DNA of 64,000 bases. Origin: Paraphysomonas bandaiensis (taxonomy: Eukaryota > Protista > Chrysophyceae). The notes under the pieces were generated by a model. That model worked only from the letters and a program-made list of their open reading frames with translations, was not told where the DNA came from and made no database searches. Position numbers and translations under genes: made by a program. Position 1 is the first letter of the stretch, and each line of letters starts with the position of its first letter. Shown here piece after piece: positions 1 to 64,000 of the stretch. Location: NCBI GenBank assembly GCA_965644295.1, contig CBFFRP010000297.1, positions 434,001 through 498,000 on the forward strand, given 5' to 3'.

Positions 1-1020
1 CACTAGCTGGAGCAGCACTAATATGGTACAGGTAGTCGGATATTAGAGTTGTGTCTTCCGCATTCCACCTATCGGATCCAAATCTCCTCCGTACAGCACT
101 TAGAACAGTTGCAGGTCCCTTAGGACCTAGCGTGCGCACGATCTGTTGCGGGGTAAAGTTAGATGACCACAGACAATCAATTAGTCGAATGGTGGATGGT
201 AGCTCGGACGAAGGAACGTGTGTGTGGGCAGGAGGGATGTCAGCCAGCCCAGCGGGAGATACAAGGACTAGAGAGTTTACACCTGTGTGGGGGTACTTCA
301 TAGCATATCGAGCGCAGAGATAGCCCCCCAATGAGTGCCCAGCCAAAACGAAGTCAGATACGCCAATAGACTCTCTGAATTCCTATAAGTTAACAACTTG
401 TAAGATGTTCATATGAATATCCTTTGGTGCTATAATTATTACGAACTTGGAATACCTCTAAACTGTCGATAAAGAAATCAGTTGCGCGGGTGGGTCCCAT
501 GGGCTCTGATGGCCACCACGAACCCATAAGTGGCATTCGAGGGGAATAACGGCAATTTGGGCGAGAGCTTCCGCCCATTCCTAACCAGTCCACAGCAATC
601 ACGCGATCAAATTCACCTATCAAGGCGTCGTAATTGGCTGGACATCACATCACATTAACACAACAGTAAACTCAGTTACATATGAATAAACTCACCAAAA
701 AACATCCCGAGTCCTGATCCGAACCCATGCAGCAGTAGCAGCGTCTTATCCCTCTCTCTGCCGCCATCGCCTCTAGATGGTTGTGTTCTCTTCATATCAA
801 TGAAGTTTATGTACTCTCCAGACTTAAGATTCATGATTTTATGTGTGACTGGAGCCCTCACGAATCTATCGAATATAGCGGTCTGTGACATGTGCAGTAG
901 TTTGGGTGAGGTGGGGAGGAACAGCTGAGATATCATATCGATATAGGAGTCCTCGGGATACACGTGCTCGGAGATAGGGCTTGGATCCTTCAATTTATCT
1001 GATGCCTTCGCAGTGTTCAT
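1..1020 (-). CDS. Alpha/beta hydrolase, ABHD4/ABHD5(CGI-58)-like (3' end runs off the window)
   Basis: Exons ~1020-696, 637-456, 382-<1 joined by GT-AG introns. Motifs LLLLHGFGSGLG, VIAVDWLGMGGSSRP, FFIDSLE, nucleophile elbow LAGHSLGGY and LVLVSPAG. Confidence 0.85.
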
Positions 1021-1466
1021 AGCCAGTTAAATGATGCCATATGGACTCGTAAGGCTCGATATGTTTGCAGTGAGCTGATACGATCACAAGATGACGTACA
1101 CGTACACATACATACATACATATACAGCACACTGCAGTACAGTTATGTACACAGATATACAGGTACTGTAGATGCCCTGCTGGAGTATACAGCACTGTAT
1201 ATGTATGTATGTATCCTAGGAATTCTATTTAAAAATCCACGAAAATTATGGCTCCTTGCCTCACGCACCGTACACACATTGTAGATCGGTATACGGAATA
1301 CAGCGGAACAGTCCTACATAGCAGTTTAGCTACAGTGATCTGCTGATGATGGTGGAGAGCCGTTAATGTTGAGTTCCATCAATGATGCATCCAGAAATCC
1401 ATATTGACACATATAAAGACCCATAAAAGCTAACATCTCTCTATAGAGACACACTAATCGACACCA

Positions 1467-1963
1467 ATGGCAAGAACTAAACAGGTGAATGACTTGTAAG
1501 TGCTTTTTGTCGAGAATAAATGTATCTTTAGATTGCAAGAAAGCATCAAGGCGGCAAAGCACCTCGAAAGACGTTTGGCAACAAAACTTCATATCGCCAA
1601 ACCACTAAACAACGTATTTGTATGAGAACATTGAAATTGACTTATAGTAAGGATTTTTCTTCAGGTCATCACAGGTATCGTCCTGGAACCGTTGCTTTGC
1701 GTGAGATTCGAAGGTATCAAAAAACATCCGAGTTGTTAATCCGACGCCTTCCCTTCCAGAGACTTGTTCGTGAAATTGCTTCTGATTACAAAAATGACAT
1801 TCGGTTTCAACAAAGTTCGATATTAGCCCTACAAGAAGCCTCAGAAGCGTACTTGACTGGTCTGTTTGAGAATTCTGTTCTTTGTGCGCTGCATGCTAAA
1901 CGGGTCACAATATTCGCAAGAGATATGCAACTAGCACGCAGGCTGCGTGGAGAGCGATTATAA
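1467..1963 (+). CDS. Divergent histone H3 variant
   Basis: Exon1 1467-1484 (MARTKQ), intron 1485-1531, exon2 from 1532 ([13 protein letters not shown]...), intron ending 1664, exon3 [18 protein letters not shown]...[10 protein letters not shown]. The histone fold aligns to H3 without gaps. Confidence 0.93.
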
Positions 1964-2230
1964 GCCAATCATCGGATATTTGGGGTATTTTATAAACTTT
2001 TTTTATGTCTATCTGTGAACTATGTAATCTCGTGGTGTTTGTAAAAACTAATTCTATTATGCATAAAAGTCATTTATACTTACACTACTCTAAATTTAGC
2101 TGTCAGATTTCGGTCTCAGGTAGCGTATGTTGAAACTTCACGACAGTGCTTAGTTAACAATACTTATACGCATTTACACTGAATAATAAATATACTAAAT
2201 AAAAGCATTTTATTAATAGGGATCAGAGAA

Positions 2231-2380
2231 AGTTAGTGAATGTCTTATTATTAGCCATAGGCGTGTAAGAGTCAGAATTAAAGTGGATTGCAATTTAACT
2301 AACTCGTGCTTAACTCTGATATCCTACTATTTGGCGCTACGAAAGCAGCTTGTGCGTCGTCACCGCAAGCACCAAGGGGT
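2231..2380. repeat. Dispersed repeat, inverted homolog of 39500-39603 (probable hAT transposase remnant)
   Basis: agttagtgaatgtcttattattagccataggcgt...gcttaactctgatat...caccgcaagcaccaagg matches the reverse complement of 39500-39603 with indels. Confidence 0.6.
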
Positions 2381-2737
2381 CAGAGGACAAGATTCATTCA
2401 ATGTCACCATTTCTATATTAAATATAATATTGCAGTCTTTCGTTATCATTTTATCGTGACCTGATATTGTTGTGTACTTAAACACGACCCGTACGTAGTT
2501 CTTAGTCAACATAACACAATATAATCTAATAATCTAATTCATGTGTATTATATAATTATCAAGTGCCATACTCCCTTAACACATAAATAGTTTCACAGCT
2601 AAGAAAACATCAATATATAGGAAAGTATGGTACCATATGCATATATACAATTAAAATAACTAAATTACATGTTTCGTGTCGCGTATAATACACACACTAA
2701 AGCATCGTACCAACGATTATAAGTATTAATCATCGGA

Positions 2738-5700
2738 CTAGCCCATAGGTCTCGCCAGCTTGCCTACAGCAACGCCACCACCTTTATTCTCTTTCTTCAG
2801 CTTATTCAGCTCTTTCTTGAGAGCGCTTAACTGTACTGACTGCATCGCACCAGGGGCAGCTGTGGCGTTCCTCACATCTTTACAACGCGTTGCAAAAGAT
2901 AAAGAGCTATGAGATTCAGACACATTATAATCCGCAGGAGAGCAGTTAACAAACATCTGCTCAGAAAAATAATTATATTAGATTAGCGGTCAAGTGATAC
3001 CCACCAAAGTTTTCGCGTTTCCTCCAAGGCTGTCAGACATAAGCATGGTCAAAGGGTGGTTCCGATAGGGAATATGGTTCCCTCCTGTTGTTAGAGCCGC
3101 AATAACGTCCCCTAGAGCAGATAAAGATTTATTTATGCTCTGGGCCTCTTTCAACATCTCTCCCTGAGCTCCAGATTTGTCTACACGCTGTACAAGAGTG
3201 TGTTAAACGTATCACTGCGAGTGGTATATGCAAAAAATGAGTTTTGCATGCGCCCTAATACCATGAAAAAGTGCATTGATGCCAAATACAGACGTACACA
3301 TATCAAGAGAATATAGTAAGCATACCTCGGATCCGGCCAAATCTACTAGGGTAAGTTTTCCCGTCGTTGTGGCCCCAGTGCGCCTATTGGTAAGCGTGAT
3401 AACCAGCGTGCATATTAGATGCGATCTGGAACTTTCTGCGTTCATTTGAGTCGATGCGGTGGTTCTTCTAGCCGCACCTGAGTGCATGAAGACATTATAG
3501 TGCATATTATAACTAATGGCATACCAACCTAACTCAAAAATACGCATAACATCCGCTGGAGTTTCTGCCAACATTGAAACAGCGCCCTCCACCTACGAGT
3601 CTGTCAAATACAAATGCTCTCCAAGGTATAGCAATGTATCATAATTATTACATGTACAAGTCCAGTGGGACTATGTTCTGCTAAAGTAATCTTGAGTTGT
3701 CCGTTTGAGTTAATGGATCGTTTCAGAGGATCATCAGCTGCCTTTTTCTTACCCTTGGCTTCTTTTAGAAGATCTTCTAAACCATCACGATAGAGCTGAA
3801 ACATTTGGACCGACACCTGCACACAAAATGATGAACTGACCACAACAGATATCTGCTGTCGGTGGTGGCACATATAAGTACTATCTTCTACCACACAAAT
3901 GTATTTATACACACTATACACCCTCTTCGGAATACCTCGGCCGAGCACTGGGCATTCCTCTCGTTAACCAAACGGAAAATCTCAGACACAGCTCTTGGTG
4001 TTATCCCAGCCAGTTCGTCAAACTCACCGTTACTTTGAAGACAGCTGCCTGCACGTACCAAAGGGACACACACATTATTTAAACTATGCAAAGTAAAAGC
4101 ACGACTCCAATCACTGGTACATATATTTCATTGTCTTACCTATATCACTTGCCCCGATCATTGTGAATGTTTTCCTTTATAATGACGTAATATTACTTGA
4201 ATTCAGCAGATAAAAAGAGTACTCACCCTGACCCCGTTTGACCATATGCAAATATACAAACATTATAGCCGTCGATGACGGAGAGCATCAAATGCTTTGT
4301 GTCTCTGAAAACATCCTGTTGACTATTCCCATTGCCACTGGATCCACCAAACACCTGCAGTCAAGTCAGTATTTATTTCATATTTCTCAAATACAAAATT
4401 GGAAATCGGTTTCTAGATGAATGACTTCTCGTGTATGTGAACAAACTCAAATAACTAGGAATTAAACCTGATCAAAGTCAAAATTCTTCTTAGAGTCTGG
4501 ACCTTGAGCTCCTTTGACAAGAACCGACATTTTGCCGTCCTACGCAGAGCATACCACACTTTACTTAATACCATATGGCTAGATATATATCATTTGACCT
4601 TCAAAACGGCTTCGGAGCAGTTTTTACTCGCTTCACTGTTAGACAGTGGTCTAATGCGTACATATACTCTGATTTTACCTGTCCACACATGGTCATAATC
4701 AATGATATGTATAGAGCCCATGTTAGTGGACAAGAAGACATATCAGTCGTCTAACAAACACCTATTCCAGAAAGCTTACCCTTCATATCTTCTATTTCAT
4801 TGTGAAGCTTCTTTCGGGCTTTCTGCTCTCTCCCAAGATCCCTGTGTAAAAGCACACAACTGAGCAAAATGGCACCTAAGCAGCACACTTACCGATGAAG
4901 TTGTGCATTATACTTTTCTATTTCCCTAGCCTCTGTAATCTCAGCCTGTATGTATTGCAGTAAAGGTAACGATACATAACAGAGTAAATAAGCACTTTCA
5001 CGGCACACCGTCAATGCAGTACAGATCACATCGTCGTAGTAAACTCACCACCATAGCCCTCTGAGCCTCTTCTGCAGCATCAGCCCTCTCGTTCGCCTCA
5101 TTCGCCTCTTTGCGGCATGACTCCGCCAAAGAATTCGCAGAGGACAAATCACGGGCAGCCTTGGACAGCTTTTCGGCAGTGTCACTGGACAGGTGTTGTT
5201 AAATAGCATACACACTCTGATATATTTCATATAGAGCACGCCGCCCATTCCATGTAGGTATACAGAACTATATATATCACAAATAAGTCACTTCATACTT
5301 GTTCAGCTCTTCAAAGTCTCTATCACGTTGAATGCGGTACATCTCTAACCGTTCATCCGCCTCTCGGCGTATTCTTGCGTTTTCAGAACGCTCTCGTGCC
5401 AATTCAGCCTATTTTTAAAAATGGTCATTAAGGGAAAATAGCAGTCAAAGCTTACTTCATTACATACCACTCCAACGACTGTTTATAGAACGCATACTAA
5501 TATACACCATACTCAACGGTACTCACCTGCAGATTAGCTTTGGTTTCGTTTAGCTGAGTCTCAACTTTCTTTAGAGCCAGGGCATGCTGCTCCTCTAAGT
5601 GTCTCATGTGTGCCGCCCTTTCTTCCGCAGCCTGTTGCTCCTGCTGTATTCTATCCTCATGACTTGACTCTAAGGTAGAGAGTGTGTTCTACACACCACG

Positions 5701-7798
5701 GACGAGTAAATAAAGAGCAAATACAAGAGAAAAATTCTAATGTGCTACAATACTAGCACCACACTCTTGAGAGAAGCATAATTTCATCAAACAAAATTTT
5801 CCAGTCTACACTACTTTAAATAGTGCATATATAAGTAAACCGCACTCAAACCTGGAGGCTACGCAGCTTTTCTTGCTCAATATCTAGGGTTGAGTTCGCA
5901 AGATGCAAATCAGTTTTGAGGGCTGTATTCTCTGTCTCCAACCTATCGATTGCTTCCTGAAGTCTACTGACAGCCTCAACGCCAGATAAACTGGACATAT
6001 CCAGGCGCTTCCGAAGCTCTGCCACTTCGCCCTACATGACACACGTTATATCTTGTCCACTGACCAATTTATCAGTTGTGAATTCATCATTAGATATATG
6101 CCACGTTTAGTAACACCCCAAGCCACCAATGCTTTCCTATTTAATTCGTACCTCAATTCTGACTTTTTCCATCTGAAGTGATTTGCATTCAGACTCAAGT
6201 TTAGATATAATACCATCTTTGTCCGCAATGGCAGCTCTGAACTCTGAGCGCTCTCTGTTGAGTACCTACGACAAATTAATCACCTTGAGTATAACAAATA
6301 ATAGTTATTCTTAGATATAATACTATCTGTGTAAATTAAACTCTTCCCACAGTACATACGTACTCCAATCAACTGTACAAGTAGGTCAATACCTCGTCAG
6401 CCTGTAGCTTCGCTTCATTCAAAAGTCGCTTCATACCTTCTGGGTCCATAGATGTCGTGAAGCTACCGTTTCGAGCGAGTGATTTCTTTGTGGGATGACC
6501 TGTATTTTCATAAAAGTCGGTAACTTATAATTGATGTATTCATACAGCATATAATATTACACACCACAGGCAGCACATTGAATACAGGTACTACAGATGT
6601 GTTCATACGAATAATTTTCACTTAAATAGTGCATATTGATCCACAGAGTCATGTACATATTGATTAGATTAATACCTGGCTGGGAATAGGGTGCAATGTG
6701 CTTTTTTGGACTACTACTAGATGTGTGAAGGGTATCTGCTACCACATCATGGTCAGGTGACTCCACTCTCTCCAAATCCATGTCTCCGAATAAGTCTTTT
6801 TCTTCTTGTACAAATTGCATTGAAGCCTGTCTGCTCATATAATCAGACTCCCACAAACATTCACCATTTGTGAGATTCATGTAGTATTTCGAGCCACTGC
6901 TGGGATCAATATTTTCTAACCACTCGCTGTCATCGTGCATACTCTTTTTAGGCGGAGTAGAGTAGGACGCATTGTTCACTGCATTCGGGGAGCCGTTCAT
7001 CGGGTTATTCATTCGCAGTTGGTTCATATGTGGTGACATGTTCCCTCGCGCAGCAGCAAACCCCACTGGTCCCTGCGATGCTGTCATCAATAATTTCTTC
7101 TGCAAAAATGATGCGGCTTGATGCATATTGCTCTGCCTTGCGTAGTCAACTGCGGTATAATCATAGTAGTCAGTGGTTCCAACTTGTGCACCATATGACA
7201 GAAGCATTTTACAAAAGTCTACATCCCCTGTCGAAGCACAATAATGTAGCGGTGTGCATCCATATGATGTCTCAGGAACCTCTGGATTGGCTCCATTTTG
7301 GAGAAGCATACGGGCAATCGACTTGGATTGTGAATCTTTGTAGCAAGCATAATGAAGACAGGTCGCACCGGAGCTGTTGACAGCATTGGGGTCTGCACCT
7401 TTATTGAGTATAATACGAACCAGTGGCTCACAACGGTATTGACAGGCAGAGAGAAGCAAAGTATTGCCATAACTATCTGGTGCGTCAATTTCTTCGACAG
7501 ATAACGCAGATAGTGTTGATCGAACAATGCTATCATTGCCAGCATCACCCTGGCCATAGTATGGAATAAATTGGAATAGCAAATCTATCGCATTGACATC
7601 ATCATCCCCCATATTGTCCACAGCTTTCATAGTGTGTATAACTCTAGTTGCTGCCTTCCTAAGAGGAACAGATTCCTTGATATGATCTTTACGGCTGTCT
7701 CGAGTTTCTACATTGCCGATACTATCATCTGCTCGCTCATAGTTCTGTTCGCCGTTATCGGCAACAGGTTCTATCGGTACTGCTGGAGCGTTCCCCAT
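2738..7798 (-). CDS. C-terminal-motor kinesin (kinesin-14) with N-terminal ankyrin repeats, WW domain and coiled coil
   Basis: Start MGNAPAVP at 7798. Ankyrin repeats ([27 protein letters not shown]), WW-like [26 protein letters not shown], then many short coiled-coil exons 6500-4800. Neck [24 protein letters not shown]-loop [31 protein letters not shown]; stop at 2738. Confidence 0.85.
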
Positions 7799-8046
7799 AA
7801 TAAATATATAGCGCAAAATAAAAGAGTTATGCTTAAGCCGGACGATCGAAATATACTGACGAGTGATTATACGGCCAGGCAGACATCACAACAGACACAG
7901 ATAACAGAAGAGTGGCACCTATACTCAAAACAAACACAAGATACTCACACTCACAGAAGATAATTATCAGAAATGGTTTCCGGATATATAAAACCCTCAC
8001 TGATCATAACAAGTTCGTTATGCTCTATTCCCACTGTATATAGGAA

Positions 8047-8238
8047 TACATACACATACACACATACATACATACATACATACATACATACATACATACA
8101 TACATACATACATACATACATACATACATACATACATACATACATACATACATACATACATACATACATACATACATACATACATACATACATACATACA
8201 TACATACATACATACATACATACATACATACATACACA
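8047..8238. repeat. (TACA)n microsatellite, ~190 bp
   Basis: Directly visible tandem tetranucleotide run between divergent genes. Confidence 0.99.
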
Positions 8239-8388
8239 ATGACTGGTAGGCACAGTGCGATATATGAAGTGTATGTATCTTTGCAGCAAACCCAATTATT
8301 ACTGAAGATACAATACACGTAAAGCAACGCGAGGAACTAGTAGGCTATCGACAAAACCTTTATTTAATCTATTACGTTGTGTGGCTAA

Positions 8389-8832
8389 ATGCCGAAGTCG
8401 TGTATTGAGTGGACACCGTTGGCGAAAGTCTCTTTGGAAACTAGAATACTATGGGAATCTGTTATAGCAATATTCGTGTCATTGTTCTTTTTTCTTTGGG
8501 CTCTACTTAATACTATTCGTGAATATTATGATGACGGTTTGGAGTGCTTTCCTTTGACTATAGCAGCAGGCGTTTACGGTGTACTGCTCTACAAACGCGT
8601 GTTTTCTCCTTCGACACTAGCTTTTGGCCGTCTTATTGCTTTCGGTTTCAGTGTTGTTGTACTCATTTTTGTACTGGCCTCTATCTTGACCGAAGGAGAC
8701 GAGATGCATCGTGCTTATTTAATAGTGTCTGCTTTCGTCTGGGCTTTGTATGGTTATATTTACTACTGTGACGCGGAGGCATGGAGGTTAGAAAGTGATA
8801 AAGTTCGGTCAATGTCTGAGCCGATGTTGTAA
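8389..8832 (+). CDS. Small multi-pass (about 4 TM) membrane protein, unknown function
   Basis: 147-aa single-exon ORF with four hydrophobic stretches and an AT-rich 3' flank. Confidence 0.65.
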   Translation: MPKSCIEWTPLAKVSLETRILWESVIAIFVSLFFFLWALLNTIREYYDDGLECFPLTIAAGVYGVLLYKRVFSPSTLAFGRLIAFGFSVVVLIFVLASILTEGDEMHRAYLIVSAFVWALYGYIYYCDAEAWRLESDKVRSMSEPML

Positions 8833-8919
8833 CATGTTTTATACATCATCATTGTAACTTTTTTTTATACTTAAGCTAAGAACCTATATTAACTTTTGAT
8901 TTTTGTTTCTTTTAGTTAT

Positions 8920-9039
8920 ATTTAACCACGGGCAATAAGGAGGCTATATCGTCCCGCGCTCAAACTTTTGAAACGAGGGCGAAAAGCCCGAGTTTTAAAA
9001 TTTTGACAAGGGACGATACTCCTTATCCCTAGGTTAAAT
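8920..9039. repeat. ~120-nt imperfect palindrome/hairpin
   Basis: tttaaccacgggcaataaggag..tatcgtccc pairs with gggacgatactccttatccctaggttaaa. Inner arms tcaaacttttgaaac/gttttaaaattttga; apex gggc-gaaaa-gccc. Confidence 0.85.
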
Positions 9040-9526
9040 TGTAGCTTATCCTCATGACGTTGAAAAGTTAATATTACATTGTATAGCTATTTGTAGCATG
9101 CTTGCTGTATAAAGAAATAGATGTTCCCTGATTAACATTAAGAACACAAATGAGAACTCAAATCAATGATATGTATACTGTAAGTGTGATGATGAATGTG
9201 AACAGTTGAAGGTGAAAGAGAGGCTTCTTATTCCTTAATTAGCATCATCACATTTATATACAGCAGGCTTTACCTTTGCAAGTGCACCTGATCGAATGAT
9301 GTGTGTATGATATGAGGCACACAATATCATGAGAAGCACGATATGGCTCAAACCCTGTAAGAACTGGGTGTCACTGCTCCTAACCACCTATATAGCATCA
9401 GATATGGTACTTAAACTCTCCTGCAATGTCCTTTAAGTTGTTTCGAAGTCCTGGATATGAAGACAGATCACTTGCACTGACATCGTTGTGATCTTATACA
9501 GCAGTCGAAGGATGGAATATAACCTG

Positions 9527-9750
9527 GAGTGTCTAATGGTTTAACTCATGATTGTGGATTCTCTATAATTGTGTGTACTATAATGAAATCACATATATAC
9601 GACTGTCATTATCATACTTAGGATAGAAGTGAGCTTCTGTTGAACCCAATATTGAAGTTGAATGTCTATATTTGCCCGGTGCTGATATGAGCGCCCTGTT
9701 GAGACAAAATCAGGTCAAAAAAAAGCTTTTTTGAGACAAAATGGGGATAA
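9527..9750. repeat. Dispersed repeat family; inverted copies at 32145-32317 + 33355-33406 and ~33630-33731
   Basis: Its reverse complement ttatccccattttgtctcaaaaaagc...aaatatagacattc...aacttcaatatt...ccacaatcatgagttaaa..cattagacac recurs at those positions. Confidence 0.85.
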
Positions 9751-10043
9751 GTACATATCCCACGACACAACATTGATTTATGTTTTTGTAGTGGTGTGGT
9801 GTTTAATGTAGCAATATGGGAATATTTCATAACCGTAGGCTGTCATGTAGACAAAATACTAGGCCCATATACATACCGATACTGTCAGATATTCGTTAGC
9901 AGAGGCGACAGTTCTTATGACTTATGTATAAGAGAAAAGTTCCCAACTGTACTATACACTATACATGAATACTGCAGTCGAGTTCAAAATTATTTTATTA
10001 ATAATTGTAACATACGTTCAAACACATTAGAATAGGTAATTTC

Positions 10044-11001
10044 CTACCCTTTGTACCCTGCCAATACAGCAACAACACCAATTAGACCACCGAAAAAATT
10101 TCCCCACACCACAAGCCACCCCAGATGATTTCTAATGACGTCTTCCATGATCTCCTTGATCCTCTCTGGTGTCAGTTGCTGTAGCTTGTCAGTCATCATG
10201 ATGTCGAGCTCAGATCGAACTCTATCGACCGATATGACAGTGTCGGGATCAAACTTGTCTACCAATACCTTTGCCATTTCCTGGCCAAAGGCAACCAGCA
10301 TAGGTTTCAACATCGGCGCCATTTGTTCTATTCCGCCAAACTACAAATGGATGGAATAAGCTTAGAAATACTAGATATCAGATATGTATATACCATTTGC
10401 GAAATTGTCGCCAACATAACACCCTCAGGTTTCTGAGATAATTCAGTGAGTTTCTCTACAAACATAGTATCAAAATCCGGGGAAGAAGTAATCTTTTGTA
10501 GTAATCCGGGTAAGTCCAACGTTTTGAGCAACTCTCGAGAGCGGGGCCCAAGGTGATGTTTCAGGAAACTCTTGTCGAAAAACATTTCGAGTACTGATTC
10601 TTTAATAGCCTGTCTAATTTCTTTAAATCTTCTGGGAATAACCCCAGAGCCTAAGAGAAACGGTATCCTATCAAAAAGCATCTTAACCGCCAACCAGTTA
10701 GTGATACCCCCAGCAAAGCCGAACAATCCGAACGCCAGCACAAATCTACTGACAAGGCTGCGCCCATGGAAGGTCTGGAGTAGAATCCCGATAATCATGA
10801 TCAAAAATGTGCTAAAATTAGAGATGTCTATAATGTTTATCCTGACACAGGTGCAGATGTTACATACGTGCAGCCCTATATGTGTGAAATTACATACTTT
10901 GGTGGCCAGAACCCGACTGTCTTCGGCCTCGCAGTGACCAGTAGGTCATCACCGTCGTCGTCGCTTGACGTATGTACAAGCTGTGTGTCACCTTCTTCCA
11001 T
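10044..11001 (-). CDS. DUF445-family membrane protein
   Basis: GFAGGITNWLAVKMLF..IP...GSGVIPRRF at the N-terminus and IRNHLGWLVVWGNFFGGLIG at the C-terminus are DUF445 signatures. Start MEEGDTQ at 11001; two short introns. Confidence 0.8.
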
Positions 11002-11522
11002 TTTGCTCGAGGCTCTATCTATCTCCATCTACCGCTAAGATATATACTCCAAGAGTATCAATAAGTACTAAGAAGATATAGATACCGTCACTTCAGCGCT
11101 TCTCCAGCGGGTGGGGTATAGTTTAGTTTAGTTTATAGTTGTGGTTATATATGGACAGACACATCTGTATGTAAAGTATGTGGATGTACACCTGCGTGTA
11201 GTGTGTATGGACACACTCACTTCTTCTACAGAGCAGACCACCCTTCCAGAAGCCTACCAATCATAGCACTCCATATCTGGAATACTGCCGTATACTAATC
11301 GAATACACTGTATGCATGCCCTTTGTGAATACAGTGTATTAGACTGTATGATGATGGTATAGCAACAGTACAGAGGTATGAAACCGTTGTATATGTATGA
11401 GTATGTGTGTAGACGAGCACCTAGAGAGCACAGGGTTATGTGCAGCATGGTATGGTATGTTACATGATATTACACACGTGCTGTGCCATTCTCACACCTT
11501 AATTATCAGTTGAGTTGAGGAC

Positions 11523-12693
11523 ATGGCGTATCTGGTAGAAAAACCAATAGTCAATGGGAAGAGCCCATCTGGTCGTGGCGGAAACTCTGCAGTATATGTA
11601 AGGCTCATCTGCAGTCTCTGAGTGAGTTAATTTGTTGTCAGATTGATGGAAAGCTGATCGTATTCGGTGGACACTTTCTGGAAAGTGAGGTGTGTATATG
11701 TCGCCAAATTTGCATCATTCTGAGGTGTGTATAGGGCAAGTTCGAATATTTGAACGAAACATGGGTGTTCGATATTGAGAAGGTTGCATGGCAGTTGGTA
11801 AAGTGTTCTGGTGAACTACCCGCTCCTCGATATGGGCACTCCACACATGTTATTGGTTCGCGTATGTTTATATTTGGAGGAAAGGGTAGGAATGGCATGC
11901 TTAAGGATGTAATGTTTCTTGACCTCATGGAGTGGATATGGGTTCCTGTCAATCCTCTCTCTCAAGGACCTTGTGCCAGGTATAATTTGGGTATATTGTT
12001 GCTATGATTGTTCGTGAATTGACTTATTCAACCTGATGTTGTAGAATGAACCATGCATCTGAACTTGTTGGTCGTAAGATTGTTATCCACGGTGGGTGGA
12101 ACGGTGAAGAAACATACGACGATTTGTGGATATTTAACACAGACTCATTCGGGTGGATGCAGCCCCGTACATCCGGGTTTGCACCCACAGCCCGCTTTGG
12201 ACATACAATAAATCTGTCTGAGGATGGCCGTCTTATAGTGTTTGGTGGTTGCTCAATTCCAAAAGATACTCGTACTCCTCGCTATAACAGCGACATCCGG
12301 GAGCTTGATACTGATAGCATGATTTGGAGTCGCCCTCGTATTAGTGGAGAATCTCCTACAGGGAGATTTGGACACTCTGCAGTGCTCATGGGGGCAGATC
12401 GTAGCAAGCTTATTGTTTACGGAGGGTGGGGGGCGGGTGGGTGTCAGACATCTGAAGCCATTAATAACCCCCGTGCATTCTCATTGCATATTCTTAATAC
12501 CACGACCAACACATGGTCGACACCACAGAAGCTCAACAGAAAGCCACTGCGGCATTTGTACCACCATGCAGCATGTGTCAATGACGAAGGGGACTACATG
12601 TATGTTTTCGGAGGATTTGATGGGCGGCAGGCATCTTTCGACTGCTTATTCGTTAAGATGCAGCTCGACAGCGATATGATAGAAGAAATATAG
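11523..12693 (+). CDS. Kelch-repeat beta-propeller protein (RABEPK/KLHDC-like)
   Basis: Repeated PxxRxGHS...FGG motifs (PAPRYGHS..FIFGGK, PTARFGHT..VFGGC, PTGRFGHS..VYGGW). Start ATG 11523; introns near 11598, 11690 and 11980. Confidence 0.88.
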
Positions 12694-13181
12694 GACGTGG
12701 TGGTGTGTTATCAGATCATATAAATAGCGACATGAAGAAGGTTGGTGAAGTTACGATGTATCAATGTGTGTAGTTTGCAACAGCATAGTGATAAATGATA
12801 TTATTTAAATTATCAAGTATTATATTCGTCATTGTCTTGCGCCAGGTATATTGATTTCCGTATTCCAATAAAACAGCCGAAGCAAGTAAGATAGCCACTT
12901 TTCTTTCGGTAATATTCATGCGTTTCTTTTGCTTTTCCTAACAGAATAACTAACATACTGCTTTTAAATACCGTATTCTTCACGTAACGATTATAACTCA
13001 AAACATTAAAGCCACAGCTTTTAGTTGCTTACCAATAAGCAAACTTCAACATCTTCAATCACATCTGTTCCTATACGACTAAAACTCGTACAAAGCAAAA
13101 TTTCCTGGTACTTGAATACGAATAGGCATTGCAAAACTAACACTCGTTATATTCAAGGAAATAATATATTAAAATTTATAT

Positions 13182-14457
13182 TTATAATACGAGCACTTTT
13201 TCAGCACTACTGGGAATACATCTCAGTAAAGCATACTGCCATCTGCTCTGAACACTACATGGAATATCTGCAGGCCACCAAAGGTTCCAAACTACACCGT
13301 CGGTGCAGGTGAGTTTCATACCACTTTCACCCATTGCCTCTACGCATACGACCTGTGAACACATGAAGGTTGAATAAGTTTATCAGCACGGAATATATTT
13401 ACCTCCTCTAAACTAACCACCTCTCCATTCGATATCAGCTCACATGGACTTGGAAACATATATAACGACTTAGCTCTGAGAATCACCCAGTGGGATTTGA
13501 GTTGGCTCCTAGACACAAGGGATGGTACTTCTCTGAGCATCCACCCGCACATACTGTAACAATTGAATGAATCCCACATTGAGTGAACGTAATGCTGTAC
13601 CTGTATTCCCTCGTTACAGTGAGAAATATATTACCAGAGCCTACAGATATGTGGGATTTTAAGGCATCTTCTTGAACCAGAAGACGACCGGAAGGACTTC
13701 GTACAGGAACTGAGCAAGGGCCCAGAGGACAAGATCGAAAATTAATGGAACCACTTTTATAAAGCGCATCAAGGTCATAACTTCGAAAAACACACTACAC
13801 GACGTGTTAGATATTGGTATTCATAGCATTACATAATAAAGCTTCAAAATTTTGGATATTTCGCCAATCAAACATGTACGTGTGTACGTGTATCGCACAT
13901 TCTAATACCTGTCCAATAGCTTCGTTTCTACCCACCAATAGAGGGTTACTATCAACTACAGTGACAACTATAATAGACCAATAGGTCAATCCTGTCATCA
14001 AAATTTCTTCGTTTATTTGTATATTAGGTGTAGTGGGGTGAGGTTCAGTGCGGTGATAGCTACTGAGAACGAAATCTTCTCCAGAAATCGTGCACATCAG
14101 ATTCGAAGACATTCCTGTCAAACCGTATTCAAATTATTACACAGGCATAGTACTTAACGGAAGCATACCAGGAGGTTCACCGTAGTGAATCAACTGTGAT
14201 ACAGCAGCTGGTGTGTAGGAGGCTACTATGAAGTATACATTGTAGCTTATAAAATTTCTGGAGGAGATATTCTCCGCTTCACTGAGAGTTATGGTCGCAA
14301 TATATGTACGCAGCTTTCGAAGATGACTTGCTTTCTGATGAGCAATACGCCTCCTGGCGAGGCACTGGATAGCAATGACTGATCTTCGTATCTTGTGGAA
14401 GTAGGCTCTCCATGATCGTTGAATCGTTAATACAGAGCCGACTCGTCCTGTAGACAT
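13182..14457 (-). CDS. IQ-motif protein with C2-like and PH-like domains
   Basis: Two IQ motifs (TIQRSWRAY, AIQCLARRR), C2-like TITLSEAENI...VTVVD...EAIGQ, and PH-like CGWML..HWVILRAKSLYMF. Multi-exon. Confidence 0.6.
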
Positions 14458-14608
14458 GACACCTACATGAACCTACCAACAACAACGAACATAATATCAA
14501 CACACGTGTCTGTTGTGTTGTGTTCACACTAGTCCAAGGAGAAGGTCTGCCTATCAGTTCATCATACTACAGCCGCGCGCACCCTACTTGTATAGACGTA
14601 TAAAATGC

Positions 14609-14939
14609 ATGAGATATCTCACGACAATACAGAAGATAGACGCAAAATATCGGGGATATCTAGATATCATTCTGCGAAATATCTACTGTATATGACTGGG
14701 ACTTGTAGAGTTAAAAACAGTATTTTGTAGGTTTATTCGTCGGTGGCAATACCGAAAACCCATCCTTTCAATACCAAGACACTCTACGAACAAGACTCTC
14801 CTTATATCACCTCAAAGAAAAGAACTATCAAGGAAATGATGTAGCCTTTACATTCCCACTCAAGGAAGAGGTGAAGGCCTACAGAGTGGGTCTCTTGACG
14901 CACCTCACGAAACTATCCAGTTGGATGAAAAGCAAATGA
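14609..14939 (+). CDS. Possible small two-exon protein (~95 aa), unknown
   Basis: ATG 14609, GT-AG intron 14688-14730, stop 14937-14939. No recognisable domain; supported mainly by the head-to-head gene pattern. Confidence 0.2.
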
Positions 14940-15500
14940 TGGGGTCTGGAGTTAACAACAGCATGATATCTGACGCCCCGTTGAATAGTGAACGATACAC
15001 TATCTTTACTAGCTCCTGCGTGATATCGTGAGTCAGCCACTCATCACCTGGCCATATTAGATACTTTGCTCTCTACATTTACTTGTAGCTGCATATCACT
15101 ACATCATAATATATTTCAACAGGAAACTAGTCTTTATCTTCTCTTAAAAATGTTCTTCTAGAGTTCCGTATAAAATGACTCATTATATATGTTGATGCTA
15201 ATAACGATTAACATGCAATCTTATAACTAAATTCTGTGGGCTTCTAACCACCAGCGTTCATCGCGAACAAAGTGCTTCGTTTGAATAGAGTTGATCAATT
15301 TATCGTATTCGCAATCTAGATGATGTTTTGAAAATTTTATGATTAATTAAATATTATGATAAATATAAATAATCCACTGTTGGATTATATAGAAGATAAT
15401 TTCCAGGAAACTATGTCAATAGAGTTAACCCCTTGATCAAATAATAGCAGCAGGTCAAGACCCAACAACAATAATTCCCGCTAAAACTACACAAGATCAT

Positions 15501-17247
15501 CTAGTCACTATCTAATAAAATTTCTAGCTTGCATCTATCCAAATATCCCCGAAAGCGTGCCTGAATACAGATAGCAGCATCTTCCTGCATCCACACCCAC
15601 CGTAATGAGAATCCTCTGAAAGCAGCCTGTATCTTGACGGCAGCTCGATACTCTGCCGACGTTGCGACTATAGAATCCTTGAAGGGTTTATGAGTTGACA
15701 TTGAATCAATGTGAACCGAAGTCGAGGTTTGAGGCGGTAGCGATTGCGGAGGAGGCCCAGGTGGTATAGGGGATGAGAGTGGGGAATGACAGGAAGACGG
15801 TGCACATTGAGAATTTCCAGTGTCAATGACTGAAGGTACTGGGATACTCTCCGCTTCATTGATGGCTTCTTTTCTGGCTTGTTCCAACTCTTGCTCTCGT
15901 ATATATGCATGTGCATAATCCGTTAAAAGTGACGATATTTTCATACCTTCCCTAGTTCCAATCTCCACGGATGTTTCTTCTTTCCCATCAAGATTGTATT
16001 CAAAATAAAACATTGTGTCTTTGCTGAACCCCCAGCGACGTAATTCCGTGATTTTGAATTGCTTAAGAATTTTCCGGCTCTTCTTTCTCTCCACTAAGCT
16101 TAAACCTTGTATACATGTATGAGGTTAACACGGAAACGCAAATAGTAATTTCGATACCGTGCTGATTTATTCCAACCAAAAGATCCGACGGGAGCGATGA
16201 AAATTGAGCCTATAGTAAAAAAGAAACTAGTCAAGCTTGTCACAGATGCAAATAATAGAGTATAAACTAGATACGTTACTATTCTATAGTATAGTGTGAC
16301 CACAATGATTACCTGGGAGCATCTAAAAAACGTTGACCCATATACAGAAGGCAATTTGATCATAATAGTCTTCAAATAGTTTCTCATGGGACCAAGGAAG
16401 TCTTCTCCTTCAGATGTGTTCATTACATATTGTAATCCCTTGACCTGGGAGCACCCATATGGATAAGTAGCCATCACAAAATAGTAATGTACAACGTTTC
16501 AGTACCTGATCTAAGAGTCGCTCTTCCAACTCCTCCAAATTGGCACCCCGCAAGAGAGAAAAGGGAACAAATTCAACTATACGACTAGAGAGAAAGCCAA
16601 GGGTATGGCAACTTTCATCAAATGATCCAAACTTGAACAGGAAATGATACACACCCAATTCAAGGGCCAGGTCAAGGGTAGTGGGGTACTGGCCTGTGAT
16701 GACATTATACACGGCTTGAATATACTGTAGATGTATCAGCTGACTGTCAACAATCTCCGCAGCTTCTAGATATGATTCAGTAGTTAAAGAGTTCACGCAA
16801 ATCCCATGTCTCGCAGCTATGATATCCCTATACTGAAACCCGCTGACTGTGGGTGTGAACAGACGGATCATGAACACCAACTTAGAAGTAGTAGAATCAT
16901 CCCATTGTTGAATAATTTCAAGTACACTATCATCGAATCCTACTGATTTATCAATGCTAGACCCATTTAATGATTCATATAGACCAAAATTATTTGCAAC
17001 TGTTTCCACCTGACTGACATCCAGCTTACTCAATACCATCTTGATCAGATCCAAACACGTGGTGGACTGCTCTAGAAGAAACATCTTCGAGGAGTTGTCA
17101 AGGAAAAACACTCGCACTGTGATGAGTATAGCGATCAGCAGTCAGCGGCGTGTGCAGACGACTCCTACCTGGTGTCCTCCCTCCGAACCTCGAGGACATC
17201 TTATTCAGACACTCCTGGGGCGTGAGAGACCCCTCTTTGCCGTCCAT
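15501..17247 (-). CDS. FERM-domain protein with Pro-rich linker and two C-terminal IQ motifs
   Basis: Start MDGKEG at 17247. FERM F1 VRVFFLDNSSKMF, F2 LQYIQAVYNVITGQYP, F3 YGSTFF...RRWGFS...ISSLLTDY. IQ motifs KIQAAFRGF and CIQARFRGY. Confidence 0.82.
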
Positions 17248-17621
17248 GATATGGGCTTGATATATGCAGGGGTTTATATCAGTTCAACGACGCGTGTTGC
17301 TGTGTTTGCTTGTACGAGATGGTCTCCATATCCTGCTGTGCATGCCCCTCTGTCATAATACATGTATGTATGTATCTCTGCTGGCAGCATCGTATCTTCC
17401 ACACTGCCTCCCATACAGATATCTTTCCCTGTATACCGCCGTATAGTAGTGATATACTGCATAGATACAGACAGACCTGCATGTATTCTCTGTATGTGTG
17501 TAGAGCAGCACCAGCAGCAGTGTGAAGTGTCCATATTATATACAGCAGTATGTCTCCGTATGTACATGCATGTACGATATCTTAACAGGAACAACATAAT
17601 AATCACAGCAGAGAGTCCATC

Positions 17622-19068
17622 ATGCCAGAGATCGATGAACTGAGTGATCACCCGATTTGGTCAAACGCCACTCACGCGTGGACTAGCAGTGATGGGTCGG
17701 CAGGTGGCTCATATACTGTGTATAATAGTTATGCTAATATACAGCGCTCTATACTCATATATACGCCACAGGAGTTCTATTTGTTAACGTACGACCCCCT
17801 AGAGAAGATTCAGAGGATAGAGGATTAGCCTGTGGGGATATGGTTTATGTGATCAAAGGCGCTTCGCGTGTAGCAGAGGAGATATATGCCACCCGGTACA
17901 GTGAGTGGTGAATACCTTACAGCTAACATGAGCTATAGATTGGCTCGAGCTGTCGGAATATCAGTCCCACACTGTCGTTTAGTTCAATATACTAGCTCTG
18001 AGTGGTTAATGATTAAGGTAGTATAGTGTAAGTACATTGATTTCGTGTTGTCATGGGTGCGTAACAGAATGAACTTATTCGTATTACGGAGAATGTCAAC
18101 ACCAGCACAGACCCTAGAATTGTTAAGGTAGGAGTTCTTCTGAGCTGTATAATAAAGTAAAGCACTTTACGTTTGTGTATTTCTGCTTCAACTTGTGTAG
18201 TATAGGTGCGTATGAAGCTTAGTACAGGACTAGGGCGTGCGTTCTTCTTGGTGATGGATTACGTTGATGGGGCCGTCATGGAGTGTAATTATACTGTGGG
18301 AACACACCTTGAAAGTGCCACTGCATTTACGGAAAATATTGGTATTATAAAATTTGACACATGACTGCATTTATGATTGTTTTGTGAATGGTATACTCAG
18401 TATATGATATTTATCAAATTCTGGGTTGCCATCCAGTTGTAATTATCATTGATCAACATATATTTCTTATGCATTCGTAACTTGCGACCTGGGTTCAAGG
18501 CAAAATAATCTCTTTCGATATCTTTATCAACAACGGTGACCGCATTCCGGTGGTACACAGCAACGACGGCAACGCGCACAACATTATTGTACAAGCTTCT
18601 GGAAATTGTGTGGCGATTGATACTTGCATAACCTCTATTCACCCTATCAATGCGAGTTCCCTATATGAGGTGTATTCAAATCGCGTCGAGCGTTTTTTGG
18701 ATGCTATTTTCAGTGAAGATACCCGACGTGTTGTTGTTGCACTTGAACCAGTAAGGGAATTCTTGTACTCGGCAACAGCTTATAAGGTTTCAAGATTCTT
18801 GCATGTATTACTAGTTATTGTACGTCTTATAATCATGCAGGTACAAGACCAGCAGCTTTTAGATATTGCTAATAGTATTAGGAAAGCCATTACCGATATT
18901 GCTAGAAATATTACCGCAGAGCAATTAGTGGACTTGAAAGCTGAGGTTGAAGCCATGGTGACTGTTGACTGGGAAGGCGTATGGGGAAAATCTATTGAGC
19001 TAATCAACATTGAGTTCTTGGTGGGAATGTTAACCCTGTTTAGGAAGTTTGATACTGGCTTCAAATAA
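17622..19068 (+). CDS. Actin-fragmin-kinase-like (atypical, PI3/4K-fold) kinase catalytic domain
   Basis: Spliced product has GSAGGVLFV, VIKG, EIYATRLARAVGISVP, FFLVMDYVDG, IGKIISFDIFINNGDRIP..NDGNAHNII..AIDT, matching the AFK catalytic signature. Confidence 0.7.
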
Positions 19069-19504
19069 TGTAGTATTTGACTTTCTTTATGGTACAATGT
19101 ATATAAATTTTTGAAATGAAAGTTAGTCGCTGCGTACTTCTCCATTCATAGGCAACATGGAGAGAGCGATTAATATAGCTTCGCTGGTGAACTTTTTTTG
19201 CTATCCCGCGAGATTTTATTCCATGATGTAGTGGTTGTAGCGAATACTGAAAATAATTATCTCTGTGAAATTCATGTGGCTACCCGCCAAGTAAGGATAT
19301 CATTACATATAACAGATATAATACCATGTCAATCCCTTGCTAGATTTACGCAACGGTCACGTAGCTTATGCGTAGAATTGCGTTGTTAATGGTTTCAACA
19401 ATTAATATTCTGATGAAACGCTAATCTGTACTTACTACGGGAGGGAAAATAATGAACAATAGTTACAGTTAAATAATAATCTACACTTCAAAAAAATTCA
19501 CACA

Positions 19505-20215
19505 TTATGCGCTACTATGAGTACGACATATATAATCAACTAAATTTTGTCCATCATTTCGTTCATTAAATGAAGAATCAGTAATATTTGCAGTGAAATC
19601 AAGGTCACCTTCAAGTACCTTCTTTCTGATGTACTCGCGCAATGATGTATCCCCATCCGCCAAAAGAGTATAGTCTAACATATTGTCCAGCCATTCATGT
19701 CTGCCTAATTTCCAAGATGCAATTACTGTTAACGCCAAGTATCGTTGCATAGGAAGTATGTCCTTCCGGCCCCACAACCTGCCACTATAGAACTGCCCAA
19801 CTCTCTCGTTCCATTCCTCTTCCCCCCCAGCGAGGCTATGTTTGTAGGATTCATCACTTTGTGTCACCACCGTCCATGCTGTTACGTAACTTTCAGAAGC
19901 ATAATCCCATACAGATACTTCAATTGACTTGTATCGATGTTCTCTTTCCAAATAAGGCGCAAGGTCAACCTCAGGAATATCAAAAATAACACCTTTGACA
20001 CAAAAATTATTAGCTGGAGATACTGATAACGCAGCTATCTCTTTAGTTTCTGTGTTTGCCATCCCACTTTTTATCCCGCTGATACTCACGAGATTATACA
20101 TACGGCTATAATCCTGCAGTAAGCCTTTGCGGAAATTCGACGCTGACTTCATGGTTCTTAAAGCCGAATTGGAATCCATCAGACTTCCGTAGCCAAATAT
20201 CACAACCCTCGACAT
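19505..20215 (-). CDS. Gamma-glutamylcyclotransferase-like (GGCT/AIG2/ChaC fold) protein
   Basis: N-terminal VIFGYGSLM motif, VKGVIFDI, LEREHRY; single exon. Confidence 0.75.
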   Translation of the reverse strand: MSRVVIFGYGSLMDSNSALRTMKSASNFRKGLLQDYSRMYNLVSISGIKSGMANTETKEIAALSVSPANNFCVKGVIFDIPEVDLAPYLEREHRYKSIEVSVWDYASESYVTAWTVVTQSDESYKHSLAGGEEEWNERVGQFYSGRLWGRKDILPMQRYLALTVIASWKLGRHEWLDNMLDYTLLADGDTSLREYIRKKVLEGDLDFTANITDSSFNERNDGQNLVDYICRTHSSA

Positions 20216-20649
20216 ATTAGGTAGAAAAGATCTCAATAGTCGAATATGCTTCTCGTCATATGCACTTTTCCATACGCACTATGGAGAGTTTCTATGCTCT
20301 AAGATGTATTCTGGCTGAACGGACCGGTCCGCACATACACCAACATACACTGTGATCTATATACGAATAATATCACTCTATGCTAGATTAATTGGATACG
20401 AATGCATGGCTACTTAACACCTCCGCACTGATTGGCTATCTATTGGTGCTCGTTAACGGCTACATTGTGCGGTATATACAGGTATACACTGCTGTGTACA
20501 CCCTCTATGACTATCGTACCATATACGGCAGTGTGTATGGGGCCAGCTGTAGACGAAGCATGGGCTATGCTTCCTCATGCTCTCTGCTTCTATTCATGGA
20601 GCTAGAGTTATGAACATCGATTGAAATGCATTGACTGATAGCCAGACCC

Positions 20650-23600
20650 ATGCTGTCCATTGCAAGGACCCTACAGCTTAAGCTTCAGGCTGCATGCTCC
20701 TGCAGCAGTGACGATACATATGCCGGAGACATCAAGCTACTAATAGATCATGTGAATCAGAGTGAAGTAGAGGTAAATAACCCCGTTAACATATACTTCT
20801 GTTGTCATCATATTACAGATGAATGAGTTATCTCAACTGCTGTTTCACATATGGAGTAACGAACCTGCTGTACAAGAGCTCGACGTCTCTCCATCAGATG
20901 CTATTAAGATTGCTCTTAAAATTCCTCAGATCTCACACACCAGTGCCATTACATGCATACATATGATTCTATTGGGGAAAATATATGATAGGCATGCAGT
21001 GTACTGTCTGTCTGAAATTCAGTCTCATTTATATCGAACACTTCATTCTGTGGACGATATGTCGAAATTGAATGATTTCGAGGATGAACTGTGTGAAATT
21101 GCCAGTGCTGTTATGGCGTGTGTGAGACCCGCTGATTGCAACTCTTTGATGAAGATGTTAGATTCATCGGGCAATGCTCTGGGGCTAGAGGAGCAGGGTA
21201 CTATGTCAGCAAGTACACTTGACCTTTTGCCTACAGTGGTGGAAGTGCTGTATCTAATATCGCAGTACCGGCGGAAGAAACAGGGCACCAGTGAGGCTTC
21301 TAGTATTCGTGTAAGAGGGGGCAATTCTCGTATTCGGAGGGATATTGATGTGGTGGATAATTTCTTATCTTCTCCGTGGCCTGTGGATCGTCTGTTGTCG
21401 TATTCTATTGTTGCTTGCGATATGTGGTCACACTTGTTGGCGCGACACAAGGATAACCTTAGGGTAAGTCTACATTCTCACTGGCCTCTGTGTTCAAATT
21501 TTATACAGGAAAAAATTATAGATGCTATACCAGAACTGAGTGGAAACACGGCAGCAACAGGACCAAGTGATGACCTTCCAGGAGTTATACGTGTATGTGC
21601 TCGGCTCATTGACATAAGGTAACATTGTTTCATCAAATAACTGCTCCTGTTAAGTTATCTCATTGCAAACTGGTACAGTGGGGATGTCAACTGGCTTCAC
21701 ACACTCCGCCTCCTTTACTCCTCTATTCCCCATCAAAGTTCTCCCGGCACTCATTCTTCCTCGTCCACATCTTCTCACTCACTTCTCACAGCTGAAGCTC
21801 TTTTGGAGCAAACATTCTCTCAACTTCCCATGAATATCACCCTCAGTATTGTGGAGTGTATGGAAAACGTAGCTCTGAATTTGCTGCATATGGTATTTAG
21901 TGGCTCATATTCTGAGCGATGTGACATGGATACACACATAGAATACGACGGGGTGCCGAATTTGGCTGTGTCAGATTTGAATCTTATTCTACTTCTGACG
22001 AGGAGCGGAGCTCGGAATGCTACGTCTGGGGAAACTCTACAAACGAATCCCGATGAAAGTCTGGAAGTGCTTACATTCGGCCGAGCATTTCTTGTACTTC
22101 TTATATGTCATGGGTGCATTGACTTCTTTGTTGACTATGAGGACTCTGGAAATGATGCCAAAGAAAAAAGTCTCAGTCTCTATTGCGATCCCATGCGCGA
22201 AGCTGTTTTGCGTCGATGCAGAGTTGCGGTTGCTGATTGCTTGGGCCGCCAATTTGCGACAGCCGGCTCATCGTGGATAACATCTGTTCGTGCAGCGAGT
22301 ATCATATCCTTCACACAGTGGGTTACACTACATCATCCATCTATCGCTTTGCCACTCATAAATATGGTAGAGGATTTAATATCATCTCCCACTACAACGT
22401 TAGCTGAAAATACTTCACTAGAGGGGAAGGGGCGAAATGATACGCTCCAGACAATATTATCGGCTTGCTTGGAAGTACCCTTCGAGATAATTCAAGACAG
22501 TAGATCTTCAATACTGAATTCTCTGATGAAAAATATCGTTTCATATGCGCCAAAGTATTCGGTTTCGAGCCCGGAGGCTCGGGATGGTAGCAAACGTAAA
22601 ATTGCTAGTAACAAGGGACATATCAGAGACGCTGTTTATGCGTTTCATGCCAGTGTAGGTTACTTAGAGCGCCTCTGTTCGCTTTATCTCTCTGAGGTAT
22701 CTGCCCTGAGTAGTGTTCTACAAACATATATTCCTACACTTACTTTGCTCCCAGTATCCGAGATGGAAAAAGTTTTCAAGGCGATGATCATTGTGTGTAG
22801 TAGATGCACTCTTTTTATGGGAGCCATGTTATCACTTTGTCGCAAGTCATTGCTACACAACGATTCGGACAGAAAATTGTTTGCTGTTCGTACTCTTATG
22901 AGTATGTGGCCTGTGGTGTCAGAATTAGCACAGATTGAAGTAGTGCGGTCACTTCAGCATGCAATGAACTTCCCCCTTGGTCTGCGGAGGACGCTGTATT
23001 CTAGTGTTATTAACTTAGTTGTAGGTCAGAATTTTGGTGTTGTGAATGACAAAATGCTGTATTCGAAAGCACTACTGTTAATGCTGGAAACCTTCGTGCA
23101 GAAAATGGACTCTTTCTTTGTGTCTTTTACATTGCAAGAACACACAAAGCAAAAACGTCGTCAAACTCCAGCACTTAACATATGTAGTAGTGTTTTCATT
23201 CCTGATAAATGTATTGATGTGGTGTCTTCGTCTAGTGGGTCTGTTGCAACGTTAAACGAAGAGATCGAAATGCTTTTGGCTGCTATTGCCTGCATTGAAA
23301 TATGCGTTTGCGCTTCTCGCTGTGAGTGTAAAGATAATACTATGTACCTAGAATGTGTTCATCATACATCTTCGGATGTGATATTCCAGTACATTACACA
23401 ATGGATTAACGAACCTCGTGATAATCGCAATGCCATGTTGAGAGATACACTGGACAGCTCATTCGAGTACACAAAGAAATTCTGTGGTGGCATTCTCACT
23501 GCTGCTGGTGATGGGTTTTTAGTATCATCGATTGAGGTGGATGATACTTCTGTTCCATCTACCCCGAACGATCAGTTGAGTTACCTGGCTGGTCACATGA

Positions 23601-26585
23601 ATGCGTTTCGCAGTGCAGTTACAGGTGTATTTGATGTACTTCTTATCTTTGACGCTCTTCGAGAGGAGAACAACCATGGGGCGCAATTGGAAGGTATGAG
23701 ACATGCAGTATTTGAGCAGTGCTCATGTAACTCATATTTAGATCACAAGTATGCTTTCATTGCTGTGATGTCTGCGCTGGATGCTGCTAATGAAATGTTT
23801 TCGCATTGCTGCGGCAACAGTAAAACAATTGAAGGCTGTTTTCGTTCTTCTGATAACAGTTTGAAAAAGCCATGCAGTCTACTACAATTTAAAAAGCTTG
23901 AGGATATCCTGCAGCATGCTTTGAAATTTATTTCAAGGGTCGAAAATGATTACAGTGATGAAAGGACCATTCCTTTTAGTAGTGCTGCGGGGCTAGTATC
24001 TTTATGCTGCAGTTATATTTCTGATTTGACTGATAATCTTCATATGGATGTTGAAGTTTCCCAAAGATCTATTCAGTCACTGTTTACTGTGTATGATAAA
24101 CTTTGTCGAGTGGACTATGAAGATACTTTGCTTAAGTCGGTTGTCAATGGTCTGATGGAGTTTGCTACATCTCATGATATTGTTCGTCTCGGAGGATCCC
24201 GCAGAACTGCAGGCGAGGAATCAGGGACCAGAAAGCGAGGAAAAGTGTCCGTATACACAGAATTTTCGGATCAGTCTGATTTTAGTGATAGTGATGACTC
24301 TGACAAGCCCTTGTCAAATGACACCGAAAATATGTTGAACGAGATCCCTCCACTTTGTGTTAGCAATAAGGGCTCCGGAGCGAAAGATGTAGACGTCAAG
24401 GAAAGTGACTTTCAGGAGCCTTATCAGTATCGATTTATTCGTGATATATACGGCAACCTTCCCGTAAAATATTGTCAGAAGCTTAGTGGATACGATATTC
24501 AGCTATTATCTGGTGTGTTTCCTTCTCACGCTATAACAGAAAGACAACTTCGCGTAGCGGCATATGATTGGTTACGCCCAATGCTCTTTAGACTACGAGG
24601 AGATATCTTACAAGCTATGTCGCTGCTGATAAGAAGATTAGGGGTTTTGCAGTTAGATACGGCTGAGGAATCTGGGGATAGCGTTATTTTAAAACGAGGT
24701 TTGTACACTTGACTGTGTAGTACGTTTTTGACTATTATACAGGTAATTCATCACAAGATGAGGAGTTACTGTGGTATCTCTCCCGGGAGCTGAAGAATGC
24801 TGTTGAAGAAGGCTTGACCGTTCGCAATTTTCGGGTGATACTTTATAACTATTGCATGTGTATAATACTAACGCTTTTCACAGTCGCTGATTGATGTGAT
24901 CACTGCGTTATCAATGTCTAAGCTACACGTCATTCCCCCGTTAAGTATTCGAAGAACGACAGCAATTCCTGTGGCTGGTCAATTAACAACTGGCGATGAA
25001 GCCTCTGATTCAATTGTTAAAGCGATCTTAGGACTTGGTCAATCAACACCACCAAATCTGGTCAGAAGTGCTGTCGCGCTGTATCTACATTTAAAAACGT
25101 AAGTTTTCCGGGCATCTCTTGTTTCATATATTTTCACTTCTTTGTCTCAGGATAAATGAAATTGGGTGTTTTACAATATACTATGCATTGGCGACTTATT
25201 TTTATACATGTGGGGGTAGCGCTGAAACTCAAGATACCCTTGCTAGGACCCTCCGTTCTGATGATTCCATTGCACCATTTGTTGATTTTTTCACTACGAA
25301 TGCAAAATTAGTAGAACCTGTTATGATGGAAACAATTAATTTTATTCAAAAATTAATTTCCGCACGTGTTTACATCTCTCGTAGAGAGCTGTCGTCGCTG
25401 CAGTTATCGCTGGATGAAAAATCTGTTTTTGATAAGGGTACCGCCAGTTCAATGTCTGCAGCTGCCGGTCTATCTGAATTGGTCTTCTTTTTTCTTCGGG
25501 AAATTGAGTCATTAGATTTTTGTCCTGGTATCGGTAAGAGTTCTACAACCAATCTTCATGAAGAAGTTCGAAACACTTCAACTAAGACTGCAGTCGTTAG
25601 AGGTTCAGTAAAGCACAAGAATATTTCTGGCCGCACACTCAATGCGCGGTTTTTGTTGTTCAAACTTCCTGAGAAACTTCAGCGTCGTGTATTGAGTGTA
25701 TTAACGGGCTACTTTCGACAAGCATGTGAAGAGTGTGCATGCATTCATAGGTCTGTGAAGAGCCTCTACGCGATGTGGAATCGACGTAGAGATACAGTAC
25801 AGAGGAATAAACTCAGGCAACAATGGGAGGATGGGCCGTGGTCGAGTGAAGATGAGAGTGAAAGTGGCGAGCCCAGTGACGAGGAGTACTCAGGTGTAGA
25901 TATGGAGTCAGCTGAAATCGACGAAGCTGTTATGTCAAGTGAGTGATATATTCCACGTTTGTTACCTTATGACAGGCTTCGTTGCAGACACTAGTGATGG
26001 ATTTACGTTTCTCAAACTATCATTATCAGCTTCGAGTGCTTCTAGAAATATTATTCTTTGTGTTGCTCGGAACAGAAAAGAAATAGGAAATGTGGCTTCT
26101 GCAGGAGTTTTGTTACTCTCGAGAACAGACGAACTCATAATGAGAGTTGTTGGACTTGTGCGGTATTTTCGCTCTTTCGAGGAGAGTTTCTTGCGACATG
26201 TAAGTTGTTTCATACAGAAACTCCAGGAAAGTTCTAATTGTATTTCCAGATGACAAGCAAATTCGGAGCGAAATTCATTGCTGATATAAAATTAATAACC
26301 AGCGATGGTGATAAAATTGCTGATGAGCTCGTGTCTTCGTTTGGAGACGTTTCTATCACTGAAAAAGAAGCAAAGCGGGTCGATACTGAATTCGATGAAG
26401 GTATGTTGACTATATTATCGTATACTATTCTTAGTTGGCATGAAATAGACGAAAAATTCTTCGCCAAGAAATCACGAAGAAAGAAATTACGGCTGCGAAG
26501 TAGAAATAGTGTGATAGATGAATGGTTAGAGCATGAAGACGGAACGGACACATATGCAGACTTGGAGGACTTTGTAGTATTCTAA
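20650..26585 (+). CDS. Large alpha-solenoid protein, FANCI-like
   Basis: Multi-exon, >1700 aa. LDLLPTVV..VVDNFLSSPWP and LSLCRKSLLHNDSDRKLFAV resemble FANCI solenoid segments; basic/acidic tail RLRSRNSVIDEWL..EDGTDTYADLEDF. Confidence 0.5.
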
Positions 26586-27415
26586 TCTACGTAGTATTTT
26601 CTGGTAATGCATATGCTATGCACAATAGTTTGTATTTTGAGTCTTGTATTTATTACGTACAGAGCTAATATTATGATGTCACTACATTTTGCTATTAACT
26701 ATTAAACAAAGAAGGTGCTTGCAGCAAGAACATAATGCGCTAAATCTAGAATAACAGTCTTATAGCTTTCTATATATGGAGGGAACACTAGAAATCCTGC
26801 GTAATAATTAATAATTGTCCATTATATACTAGAAAGGGCTGAGGTAACCGATGGGGGGACTAAATTACACTTCTACTCTATACTCATTGTTTCAGTGACT
26901 GCACGGCCTTACACATTATGCATTATGCCTACTTTCTTTACGTAATAATAAATGTGTCAACAATCATACTAGCTTCATACTGACATTATTGTGACCAAAC
27001 TTACAACGTACTGTACTCTATTCTCTATTGCAATACTATTGCCAGATAGCGTTTAACCAAGAATATTGATGGAGTTTTTAAACCGGCCCAACAGTACTAT
27101 TGCAATATATAAGTAATAAACACATGCGCTAAATTTTAGCGTGACTACTGTCTTCTGCGACAACTCTACACTCTACAGTCTTTCTCTTTTCTATCCACAT
27201 GTCCTACATCCTACATGCGTTTGTTGTATGCTTTGTCGTAGAAAACAACTCTCGACGTACTTACAATTAATTATGTAACGATTCACTATATATACATACT
27301 TATCTACTTACAATCACAGGATCATCTACCATTCTTAGTATGGTGTATGGTATCAATGCAACTACATACGAGCACTTCTTCCCTGCACAACACCAATGTG
27401 CCATGTACAATCAAT

Positions 27416-28265
27416 TCATGAAGATGGGTTCCTGCGATGCACAATGTTTCTGTGTATCTATCAGTCGTAATGAAAAAGGAAAAATTAGAACACTTGATAA
27501 ATAGTTGGGCACTTACTCGTTTCATAGAAGATTTATTCGCAACGTAAAGAGGATCCCATGGCGCAGGTGTCTCCCATCGCTTCGAGCTATACCGCAAATG
27601 CAGAAAACAGAATACGAGTTATACGCGTATATAATCAGACACAATTTCATAAAAGCACAGAACGCACTTTGGATTGAACCAGGCCTCAACTACGTTCTCC
27701 TGAAAAACAGAATGTGGGGCCCGTCTTGTCGTGCTGGTCATCATGGATACAGAGAGTACAAAACCTCCAATCCCAAATAACACCAGAACCATTAGGATGC
27801 TATCATTCACAGGTTGGTGTTGTATCCCGCCTGTAGACGATGCATCTAGAAAGAGACTTGATGTGAATATGAAGCGTTAGGAATAAGCGCCTATACTCAC
27901 AGGAATGACCCTTTTGGTAACGATGTGGCCTGCGATACTGATATTGCTGACGTGACTGAGTATTCGTAGTCCTGTATCCGTTACTGCGAGTCCCCCCTAA
28001 CGACGATTCATAGAGTCGTCTGCTGCTCTCATCTTTGAGAGTATTATACGCCTCATTTATAAGCTTGAATCTCTCGGATGCATCTGGTGCTGGATTCTTA
28101 TCCGGATGATACGCCTGAGCGAGCTACAGACACATGAGTGGCTGATATACGGCCCTGACGGACACATATAGTCACCTTAAAGTATGCGTCTTTGACCTGT
28201 TTGTTGGTGGCATCTCGCGACACGTTAAGAACCTTAAAGAAATTGACTGATCGAGATGAGCTCAT
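27416..28265 (-). CDS. DnaJ (J-domain) protein with a TM segment, DNAJC4/DNAJC30-like
   Basis: [23 protein letters not shown]|[23 protein letters not shown] carries the HPD motif; later exon [16 protein letters not shown] is a TM. The 3' end is inferred from splice sites. Confidence 0.8.
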
Positions 28266-28957
28266 GCTGATGACCACACCACTATGGAGACAGATCAGCT
28301 CGAGGCGACTGTCTCACTGTTTCTCCAGGTGATGATAGTTGAGAGGGAATGAACTGACGAGTTGTGTGTGTGTATCTGTTCTGGTGTTTCAAATAACGTC
28401 ATTTTAAGTGCTTCAAATATGCAGCATATATAGAAATATATCCTATTTTTAGATTTTTTGTCTAAATATCCTATATTTTGATAGTTTTAGGAATGGAGGA
28501 TTTTTACAACAGGAGTGTATCTACAGAACATCAGCTCGACACAATGTACTTCTAGACCACGCGATGTACTTTCACACCTGTATATCTGTACCTGAGTAAA
28601 CTGGGAATTCCAACCCATCCCAGACCATACCGTACCGCATATCTTACCCCCGTACCGTACCGGTATGTATGGGAATGAAACGAATCATTGTTGTTCCCTT
28701 AGTCCCATCCGGTTGAAGGCTCCTCACAGACATGTCGAGAAGTACACACTCTTCTATATGTAACATACATACATATATATGTGTGTGTGTGTGTGATCGG
28801 AGTGTAGCCTATATATATATACGTGCAGTGTAGAGTACAGTTATCAGGTGTGGTAATGATCACTTTCATCTAGTCGGAGGAGAACAAGGTGCAGTGAAGA
28901 GTTCCTGTTCATGGAGAGGCACAGTATCGAGAGTCTATAGCACTGATAGTGACAGTG

Positions 28958-31626
28958 ATGGTGACCAACTCCTCTTACTATGAGGAGGAGACCTCTCACA
29001 GTGTATTCGGATACGGCTCCACTATTGATAACGGCTGGCATCTGCTGGTCGGGTTCATGATAGTGGCTCTCTATATCACATTCTGCGGAGAGTGTCTGAA
29101 TTGTTTGGAGAGATCGACGTATGGGACTGCTTATCACCTCATGCTTCAGAGAATATACAGAGAGATAATGACAGTGGGCTTAGCGGCCTTTGGCTATACT
29201 ATACTAAACTCAACCCATACCAACCTCAGTGGAGGATACTATTTAGCTTTTGGGTATGCAGACGTGTGTTCTTTTATTATGGCTGTGTTTTTCTGTGTCC
29301 AAGGGCTGTTTATTATGCTCGGGTCAGTGCGACAGTCTCGTGTGTGGTATTTCGCGGCTGAGATGTCATCTCGTGATCTACAAAAGCAAATTGCTATCAT
29401 GGAGAAGTGGAAACCTATTTTCTGGAAATGTGTTTACTTACCGTTTTGTGATGTTCGTGAGCAAGCAGAGTTTCGAATTATTCAGAGTATTTTTTCGAGC
29501 ACCTATAATATTAGTACACGTAGTCAGGAGTTTGACTTTGGAATGTTTTTGAGAATGTCGCATGAGGCCAATATTCTGTCTATTATTGAAATTCGTCCGG
29601 AGAAGTGGGTGATAATTATTCTTGTTACTCTTCTGCCAGCGCTTAAGATCGAGTTGTATGAGTCAACATGTACCAGTACTCGATGCGAAGTGCAGGAGGA
29701 GATATTTATACTCATTACACTCGGGTTCGTAAATACTGTACTATCTTTGATCCTTTTGGTGTGTGGGCGCATATCAGAATTACGGCTGCTGAGAAAAGCT
29801 GGAGTTCAGAGTGTTGCTGATTATGGTGTGTTTCTGAAAGTAGAGGAAAAGACACGACACCTTATTGCGAAGAAGAGTGTTCACTCGAGTGCCGTCAAAG
29901 CTGCTATCACGGAGTACATCACTGAAGCTGAGAATATGAAGGAGAACAAACGACTTGCAAGGCGAATCACTGCTCGCCGAAGTTCAATGGCGGCTCGAAT
30001 GAAGACAATGGCCTTGCTGAACACACGGAAGATTTCTCCAATGTCCCCTAATCCGCCAACACAAGGAAATACATTCAATTTTGGTAGCAGATCTACAAAA
30101 TCGAGCAGTGAATTTACAGATAGAGTGGTGTCGGAGATGTCTCCTAAAAGTGTTGATGTGGTTGAAGAAAATAGTGTTCGCCCATACCCATCACCAAGAT
30201 TATCGATATACAGTAACCCAGTGGATACCATTACCACTGGTGACTCGACCTCTAATTCATCCGCACCCACGGCTTTACACAAACAAAGAACCCCACCTAA
30301 AGACGGGTACATACAGCACACCACTTCCACTGTCGGTGATGGATTTGTAATTGCTCCGTTGTTCTCTGAGAGCAGCGAGGAAGAAGATGACTTCTTCGAT
30401 GAATGCCCACTTGATCGTGATTTGGCTACGGATGGTCGAGATTTAGAAAATCAGACACAGCCCCGCACCTCTATAACGCAGTCATCTATACCTCATTCCC
30501 CCGATGCTGCTGACGGAGATAATTCATTGAACAAGAGGCCCCAGGAGAGGCGGCGTAGTTCCCTGCTGAATATTACCGCCGATATGTTCTCGCGCTTAAA
30601 CGCTGCTGCTATATCATCCGGAAGTGATGCTAGTAAGCCTCAATCCCGCAGAAATTCAGTCGTCAAACCGCCTAGTTTTCTTCGCGCTATTAGTGGAAAG
30701 GGGCATGGTGACACGAGCAGGCCACGACGAATGTCTCGAAATCGCCAGAGTTTTATGTCTCGAATGAGTGGTCTAACGAGAATGCGTGAAGGGAAATCAG
30801 ATTTCAAAGAGTTACTAAAGAAGAACTCTGGAAAACTTATATTTAATGACATATTTTTGTTCGGTATGCCACAGCTCTACTTCGGCCTCATGAGTTTGGT
30901 TATCACGTGCAACTCGCTCTACCTTGCCTGGTGGACTACTAACTTTCTTATGTTTATTTTAAAACTGAAAGACATATCAGACACTTCTATGCTTATTGCC
31001 CTGTCCGCCCTACCGCCCCTTTTAACGTTTCCGTTTCTATATCTAGCTGTGAAAGCTTCCTCGATACTCAAAGCGCTCAGCCGGCTCGATCTTGATATTG
31101 TGTCTGCAGTAGTGGAAAAAACAGAATCTAACGCCGCAACGAAGCGATTTTTTAGGGAACTCTGTATGAATTTAGTGAAGGATTCTGTCAATCCTAAGAT
31201 GGCACTGAACGATTTATTTGAAGAGTATAGCGTGGATGGTATCACGCTTCATTGGGATGAGTTCCAGAGTTTAGTTATTAACTCAAAGATACATTTGACA
31301 CAGCAAAAGCTGCGGTATTTATACGACTCGATGTTGCCGTCGAAATCCAAATGCATCACAGCCAAGGTATCTATATATATATGTTACTCTATGTGTGTTG
31401 TTAATTGATGATTGCGCAGGATTTTGAAAGATTTGTATTTGGTGAGCCTGTTGATAATATCACTGAACAGAACAACGAGCAACAAAGTGATACCATTGTG
31501 GTTATTGATTCAGACAGCATGAAAGAATCTGCGTCGAGAATATTGGATTTTTTGGACCCCAATGTTCAACTTGGCATATCTATTGTTGTGGATGAAGCAG
31601 CACGAATTGAGGAAGTTTGTGCGTAA
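28958..31626 (+). CDS. MLO-family 7-TM protein with C-terminal EF-hand-like region
   Basis: MLO-like motifs LQRIYREIMTVGLAAF, FDFGMFL, DIFLFGMPQL. C-terminal LFEEYSVDGITLHWDEF and LYDSM...ITAK|DFERFVF look like degenerate EF hands; intron 31367-31419. Confidence 0.7.
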
Positions 31627-32317
31627 TATTTATATCCTTTTTGAGTTTATGTGATGCAGTATTGTGTTCGCTTGAATTTGAACTTCGCAAGTGGTCTATG
31701 CATCAGCATCAACACTCCACGGGATTCGTACCTTCGTAACGAATTATACTGCAGGATAACTGTCCGGATATCTCACTTGTCTATATGAAAATTTTTGAGA
31801 ACTACACTGCGCGTACTTTGAGACATCTAGTACCGGCTATACCAAATATAATGCACTATGATGAAATTGTTCTCACTATAATTTCTATTATTTCCGTACT
31901 CTTATATGTGAGTACGTTGCTTTAAATAGAGTAAACTATAAATAACGATTATATTTTTGTGCCGATTATGTGATATATTAGGGCACTGTGTTTCGTAGTT
32001 ATATGTTATATAATATTGAACAAACAAATGCTGTATTTTAAGGTTTATGAATATTACAGCTACTTGAATTATGCATTTGTGATAACTACTTGAATTGTAA
32101 CAGCTATATGCAATCATAGTCAATTGTCAGAGAGCAGAATTATATTATCCCCATTTTGTCTCAAAAAAGCTTTTTTTTGACATGATTTCAGCACCCGGGA
32201 AAATATAGACATTCCATGGCATTCAACTTCAATATTCGGTTCAACAGAAGCTTACTTCATCTTAATACTTAATAATGATAATGACAGTCATATGTACGTG
32301 ATTTCATTATATTACAC

Positions 32318-33354
32318 CGGGGCTGCGTACAATTAACTGCAATTATTTAGTACTTCAATACACCAGCTGCCAATATAGCTACCTCAACTGTCATTTCATT
32401 CCAGAGGCAATCATTCATGCGTAAAAACATAAATGTTGAGGAGTTAAGCTCTTGCGCAAGTCCGTCATAACAATCGTAGCTCTACTGAACAACCTTTCAA
32501 CCTTAAAGGTTGTGGCATGCAATTGTTTCATGCTGCGGTAACGAGTTTGCTGGTTAAGTCTTGCTCGCTTCCGTTGCCTGCTACCATCAAACAAACGTTG
32601 CGCTGCGTCGTCACTCGGAACTAGACTCGCACCGTCATAATCTTCTTCTTCCTCATCGAACAAAAAAATTTTAATTTGATCCTTTGCCCTCCGAGTTACG
32701 GCTTCGTCGCCACATTGAATCTTCACGACTGCCTTTTCGAAAGCAACGTTATATGAATAAAAGCAGCATTGTCGCCCAGGTGACGCTCAACAATCGGGTG
32801 CCTTATGAAGAGTTTATCCAAAAATATTATATTGTAAGGATACTCTAGTTGAAACAATTCCTATTCCTCCCGTGTTGCACGAGCTTGGCATGCTCCTTTT
32901 CACTTGCCATTATTAGACTTAACACATCGGAACCAAACTCGAATGATCGTATATGATTAGATAGAAGCAAGTAGTAGCGGTCAAACACGGAAAATGTGGA
33001 GCCCCTTTTCCTGCAGGAAATCTTTATTGCAGCCTCTTTCGTTGTTATTATCATTTACTTTATCAAGGAACTCTCGTGAAATAACTTCTGGTGCCAGTTT
33101 GTCACTTATACCGCTAATTAAGTATATAGAATTACTATGTGAGATAATCCAATGGATATTATAGTCTTTCACCAATCTTCGATTGTTTCAATAAAAATGC
33201 CGTTTTTAACAATTTCTTAGCATTAAAGGGTGGGTTTTTTAATATCAATTAATTGAAGCTAGCTGGAGTCAATTAGAATTGCAATTATGATTTGATGTCC
33301 CAATTTCAATAATTGACAATAAATTGAAAATAAATTAATTGATACGCAGCCCTG
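32318..33354 (-). mobile_element. Defective hAT DNA transposon with TIRs and 8-bp TSD
   Basis: Termini cggggctgcgtacaattaa...ttaattgatacgcagccctg, with identical tattacac at 32310-32317 and 33355-33362. Internal fragments FEKAVVKIQ and VERLFSRATIVMTDLRKSLTP are hAT dimerisation-region motifs. Confidence 0.88.
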
Positions 33355-33406
33355 TATTACACAACTGTAGAGAGAAACCACAATCATGAGTTAAATCATT
33401 AGACAC

Positions 33407-33560
33407 TAGGGCTGCGTATCAATTAATTGTCAAAATTGATGCAGGATGTAGTCAATTATAATTGCAATTATTAGTTTTGCTGTCTAATTGACACTTCAAG
33501 TTATATCCCACCCTTTGATATAACTAGAAATTTAAAGATATGCTATGAAGTAGTTTATAT
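33407..33560. mobile_element. Truncated end of the same hAT family
   Basis: Begins tagggctgcgtatcaattaattg and matches the reverse complement of the right end of 34166-34572. The right boundary is approximate. Confidence 0.7.
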
Positions 33561-33805
33561 GGACTCAAAGCAATATATTGATAGAATAAGATCAGAGGGC
33601 AGTATCATTGGTAGTAGTGAGTGTATAGATTTATCATTTACCTCCATTTTGTCTCAAAAAAGCGCTTTTCTGACCTGAAATAGATTAACAGAACGCATAT
33701 ATTATTAGCACTGGGCAAATATAGACATTCTTTGGACAGAAACTCATTAATATGATCTTAATTATGTATTTTTGACAGACATTTTTATGTTACTTAAATA
33801 TTATT

Positions 33806-33910
33806 CCCTCAACAAAGTCGGACTCGCGACTCGCACCTTTTCACGGTGTTCTGGGGATAAGTAACGGAGATATTTCACCGGGAAACTAACGTGAGTCGCA
33901 TATATTGTCA
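33806..33910. repeat. Dispersed repeat shared with 39168-39265 (hAT-derived)
   Basis: ccctcaacaaagtcggactc...ggtgttct.gggataagta...aaactaacgtgagtcgca.atattgt is present at both loci. Confidence 0.75.
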
Positions 33911-34165
33911 TACAAGAATTGCTGGTGCAATAGGAAATAGGAATAATTACAGAAACTGCCCTAATAGAGACGAGATGTTAGAGACCGTTCAACAACTCAG
34001 CATAAAAATGAAAGGAGTACGGATGATGGCGATATGGCTACAATGTGTGTTTAATCCCAACATCAGTATCGGATATATGAAGCTAAATAGTTTCAGTATA
34101 ATAGAGTGTTGTAGTAGGCTGTGTCACTACTCTTCTAATAGTAGCAATATACTGATTGCAAATAG

Positions 34166-34572
34166 CAGGGCTGCGTATCAATTAATTGTCAATTATTGAA
34201 ATTTTAATAATTGAAATTAGGACATTGCAATTATAATTGACTCCAGCTAGCTTCAACTACTTGTCAATAATTGCAATTAGCCGAAATCCAATATTTAAGA
34301 TAAAAACCGAAGATAGATAAAAGACAAAAAACTACAGTATCCGAAAAGATAAGCTGGTACCAGAAGTCATTACATGAGTGTTTTTACGCATGAACCGTCG
34401 CATCTGGAATGAAATGACACTTGAGATTTGAGATAGCTATAATGTAGTTTAGTACTAAATAATTGCAGTTAATTGCAATAATTGAAATTGAGACAGCAAG
34501 TAATAATGGCAATTATAATTTTCTACAACAACCTGCGTCAATTAATTGCAAATTAATTGATACGCAGCCCTG
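34166..34572. mobile_element. hAT-family MITE (407 bp)
   Basis: TIRs cagggctgcgtatcaattaa / ttaattgatacgcagccctg. Flanks gcaaatag vs gtaaatgg form a degenerate 8-bp TSD (6/8 match). Confidence 0.82.
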
Positions 34573-34997
34573 GTAAATGGTTAATAGAATAAAGCATTAT
34601 ACTCAAGTATATGAAGTGCAGAAACGACAAACTATGAGTCATACAATTGCTAAAATTATACAGGATGTGTGGACAAGCGAGATGAGATACTAAGACCTCT
34701 ACGTCGGTATCATCCAAACCTAAAGCCATGCCTTTATTTCTGATATATCTTAATGTGAAATATGGCAATATAATAATAATAATCAATCTATGTTGTACAG
34801 ATAGTATGTACAAACTTAAGCATATACAATAGAGAGCTCATATAGCATAGAATAACCTGATAGCTGGTTATTACAGAGACACTGTGTTTCTTATAGTTTC
34901 GACCCATTATTAACTTACACGCAATAATAAAGACATGGATAGAACTTATACATCACTATTGTCAAGTTGGTAACTGGCATTTTTCTTAACCTGAGTC

Positions 34998-36407
34998 TTA
35001 ATTAATCCCTAGTAAATGATACCTGACGAAGAATGCTACTGCAGTACTAGCAACCTGAATACCCAAGAGAACTAGACAGAGTGTTTTTTCGTGTAGTGGC
35101 CCACACACGCGCAGCACGGCGCAAATGATAGTACAATTTGGACATTCCCTATCGTCTGGACGAACCTTAAAAAGTCGATACTCGCCAGGCTCACAAGGGA
35201 ATGCGGAATAGTAGAGAGTTTGATCCTTAGCGTTTACACGTGGCAAGCGGTGGCGCGGACAAGGTATAATCTTGAACAGTTGCGGAACCGAGTAAATGAA
35301 ATTAAATATCTGTGGGAGAAAAAGAAGCAGGAGAGTTTTGCTGAAATGCCCGTGTATACCAATAACTGCAAATGTCATGCCAGCAAAATAGCAGTAAGTA
35401 TCTCCAACAAACACATCAGCAGGAAACCAATTATGTCTTAATAATCCGAGTGACACAGCAACAAATGGTATTACGAGAACTACGGAAAACATCTGGCTTT
35501 CTCCAAACCCTACATGGGGGATCTCATAAAGCTTGAAAAAAAGTAGACTACAGGCAATGATATATGACTGTCCAACCTCAAGACCGTTGATACCTAAATA
35601 TTGCATCAGTACAGTATACTTTATCCATCCATTTCTTACCTGCATATATATTGATAGCATTCGTGCAGAAAACTGACAAAAGACCCATATATAACAGGAA
35701 CACATAGCCAAGTTCTATAATCGCACCGCCTGCATTTGTATCGACAACTACAACTAGATCTAACATCTTTCCAAGCGTTGTCAGCTGATCACCAACCATT
35801 AGTAGCTCTCGGAATGGTTCTGGAACGTACAGGGCTGTGCTTCCTGAGTACGATACCAGCAGAGGCAGAGATGCAAGGGTAGGTAGAATTAACTTGTACC
35901 TCCACTTCAATTCAAGAGTGTCGTCAGTAAAACCCAGAAATATCATAAAGCATATTGAAAAGAGTGCCGAATTGAACACAGTCAGCTACAAAATAAAATC
36001 GATTACAGCACACAAAAAGAGCAGTACGTTTAACCTGTTCACAGTTATGCGCAAACAAAAGCTGGGAGGCTATCGTGCATATAAGAAAAACTGTACCACT
36101 ACATATCCCTAGTCCCTCTGGGCTATAAACACAACACTGACCATAAGATATGAGCGGCATCAGTCACTTACATGTCTCTGTGTTCGATCGGAGTCCCCTT
36201 CTTTCCTAAATCTTTACCACTCATTCCACACTTCTTCGTATATTCAGCAATAATAGGGACTAATGATACAGTCACAACTAATCCTAATACAGCCACAACA
36301 ACAGCTATACATATAACACGCCGAGCAGATGGATCGTCTATACCATGGAACAACAACACCGATGGTAACAACGGCAGTATAGCGAATATAATGTCGACAA
36401 CAGACAT
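34998..36407 (-). CDS. DPAGT1: UDP-GlcNAc:dolichyl-phosphate GlcNAc-1-phosphotransferase
   Basis: [74 protein letters not shown]; three introns. Confidence 0.96.
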
Positions 36408-36598
36408 CGATGGTTTCTTTATAGAACCTTCTAATGGCCTATCAGTTACCGTGTTATCAATCTATGACTCGTCTATTAAAGTTCATCATAGTCCTAGACT
36501 CACATACAGCAGACACGTACATAGAGCAGACACCTGCACACTGACACGTGGACTACAGTACGTATATGCTGTATATGTATGTACAGCAGTGGTGCATG

Positions 36599-36600
<2 letters not shown>

Positions 36601-36630
<30 letters not shown>

Positions 36631-37460
36631 TGTATGTATGTATGTATGTATGTATGTATGTATGTATGTATGTATGTATGTATGTATGTATGTATGTATG
36701 TATGTATGTATGTATGTATGTATGTATGTATGTATGTATGTATGTATGTATGTATGTATGTATGTATGTATGTATGTATGTATGTATGTATGTATGTATG
36801 TATGTATGTATGTATGTATGTATGTATGTATGTATGTATGTATGTATGTATGTATGTATGTATGTATGTATGTATGTATGTATGTATGTATGTATGTATG
36901 TATGTATGTATGTATGTATGTATGTATGTATGTATGTATGTATGTATGTATGTATGTATGTATGTATGTATGTATGTATGTATGTATGTATGTATGTATG
37001 TATGTATGTATGTATGTATGTATGTATGTATGTATGTATGTATGTATGTATGTATGTATGTATGTATGTATGTATGTATGTATGTATGTATGTATGTATG
37101 TATGTATGTATGTATGTATGTATTTATGTATGTATGTATGTATGTATGTATGTATGTATGTATGTATGTATGTATGTATGTATGTATGTATGTATGTATG
37201 TATGTATGTATGTATGTATGTATGTATGTATGTGTGTATGTATGTATGTATGTATGTATGTATGTATGTATGTATGTATGTATGTATGTATGTATGTATG
37301 TATGTATGTATGTATGTATGTATGTATGTATGTATGTATGTATGTATGTATGTATGTATGTATGTATGTATGTATGTATGTATGTATGTATGTATGTATG
37401 TATGTATGTATGTATGTATGTATGTATGTATGTATGTATGTATGTATGTATGTATGTATG
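36601..37460. repeat. (TATG)n microsatellite, ~860 bp (~215 units)
   Basis: Near-perfect run with single-base variants near 37124 and 37234, followed by a short (TG)n. Confidence 0.99.
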
Positions 37461-37608
37461 TGTGTGTGTTGGATTATTTCGGGCGATATACAGTCATATA
37501 TACAATCAGAGACACAACGATAGCACCAACCCTACAACATAACTACATACTCTACCCTGTCCGTTCCGAAGGCCTAGGAGAGTTGTTTTATTAATCGGGT
37601 ACTCTATC

Positions 37609-38476
37609 ATGAGTTCTCTTAAGGTGATAGTGATGGGTGTTGGTGGTGTTGGCAAGTCTGCTATTACCAACAGGTTTGTTGTAGGTAGATGGATAGAGAA
37701 GGTATGTACATGTTGTGTTGTTTACATTACAAATGATTTGAATCTTTCTTTCAGTACGACCCTACCGTTGAAGAGTCTTACTTGACCACCGTCGATATAG
37801 ATGGGAAGGCACTTCAGGTTGAGATTCTTGACACCGCGGGACAGGCAGAGTATACCCCTCTGCGAGAGACATTTATGCATACTGGAGATGGATTTCTTTT
37901 GATTTACAGCATTACGGATGATCAAACACTTGAAGATCTTCGAGAGATTCGGGAGCAGATCTTGCGCGTACACACCAATCAGGATGTACGTGACAGTAAA
38001 TTGCCCTCTGTTATACGAAATGTTTACATGTGCTCATGTTCAGGTACCTATGGTAGTTGTGGGAAATAAGTTGGACCGACAGAATCCCGACAGAGCAGTA
38101 TCCTCTGAGGAGGGGACCGCTCTTGCGGAGGAATTTGGGGCGTCTTACCTTGAAGTGTCGGTTAGTGTACCTAGTATGAGAGTACCTATGATTCCTTGAC
38201 TGTGATTAGGCGAAAGAGAATTTCAAAGTACGTGAAGCATTCGAAACTCTCATCCGCAAGATTCTGTCGGAGAAACCTGGGGCAGGCCTTGGGGAGGGTT
38301 CTGGCGGAGTCTTCGGTGCAGGGGTAGACAACAGGTATGAACAAAAGCTCGAAACTCACCACTTATTGATGTGCTATTAAATGATTAGGGAACCGGAGCA
38401 AGCACCTTCAGTCAAGTTGAAATCCAAGACTTCTAATGCTTCTGACAAGAAAGGAATAAAGTGTGTTATTCTGTAG
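37609..38476 (+). CDS. Ras-subfamily small GTPase with CAAX box
   Basis: G1 GVGGVGKS, effector YDPTVEESY, G3 DTAGQ, G4 NKLD, G5 SAK; ends KKGIKCVIL*; four introns. Confidence 0.93.
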
Positions 38477-39119
38477 TTAAGTGCGGGTTGCTTGCCAACA
38501 GTTATTGACGACTGGAGTCTATTTATGGACAGCCCACCTATCTATAGTATTGTCTTGTGTGGAGTGTTTTTACCGTGCATTAAGTAAGACGTGTTATTGG
38601 ATTAATTCGTCTGAATTTTCCTGTACTTTACACAGTGTTATGTTGGTGTACTCCTAAAAGATGTTCCGGTTTGCTCCCAACCGATGAATTGCACTATGAT
38701 ATCTCTCATATACCTCAATACATAAAAAACTGGAAAAGGAGATTTCCTTTGAATAACGTAACGTAGTCATATCACAGGCTAATATATATAATTATTCGTT
38801 TTATGTATTCATACTATATTCCACAAATAACACAAATACATTGACGATAAATCAATTACATTAAGTAAACTATAATATACTCAAAAACGAAGTAACTTAC
38901 GAGATACCATCAGACACAAGAATGACCAATCTTATTTTACATTGACACACTATTATTTAACTGATTACTATTATTAGAAACCTGAGTATTCTATGTTTCT
39001 TCGGGAAACTATTCGAGACTCCTAATTAAATTCATTCATCACGGTGAATTGTGTGCACATTGCACATGTAACAGTTGGCTAATTATCTAATTATCAGCTG
39101 TCAAGTGTGCTTGCAACTG

Positions 39120-39620
39120 ATATTGGCAAATAACTCAGCGTGGTGAGCATCATGTACAACTAAAGTGCCCTCAACAAAGTCGGACTCACACCCTTTCGTG
39201 GTGTTCTAGGGATAAGTACCGGGCACATTTCTCCTGTAAACTAACGTGAGTCGCAGATATTGTTATGCCCACTCATAGCCAAATGCTTGTGTGGTACAAG
39301 GGATACTAATAAGTGTCACTTGTGTAAACGTCTTTGGGACTACTTGACGAATAAACATGCATCCGGGGTATTGATCTGCCCGCTGAAGTCAAGCATCCGG
39401 GCTGTTCACCTGAAGGCAGCAGATGTCAGGTATGTCGTATATCAGCATCGTGTTTGCTCCCTGCGTTTTCTTACTCACTGTGATAGAGCGAAAGTAGTTG
39501 CACCTTGGTGCCTGCGGTGTTCCACAAACAGCTTTCCTAGAATATCAGAGTTAAGCAATATTGACTTTTAAACGCCTATTGCTAATAATAAGATATTCAC
39601 TACTGCAATAATTGAAATTG
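39120..39620. mobile_element. Degenerate hAT transposase fragments
   Basis: Shares blocks with 33806-33910 and 2231-2380. Translations resemble VERHFS and NKIFTTAIIEI (cf. FESAVVKI). Confidence 0.45.
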
Positions 39621-40149
39621 CGATATATAGTTTATAGTTTAACATATTAAGAAAATGTCAAATCATTCGTTAATTATTAGTAAGCTCACAAACGTGCACA
39701 ATCATCTTTCCGTATTAAGAAGCAAGTCATCATCTGTATACATTTCTTGCCAAATATTCTCGTTATTACACACACAGGTCGACGTCTGTGTTCAAAATAT
39801 CACATGGGAGAATTAGTAATTAAGATTTTCCTATTGTTGCAATTCTAGTTACTTGTATTTAATTGGTACATAACCCTAATAAGAGCAAGTTGTATTTGAT
39901 GAAAATTCAACTCCAATCAAACTGTGCTAAAAAGTAAATTATTACACTCATAAAAATTTCGGTGGAAATTATCATCTATTGATATGTTTGGTTATAAATT
40001 ATAACACATGTCACACATAATTACACACGCCATAGAAATCATATACACTCTCCAAACACCTCCACAAACAAACCTCATTGGTTAAAATAGAATGATTAGA
40101 ATAACTTCGTACTAGTTGTGACTGTAAATGGGTAGGATATGAAATACTC

Positions 40150-41727
40150 TTAACAACGTTTCTGGCACAATGGACACAAGTTTTGCCTCTGCAACCATTT
40201 TCTGATGCAATTCGCATGAAAACTGTGATGCTTGTGACAAGGAAGAGAAATCAGCATCTCCCCCATATGAAACTCTGTGAGACATATCGAACATTCGTCG
40301 TTGAAAACCTCCTCTTTATTAGTATAGACAAAAGTAGGATATCGATCCAAATCAAATTTCGATAGGCCTCCCCGAATTCTTGCTGTCCCATCAAGAAAGC
40401 TCAGGAAGTACACCACAGCCACCACTGCTCGCAGGATAAACGAAACAAGATTCGTGGCACACATTCCTAGTAGTAAAGAGAGCAGCGGGTCGGAGGTTGT
40501 AGTGGTGATGTCCTTCACAATTACAGGCGATGAAGCCCACATGTAACCCTGACAGATAACAAGCACCACAAGCGCCATAACATCTAGCGTCGAGGCCAAT
40601 AAATGGTTTAGCATCCACGCATCAGATTGAACCATACTTTGAAGAGCCTGGGAGGCAGTATCTGCATCTAATGAGCGACATGCTTTCCAGCACTTGTAGT
40701 GTAGCAAAATACGCACAGGAGTAGCAATCATATTGAGCATAACCTGCAGTACCAACAAGCCAACAACCACATACTGAAACAAAAAGACCGACAGAGTCAC
40801 CTCCTTAAAAAGGAAGAGCGGTGGAAGAAATATTAAACTGTACGTATGAAATAAAGCACCATTCATGCCTGCTGAGAGCATCCCTCTCAGATATATACCC
40901 GAGGAAAAGGGCTGCCCTTGCAGCGTGTAGAAGAGCTCATTGTCTTCAAGTTGGCCCCTAGTTCTCATATCCGACAAGAAATGGCCAATTCTGATTGTAA
41001 TCCTTTCTCTCCAACATGTAAGGCTCGAGGCATTGGAGACGTGTGTGACATTGTGCACTGAATCTGTCTCATCGCTAGGATTACTATCTAGTCGTGAGTC
41101 ACCGCCACAAATTTGCTGGAAACTTCTCAGCGAGACAGTTCGGCGGAATGGCAGATCTGAAAACATAACGGTGGTTGGCTCCATATGAGCTGATAATTGA
41201 GCTATGACCGATGGATTTATCAAATTATTTAGCTCAACTTCCTTGAGAGGGACCTTAGACTTCGAACTCAACCCAAACACAAAGTCAAGGGCACTCGTTA
41301 TCTCAGATGAAACGCTGGTCTCCGGGCTCCGCTTCTTCCTCTTTAATTTGATTGATGAAGCAGTAGACGGGAGTTTAATATGGCGCTCAGAGTAATAATG
41401 TCCATATTTACGTGAGGGTACATACTTCAGCTGAACGTCCTGATGACCACTCGTCTCTTCCAGGTTCATACGATGAGTGGTATTTCCTGCAGCCCAGCGA
41501 ACGATACGCACCCACAGTGACGGCCTCCTCTGCGCTCCTCTCTTATGAGCAGACACTGATAGATCACTAATACCATACTCACTGCAGCTGCGCATAGATG
41601 AGAGGGGATGAGCCACCTCATCAACTCGATCGAAACTCAGAGGCTGCATCACAGATACAGTGGAGCACGACCTGTCTGTGTCCAGTGCACCGCCTCGATG
41701 ATAGTCATATGACCCCTTGAAATGCAT
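40150..41727 (-). CDS. Multi-pass membrane RING-H2 E3 ubiquitin ligase
   Basis: C-terminal CSICLTEF..LPC..HHSFHANCIRKWL....CPLC (C3H2C3), preceded by about four TM helices and RGGLSKFDL. Confidence 0.9.
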   Translation of the reverse strand: MHFKGSYDYHRGGALDTDRSCSTVSVMQPLSFDRVDEVAHPLSSMRSCSEYGISDLSVSAHKRGAQRRPSLWVRIVRWAAGNTTHRMNLEETSGHQDVQLKYVPSRKYGHYYSERHIKLPSTASSIKLKRKKRSPETSVSSEITSALDFVFGLSSKSKVPLKEVELNNLINPSVIAQLSAHMEPTTVMFSDLPFRRTVSLRSFQQICGGDSRLDSNPSDETDSVHNVTHVSNASSLTCWRERITIRIGHFLSDMRTRGQLEDNELFYTLQGQPFSSGIYLRGMLSAGMNGALFHTYSLIFLPPLFLFKEVTLSVFLFQYVVVGLLVLQVMLNMIATPVRILLHYKCWKACRSLDADTASQALQSMVQSDAWMLNHLLASTLDVMALVVLVICQGYMWASSPVIVKDITTTTSDPLLSLLLGMCATNLVSFILRAVVAVVYFLSFLDGTARIRGGLSKFDLDRYPTFVYTNKEEVFNDECSICLTEFHMGEMLISLPCHKHHSFHANCIRKWLQRQNLCPLCQKRC

Positions 41728-42200
41728 GATGGAACCCTGAGAGCGTAACTCGTCGATAGTGATGTCTATATATAGTTATACCACTGATATGAGTAACATC
41801 ATGTCATATGCATACGACAGGCCTGTATGTGTATGTATGCACACAGACAATACGCGATTCAATTCGACACGTAGAAGTAAATGAAGTGAAGTGTAATCGA
41901 AGTTGAATTGAAGAATGAAGATGATGGGAGTGAGTGTGAGTCAGCAGCACAGCTCCTCCTCCTGATGGTCAGCCCACAGCAGCCTACAGATCCACCATCA
42001 TGAGATACGCTCAAGTGATGATGTGGAGGATACGGACCATCACGTCACAACTTGTATACGATGGTATACAGATATCGCGTATATCGTACAGCACCAGCAG
42101 CAGTATCAGAGTGGACGATGTACACATATGGCACTTAATCATGCATTGCGTCCTGTTCGCTCCTGTAATGCTACACTAACCCCAACATGGCGCCATAGCC

Positions 42201-43649
42201 ATGCACCGACATTTGTATGCTTTAACGGTGTTGCTTCTGATTGAGTTATTAGTCTCCCATAACACTCAGCAGCAGCAGCAGTGCAGTGAGTCGGCTCTCT
42301 CTCTCTTTCACAGTCTCTCTTGTACGGACGGTCTCATAGGATATGGCCCTACATGCGAGTGTGTACAAGAAGAGTGTCGAGTTGCTCATATGCGATCTTA
42401 TCTTCCTTCTCCCTCAGCCTTTAAAGCCATTGATAGAAACCAGACGCTTCGAGAGTGCGACTCGCAGCTGATGCACGCTCTCACTAAGACAATTAAAACT
42501 TGGCCTAAAGTGATTACTGGGAAAGGATATCCTCTCCATATTAGAAGCGAAACATGCTCGCTGCAAGAAAACATAGCATCTCTTCTTGGAACCAGACGTT
42601 ACCACCCTTGTTCCGTTTCCATTGGAAAGTTTTTACGCTACAACTCACTGTACCTGTACTCTAGGCTCATAAGCAATCACACTCTTCTCAATATAGCGTA
42701 TCCTTTTGAGTGGAGATGGGCGCAAGGTGTGGATTCGTGTCAAAAAAGTACTTTTCGGGGATGGAATTGTGTGTTTGAAAGCGTCACTACATTGGGAATC
42801 AGTGAAGGTGCTACGCCACTCTCACCTCGTATACCTCCCATTGTTTTGAGCGCTGTAAAATCCCTACTATTTAATAAAAAGAATCATGCAGTGCAAATTA
42901 TATTCTACGGTCGAATGTTGGGTATACTTGCCCAACCAAGTACGTTGATAAAATCCTTCATGGCGGAGAATATGGTGACACAATCGCCTTTGTCGTCGTC
43001 AAACAACAATATTGTTAGTGTAAGCATGCATGTACGACAAGGGGACTCCTGTGATGTTGTAGTCAACTCCAAATATGATCTGGACTCATATGCAGAGAGG
43101 GGGTACAAGCGGACTTGTTTTCACTTGGATGTGTATATATCTAAGCTACATCAGCTCAGAGAGATGTATGGTGTAAATCGAGTGTACCTGGCAACTGATT
43201 CCCACGATATGATCATTCGTACAGAAGCTGAGCCTTCATTTGAGTGGGTATATATTAATACTAGTCGGGAAGTGTTTAAATATGCAAATGGATGGGTTGA
43301 TTATTTTAGCAATGGCCGCAATGAACTTGTTACTTTAAGCGCTGCAGCTGACCTTCAACTCATGCAGAGAGGTGATATTTTTGTCGGGGCCTTTTCTAGT
43401 CACTTTTCAAAGTTGTCCTTTTATCTCATGGCCGGTGCTAGAATGCGAATTCCCCCTTTTATCTCTCTGGATCACCCTCTCAGTTGTGATACAGTTGACA
43501 GCTGTTCTGAGAGTGATATTGCAAGTAGAATTGCAACCATTGAGGATATCATAAAGTGGGCACCAGAGTGTGTGCGGAAGTCGGGAGGAGGGTGGATTGA
43601 AGAATACCACGACCCGTGTGGGATATATGGAGGTCATGATATTGATTAG
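42201..43649 (+). CDS. Alpha-1,6-fucosyltransferase-like glycosyltransferase (GT23/FUT8-like)
   Basis: Signal/anchor at the N-terminus; GDP-fucose motifs VSMHVRQGD, VYLATD and DLQLMQRGDIFVGAFSSHFSKL. Confidence 0.78.
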   Translation: MHRHLYALTVLLLIELLVSHNTQQQQQCSESALSLFHSLSCTDGLIGYGPTCECVQEECRVAHMRSYLPSPSAFKAIDRNQTLRECDSQLMHALTKTIKTWPKVITGKGYPLHIRSETCSLQENIASLLGTRRYHPCSVSIGKFLRYNSLYLYSRLISNHTLLNIAYPFEWRWAQGVDSCQKSTFRGWNCVFESVTTLGISEGATPLSPRIPPIVLSAVKSLLFNKKNHAVQIIFYGRMLGILAQPSTLIKSFMAENMVTQSPLSSSNNNIVSVSMHVRQGDSCDVVVNSKYDLDSYAERGYKRTCFHLDVYISKLHQLREMYGVNRVYLATDSHDMIIRTEAEPSFEWVYINTSREVFKYANGWVDYFSNGRNELVTLSAAADLQLMQRGDIFVGAFSSHFSKLSFYLMAGARMRIPPFISLDHPLSCDTVDSCSESDIASRIATIEDIIKWAPECVRKSGGGWIEEYHDPCGIYGGHDID

Positions 43650-43930
43650 ACTCTGTGTGCCGACACTAGCATTAGCATAGCTACTGATGTACCGTATATA
43701 GAGTGTTTCTTGTAGTGCGTGTGAGACTGATTTTTCTCTGTGCATAAGGGCTTGGTAAGCATTAATGGGTGCCCAGTTCCAGGCAATTATAATGGCCATT
43801 ATTGACTATTAATGCTCATCTAAATAATATCGCTCATACTTGATTGAGTGCCTCCCCCCTTAATATTTTTTTATAGTAATTAAGTTAAAAGCAGATTACA
43901 AATCGTAACTACACATCATCATTCTTCTCG

Positions 43931-45250
43931 CTCCCCACTGGCACATCAGGAATTCTTGCAAGCTTCACAGAGGGTAGTAGGTAGTAGTACCCCACAACAT
44001 GTAACTGGCTCGTAGGAATAGCAACGATTCTAGACGACATGGATTCATTCTTCGACGTTCAGGTGTTCTAATCAATTTTACACGACTAAAGCACCAATTT
44101 AGGCGTGACTAGGAAATTCAACCAATTTGATTAGGTTGAAATATAGATCCCCTCACTCCCCACTGGCACATCAGGAATTCTTGCAAGGCTTCACAGAGGG
44201 TAGTAGTACCTCACAACATGTAACTGGCTCGTAGGAATAGCAACGATTCTAGACGACATGGAGTCATTTTTCGACGTTGCAGGACTATCCACCTATAAGC
44301 AGTACTGTATTATATGATTAAGTTTAGTACAGTATATAAATGTACCATGTAATTAGGAATACAATAGTGTAGAGGAGTGTGATCGTTATATTTAAAATTA
44401 GCCATTGATATTGAAGAGATGTATTATTCATAATTCAGTATACTGTTTATAATCACTTTTTTACCTCTTTTATGAGTGTGGTGTTTTACACATAGATATA
44501 GACACTCACAACGTTCAGGTGTTCTAATCAATGTTGCATGACTAAAGTGCCTCTCAACAACATTAGATTGTGCTTCGGGATCTATTTTTCAACCTCTAGT
44601 CAAATTGGTTGAATTTCCTAGTCACACCGAAATTGGTGTAAAAGCCTACTGTAGTCAAACGGTAGTCGCAGATAAAGTACATGTCAGGAAACTTTATACT
44701 TACTGTCTTGGACTGCAGATAGGACTGCAACTGCTTCACTGTGTCAACTTTTAAAGAGCTTTTATTCAAAAATTTCTTTCTATTTGAAAATTGATTCACA
44801 GTAGGAGATATTTTTCTGTACTCTGAGTGTCTCGATAAAAGTTCCTTATAAATGTGGGCTTCAGGCTACCTCGGATCTTCTCATCGATCTCATCGATTAT
44901 GATAGGATATATTCCCCTCAATTCGTTAATGTTAACTGTGTGTTCCCCGCTCGTACGCTTCTCCCGTTGTGTGCATATATAATGCACTTCCGCACCACAC
45001 CGTATCTTAGAGAACTGTACCAGATAAGCCCCTTTACGATTTGCTCGAGGGTGTTTTTCTGAGACGGTACAATTTTGTTGCACTCAAATCCCCTTTTCTT
45101 ATTTGGCGGCGTAAAAATGGAGGTATTCGTCAACTCCTCAAAATCACTACCGTCATCGAAATCGCCAGTGTCTTCGTCTGAAGCGGCCACTTTTTCAGGC
45201 AACTAGAAAGATTCGACGATGTCTTCCCCGGAGTTTTGTCAACGACCTCG
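43931..45250 (-). mobile_element. Scrambled hAT transposase remnants with local direct and inverted duplications
   Basis: Direct repeat 43931-44059/44156-44278 and inverted repeat ~44092-44151/44578-44638. The minus strand reads SNVVERHFS and FSRVKLIRTPERRRMNPCRLESLLFLRASYMLW (hAT C-terminus). Confidence 0.65.
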
Positions 45251-45284
45251 TTGACCAACACACGTCGACCTCTTGCAGCTATAT

Positions 45285-46300
45285 GAGAATATGATATTAC
45301 AAAACACAAGTCGTGGCAGGGCCAACTTGTAACGCAATAAATATTGCTAATAACTACTATATTTGCAACTTTTTCTTTATCTTTAACCTCTCAGATACAA
45401 ATTACAGTAAAATAATAACTCAATACTTAGATATGAAACTTGGTGAAATCGCTTTACCAGGTTTTGGTATTACCTCGACTTCTTCCTGAGAGGACTGATT
45501 CAATTAGATAAAATATTATATATATACTAAATTGCTTCAACTGTCTTTTTTATAATACATCAGATTACTTGATCTCGGAATGCTCTCCTTCCTCCAAGCC
45601 ACTAATATATCGGAGCAAGTATCTTGTACAGTCAAAACGTTTCAGCTTTGCCGGGCCGGGCCTGGGCCGGGGTCAGGAGGGAAATGCAGGAAGGAACAAT
45701 GCTTGCATTTGGGGAATGGTAATATATATAGATTATGATGATGCTGCCGCAAAAATTCTTGTAGCAGTATATCAATTAACTGGCGGGCTTGGTAGAAATT
45801 GGTCCATCTCCTTGCAAGGCAAACGTAACCTAACCCTAACCGTAACCCTAATTTTTCAAGTTGCGTCAAAAAATATATTTTCAGCTCTCAAAACTTAATT
45901 CTTCAATAATGTGGATCATTTCAATTAGGCCAGCATGGAGGTCTCGCTGGGCACATAAAATAGAATATATTCGCCATTGTCAAGTTGAAAAGCTGCAAGT
46001 TAGCGAGTTGATGAACAGATATAACAATCTGACGTGCCACCGCATGTCCATCAATCCAAAACTAGAGCAAATATCCCTGGTAACAGGTTAAAGTCGTGGT
46101 AATGCCAACAGTTGGTGTAATGTGTATAAAACCTGGTGAAATTTTGATTGTGGTCAACTTCTTCTCCACCAGTATAACTGTAATTTGTATCTGAGAGGTT
46201 AAAGATAAAGAAAAAGTTGCAAATATAGTAGTTATTAGCAATATTTATTGCGTTACAAGTTGGCCCTGCCACGACTTGTGTTTTGTAATATCATATTCTC
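45285..46300. mobile_element. Non-autonomous TIR element (1016 bp), 124-bp perfect TIRs, ATAT flanks, GAG...CTC termini (Sola-like)
   Basis: 45285-45408 is the exact reverse complement of 46177-46300; atat at 45281-45284 and 46301-46304. Confidence 0.85.
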
Positions 46301-46304
46301 ATAT

Positions 46305-47992
46305 TCTTCTGGTCTTTCTTGGTATCACCTGTCTAGTAGTTTCGAGCCTGTGTTTTCTACTGTGGGCCTTCTGATAGCTGTGGCGAGTTCAGGTCAGATT
46401 TTGAAAATGTGATTCCTTTTACAATATTCAATTTCAGCGAATTAAGCCAATGGATTCATGGGTCAGCCTTCGGTGTGCCAGAAAAATCGAGGAACCGTTT
46501 GATGTTGATGCTAGGTTGCACTGGTATTGGATGATGTAGCCCAGGTCGGATAATTTGACTTCACACAGTTGTGCTTCTTTGCTGTGTAGTGAATAGGATT
46601 CCATCATGGTATATTCGTGCTTCGTTTTGTTCGAATGCAATGTTACAGTTAGCATCATCTGTTAATTGACTGATAGAAATTAATGTTTTTAATGTATCCG
46701 GGACTAGATTGCATTTGTTGATCAGTCCTCTAGCTTGCCATGTCCTTGCGATAGCATTTCCGACTCCGTATTTGCTATGTAGATAATGGATTGGTCATTG
46801 ATAAACTCCTTGGGAATACCCTTTGAAGGTGTGATTGATACTGAGCGACCTGAGTCTAGGATTCCGACGTCTTGCGACAGGTGGTGCTTCTTGTGTACAA
46901 TACAAAGTATAATCTTCTGTGGTAATTCCAGAAAATCCCCTGTAATCATTGTCATCGTTTGATCCCTCATCTTTATAGTCTTCAATTTTTGAGCGCGATT
47001 CCTGATTGCTGTCTCGTGGATATGGGGTTTTCTTGAAATGGTTGCCCTTTGCTCATTTGTCATCGCTATTGCTAGCGGATTTCTTCATCTGCTGGATGTG
47101 ATCCCAATGCACCTGTAACACTTTATTTCATGAGACTTTGCACTTGCGTTGCTCTTGTTGAATTTCTTAGATCGCGTCCTGTTGGTATTTTGCTTCTTTG
47201 TGTGACGGGCGGTAAACGCTGTATCCGGGAGCTAAAATCTGCATTGTCCCTTTATTGTCCGTGTTTTCGGTCAGTGAGGAGCCTACAGTGCTCTCATAGC
47301 CTTTTGATTAAAGTCTTGTAGTTGCCAATTGGGTTCTTTTGAAGGTTGATTGCTAGGTTCTTACAGGCCTTGTTTTCATTTGAGACCATTCCGTGCATTA
47401 TTCTGGAGATGAGGTCTCATGTTCGGAGACTTTATAGCCGTGTGTAGCCAGCTTTAGTCGCAATTTCTCCACGGCATTCATGAACTAATTAATCGTTTGA
47501 GTTGATTTTATTTTGATTGATTGCAGTTGGCCAATGAGGTCGGTTATCGTATCATTTGAGGTTTTGTCTTTGAAGTGTTTTTCGATCTCTGACCATGCCC
47601 TTTTTACATCTCCTTCAGGGACTGTTTCGATGATACCTTCTGCTTCCTCGTTTTGGCCAATCACCGCGTTGGATAGCAGTGACCATAGGTAATTGTTGCT
47701 CTTCTTGTCATACTGCATATTTTCATCGTAGGCATTATTCCTGTACAGGTAGCCCTCGTCTGTTTCTTCTTCCTGACGTCTAGGCTCCTCTGGGGTATGT
47801 ATAATACTTTGGGTTTACGAAAGAACCAGGCCCTACTTTTCTTCTGCCATTTGGAGAAAAGTTCTTAGAGTCTAAGGGTGGCATGAAGCGCTTCTTTTTG
47901 TCTGATAAATCGGAGTCAGAGTTATCGTAACTGTTAGTCTTAGAATACTTCACATGAAGAATAAGGCCCAATAGTATAATAGAAAGACACAT
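46305..47992 (-). mobile_element. Degenerate Ty1/Copia LTR-retrotransposon gag-protease-preintegrase fragment
   Basis: Gag-like EGDVKRAWSEIEKHF, decayed zinc knuckle KCYRC, protease GILDSGRSVSI and GAG-pre-integrase HRRLTH occur in Copia order, with stops and frameshifts. Confidence 0.72.
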
Positions 47993-48021
47993 TTGATCAG
48001 AGCGTTAATAATTTATAGTTT

Positions 48022-48110
48022 AGTAGGAACATCTGCAAAATTTAGTAGGAACAAATGGCACTTTCTAGTTTATAAGTAGGAACAAATGGAAAATATAGTA
48101 GGAACAAATA
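48022..48110. repeat. Four spaced copies of AGTAGGAACA
   Basis: agtaggaaca at ~48022, 48044, 48074 and 48097. Confidence 0.8.
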
Positions 48111-48675
48111 TATTTCCGTAATCCTACATTTTATAAAGTTATATATCGTACTCTGTAGTAGAAAGGAACTATGTGACCTACTAAGTATGAAAAATTGAAT
48201 ACACGTTATTGTGATACCAAGGTCGCTCTTCACTGTTTTATGTATGATTGAAATGTGTACAGGTTTTCATCGACACCAAAAACTAAGGTTTCTCCGATCC
48301 GTCGGCTGAAATGATGCAAATTGCACTACTTCAGGTAATTGTGAAAAGCAAACTTATACATCCTTCCTGTACTTTACCTTTGCTGCATGTCTATTATTAT
48401 TGACACACATTCGGCCATTTCGATATCACTAGTACATTTCAAACTGTACACAAAACGAGCTTCTGTACTACCACACGAGCATTTTTCGCTCAGTAATTCG
48501 TTTGGATTCATTCATTATAAATTCAAATGCATCTTCAACACTAGCAGTTAACATTTCTACTGATGCAACAACAAATGATAACACGTTCATTCAGAAAATT
48601 AGACTATCTAAACCGTATTTATAATGTGGAACACAACACCGAGAAACTAACCAACTATTAAACGATCAGAGACTA

Positions 48676-51600
48676 TCACTCATCGATAGGACAATTCTTC
48701 AGCTGTTCCTTCAATTGAGCAACCTTTTCCTTAAGTAATTTAATGTCAGCTAACAACGTCTCCATCTTGGTATCGTAATTCCTATATGTTTCTGCAGAAC
48801 CTCCAGTTCGATCATCCAGATCACGAATTGCCTCGATCAAAACAGGTATAAGCTCTATGTATTTGACTCCCAGGTATCGGCCATTGTGGGTACTCGTCAC
48901 TACACTCGGCAATACTGCCTGTACCTCTTGGGCTATCACACCAAGGTGGTTACTATTCGTATCATCGCTCATGATAGTGTCTTTCGCCCACTTATAATAT
49001 ACCCCCCTTACCTTCGAAATTTTACCAAGAGAGTCTTCAATAGGCATGATATCCGACTTCAGTCGTCGATCTGAGGGAACAGTGGGACTCTCTTTGAACC
49101 ATATATTGCCGTACACAGTTAGACCATTTGTTATGTACACGCCACCGCTCAAAACAGAAAGGCCTTCTTTAATCTTCATTCCATCGTTGTTAACAGTTAC
49201 ACCGCCAGTTACATACACACCGTTGTCATACACAGTCAACCCATCAGACACTCTCAGGCCACCTGCGTTAATGGATGCACCGCTATTTCGTACATACAAC
49301 CCAGTATTTTCAACAGTCAAGCCACCAGTCACTTCAATCCCTCCAGTTTCAACAGATATGCCATTCGTAATCACTGCGCCGCCAATTACTGATAAACCAC
49401 CAGTGACCCCCATTCCTCCTGTCAATATGGTTATACCTCCAGCCTCGACAACGAGACCTTCAGAGTCGATAGTTACACCTCCAGCGTCTACGAACATGCC
49501 ACCATTGGTAACTGTCAAACCGGACTCCACAGTGATACCAGAGAGAGAGTTTATGCCACCTGTGTATACTGTCACACCGCCAGTCACACGAGCTCCGCCC
49601 TGGTGTATAGATACTCCTCCGGTCAATTGCATTCCTCCTGTTTGGACACTGACTCCACCAGTTACCTTAAGTCCACTGGTACTCACAGTAATGCCACCTA
49701 GCGACTTCAATCCACTGCTTAAGACAGACAAACCGTCTGTAACATACATTCCTCCGTTTAATACAGATATACCCGCCGTGACTTTTATACCCACGTCATT
49801 GATGGTCAGACCACCAGTAATTACAGCACCACTATTGTATACGGTTAATGCGTTAGACACTCTCAAACCACCAGCATTAACTGACATGCCACCTGCGTTG
49901 ACATTTAGTCCACTATTATACACGGTCAAGCCTTGGGATATGCGGATCCCTCCAGTGTTGACTGATATCCCACCAGTTACGACCATTCCATCGACAACAG
50001 ACATTCCTCCAGAAGTTTTAAGACCACCAGAGAAAATGGTACTTCCGCCAGTAATCCTTAACCCGCCCAATTGGATAGTTAATCCATCGGCACCGACGAA
50101 CATACCGCCAGTACTAACTGTGGCACCGTCTGCCACAGTCATTCCACCGAGAGCTTGCAGCGAACCACTGTATACTGTCATTCCTCCTGTAACGCGCATA
50201 CCACCATCAATCGCACTAACACCTCCACGAAGCATCAGACCTCCACTCGCTACGGTTAAACCACCTGTGACTTTGAACCCAGAAGTGCTTACTGTTACGC
50301 CACCCACAGCTTTGAGTCCATCATTGCCGAGAGTTAATCCACCAGCTAGGACCTGTACACCACCAGCGCTTACTGTCAGACCCGTGTTTTCTATGGTCAT
50401 GCCTCCAGAAACTACTGCTCCGCTGCTTGTAAGTGATAATCCACCAGAGACTACAAATCCACCAGATAACACAGTAGCACCACCTTCAACTTTAAATCCA
50501 TCAGCGTTGATCGTAGCCCCCTTGGACTTGACATATAAGCCACCAGAGTTGACGGTTACTCCTCCAGTTACGACAAATCCCCCGGTGCGTATGGTTGCAC
50601 CCCCAGTAACGGTGAGTCCACTGCTGGTTATAGAGGCTCCGCCAGAAACTTTCAAGCCATGCGCATCGAGAGTTAACCCATGGGACTTGATAAATACACC
50701 TCCCTCAACGACAGTCATTCCTAACTCCACAGTGCCATAATTTTTTGCATAAAAATTACCACCTGCAATTGTGAGACCACCGGTTACTTTCATACCGTTA
50801 TCCATTACAGTCAGCCCCCCACTAACTCGCGCACCAGAGTCGTACACAGTGAGACCACCTGAGATGTGAGCACCATTGGCCGAGACAGTTAAACCACCGG
50901 CAGTGACTTCCAGGCCATCTTGGGAAATAGTTTGACCGCCTGCTGTAACAACTACGCCTGCTGTTGACACAGTCAGGCCTGCGGCTGCAGTAACAGCACC
51001 CGTAAGCGATGTCGTACCACCAATCTGAGCACCACCAGCTGTAGTTATACCACCAAGTACATTCAAACCGCCGCTCTGTACACTCATACCACCAGTAACG
51101 CGAGACCCGCCTTCATAGACAGAGAGTCCACCTGTAACTCTCATTCCCCCCGTGTTAATACTTGATCCACCATCTACGTACAACCCTCCAGAACCAGCTG
51201 TCACACCACCCGTAATAAGCACTCCATTAACAACGTTCGCAAATCCATTAACGTAGACACCGCTGTTGTATAGAGAAACACCACCTGTAAGTCTCATGCC
51301 ACCCGCTTTGACGGTTAAACCACCAGCTTGAACATGTAGACCTCCACTGGAAACAGTAGCTCCACCAGCTACCTTTAATCCATCAGAAGCAATTGATGTG
51401 CCACCATCGGATACCACAAATCCGCCGTCAACTGTGCCACCACCAGTAACTGTCACACCGTGCGCTTTCACCGACAGGCCACCAGCAGTAACATACACAC
51501 CACCAGATCCCACTGTTCCACCACCTGTGACATAGAACCCATCGGTGACAACTGAAATACCACCAGTAGCTTGCAAGCCGCCTGAAAATATTGTCGTTCC

Positions 51601-54600
51601 AGCGGTTACTTTCACCCCTCCACCTGCAACACTGAGACCATTGGCAGTTACCACTAAACCTCCTTGTACAATTGTAGCTCCCCCAGTGACTTTAACACCT
51701 GCTGTCCACACAGTCGCACCACCAGTTACAGTTAATCCATTAAGTGCTATCGATGCACCACCAGAGCTTACTACCATGCCACCACTGTCAATCGTGAGAC
51801 TCCCTGTAACCTTCATTCCTCCACTACTGACAGTTGCACCACCAGTTACCTTTATACCATCTGCACTGACAGTTGCTCCATTGGCAGAAATTACTAGACC
51901 TGCGTCGTTTACAGTCAGTCCACCTGTAAAGCTTCCACCGCCGGTGTATACGCTTGCACCGCCTGTCGCTCTCAAGCCAGAATTAAAAACAGAGATACCC
52001 TGTGAGACTTGTAGTCCACCAGATGTAATTTTAGATGCGCCAGCAACCACAACACCAGAATCAAGTACTGTGACACCGCCAGATACTTTTACTCCTGATG
52101 CTGTGATTGTTAGGCCAGCCTTTGACAATACACCGGCACTATTAATGGTGAGACCTCCTGTTCCCACGATGCCTCCGAATGTGGTCAACCCACCAGCTGT
52201 GACATACACACCACCAGTAGACACAGTCACACCGTCAGCTACTTTCAAGCCATTCGAAGCTACGGACAGTCCACCTTCCACGACCCCACCTCCTGAAAAT
52301 ACCGTGTGACCACCAGTAACACCCATACCGCCCACCCGCACTGATACTCCACCTGTAACTGTCAGGCCACTTGACATAACAGAGTGCCCCCCCGTAACTT
52401 TCATTCCTGAAAGAGCGACAGTCGCTCCTCCAGTAGCTGTTATCCCCCCACTATCAACAGTAACTCCTCCAGTCACTCGAAAGCCATCAGCAAAAATTGT
52501 TAAACCCTTCGTCGTAACTTCAGCACCTAGGCTAGCTGTAAAAATAGCAGACGAAACGAGCGCGGCACCGGACACAGTAGCACCACCAGCGACTTTCATG
52601 CCCCCTGCCGAAACAGAAGCACCATCTTTGACAATAACTAGTCCCCCACTCATCACGCTCGCACCTCCAGTAACTCGCATACCATTCATCAGAACAGAGA
52701 GTCCCGAGGTACGAACCAAAAGTCCGCCTGTCCATATGGAGGTACCACCTGTGACCTGTAAACCACCACTTTGTACAGTAAATCCACTAGTTACTTTCAC
52801 CCCTCCACCTGCAACACTGAGACCATTGGCAGTTACCACTAAACCTCCTTGTACAATTGTAGCTCCCCCAGTGACTTTAACACCTGCTGTCCACACAGTC
52901 GCACCACCAGTTACAGTTAATCCATTAAGTGCTATCGATGCACCACCAGAGCTTACTACCATGCCACCACTGTCAACCGTGAGACTACCAGCAACCTTCA
53001 TCCCTCCACTACTGACAGTTGCACCACCCGCAGCTTTAAGACCCCCAGTAGAAACAGTCATCCCATTCTTCTGAATTACGAGACCCCCATCTCCTATCGT
53101 CGCACCACCAGTCAATTTCATTCCTCCAGTCACAATTGTCAAACCGGTGTTGGCCAGAACCACACCTGCATCTACAGTAGCACCTCCAGTTGCGACCAAG
53201 CCATTTGCTTGAACAGATAACCCCCCTGCGGTAACATACACACCACCTGAACTGACGGTGGTGCCTCCTACGACAGTGAGTCCGCTTGAGGTTATAGTTC
53301 CGCCACCAGAAGCAGAAACACCACCAGCTGTCACCACAATACCGTGATTTCCAACAGTTACACCACCAGTAACAACCATGAGACCAGCATTGATAGTCCC
53401 TTTATGTCGGACAAATAAACCACCTGATTGAACTGTGGCACCACCAGTTACAGATAGTCCCCCAGTGACAACAGATACACCATCAGTAACTTTCAATCCT
53501 CCAGACTGTAAAGACGACCCACCAACTACTTTCAAGCCTTCAGAAAACACGGTCGCTCCACCTTTGACAAGAAACCCTGCAGCCTCAGCAGTCAGACCAC
53601 CAGCGAGAACAAACAAACCGCCTGTGGTTACAGTCTCACCACCCTGTATAGCAACACCGCCGCTATTCACTGTTGCGCCAGCTGTAACAACCATTCCAGA
53701 CGCATGCACAGTCAGGCCGCTCGCAGCAATTGACATTCCATTGTTGAACACTCCGCCACCAGATACCGTGGTACCACCAGTTACAACCACACCACCTGTA
53801 ACCTTCAAACCTCCAGACATAATACTTGCACCCCCTGTAACTTTTATTCCATTGGCATTGACAGACCCCCCACCCTTTGTAACATAGATACCAATATCAT
53901 CGACGGTGAGCCCACCGGTAACTGTCATACCATTATCATAGACCGTCAATCCGTCTGAGACTTGAAGCCCTCCACCATTAACTACAACACCACCAGCTTT
54001 AACAGTGACTCCGCCATTTACAGTGGCCCCGCCTGTGACGTAAAGGCCATTAGCTTTCACGGATACACCCCCAGCACGAACATAGACACCTCCAGTAGAT
54101 ACAGTGACACCACCTGTGACAGCCATTCCAGCTTGAGACTCTAAGCGATTACTCAGTGTGGTTCCTGTTACAGTTGCATCACCAACAATGTGAACACCAA
54201 CATTGAGCACGCTAATACCACCAGTAACCTTCAAACCACCTGACGAAATAGTGGATCCACCAGTTACAACAGTACCACCTGCAACACTGAGACCATTGGC
54301 AGTTACCACTAAACCTCCTTGTACAATTGTAGCTCCCCCAGTGACTTTAACACCTGCTGTCCACACAGTCGCACCGCCAGTTACAGTTAGTCCATTAAGT
54401 GCTATCGATGCACCACCAGAGCTTACTACCATGCCGCCACTGTCAACTGTGAGACTACCAGTAACCTTCATTCCTCCACTACTGACAGTTGCACCACCGG
54501 TTACTTTTACACCGGCCGCTGCAACACTTAACCCGGATTGTGATACATATATACCACCCGTGCTGACTGTTGTTCCACCGACAACTTTCATCCCATCATC

Positions 54601-57600
54601 TGAGACTGTCATTCCCTCGTCTGAGATGACAACTCCTCCGTCTACTGTCATACCACCCACAGCATTAATGCCACCCGTTGCAACTCGAAATCCCCCAGTG
54701 GCAACGTGAATACCACCTGTATATACTGTGACTCCACTAGTTACTTTCAACCCATCGTTACGAACAGACACTCCGCCAGTTATTTTCAACCCACTCTGAA
54801 AAATAGTAACTCCACCTGTAATGCCAGCCCCGTTGGTATTTACATTCAAAACCCCGGAATGTAACCATAGCCCAGTGTCCATCACTGTCAAGCCACCATT
54901 CGTGATATACTGACCACCAGTCAAAATAGTGCTCCCACCGGTAACCTTCAGTCCAGCGCTTGATATAGTCATACCACCGGCAACACTGGCCCCAGAAGAG
55001 AGGACTTGCAATTTGCCCTCCACCTTCATTCCACCCGTATGGATCGTGCCACCGCCTGTCACAGCAAACCCGCCAGCTCCAACAGATAATCCACCGGCAT
55101 TAACTTTGACTCCACCACTGACAACGGTGCCCCCACCAACGGATTTAAATCCATCACTGCTTATTGTCATGCCGTCATCGGATAGCACGACTCCACCGTC
55201 AACTGTGGCACCACCAGTAACTGTCATACCGCTTGCTTTCACTGACAGGCCACCAGCGGTAACATACACACCACCAGACCCCACTGTTCCACCGCCAGTG
55301 ATATACAATCCATCTCTCATAACAGATATTCCACCGGTAACTTTGAGCCCACCAGATGATATCGACTGACCACCGTTAACGACACGAACTCCTCCGTTTT
55401 GCACAGTTAGACCATCGACCTGGACCCACATTCCGCCAGTCATAACAGTGGAACCACCATAAATATTACTTCCTCCAGACCATATTGTTTGGCCACCAGT
55501 GACTGTCAAGCCGTTACCTGATATTGAAGCACCTCCAGTGGACACTAATAATCCACCGCTGTTTACCGTGACACCACCTGATACACGAAGCCCACCACTC
55601 ATTATAGTGGCTCCACCACCAAAGGTCGCACCATTAGCTTGGACGGTTAAACCACCGGCTTGAACATGTAGACCTCCACTGGAAACAGTAGCTCCACCAG
55701 CTACCTTTAATCCATCAGAAGCAATTGATGTGCCACCATCGGATACCACAAATCCGCCGTCAACTGTGCCACCACCAGTAACTGTCACACCGTGCGCTTT
55801 CACCGACAGGCCACCAGCAGTAACATACACACCACCAGATCCCACTGTTCCACCACCTGTGACATAGAACCCATCGGTGACAACTGAAATACCACCAGTA
55901 GCTTGCAAGCCGCCTGAAAATATTGTCGTTCCAGCGGTTACTTTCACCCCTCCACCTGCAACACTGAGACCATTGGCAGTTACCACTAAACCTCCTTGTA
56001 CAATTGTAGCTCCCCCAGTGACTTTAACACCTGCTGTCCACACAGTCGCACCACCAGTTACAGTTAATCCATTAAGTGCTATCGATGCACCACCAGAGCT
56101 TACTACCATGCCGCCACTGTCAATCGTGAGACTCCCTGTAACCTTCATTCCGCCACTGAATACAGTTGCTCCGCCAGTAGTTTTAATACCGCCAGATACG
56201 ACTGAGATCCCACCATTATTAACCACAAGGCCATCATTGTTAATCGTCTGACCACCAGCTGTAATGTACATACCACCAGTAGACACAGTCGCACCACCTG
56301 TAACGACAACACCCCCTCCAACAGTTCCGCCACCAGCCACTTTCATCCCAGTTGCTGACACAGTGAAACCACCGGCAGTTACAACTATCCCTCCATCCAC
56401 AACAGTTTGACCTGCTTTCACTTTAAAACCACCAGTCCACACAGTGCCACCTCCAGTGATTGCTAACCCACCAGATGACGCACTTATCCCGTTGGCTACC
56501 TTTAATCCACCTACAACACTCTGTCCTCCACTCGAAACAACTAAGCCCGAATCCGCCACAGTTGCACCATCAATAACATGCAGTCCTCCTTCTGTAACTG
56601 ATAGCCCTCCAGAAACTTTTAAACCTAGTGAGGTAATAGTGCCTCCCCCAACGACCTTGAAACCATTACTGTACACCGTGCCACCGCCAGTCACACCAAA
56701 TCCATGAGAACCTGTGGAAATTCCACCCGTTGTTACAACTACGCCCCCTTGAACCGTCAGCCCGGCGGCAGTCACATAAACTCCTCCTGTCGATACAGTA
56801 CCACCACCATTAACAACTAATCCGTCATCGTTCACAGTAACACCGCCAGTAGCCGCGAAACCACCAGACATTACACTAATTCCATCTGTGACGGTCATTC
56901 CCGTGGCTTCAACTGACAGTCCCCCAGCTGTAACTTTGAGGCCTTGTGTAAGCACGGTTATTCCATCTGAAACAGCCATGCCAATATCGTAAATAGATAT
57001 ACCAGCAGAAACCTGTACTCCTTGTAGCTTCGACACACCAGAAGAAACCACAATGCCTTGATTGTTCACAGTTATCCCCCCCTTCACCCAAACACCTCCA
57101 CTATCAACAGTTGTTCCACCAGTGACCTTCAAACCACCAGAAACGACACTCTCACCGTCATTTACTATTGATCCACCGGCTGAAACAGTGTGTCCGCCAG
57201 CGGTCACCACTAAACCTCCTTGTACAATTGTAGCTCCCCCAGTGACTTTAACACCTGCTGTCCACACAGTCGCACCACCAGTTACAGTTAATCCATTAAG
57301 TGCTATCGATGCACCACCAGAGCTTACTACCATGCCACCACTGTCAACTGTGAGACTACCAGCAACCTTCATCCCTCCACTACTGACAGTTGCACCACCC
57401 GCAGCTTTAAGACCCCCAGTAGAAACAGTCATCCCATTCTTCTGAATTACGAGACCCCCATCTCCTATCGTCGCACCACCAGTCAATTTCATTCCTCCAG
57501 TCACAATTGTCAAACCGGTGTTGGCCAGAACCACACCTGCATCCATCGTAGCACCTCCTGTAACAACAATTCCGGTTGCCTCCACAGAAAGACCGCCGCT

Positions 57601-60600
57601 TTTCACAACTAATCCCTCGTTTCCCACAGTAGCCCCACCAGTGACATACAAACCACCTGTCCGAATTGAAGTACCGCCAATTATTTTCATACCATCTGAA
57701 AACACGGATGTGCCGCCAGTGATATGCAAGCCATCACTAAGCAGTTGCACTCTGCCACTGCGAACAACGATACCACCACTCTGTATAGTAGCACCCTTAG
57801 TTACTTTTAAGCCTTCAGAAAACACGGTCGCTCCACCTTTGACAAGAAACCCTGCAGCCTCAGCAGTCAGACCACCAGCGAGAACAAACAAACCGCCTGT
57901 GGTTACAGTCTCGCCACCCTGTATAGCAACACCGCCGCTATTCACTGTTGCGCCAGCTGTAACAACCATTCCAGACGCATGCACAGTCAGGCCGCTCGCA
58001 GCAATTGACATTCCATTGTTGAACACTCCGCCACCAGATACCGTGGTACCACCAGTTACAACCACACCACCTGTAACCTTCAAACCTCCAGACATAATAC
58101 TTGCACCCCCTGTAACTTTTATTCCATTGGCATTGACAGACCCCCCACCCTTTGTAACATATATACCAATATCATCGACGGTGAGTCCTCCGGTGGTCTT
58201 CATACCAGAATCGTTTATAGTCAACCCAGTCGACACCTTGAGACCTCCATTTTGGATGGTGGCACCGTTCAGTTCTACAACCAAGCCATCATCTGCGATC
58301 GTAAGGCCGTGATCGGAAATGACAAACCCAACATCACTTACAGTAAATCCATCTACAACATGAAGGCCACCGGATAATATTGAAACACCACCGGTTATTT
58401 TCACTCCATCGGATGCGACAGTGGATCCACCACTTGTATACAAACCACCTGAGTCCACGGATATCCCACTTGTAACTTTCATACCACCACTATTTATTGT
58501 TGCACCGTCACTGGCCTTGAAGCCTTGAGCCAAAACACTCATTCCGCCCTGCTGTACAACTATCCCTGCGCTTCTCACTGTCGTACCTCCTGTTATTTTC
58601 ATCCCCCCGGAGGTAACTGTCAGACCAGTATTTTCCAGAACCATGCCAGAATCCACAGTGGTACCGCCAGTGACATACAGACCATCAGCAGCAATCGATG
58701 CACCTCCTGCGGTAACATGTAGGCCAGTGTTACCTACAGTGAGCCCACCATTTACGAGCATGCCAGTATCGTAAACTGTGACACCCCCAGTTACTCGAAA
58801 TCCAGTGCTCTGAATAGATACGCCACCAGCTGCAACCAACATTCCACCTGAGGTTACAGTGACCGCACCTTTAACTTTCATGCCGTCATTCTCAATGGAT
58901 ATACCGTGTGAGAGCGCAAAAATTCCACCTGAGAAGACAGTGACTCCACCAGTAACTTTCACTCCATCTGCAGCTACAGACAACCCTTTAGTTGTGACAT
59001 ATACACCTTCATTCATCAGTGTGAGTCCTCCAGTGACCTGCATACCACCACTGTTGACACTCACTCCTCCTGTGGCTTCCATTCCACCGCTATTGACACT
59101 CACACCACCCGATACTTTAACTCCTTGATCAAATATAGTGGCACCACCAAATACCAACATCCCGTCATCGTATACAGTAATTCCGTCAGACACTCGAAGC
59201 CCACCAGTTTCTATGGATATCGTATTGTATCCAACTAAGCCGCTATTTAGCGTCACTCCACCAGTTACCTTCATTCCTCCGTTCATGATTGTTGCACCAC
59301 CGGATGCTGCAAATCCGGCGGCACCAATGCTCAGACCATTTGCTGAAACATGAACACCACCTTGGAGCACAGTAAGGCCACCCGTAACTTTCACCCCTCC
59401 AGTGTACACTGACGCTCCACCCGTGACTGTGAGACCATCTTGTGCAATACTTATTCCCTTCGTAGTAACATATAATCCACCTCCTCTAAGGACGGTCATA
59501 CCCCCAGTGACTTTCATGCCACCAGTTACTACGGATATACCTTCTGTAACTTTTAGACCACCCGCATTTATCGAGAGTCCGCCAGAAACAATGCTTCCAT
59601 CCACAGCATTTAGGGCCCCCGATACAATGTATAATCCACCATCCCGTACAGTTACCCCGCCGTTAATATCGACACCAGAGTCATGAATGCGTGCACCGCC
59701 CAACAAAATTTCCAGGCCATCGTTGGCTATAGTAATACCATTAGTTCTAACATAAATACCTTCTGTATTAACACTTATGCCATCGGTAACCGTCAAACCA
59801 CTTGTTGCAATGGATACTCCTTCATACGCAACTATTCCTGTGTCTGCAGCAGTTATTCCACCAGTGACTTTCACGCCACCAAAATACACCGAGAGCCCTT
59901 GTGTAACGACAAAAACTCCACCAGAAGTCACAGTAGCACCACCTTTAACTTTGAAACCTGCTTCATCTATCGTCCCTCCACCGGTAACAACAACACCACC
60001 ACCTACAACTGACAGTCCACTATCCGTTTTAATGCCTGCTGTTGACACGGTAAGGCCGCCAGCATTAATATCCATGCCTGCAGACTCTATAGTAGCTCCC
60101 CCCGTTATAATCACACCGGCGTTCCGCACAGACAAACCACCCGTCACTTGGAAACCACCACTCGTTACTGCAGCACCGTTGTTTGCTACTAGCCGACCAG
60201 AATTCACAGTTAACCCGTCGGCTGATACGTACAACCCTCCAGTAGTAACAGTGGTGCCACCTGTTACTTTCAACCCTCCTGATTGTAGTGTTTTTCCGCC
60301 TGTAACTTTGAAGCCACCACTCATTATAGACGCCCCTGCTGTAACAACCACCCCTCCATCGACTACACTGATACCAGTAGCCGCCACAACTATTCCGCCG
60401 GATGTAACAGTAATACCGTGCTGATCAACCAGCATCCCCCCAGTCTGTAATCGCGTTCGTCCATTCACCGTCATACCGTTGTTGTTGACGCTGATTCCAT
60501 TAGTTACGGCAAGACCGTCGCTGACAACACTTATTCCTTCTGTGACCTTGAGTCCCCCTTTTGCAATGGTTCCACCACCAGTAACCACAATACCTGTGTC

Positions 60601-63600
60601 ACCAATGCTTAGACCGCCAGTGATAAGAGCACCATCGGTCGCGATGCTTAGACCGCCATTTTGTACGTAGAGACCACCAGAGCTCACCGTAACTCCCCCT
60701 GTTACTCCAATGCCACTAAGCATTACTACCTCGTCATTGAACACTGCGTTGTCATTTACTGTAATTCCACCAGTAATGGTAATTCCATCCGTCAGAATAG
60801 ATACACCACCGCGCTGAACGTAGATACCGCCTGTGCGAACAGTGGACCCTCCTGTCACAACCAGGCCTCCAGATTGAACAGATACGGTGCCGGTGACTTT
60901 GAGCCCACCAGAAAGTACAGTTGCACCAGCAGTTACTTTTACACCTTCACCTGAAATGGAGAGTCCTCCTGTGGTGATAAAAATACCCCCACTATTTACT
61001 GTTGCTCCATCGGTAACTGTTAGGCCAGATGCAACAATTGAAACTCCACCCTTGCTTACTACAAGCCCATGGTTAGATATTGTAACTCCATCTGTGGACA
61101 CTAAGACACCACCATAGTTAACAGAAAGTCCGCCATCAGCAATTCTTAAACCGACATTTCCCAATGTAACTCCGCCTGTCACATAGAGTCCGCCGGAAAG
61201 TAGGGAAGTGCCACCAGTAACTTTTACTCCTCCTGTAATGACTGATATACCACTTCTAATCTTGGCCCCATCAGAATCAACTGATAATCCGCCAGATAAA
61301 ACAAACATGCCACCTTTCAAAATCGTTGCACCCCCAGTGACTTTTAAACCTCCAGAGACTATGGATGCCCCGCCACTAATTTTCGTCCCCCCAGACAATA
61401 TAGACACACTACCCGTCACAGTCAAACCGTCAGCATGAATCATCGCCCCACCAGAATTTAGGCTGATGCCACCGGTTACAGCAAGGCCGCCGGAATTAAT
61501 AGAACTTCCACCTGTCACGGTGGTACCGTCGGCTATCACAGAGAGACCGCCAGACTTCACGTACAGCCCTCCTGTATTTATTGTATGTCCACCAGTCAGA
61601 GTGAGGCCTGAATTTTGAACAGATATTCCTGCAGTAACTGTAAGTCCGCCATTGTTAACAGTTGCTCCCCCTGTGAGTGTCACACCGCCCAAATTTACTG
61701 TGAGTCCTTTCGTAGTAACAACGATACCGCCGCTATTAATAGTGGCTCCCCCAGTCACTACCAAGCCCCCAGTAACCACAGATACACTACCAGTAACCTT
61801 CAAACCTCCGGTGAAAATGGATTGTCCACCGCTTAAATGCAGACCATCCAGCTGGATAGATACACCCCCGTCGGTGATTTTCAAACCATCATCGTGCAAT
61901 GTCAAACCACCTGTAATTCTCATTCCACCGGAGTTAACAGAAACGGCATTGGAAACTTTAAGGCCACCCGAATTAATAGTTATCCCTGCGGTCACTTTGA
62001 TTCCATGTAACGCAATTGTTAGTCCCTGTGAAACGACATGAATACCACCATCGTTCACAGTCAGTCCATTAGAGATTTTTAATCCACCAGAATTAATCGT
62101 CGTCCCTCCTGTAACTTCAATTCCTTCGGACATTACAGAAAGCCCTCCAGTCAGCGTAAGTCCGTCGTCTGCAATAGATACACCCTCAGTTCTAACATAC
62201 AGCCCACCGATATTCACCGTCGTTCCGCCCGTGACTGTAAGTCCGGCAGAGTTAACTGAAATGCCGCCTGTGGCTCTCATCCCGCCCGATTGCACAGTGA
62301 TCCCAGCAGTTACCTTCACGCCAGCAGCGAGAACTGAAATTCCACCAAGGTCTACTTTCATTCCTCCTGCCATGACTGTGGCACCCCCTGCCGTAAGACG
62401 AATTCCGCCAGCGGTCACATCCAGCCCATCTGTTTGGATGGTTACACCATTGGTAACATATATCCCTTCCGAGAGAACACTGAGACCAGCAGTTATTTTC
62501 ATCCCTTGACTGTTGATCGTTATACCATCTGTTACAACCATTCCACCAGACATCACCGTCGACCCCCCGGTGATCGTAATGCCCTGACTCATCACGGACA
62601 ATCCGGCGGAGAGCTTAAGCCCGCCGTCAACAGAAAGGCCTCCTTGTGCGATATTGAGGCCACCCTCGTACATATCCACGTTTCCACCGCCATCTAACTC
62701 AAAAATAGTATCTAGGTCATCAGTTATCTTAACAAAATTAAAAGTGGACGATGCTGGATTAGATGAAGAAAGGTGAAGCACATTTCCAGCAAATGTCGAG
62801 GATGTGGATTCAACGTATAAAATGTCGTACACATCTGAGTCGATAACTTGCAGGATACTATACGAGTCACAGTTGCTATTTTCAAAGTCTTGGAAGCAGC
62901 TACATACACCGGTGTCAAAGTTACACAGTCCTCTATTACTGCAGTACGCGTATTCTGTTATGAAAAGAATTACCGAAGAGATAACTAAAATATCTAGCGC
63001 GCAGAGAACTTACCTGGTATTGACCCAACAGCCACATCCTGAAGAGTACAAGTGGGAGTGGTACCTGACGTTACCTTGTCCACATCACACTGAAAAGACG
63101 TCAGCGCCGGGTTGCCATCATGAGTGTATATATTATTCTCCCATGGTTGAAGGGGGAACGATCTCAGCTCTACAGTGTACAGAGCACCAGAGAAGGCATT
63201 TACAGCACCACGGGTGCAGGTAACATCTTTCACATTTTTCAATCCCTCGAATGCCGCTTCACAGTCCGCACCGGTAAAGGTATTTGCATCTGCGTCGAAG
63301 TAAAAATACTCTCCATTGAAAGTAAACTTAAACTCCCCATCGAGCGAACCCGCTGAGGCAGATGTTTCAAAGGTTATAGTACGGTAGTCAGTGAATACTG
63401 TAAATGGATCGTCACCCTTTGGACACATGCCTGCAGCACAGTAAGTTAGAAAGCATATCTAAAACTATTATAATATCTTACGCATCGAACAATCCTGTCC
63501 GGTGTAGCCTGTATATAAATGATCAGAAGCAAATACGATGTAAGATGTTAACTATTACCCATATCACATATGCACCCAGTGACCTGCTTGCCGTCCCAAG

Positions 63601-64000
63601 CATTGTATTCACCATCATTTCCAAGAGTATAGAAATCGTAAATACGCTCAATCGTTAAGCATGTGCCATGATCTCCACAATTCTGTCCACATGACACTAG
63701 TTTGGGGGGGTGAAACAAGATTGCAACACATTACGTAGGGCTCACTTACTTCTTTCACAAGCAGCACCTTCAAAACCTTCCATACATTTGCACCGCCCCT
63801 TCACAATAAAAGGTAAGAAAAAGGTTTCAAGATTTGTCGGAAATACCGTTTGTCTGTCACATATCCCTTGATTTGAGCACTCTGTTAACGCATGGCCTAC
63901 ATCCTCTGCACTTGCTTTGTCTGCCCACGCAAATCCAGAAGGGCAAAATTCTATCAAGGAGTGCTGTCAATAACAAAAACAATAGCAACATATTTCACTT
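48676..64000 (-). CDS. Giant (>5000 aa) fibre protein: SIG1/OCM1 mastigoneme-type EGF domains + Gly/Val/Thr beta-repeat shaft + peptidase S74 intramolecular chaperone (5' end outside window)
   Basis: Short EGF exons 63957-63014 (CPSGFAWAD..GHALTECSNQGICDRQTG, WDGKQVTGCICDMGYTGQDCSMRMCPKGDDP). Intron 63013-62955, then one 14,279-bp exon starting EYAYCSNRGLCNFDTG and reading open through the repeats into PSDRRLK...LGVIAQEVQAVLPSVV...VKYIELIPVLIEAIRDL and a coiled coil. Confidence 0.9.

What the first reader, a model, noticed from the sequence alone, without database searches (positions are those of the whole stretch)
48676..64000. A eukaryotic 'phage tail fibre': mastigoneme-type EGF head fused to a ~4,550-aa beta-repeat shaft and a self-cleaving S74 chaperone
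Seen: spliced Cys-rich exons with CPxGxAWxD..H...ECSxxGxCDRxTG, WD....GCxCD and CPxGDDP motifs. They join in frame (59-bp intron 63013-62955) to a 14.3-kb exon of roughly 300 13-15-aa repeats (GLxVTGGxTVxSG; essentially no Pro or Cys) and a terminal SDRRLK...GVIAQEV domain. Established: those EGF motifs typify stramenopile tubular-mastigoneme/SIG1 proteins, and S74 domains fold trimeric beta-helical phage tailspikes/fibres and then cleave themselves off; the well-studied eukaryotic cases are MYRF/MrfA transcription factors. Inference: this is a secreted homotrimeric rod anchored by its EGF head in the flagellar hair, a candidate for the terminal or lateral filaments of tripartite hairs, or another surface fibre. 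At about 0.6 A/residue (T4 gp5-type triple beta-helix) the shaft would be roughly 0.25-0.3 um, the scale of such filaments; this is my estimate, not a measurement.
Basis: partly seen in the sequence, partly recalled or inferred. Interest (0 to 1): 0.95.

Follow-up and report, generated by a model that had tools for sequence, protein, structure and literature searches.

The report
Giant flagellar-hair fibre with phage chaperone
A real, expressed 5,061-residue secreted protein of a golden-alga-like flagellate joins a building block of the stiff flagellar hairs to a rod about 0.3 micrometres long that looks built like a phage tail fibre, with a self-removing end piece, which makes it a concrete candidate for the thin filaments on those hairs.

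Summary
A seven-exon gene on the minus strand starts 174 bases beyond the window and encodes 5,061 aa. It has a signal-peptide-like N-terminus, a Cys-rich EGF-type head, an unbroken 4,529-aa Gly/Val/Thr repeat and a C-terminal Peptidase_S74 domain (Pfam E 1.6e-17). The Ser-Lys motif is intact.

All six introns, including 63013-62955, are spliced out in transcript contigs from three studies.

The head is homologous to chains of a solved tubular mastigoneme (PDB 9ufe: OCM3, OCM5, OCM6). One of those chains ends where this protein continues into the rod.

A three-copy model of the last 319 aa scores 0.89 against 0.20 for the best control. Its inter-chain contacts are offset by one 6-7-residue strand, as in an intertwined triple beta-helix. 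That geometry gives about 0.33 um (my estimate).

It is not unique. Four paralogs in this genome and dozens of database proteins (622-2,701 aa; chrysophytes among the named ones) share head, rod and S74, and their heads form one clade. This gene and its paralog are the longest seen. The two differ by only seven one-residue indels at saturated dS.

Placement on flagellar hairs is untested. I found no paper describing the architecture. The scan had already noted a separate giant multi-S74 gene elsewhere in this genome.

The parts
63951..64000 (-). In-window part of intron 1 (full intron 64002-63951, 52 nt). Exon 1 (64174-64003: start codon, signal-like peptide, first EGF-like unit) lies just outside the window on the same contig.
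   Evidence: Sequence read. The joint L001 2450->2503 is spliced in transcript contigs. The CDS is assembled in frame.
63847..63950 (-). Exon 2: the CPxGxAWxD...ECSxxGxCDRxT motif of the head
   Evidence: Matches OCM3 of PDB 9ufe, E 5.9e-6. Flanking introns are spliced in RNA.
63750..63798 (-). Exon 3: end of the second EGF-like unit (GRCKCMEGFEGAACER)
63559..63696 (-). Exon 4: third Cys-rich unit with the WD...GCxCD motif
   Evidence: Conserved in homologues.
63482..63508 (-). Exon 5: a 27-nt micro-exon (YTGQDCSM)
   Evidence: Bridged on both sides by transcript contigs
63014..63430 (-). Exon 6: the CPKGDDP motif and a mixed alpha/beta domain of about 130 aa with 4 conserved Cys
   Evidence: Found at only four loci of this genome, each with an S74 hit downstream. 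AlphaFold2 model has mean pLDDT 84. No Pfam hit.
62955..63013 (-).
   Evidence: Skipped in contigs of X1, X2 and X3, with 255 letters on the shorter side
62665..62954 (-). Start of exon 7: last EGF-like unit (aa 303-335) and a 65-aa linker
   Evidence: The EGF unit matches 9ufe_BA residues 77-106 (20.7 bits) and 335-364 (16.6 bits), E 2e-5 for the whole chain. That 366-aa chain ends just after the 335-364 unit.
49078..62664 (-). Shaft: 4,529 aa (aa 400-4928), about 683 strand units of 6-7 aa (about 340 units of 13 aa, consensus GG-h-x-V-x-x-x-G-h-x-V-T)
   Evidence: Periodicity and composition. The last 180 aa are modelled as an intertwined trimer. Colinear with the paralog on C427. dN/dS 0.146.
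49057..49074 (-). Predicted self-cleavage motif S4930-D-R-R-L-K4935 (Ser-Lys pair), with cleavage expected before Ser4930
   Evidence: Aligned to the same motif in MYRF (7dc3) and a long tail fibre distal subunit (6f45). Ser with Lys five residues on (SDxRxK, with SDRNLK-type variants) is kept in at least 150 of 192 related sequences and in all 8 of the regex failures I inspected. 18 others lacked my anchor motif and 6 gave other readings, which I did not inspect.
48679..49074 (-). C-terminal 132 aa: Peptidase_S74 intramolecular chaperone domain (Pfam part 48898-49074) plus a helical tail. Predicted to be released after folding.
   Evidence: Pfam E 1.6e-17. PHROGs tail-fibre families match at the C-terminal ends of their profiles, best E 3.3e-24. 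PDB sequence matches are MYRF and tail fibres.
48676..48678 (-). Stop codon

Best explanation
This is an expressed nuclear gene of a chrysophyte-like flagellate. It encodes a secreted, rod-shaped homotrimer.

Inferred assembly, by analogy with phage tailspikes and fibres: the C-terminal S74 domain brings three chains together in the ER and starts the folding of the 4,529-aa repeat into an intertwined triple beta-helix. Each 6-7-residue unit forms one strand. At 4.8 A per strand the rod would be about 0.33 um long and a few nm thick. The domain then cuts itself off before Ser4930 through its Ser-Lys pair, releasing a 132-aa fragment.

The other end of the rod carries three copies of a Cys-rich head. 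This head is a paralog of the subunits that build the tubular shaft of stramenopile flagellar hairs.

Most likely role (inference): the heads dock into or onto the mastigoneme tubule and the rod projects as one of its thin terminal or lateral filaments. Paralogs of different shaft length would give filaments of different set lengths.

Shown here: gene structure, expression, domain homologies, family, and conservation of length. Modelled: the trimer and its strand register. Inferred: cleavage, rod length and location.
For: Gene and RNA: seven exons. All six introns are spliced out in transcript contigs of three studies, and one contig joins the head to the shaft.

Secretion: the N-terminus has a hydrophobic segment followed by TQA|A and 28 Cys in the head.

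S74: Pfam E 1.6e-17. Phage tail-fibre PHROGs match, with three (phrog_8215, phrog_18186, phrog_25788) extending into the last repeats. MYRF ICA (7dc3, E 2.5e-7) and a long tail fibre (6f45) are the only solved relatives by sequence, and the SDxRxK motif is aligned to them.

Trimer: ipSAE 0.89 in three runs against 0.20 for the best of three controls. Partner pLDDT 92, runs agree in at least 96% of contacts, 1,738 contacts. In the calibration 21 of 30 proteins solved as pairs of one chain reached the mark and 0 of 23 solved as single chains did; the calibration used two copies, not three. The best-defined inter-chain pairs join residue i to i-6 or i-7 (one strand unit), and the interface runs along the repeat, which has no solved sequence relative.

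Head: the head of homologue P0117 matches six 9ufe chains ('Tubular mastigoneme protein', OCM3, OCM5, OCM6), best E 5.4e-46. Our own exon 2 matches OCM3 and our last EGF unit matches 9ufe_BA, which ends at that point. Our head against P0117 gives E 1.3e-72.

Family: head exon 6 occurs at four loci, all with S74 downstream. At least 58 database proteins have head + S74, among them Chlorochromonas (Ochromonas) danica, Epipyxis and Dinobryon. All rod-bearing heads form one clade, SH-like support 100.

Selection: the paralog on C427 is colinear (4,758 against 4,759 aa, 68.5% identity, seven 1-aa indels). dS is 1.46 and dN/dS is 0.146 in the shaft.

Organism: the best named hits of the neighbouring Vps45 gene are Mallomonas and Ochromonas. 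IFT57 is present.
Against: - No localisation or proteomic data bear on this protein.
- None of the six chain types of the solved tubule (9ufe) has the repeat or S74. If the protein is on the hair it is not part of the solved shaft lattice.
- Named oomycete head-family proteins in the sampled length range have 2-3 tandem heads and no rod. Only partial Aphanomyces entries have a rod. The subfamily may therefore not be universal among organisms with tripartite hairs.
- The trimer is a model. Its calibration used two copies, and passes for eukaryotic proteins without an older solved relative were rare.
- The signal peptide was judged by eye only.
- Cleavage is inferred from motif conservation.
- The exact length rests on the assembly of a repetitive exon, although the independent paralog has the same length.
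- Tektin was not found in the genome. This is a weak point against a canonical flagellum.
Confidence: 0.6

Rival explanations
1. It is a trimeric S74-built extracellular fibre as described, but it works somewhere other than the flagellar hairs. Examples are a cell-surface coat, a tether for silica scales, a prey-capture or adhesion fibre, or thin non-tubular flagellar hairs. On this reading the EGF-type head is only a generic extracellular docking module shared with mastigoneme proteins.
For: The head family is large and diverse in stramenopiles, with many uncharacterised 'tenascin-like' paralogs. The solved tubule lacks any rod-bearing chain. The genome has at least 7 silicon-transporter loci, so the cell probably makes silica structures that need organic tethers. 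The same genome holds another giant S74 fibre gene with a different, PSI-like N-terminus, so S74 fibres here are not tied to one head.
Against: The head matches bona fide mastigoneme shaft chains over its whole length. The closest chain stops where the rod starts. The named organisms with the architecture are flagellates with hairs in the vegetative stage.
Confidence: 0.27
2. It is the fibre gene of an endogenous virus (polinton-like virus or giant virus) and not a cellular gene.
For: [quoted passage not shown] The nearest Atlas clusters for the C-terminus are viral.
Against: There are six spliceosomal introns, all confirmed in RNA. The head is a stramenopile cellular family. In the paralog on C357 the S74 domain itself is split by an intron. 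The neighbours are ordinary cellular genes (RING protein, Vps45) on a 1.07-Mb contig. The two paralogs are old and under purifying selection. The cited paper reports that S74 fibre genes are not found in polinton-like viruses of ochrophytes.
Confidence: 0.02
3. The repeat folds as a single-chain beta-solenoid, or stays partly disordered, and the S74 domain is a relic that neither trimerises nor cleaves.
For: There is a weak Pfam hit of a shaft segment to the haemagglutinin repeat of single-chain beta-helices, E 1.6e-4. The strongest period is 13 aa and not the 20 aa expected for three strands per turn of one chain in a three-sided helix. The trimer is only a prediction.
Against: The S74 domain matches the full profile and its Ser-Lys motif is kept throughout the family. 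dN/dS of the C-terminal part is 0.12. The three-copy model scores 0.89 against 0.20 for controls, with a dense interface along the repeat.
Confidence: 0.06
4. The extreme length is an assembly artefact: repeats were wrongly expanded or collapsed, and the true protein is of ordinary family size.
For: Internal segments of 250-540 nt are 87-98% identical. Such repeats can mislead assemblers. The other family members seen are 622-2,701 aa.
Against: A second locus on another contig has the same length to within one residue and the same internal repeat map, although it is only 68% identical. The frame is open over 14.3 kb. A transcript contig covers 4.8 kb of the shaft contiguously with the head.
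Confidence: 0.05

Closest known systems
Tubular mastigoneme proteins of stramenopiles (chains of PDB 9ufe named 'Tubular mastigoneme protein', OCM3, OCM5, OCM6; PnMas1-3 of Phytophthora; SIG1)
   Same: Signal peptide and the same Cys-rich EGF-type head module, with no transmembrane segment. Homology is shown by sequence: homologue head against 9ufe chains, E 5.4e-46 to 6.6e-31; our exon 2 and last EGF unit match directly. PnMas proteins are described as having a signal peptide, 3-4 EGF-like domains and no TM (PMC12223298).
   Different: The solved and published proteins are one, two or three head modules and nothing else (209-748 aa in 9ufe; oomycete relatives 590-1,060 aa). This protein has one head followed by a 4,529-aa beta-repeat and an S74 domain. 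I could not compare it with PnMas, Ocm1, Ocm2, Ocm4 or SIG1 sequences by name.
Phage tailspikes and tail fibres with a C-terminal intramolecular chaperone (Peptidase_S74: K1F endosialidase type, T5 L-shaped fibre type, T4-type long tail fibre distal subunit 6f45)
   Same: The S74 domain lies at the extreme C-terminus of a long beta-structured rod and has the SDxRxK motif. PHROGs tail-fibre profiles match at their own C-terminal ends, some reaching into the last repeats. The expected logic is the same: the N-terminus is attached to the particle or organelle, and the C-terminal chaperone nucleates the trimer and then leaves.
   Different: This is a cellular, intron-bearing eukaryotic gene routed through the secretory pathway. 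The N-terminus is an EGF-type head, not a virion adaptor. No enzymatic or receptor-binding domain is visible. The rod is several times longer than the tail-fibre profiles it matched, which are 343 to about 1,800 positions long, and is a single uniform repeat.
MYRF / MrfA membrane-bound transcription factors
   Same: They are the best-studied cellular eukaryotic use of the S74/ICA domain, preceded by a short triple beta-helix. MYRF is the closest solved sequence relative of our C-terminus (7dc3, E 2.5e-7; PMC8326128 and PMC3742443 listed).
   Different: In MYRF the domain releases a DNA-binding N-terminal trimer from the ER membrane and the helix is short. Here there is no DNA-binding or TM domain, and the helix is the product.
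S74-terminated fibre proteins of polinton-like viruses and giant viruses of protists
   Same: Large modular eukaryote-associated proteins (up to 3.9k aa) with a C-terminal S74 domain (PMC12220804).
   Different: Those are viral and have laminin-G, collagen, adenovirus-fibre or baseplate domains. The paper reports that they are absent from ochrophyte elements. This gene has introns, a host-specific head and cellular neighbours.
T4 gp5-type intertwined triple beta-helix
   Same: The modelled inter-chain contacts are offset by one short strand (i to i-6 or i-7), as expected when three chains wind around a common axis (the geometric reading is mine).
   Different: The repeat unit is 6-7 aa with a 13-aa super-period, not an 8-aa unit. 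No solved sequence relative of the shaft was found, and I obtained no coordinates to measure.

Membership tests
Peptidase_S74 / intramolecular chaperone auto-cleaving (ICA) domain | Sequence match to the family profile over its full length and above the curated threshold | tested here: met
   PF13884 E 1.6e-17, 64 bits (cut-off 22), profile 1-57 of 58. Ten hits in the genome.
Peptidase_S74 / intramolecular chaperone auto-cleaving (ICA) domain | Catalytic Ser with Lys five residues downstream at the start of the domain | tested here: met
   S4930-D-R-R-L-K4935 aligns with the corresponding motif of MYRF (7dc3) and of 6f45. Ser with Lys five residues on (SDxRxK, with SDRNLK-type variants) is kept in at least 150 of 192 relatives and in all 8 regex failures inspected.
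Peptidase_S74 / intramolecular chaperone auto-cleaving (ICA) domain | Position at the C-terminus of a trimeric beta-helical rod | tested here: met
   The domain forms the last 132 aa after the repeat. The three-copy model gives ipSAE 0.89 against 0.20 for the best control, partner pLDDT 92 and at least 96% contact agreement between runs. The calibration (21 of 30 pairs of one chain, 0 of 23 single chains) used two copies. This is a prediction only.
Peptidase_S74 / intramolecular chaperone auto-cleaving (ICA) domain | Actual self-cleavage and release of the domain after folding | not testable with these tools
   Needs protein work: expression of a C-terminal fragment with Ser and Lys mutants.
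Stramenopile tubular mastigoneme (OCM / PnMas / SIG1) protein family | Homology of the Cys-rich EGF-type module to proteins solved in the mastigoneme tubule | tested here: met
   P0117 head against 9ufe chains, E 5.4e-46 to 6.6e-31. Our head against P0117, E 1.3e-72. Our exon 2 against OCM3, E 5.9e-6. Our last EGF unit against 9ufe_BA, E 2e-5. Exon 6 alone gave no PDB sequence hit.
Stramenopile tubular mastigoneme (OCM / PnMas / SIG1) protein family | Signal peptide and no transmembrane segment | tested here: inconclusive
   The N-terminal M-D-K, hydrophobic stretch and TQA|A are seen by eye. No signal-peptide predictor was available. No long hydrophobic stretch was noticed elsewhere in the protein.
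Stramenopile tubular mastigoneme (OCM / PnMas / SIG1) protein family | Architecture made only of head modules (one to three), as in the solved and published members | tested here: not met
   One head plus a 4,529-aa repeat plus S74. The rod-bearing proteins form their own clade within the head family. I therefore file it as a distinct subfamily and not as an OCM-type shaft subunit.
Stramenopile tubular mastigoneme (OCM / PnMas / SIG1) protein family | Physical presence on the flagellar hair | not testable with these tools
   Needs immuno-EM or proteomics of isolated mastigonemes.
Intertwined triple beta-helix fibres (T4 gp5 type) | Three chains each contributing every third strand to each face, so neighbouring strands come from different chains with a one-strand offset | tested here: inconclusive
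   The listed best contacts pair residue i of one copy with i-6 or i-7 of another along residues 8-175. No coordinates were returned, so pitch and handedness were not measured.
Endogenous viral fibre gene | Viral gene neighbourhood and lack of host gene features | tested here: not met
   Six introns are confirmed in RNA. The neighbours are cellular. The head is host-specific.

The most novel reading that the evidence does not exclude
The head + triple-beta-helix + S74 subfamily makes up the molecularly unidentified terminal and/or lateral filaments of stramenopile tripartite flagellar hairs. On this reading a cellular eukaryotic lineage builds part of an organelle with phage tail-fibre assembly chemistry. 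Filament length would be written directly in the gene as a strand count: the two giant paralogs keep the same length to within one residue over about 4,760 aa, although synonymous sites are saturated. Paralogs of different shaft length (the C664 member, whose last exon is 1,306 aa, and the two 4,529-aa giants) would give filaments of different set sizes.
Probability: 0.4. Interest if true: 0.85.

Novelty: new variant of a known kind. Interest (0 to 1): 0.7.

Why it matters
Tripartite flagellar hairs define the stramenopiles and reverse the thrust of the flagellum. The subunits of the tubule are known and one tubule structure is solved. I found nothing on what the thin filaments at the tip and sides are made of.

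This gene family gives a concrete, testable candidate. It has a tubule-subunit module joined to a rod of fixed length.

It would also be a second, quite different cellular use of the phage S74 chaperone in eukaryotes, besides the MYRF transcription factors. Here it would make an extracellular structure, as it does in phages.

The near-perfect conservation of length between two old paralogs of a 4,500-residue repeat is unusual for repeat proteins. It points to selection on physical length, and gene conversion appears to keep parts of the repeat alike without changing the count.

The uniform, Cys-free, Pro-free 6-7-residue repeat could be a useful model for how very long triple beta-helices fold from one end.

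Tried and rejected
- Search for giant relatives: the S74 region with candidate lengths 2,617-8,326 aa gave only 5 weak, unrelated long proteins. The word filter is insensitive, so this is no proof that other giants are absent.
- Fold of the exon-6 domain: the AlphaFold2 model is good (pLDDT 84), but Foldseek against PDB gave nothing at E <= 0.001. That fold library ends on 2026-04-08 and did not return 9ufe, so the result is uninformative. Exon 6 alone also gave no PDB sequence hit.
- Literature: searches combining mastigoneme with Peptidase_S74, with endosialidase or with OCM5/OCM6 found nothing. A search with tail-fibre, tailspike and chaperone terms returned no mastigoneme paper among the 8 listed. 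The paper behind 9ufe is not in the library, so I cannot exclude that it already describes this subfamily.
- Matching oomycete hits to the published PnMas locus tags: the clusters I opened held other tags, so identity with PnMas1-3 is not shown.
- Diatom origin: I considered it because of the silicon transporters and dropped it. The best named hits of the neighbouring housekeeping gene are chrysophytes and synurophytes at 68-70%, with no diatom among the 120 listed hits.
- Viral origin: rejected (see rivals).
- Depletion of N-glycosylation sites in the shaft (one NxS/T): not used as evidence, because Asn sits at a fixed repeat position followed by x-Gly.
- 'Recent duplications lengthen the shaft': rejected. 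Both paralogs share the repeat map.
- Neighbouring ORF 42201-43649: only a sub-threshold FUT8-like hit.
- ESM Atlas look-up: it only repeated the S74 assignment.

Full report
WHAT IS THERE

The window is G000:C297:434001-498000, part of a 1.07-Mb contig of a 62.6-Mb genome. On the minus strand, 48676-62954 is one open frame of 4,758 codons with a single terminal stop.

Upstream of it lie five short Cys-rich exons.

I fetched the contig beyond the window end. The first exon is at window-equivalent 64174-64003. It holds an ATG, a hydrophobic signal-like segment ending TQA|A, and a first EGF-like unit. Joining the seven exons gives a 15,186-nt CDS and a 5,061-aa protein.

EXPRESSION AND SPLICING

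Three runs from three studies of one organism hold spliced contigs. All six introns (52, 48, 53, 50, 51 and 59 nt) are skipped exactly as predicted.

One 5.8-kb contig runs from about 74 nt upstream of the ATG, through all head exons, about 4.8 kb into the long exon. These are assembled contigs, so they say nothing about expression level or growth conditions.

THE THREE PARTS

(1) Head, aa 26-335, with 28 Cys.
- Pfam sees only weak EGF matches in our pieces. Full-length homologues give EGF_2, EGF_Teneurin and EGF_TEN.
- A copy of the PDB sequences holds entry 9ufe, whose chains are named 'Tubular mastigoneme protein', OCM3, OCM5 and OCM6. The head of homologue P0117 matches all six chain types (E 5.4e-46 to 6.6e-31). 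Our head matches P0117 at E 1.3e-72.
- Our own exon 2 matches OCM3 (E 5.9e-6).
- Our last EGF unit matches 9ufe_BA (E 2e-5). The 366-aa 9ufe_BA chain ends just after its last EGF unit, residues 335-364, which also aligns to ours.
- The head is therefore a mastigoneme-tubule subunit module, and this protein continues where those subunits stop.

(2) Shaft, aa 400-4928.
- It is 4,529 aa with 25% Gly, 15% Val, 12% Thr, one Pro and no Cys.
- Periods are 6-7 aa and 13 aa, and the periodicity is never interrupted.

(3) C-terminal 132 aa.
- Peptidase_S74 over the full profile.
- The SDRRLK motif aligns to MYRF and to a T4-type tail fibre.
- Phage tail-fibre PHROGs match at their own C-terminal ends.

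TRIMER

Three copies of the last 319 aa were modelled.
- Score: ipSAE 0.89 in all three runs against 0.20 for the best of three controls. Partner pLDDT is 92, and the runs agree in at least 96% of contacts.
- Calibration: the mark was reached by 21 of 30 proteins solved as pairs of one chain and by 0 of 23 solved as single chains. The calibration used two copies, and eukaryotic proteins without an older solved relative rarely passed.
- Interface: it runs along the repeat (residues 8-175), for which no solved sequence relative exists. The pass is therefore not just a memory of S74 trimers.
- Register: the best-defined pairs join residue i of one copy to i-6 or i-7 of another, which is one strand unit. 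That is what an intertwined triple beta-helix requires (my reading).
- Length: with 4.8 A per strand, about 683 strands give about 0.33 um. This is an estimate and not a measurement.

IT IS A FAMILY

In this genome:
- Head exon 6 is found at four loci, and each has an S74 hit downstream.
- C427 carries a second giant.
- C664 carries a member whose last exon is 1,306 aa.
- C357 carries a divergent member whose S74 domain is itself split by an intron.

In databases:
- An exhaustive profile-free search with the C-terminal 200 aa found 66 representatives at E < 1e-30. The best ones have a signal peptide, the same head, the same kind of repeat and S74.
- Named sources are chrysophytes: Chlorochromonas/Ochromonas danica (two genes), Epipyxis, Dinobryon and single-cell chrysophyte assemblies.
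- Head-family proteins of oomycetes, Tribonema, Triparma and Hondaea are two or three tandem heads with no rod.

Tree: on a FastTree of 152 heads, every rod-bearing protein falls in one clade (SH-like support 100). This clade also holds Dictyocha, Tetraparma, Chrysophaeum and partial Aphanomyces entries. The few 'rod-less' rows inside it are fragments. This suggests a single origin of the fusion. It rests on one quick tree with midpoint rooting.

Length: sampled members are 622-2,701 aa. The two genes here are about twice the longest.

LENGTH CONSERVATION

The C297 and C427 proteins align end to end. They are 4,758 and 4,759 aa in the last exon, 68.5% identical, with seven indels of one residue each. 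In the shaft, synonymous sites are saturated (dS 1.46) and dN/dS is 0.146.

Both genes carry the same map of internal repeats, with offsets of about 4,275-4,377, 2,655, 1,676 and 1,470 nt. Intragenic identity reaches 98%, far above the similarity between the two genes.

The simplest reading is that the segmental duplications are old and patches are kept alike by gene conversion within each gene, without any change in length. This contradicts the companion note that recent duplications are lengthening the shaft. It points to selection on the exact length or register of the rod.

WHOSE GENE

- The neighbouring Vps45 gene has its best named hits in Mallomonas (69-70%) and Ochromonas sp. CCMP1393 (68%). 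No diatom is among the 120 listed hits.
- The genome has several silicon transporters and IFT57. No tektin was found.
- The organism is therefore most likely a silica-forming chrysophyte-lineage flagellate whose vegetative cells carry hairs. Transcripts in ordinary cultures fit that picture.

WHAT IT MOST LIKELY DOES

The protein enters the ER. The S74 domain nucleates the trimer and is cut off, as in tailspikes and MYRF (PMC3742443 and PMC8326128, listed). The mature product is a thin rod with three mastigoneme-type heads at one end.

In phages the N-terminus is the attached end, and the chaperone leaves the distal end. By analogy the heads would dock on the tubule.

Ochromonas hairs carry one to three terminal filaments and lateral filaments of two sizes (abstract of PMC2108286). 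Paralogs with different shaft lengths fit that picture.

This last step is inference. The solved tubule contains no rod-bearing chain, and no localisation data exist.

RIVALS

- A fibre used elsewhere on the cell surface remains quite possible.
- A viral origin is contradicted by the introns, the head, the neighbours and the age of the paralogs, although S74-tipped fibres are common in protist viruses (PMC12220804).
- A monomeric solenoid and an assembly artefact are both unlikely.

NOVELTY

Both halves are known kinds. I found the fusion described in no paper of the library, although automatic Pfam labels show it in databases. The publication behind 9ufe could not be read.

I rate it a new variant of a known kind: a cellular, extracellular, organelle-associated use of the phage S74 fibre module, with an extreme and length-conserved member here.

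Noticed in passing
G000:C616:88948 to the contig end at 192858 (outside the window): A single open frame of more than 34,637 aa (Gly 23%, Ser 24%) contains five internal Peptidase_S74 domains, each followed directly by more repeat. The sequence around three of the S74 domains is nearly identical over the ~400 aa I compared. Cys-rich PSI-like exons sit just upstream (C616:88542-88966) and there is no EGF head. If each domain cleaves, one precursor would yield several fibres. Other first readers noted it too (s1-443456, s1-436726).
   Followed up: partly
window 51305-58072 and G000:C427 (same CDS offsets): Internal shaft segments of 250-540 nt are 87-98% identical within each gene, at the same offsets in both paralogs, while the paralogs are at dS about 1.5. 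The pattern fits intragenic gene conversion that preserves length, not recent duplication.
   Followed up: yes
G000:C357:48239-54519 (outside the window): A divergent fourth family member has a modified head motif (CPKAFD...), an irregular multi-exon rod without the GG-x-x-V repeat, and an S74 domain interrupted by an intron right after the SDRRFK...LRGV segment.
   Followed up: partly
G000:C641:5184-5363 (outside the window): A further S74 hit (58 bits) lies in a 2,466-aa open frame on a 12-kb contig. It may be a fragment of one of the giant fibre genes.
   Followed up: no
window 42201-43649 (+): A 482-aa ORF with a signal-like N-terminus has a sub-threshold match to the alpha-1,6-fucosyltransferase catalytic domain (E 0.0018, 17.6 bits against a cut-off of 27.6). 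It is a possible glycosyltransferase 5 kb from the fibre gene. No link is shown.
   Followed up: partly
window 40150-41727 (-): A multi-pass membrane protein with a C-terminal RING-H2 finger (zf-RING_2, E 2.1e-12). An ordinary cellular neighbour.
   Followed up: partly
window about 36550-37520: A long, nearly perfect 12-nt microsatellite, read as CMYV repeats in three frames. It coincides with a GC-skew spike (0.29) in the composition profile.
   Followed up: no
window 63014-63430 (exon 6): The 130-aa domain between the CPKGDDP motif and the last EGF unit gives a confident mixed alpha/beta model (pLDDT 84) with no significant Foldseek match in PDB up to April 2026 and no Pfam family. It is conserved across the whole mastigoneme head family.
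   Followed up: partly
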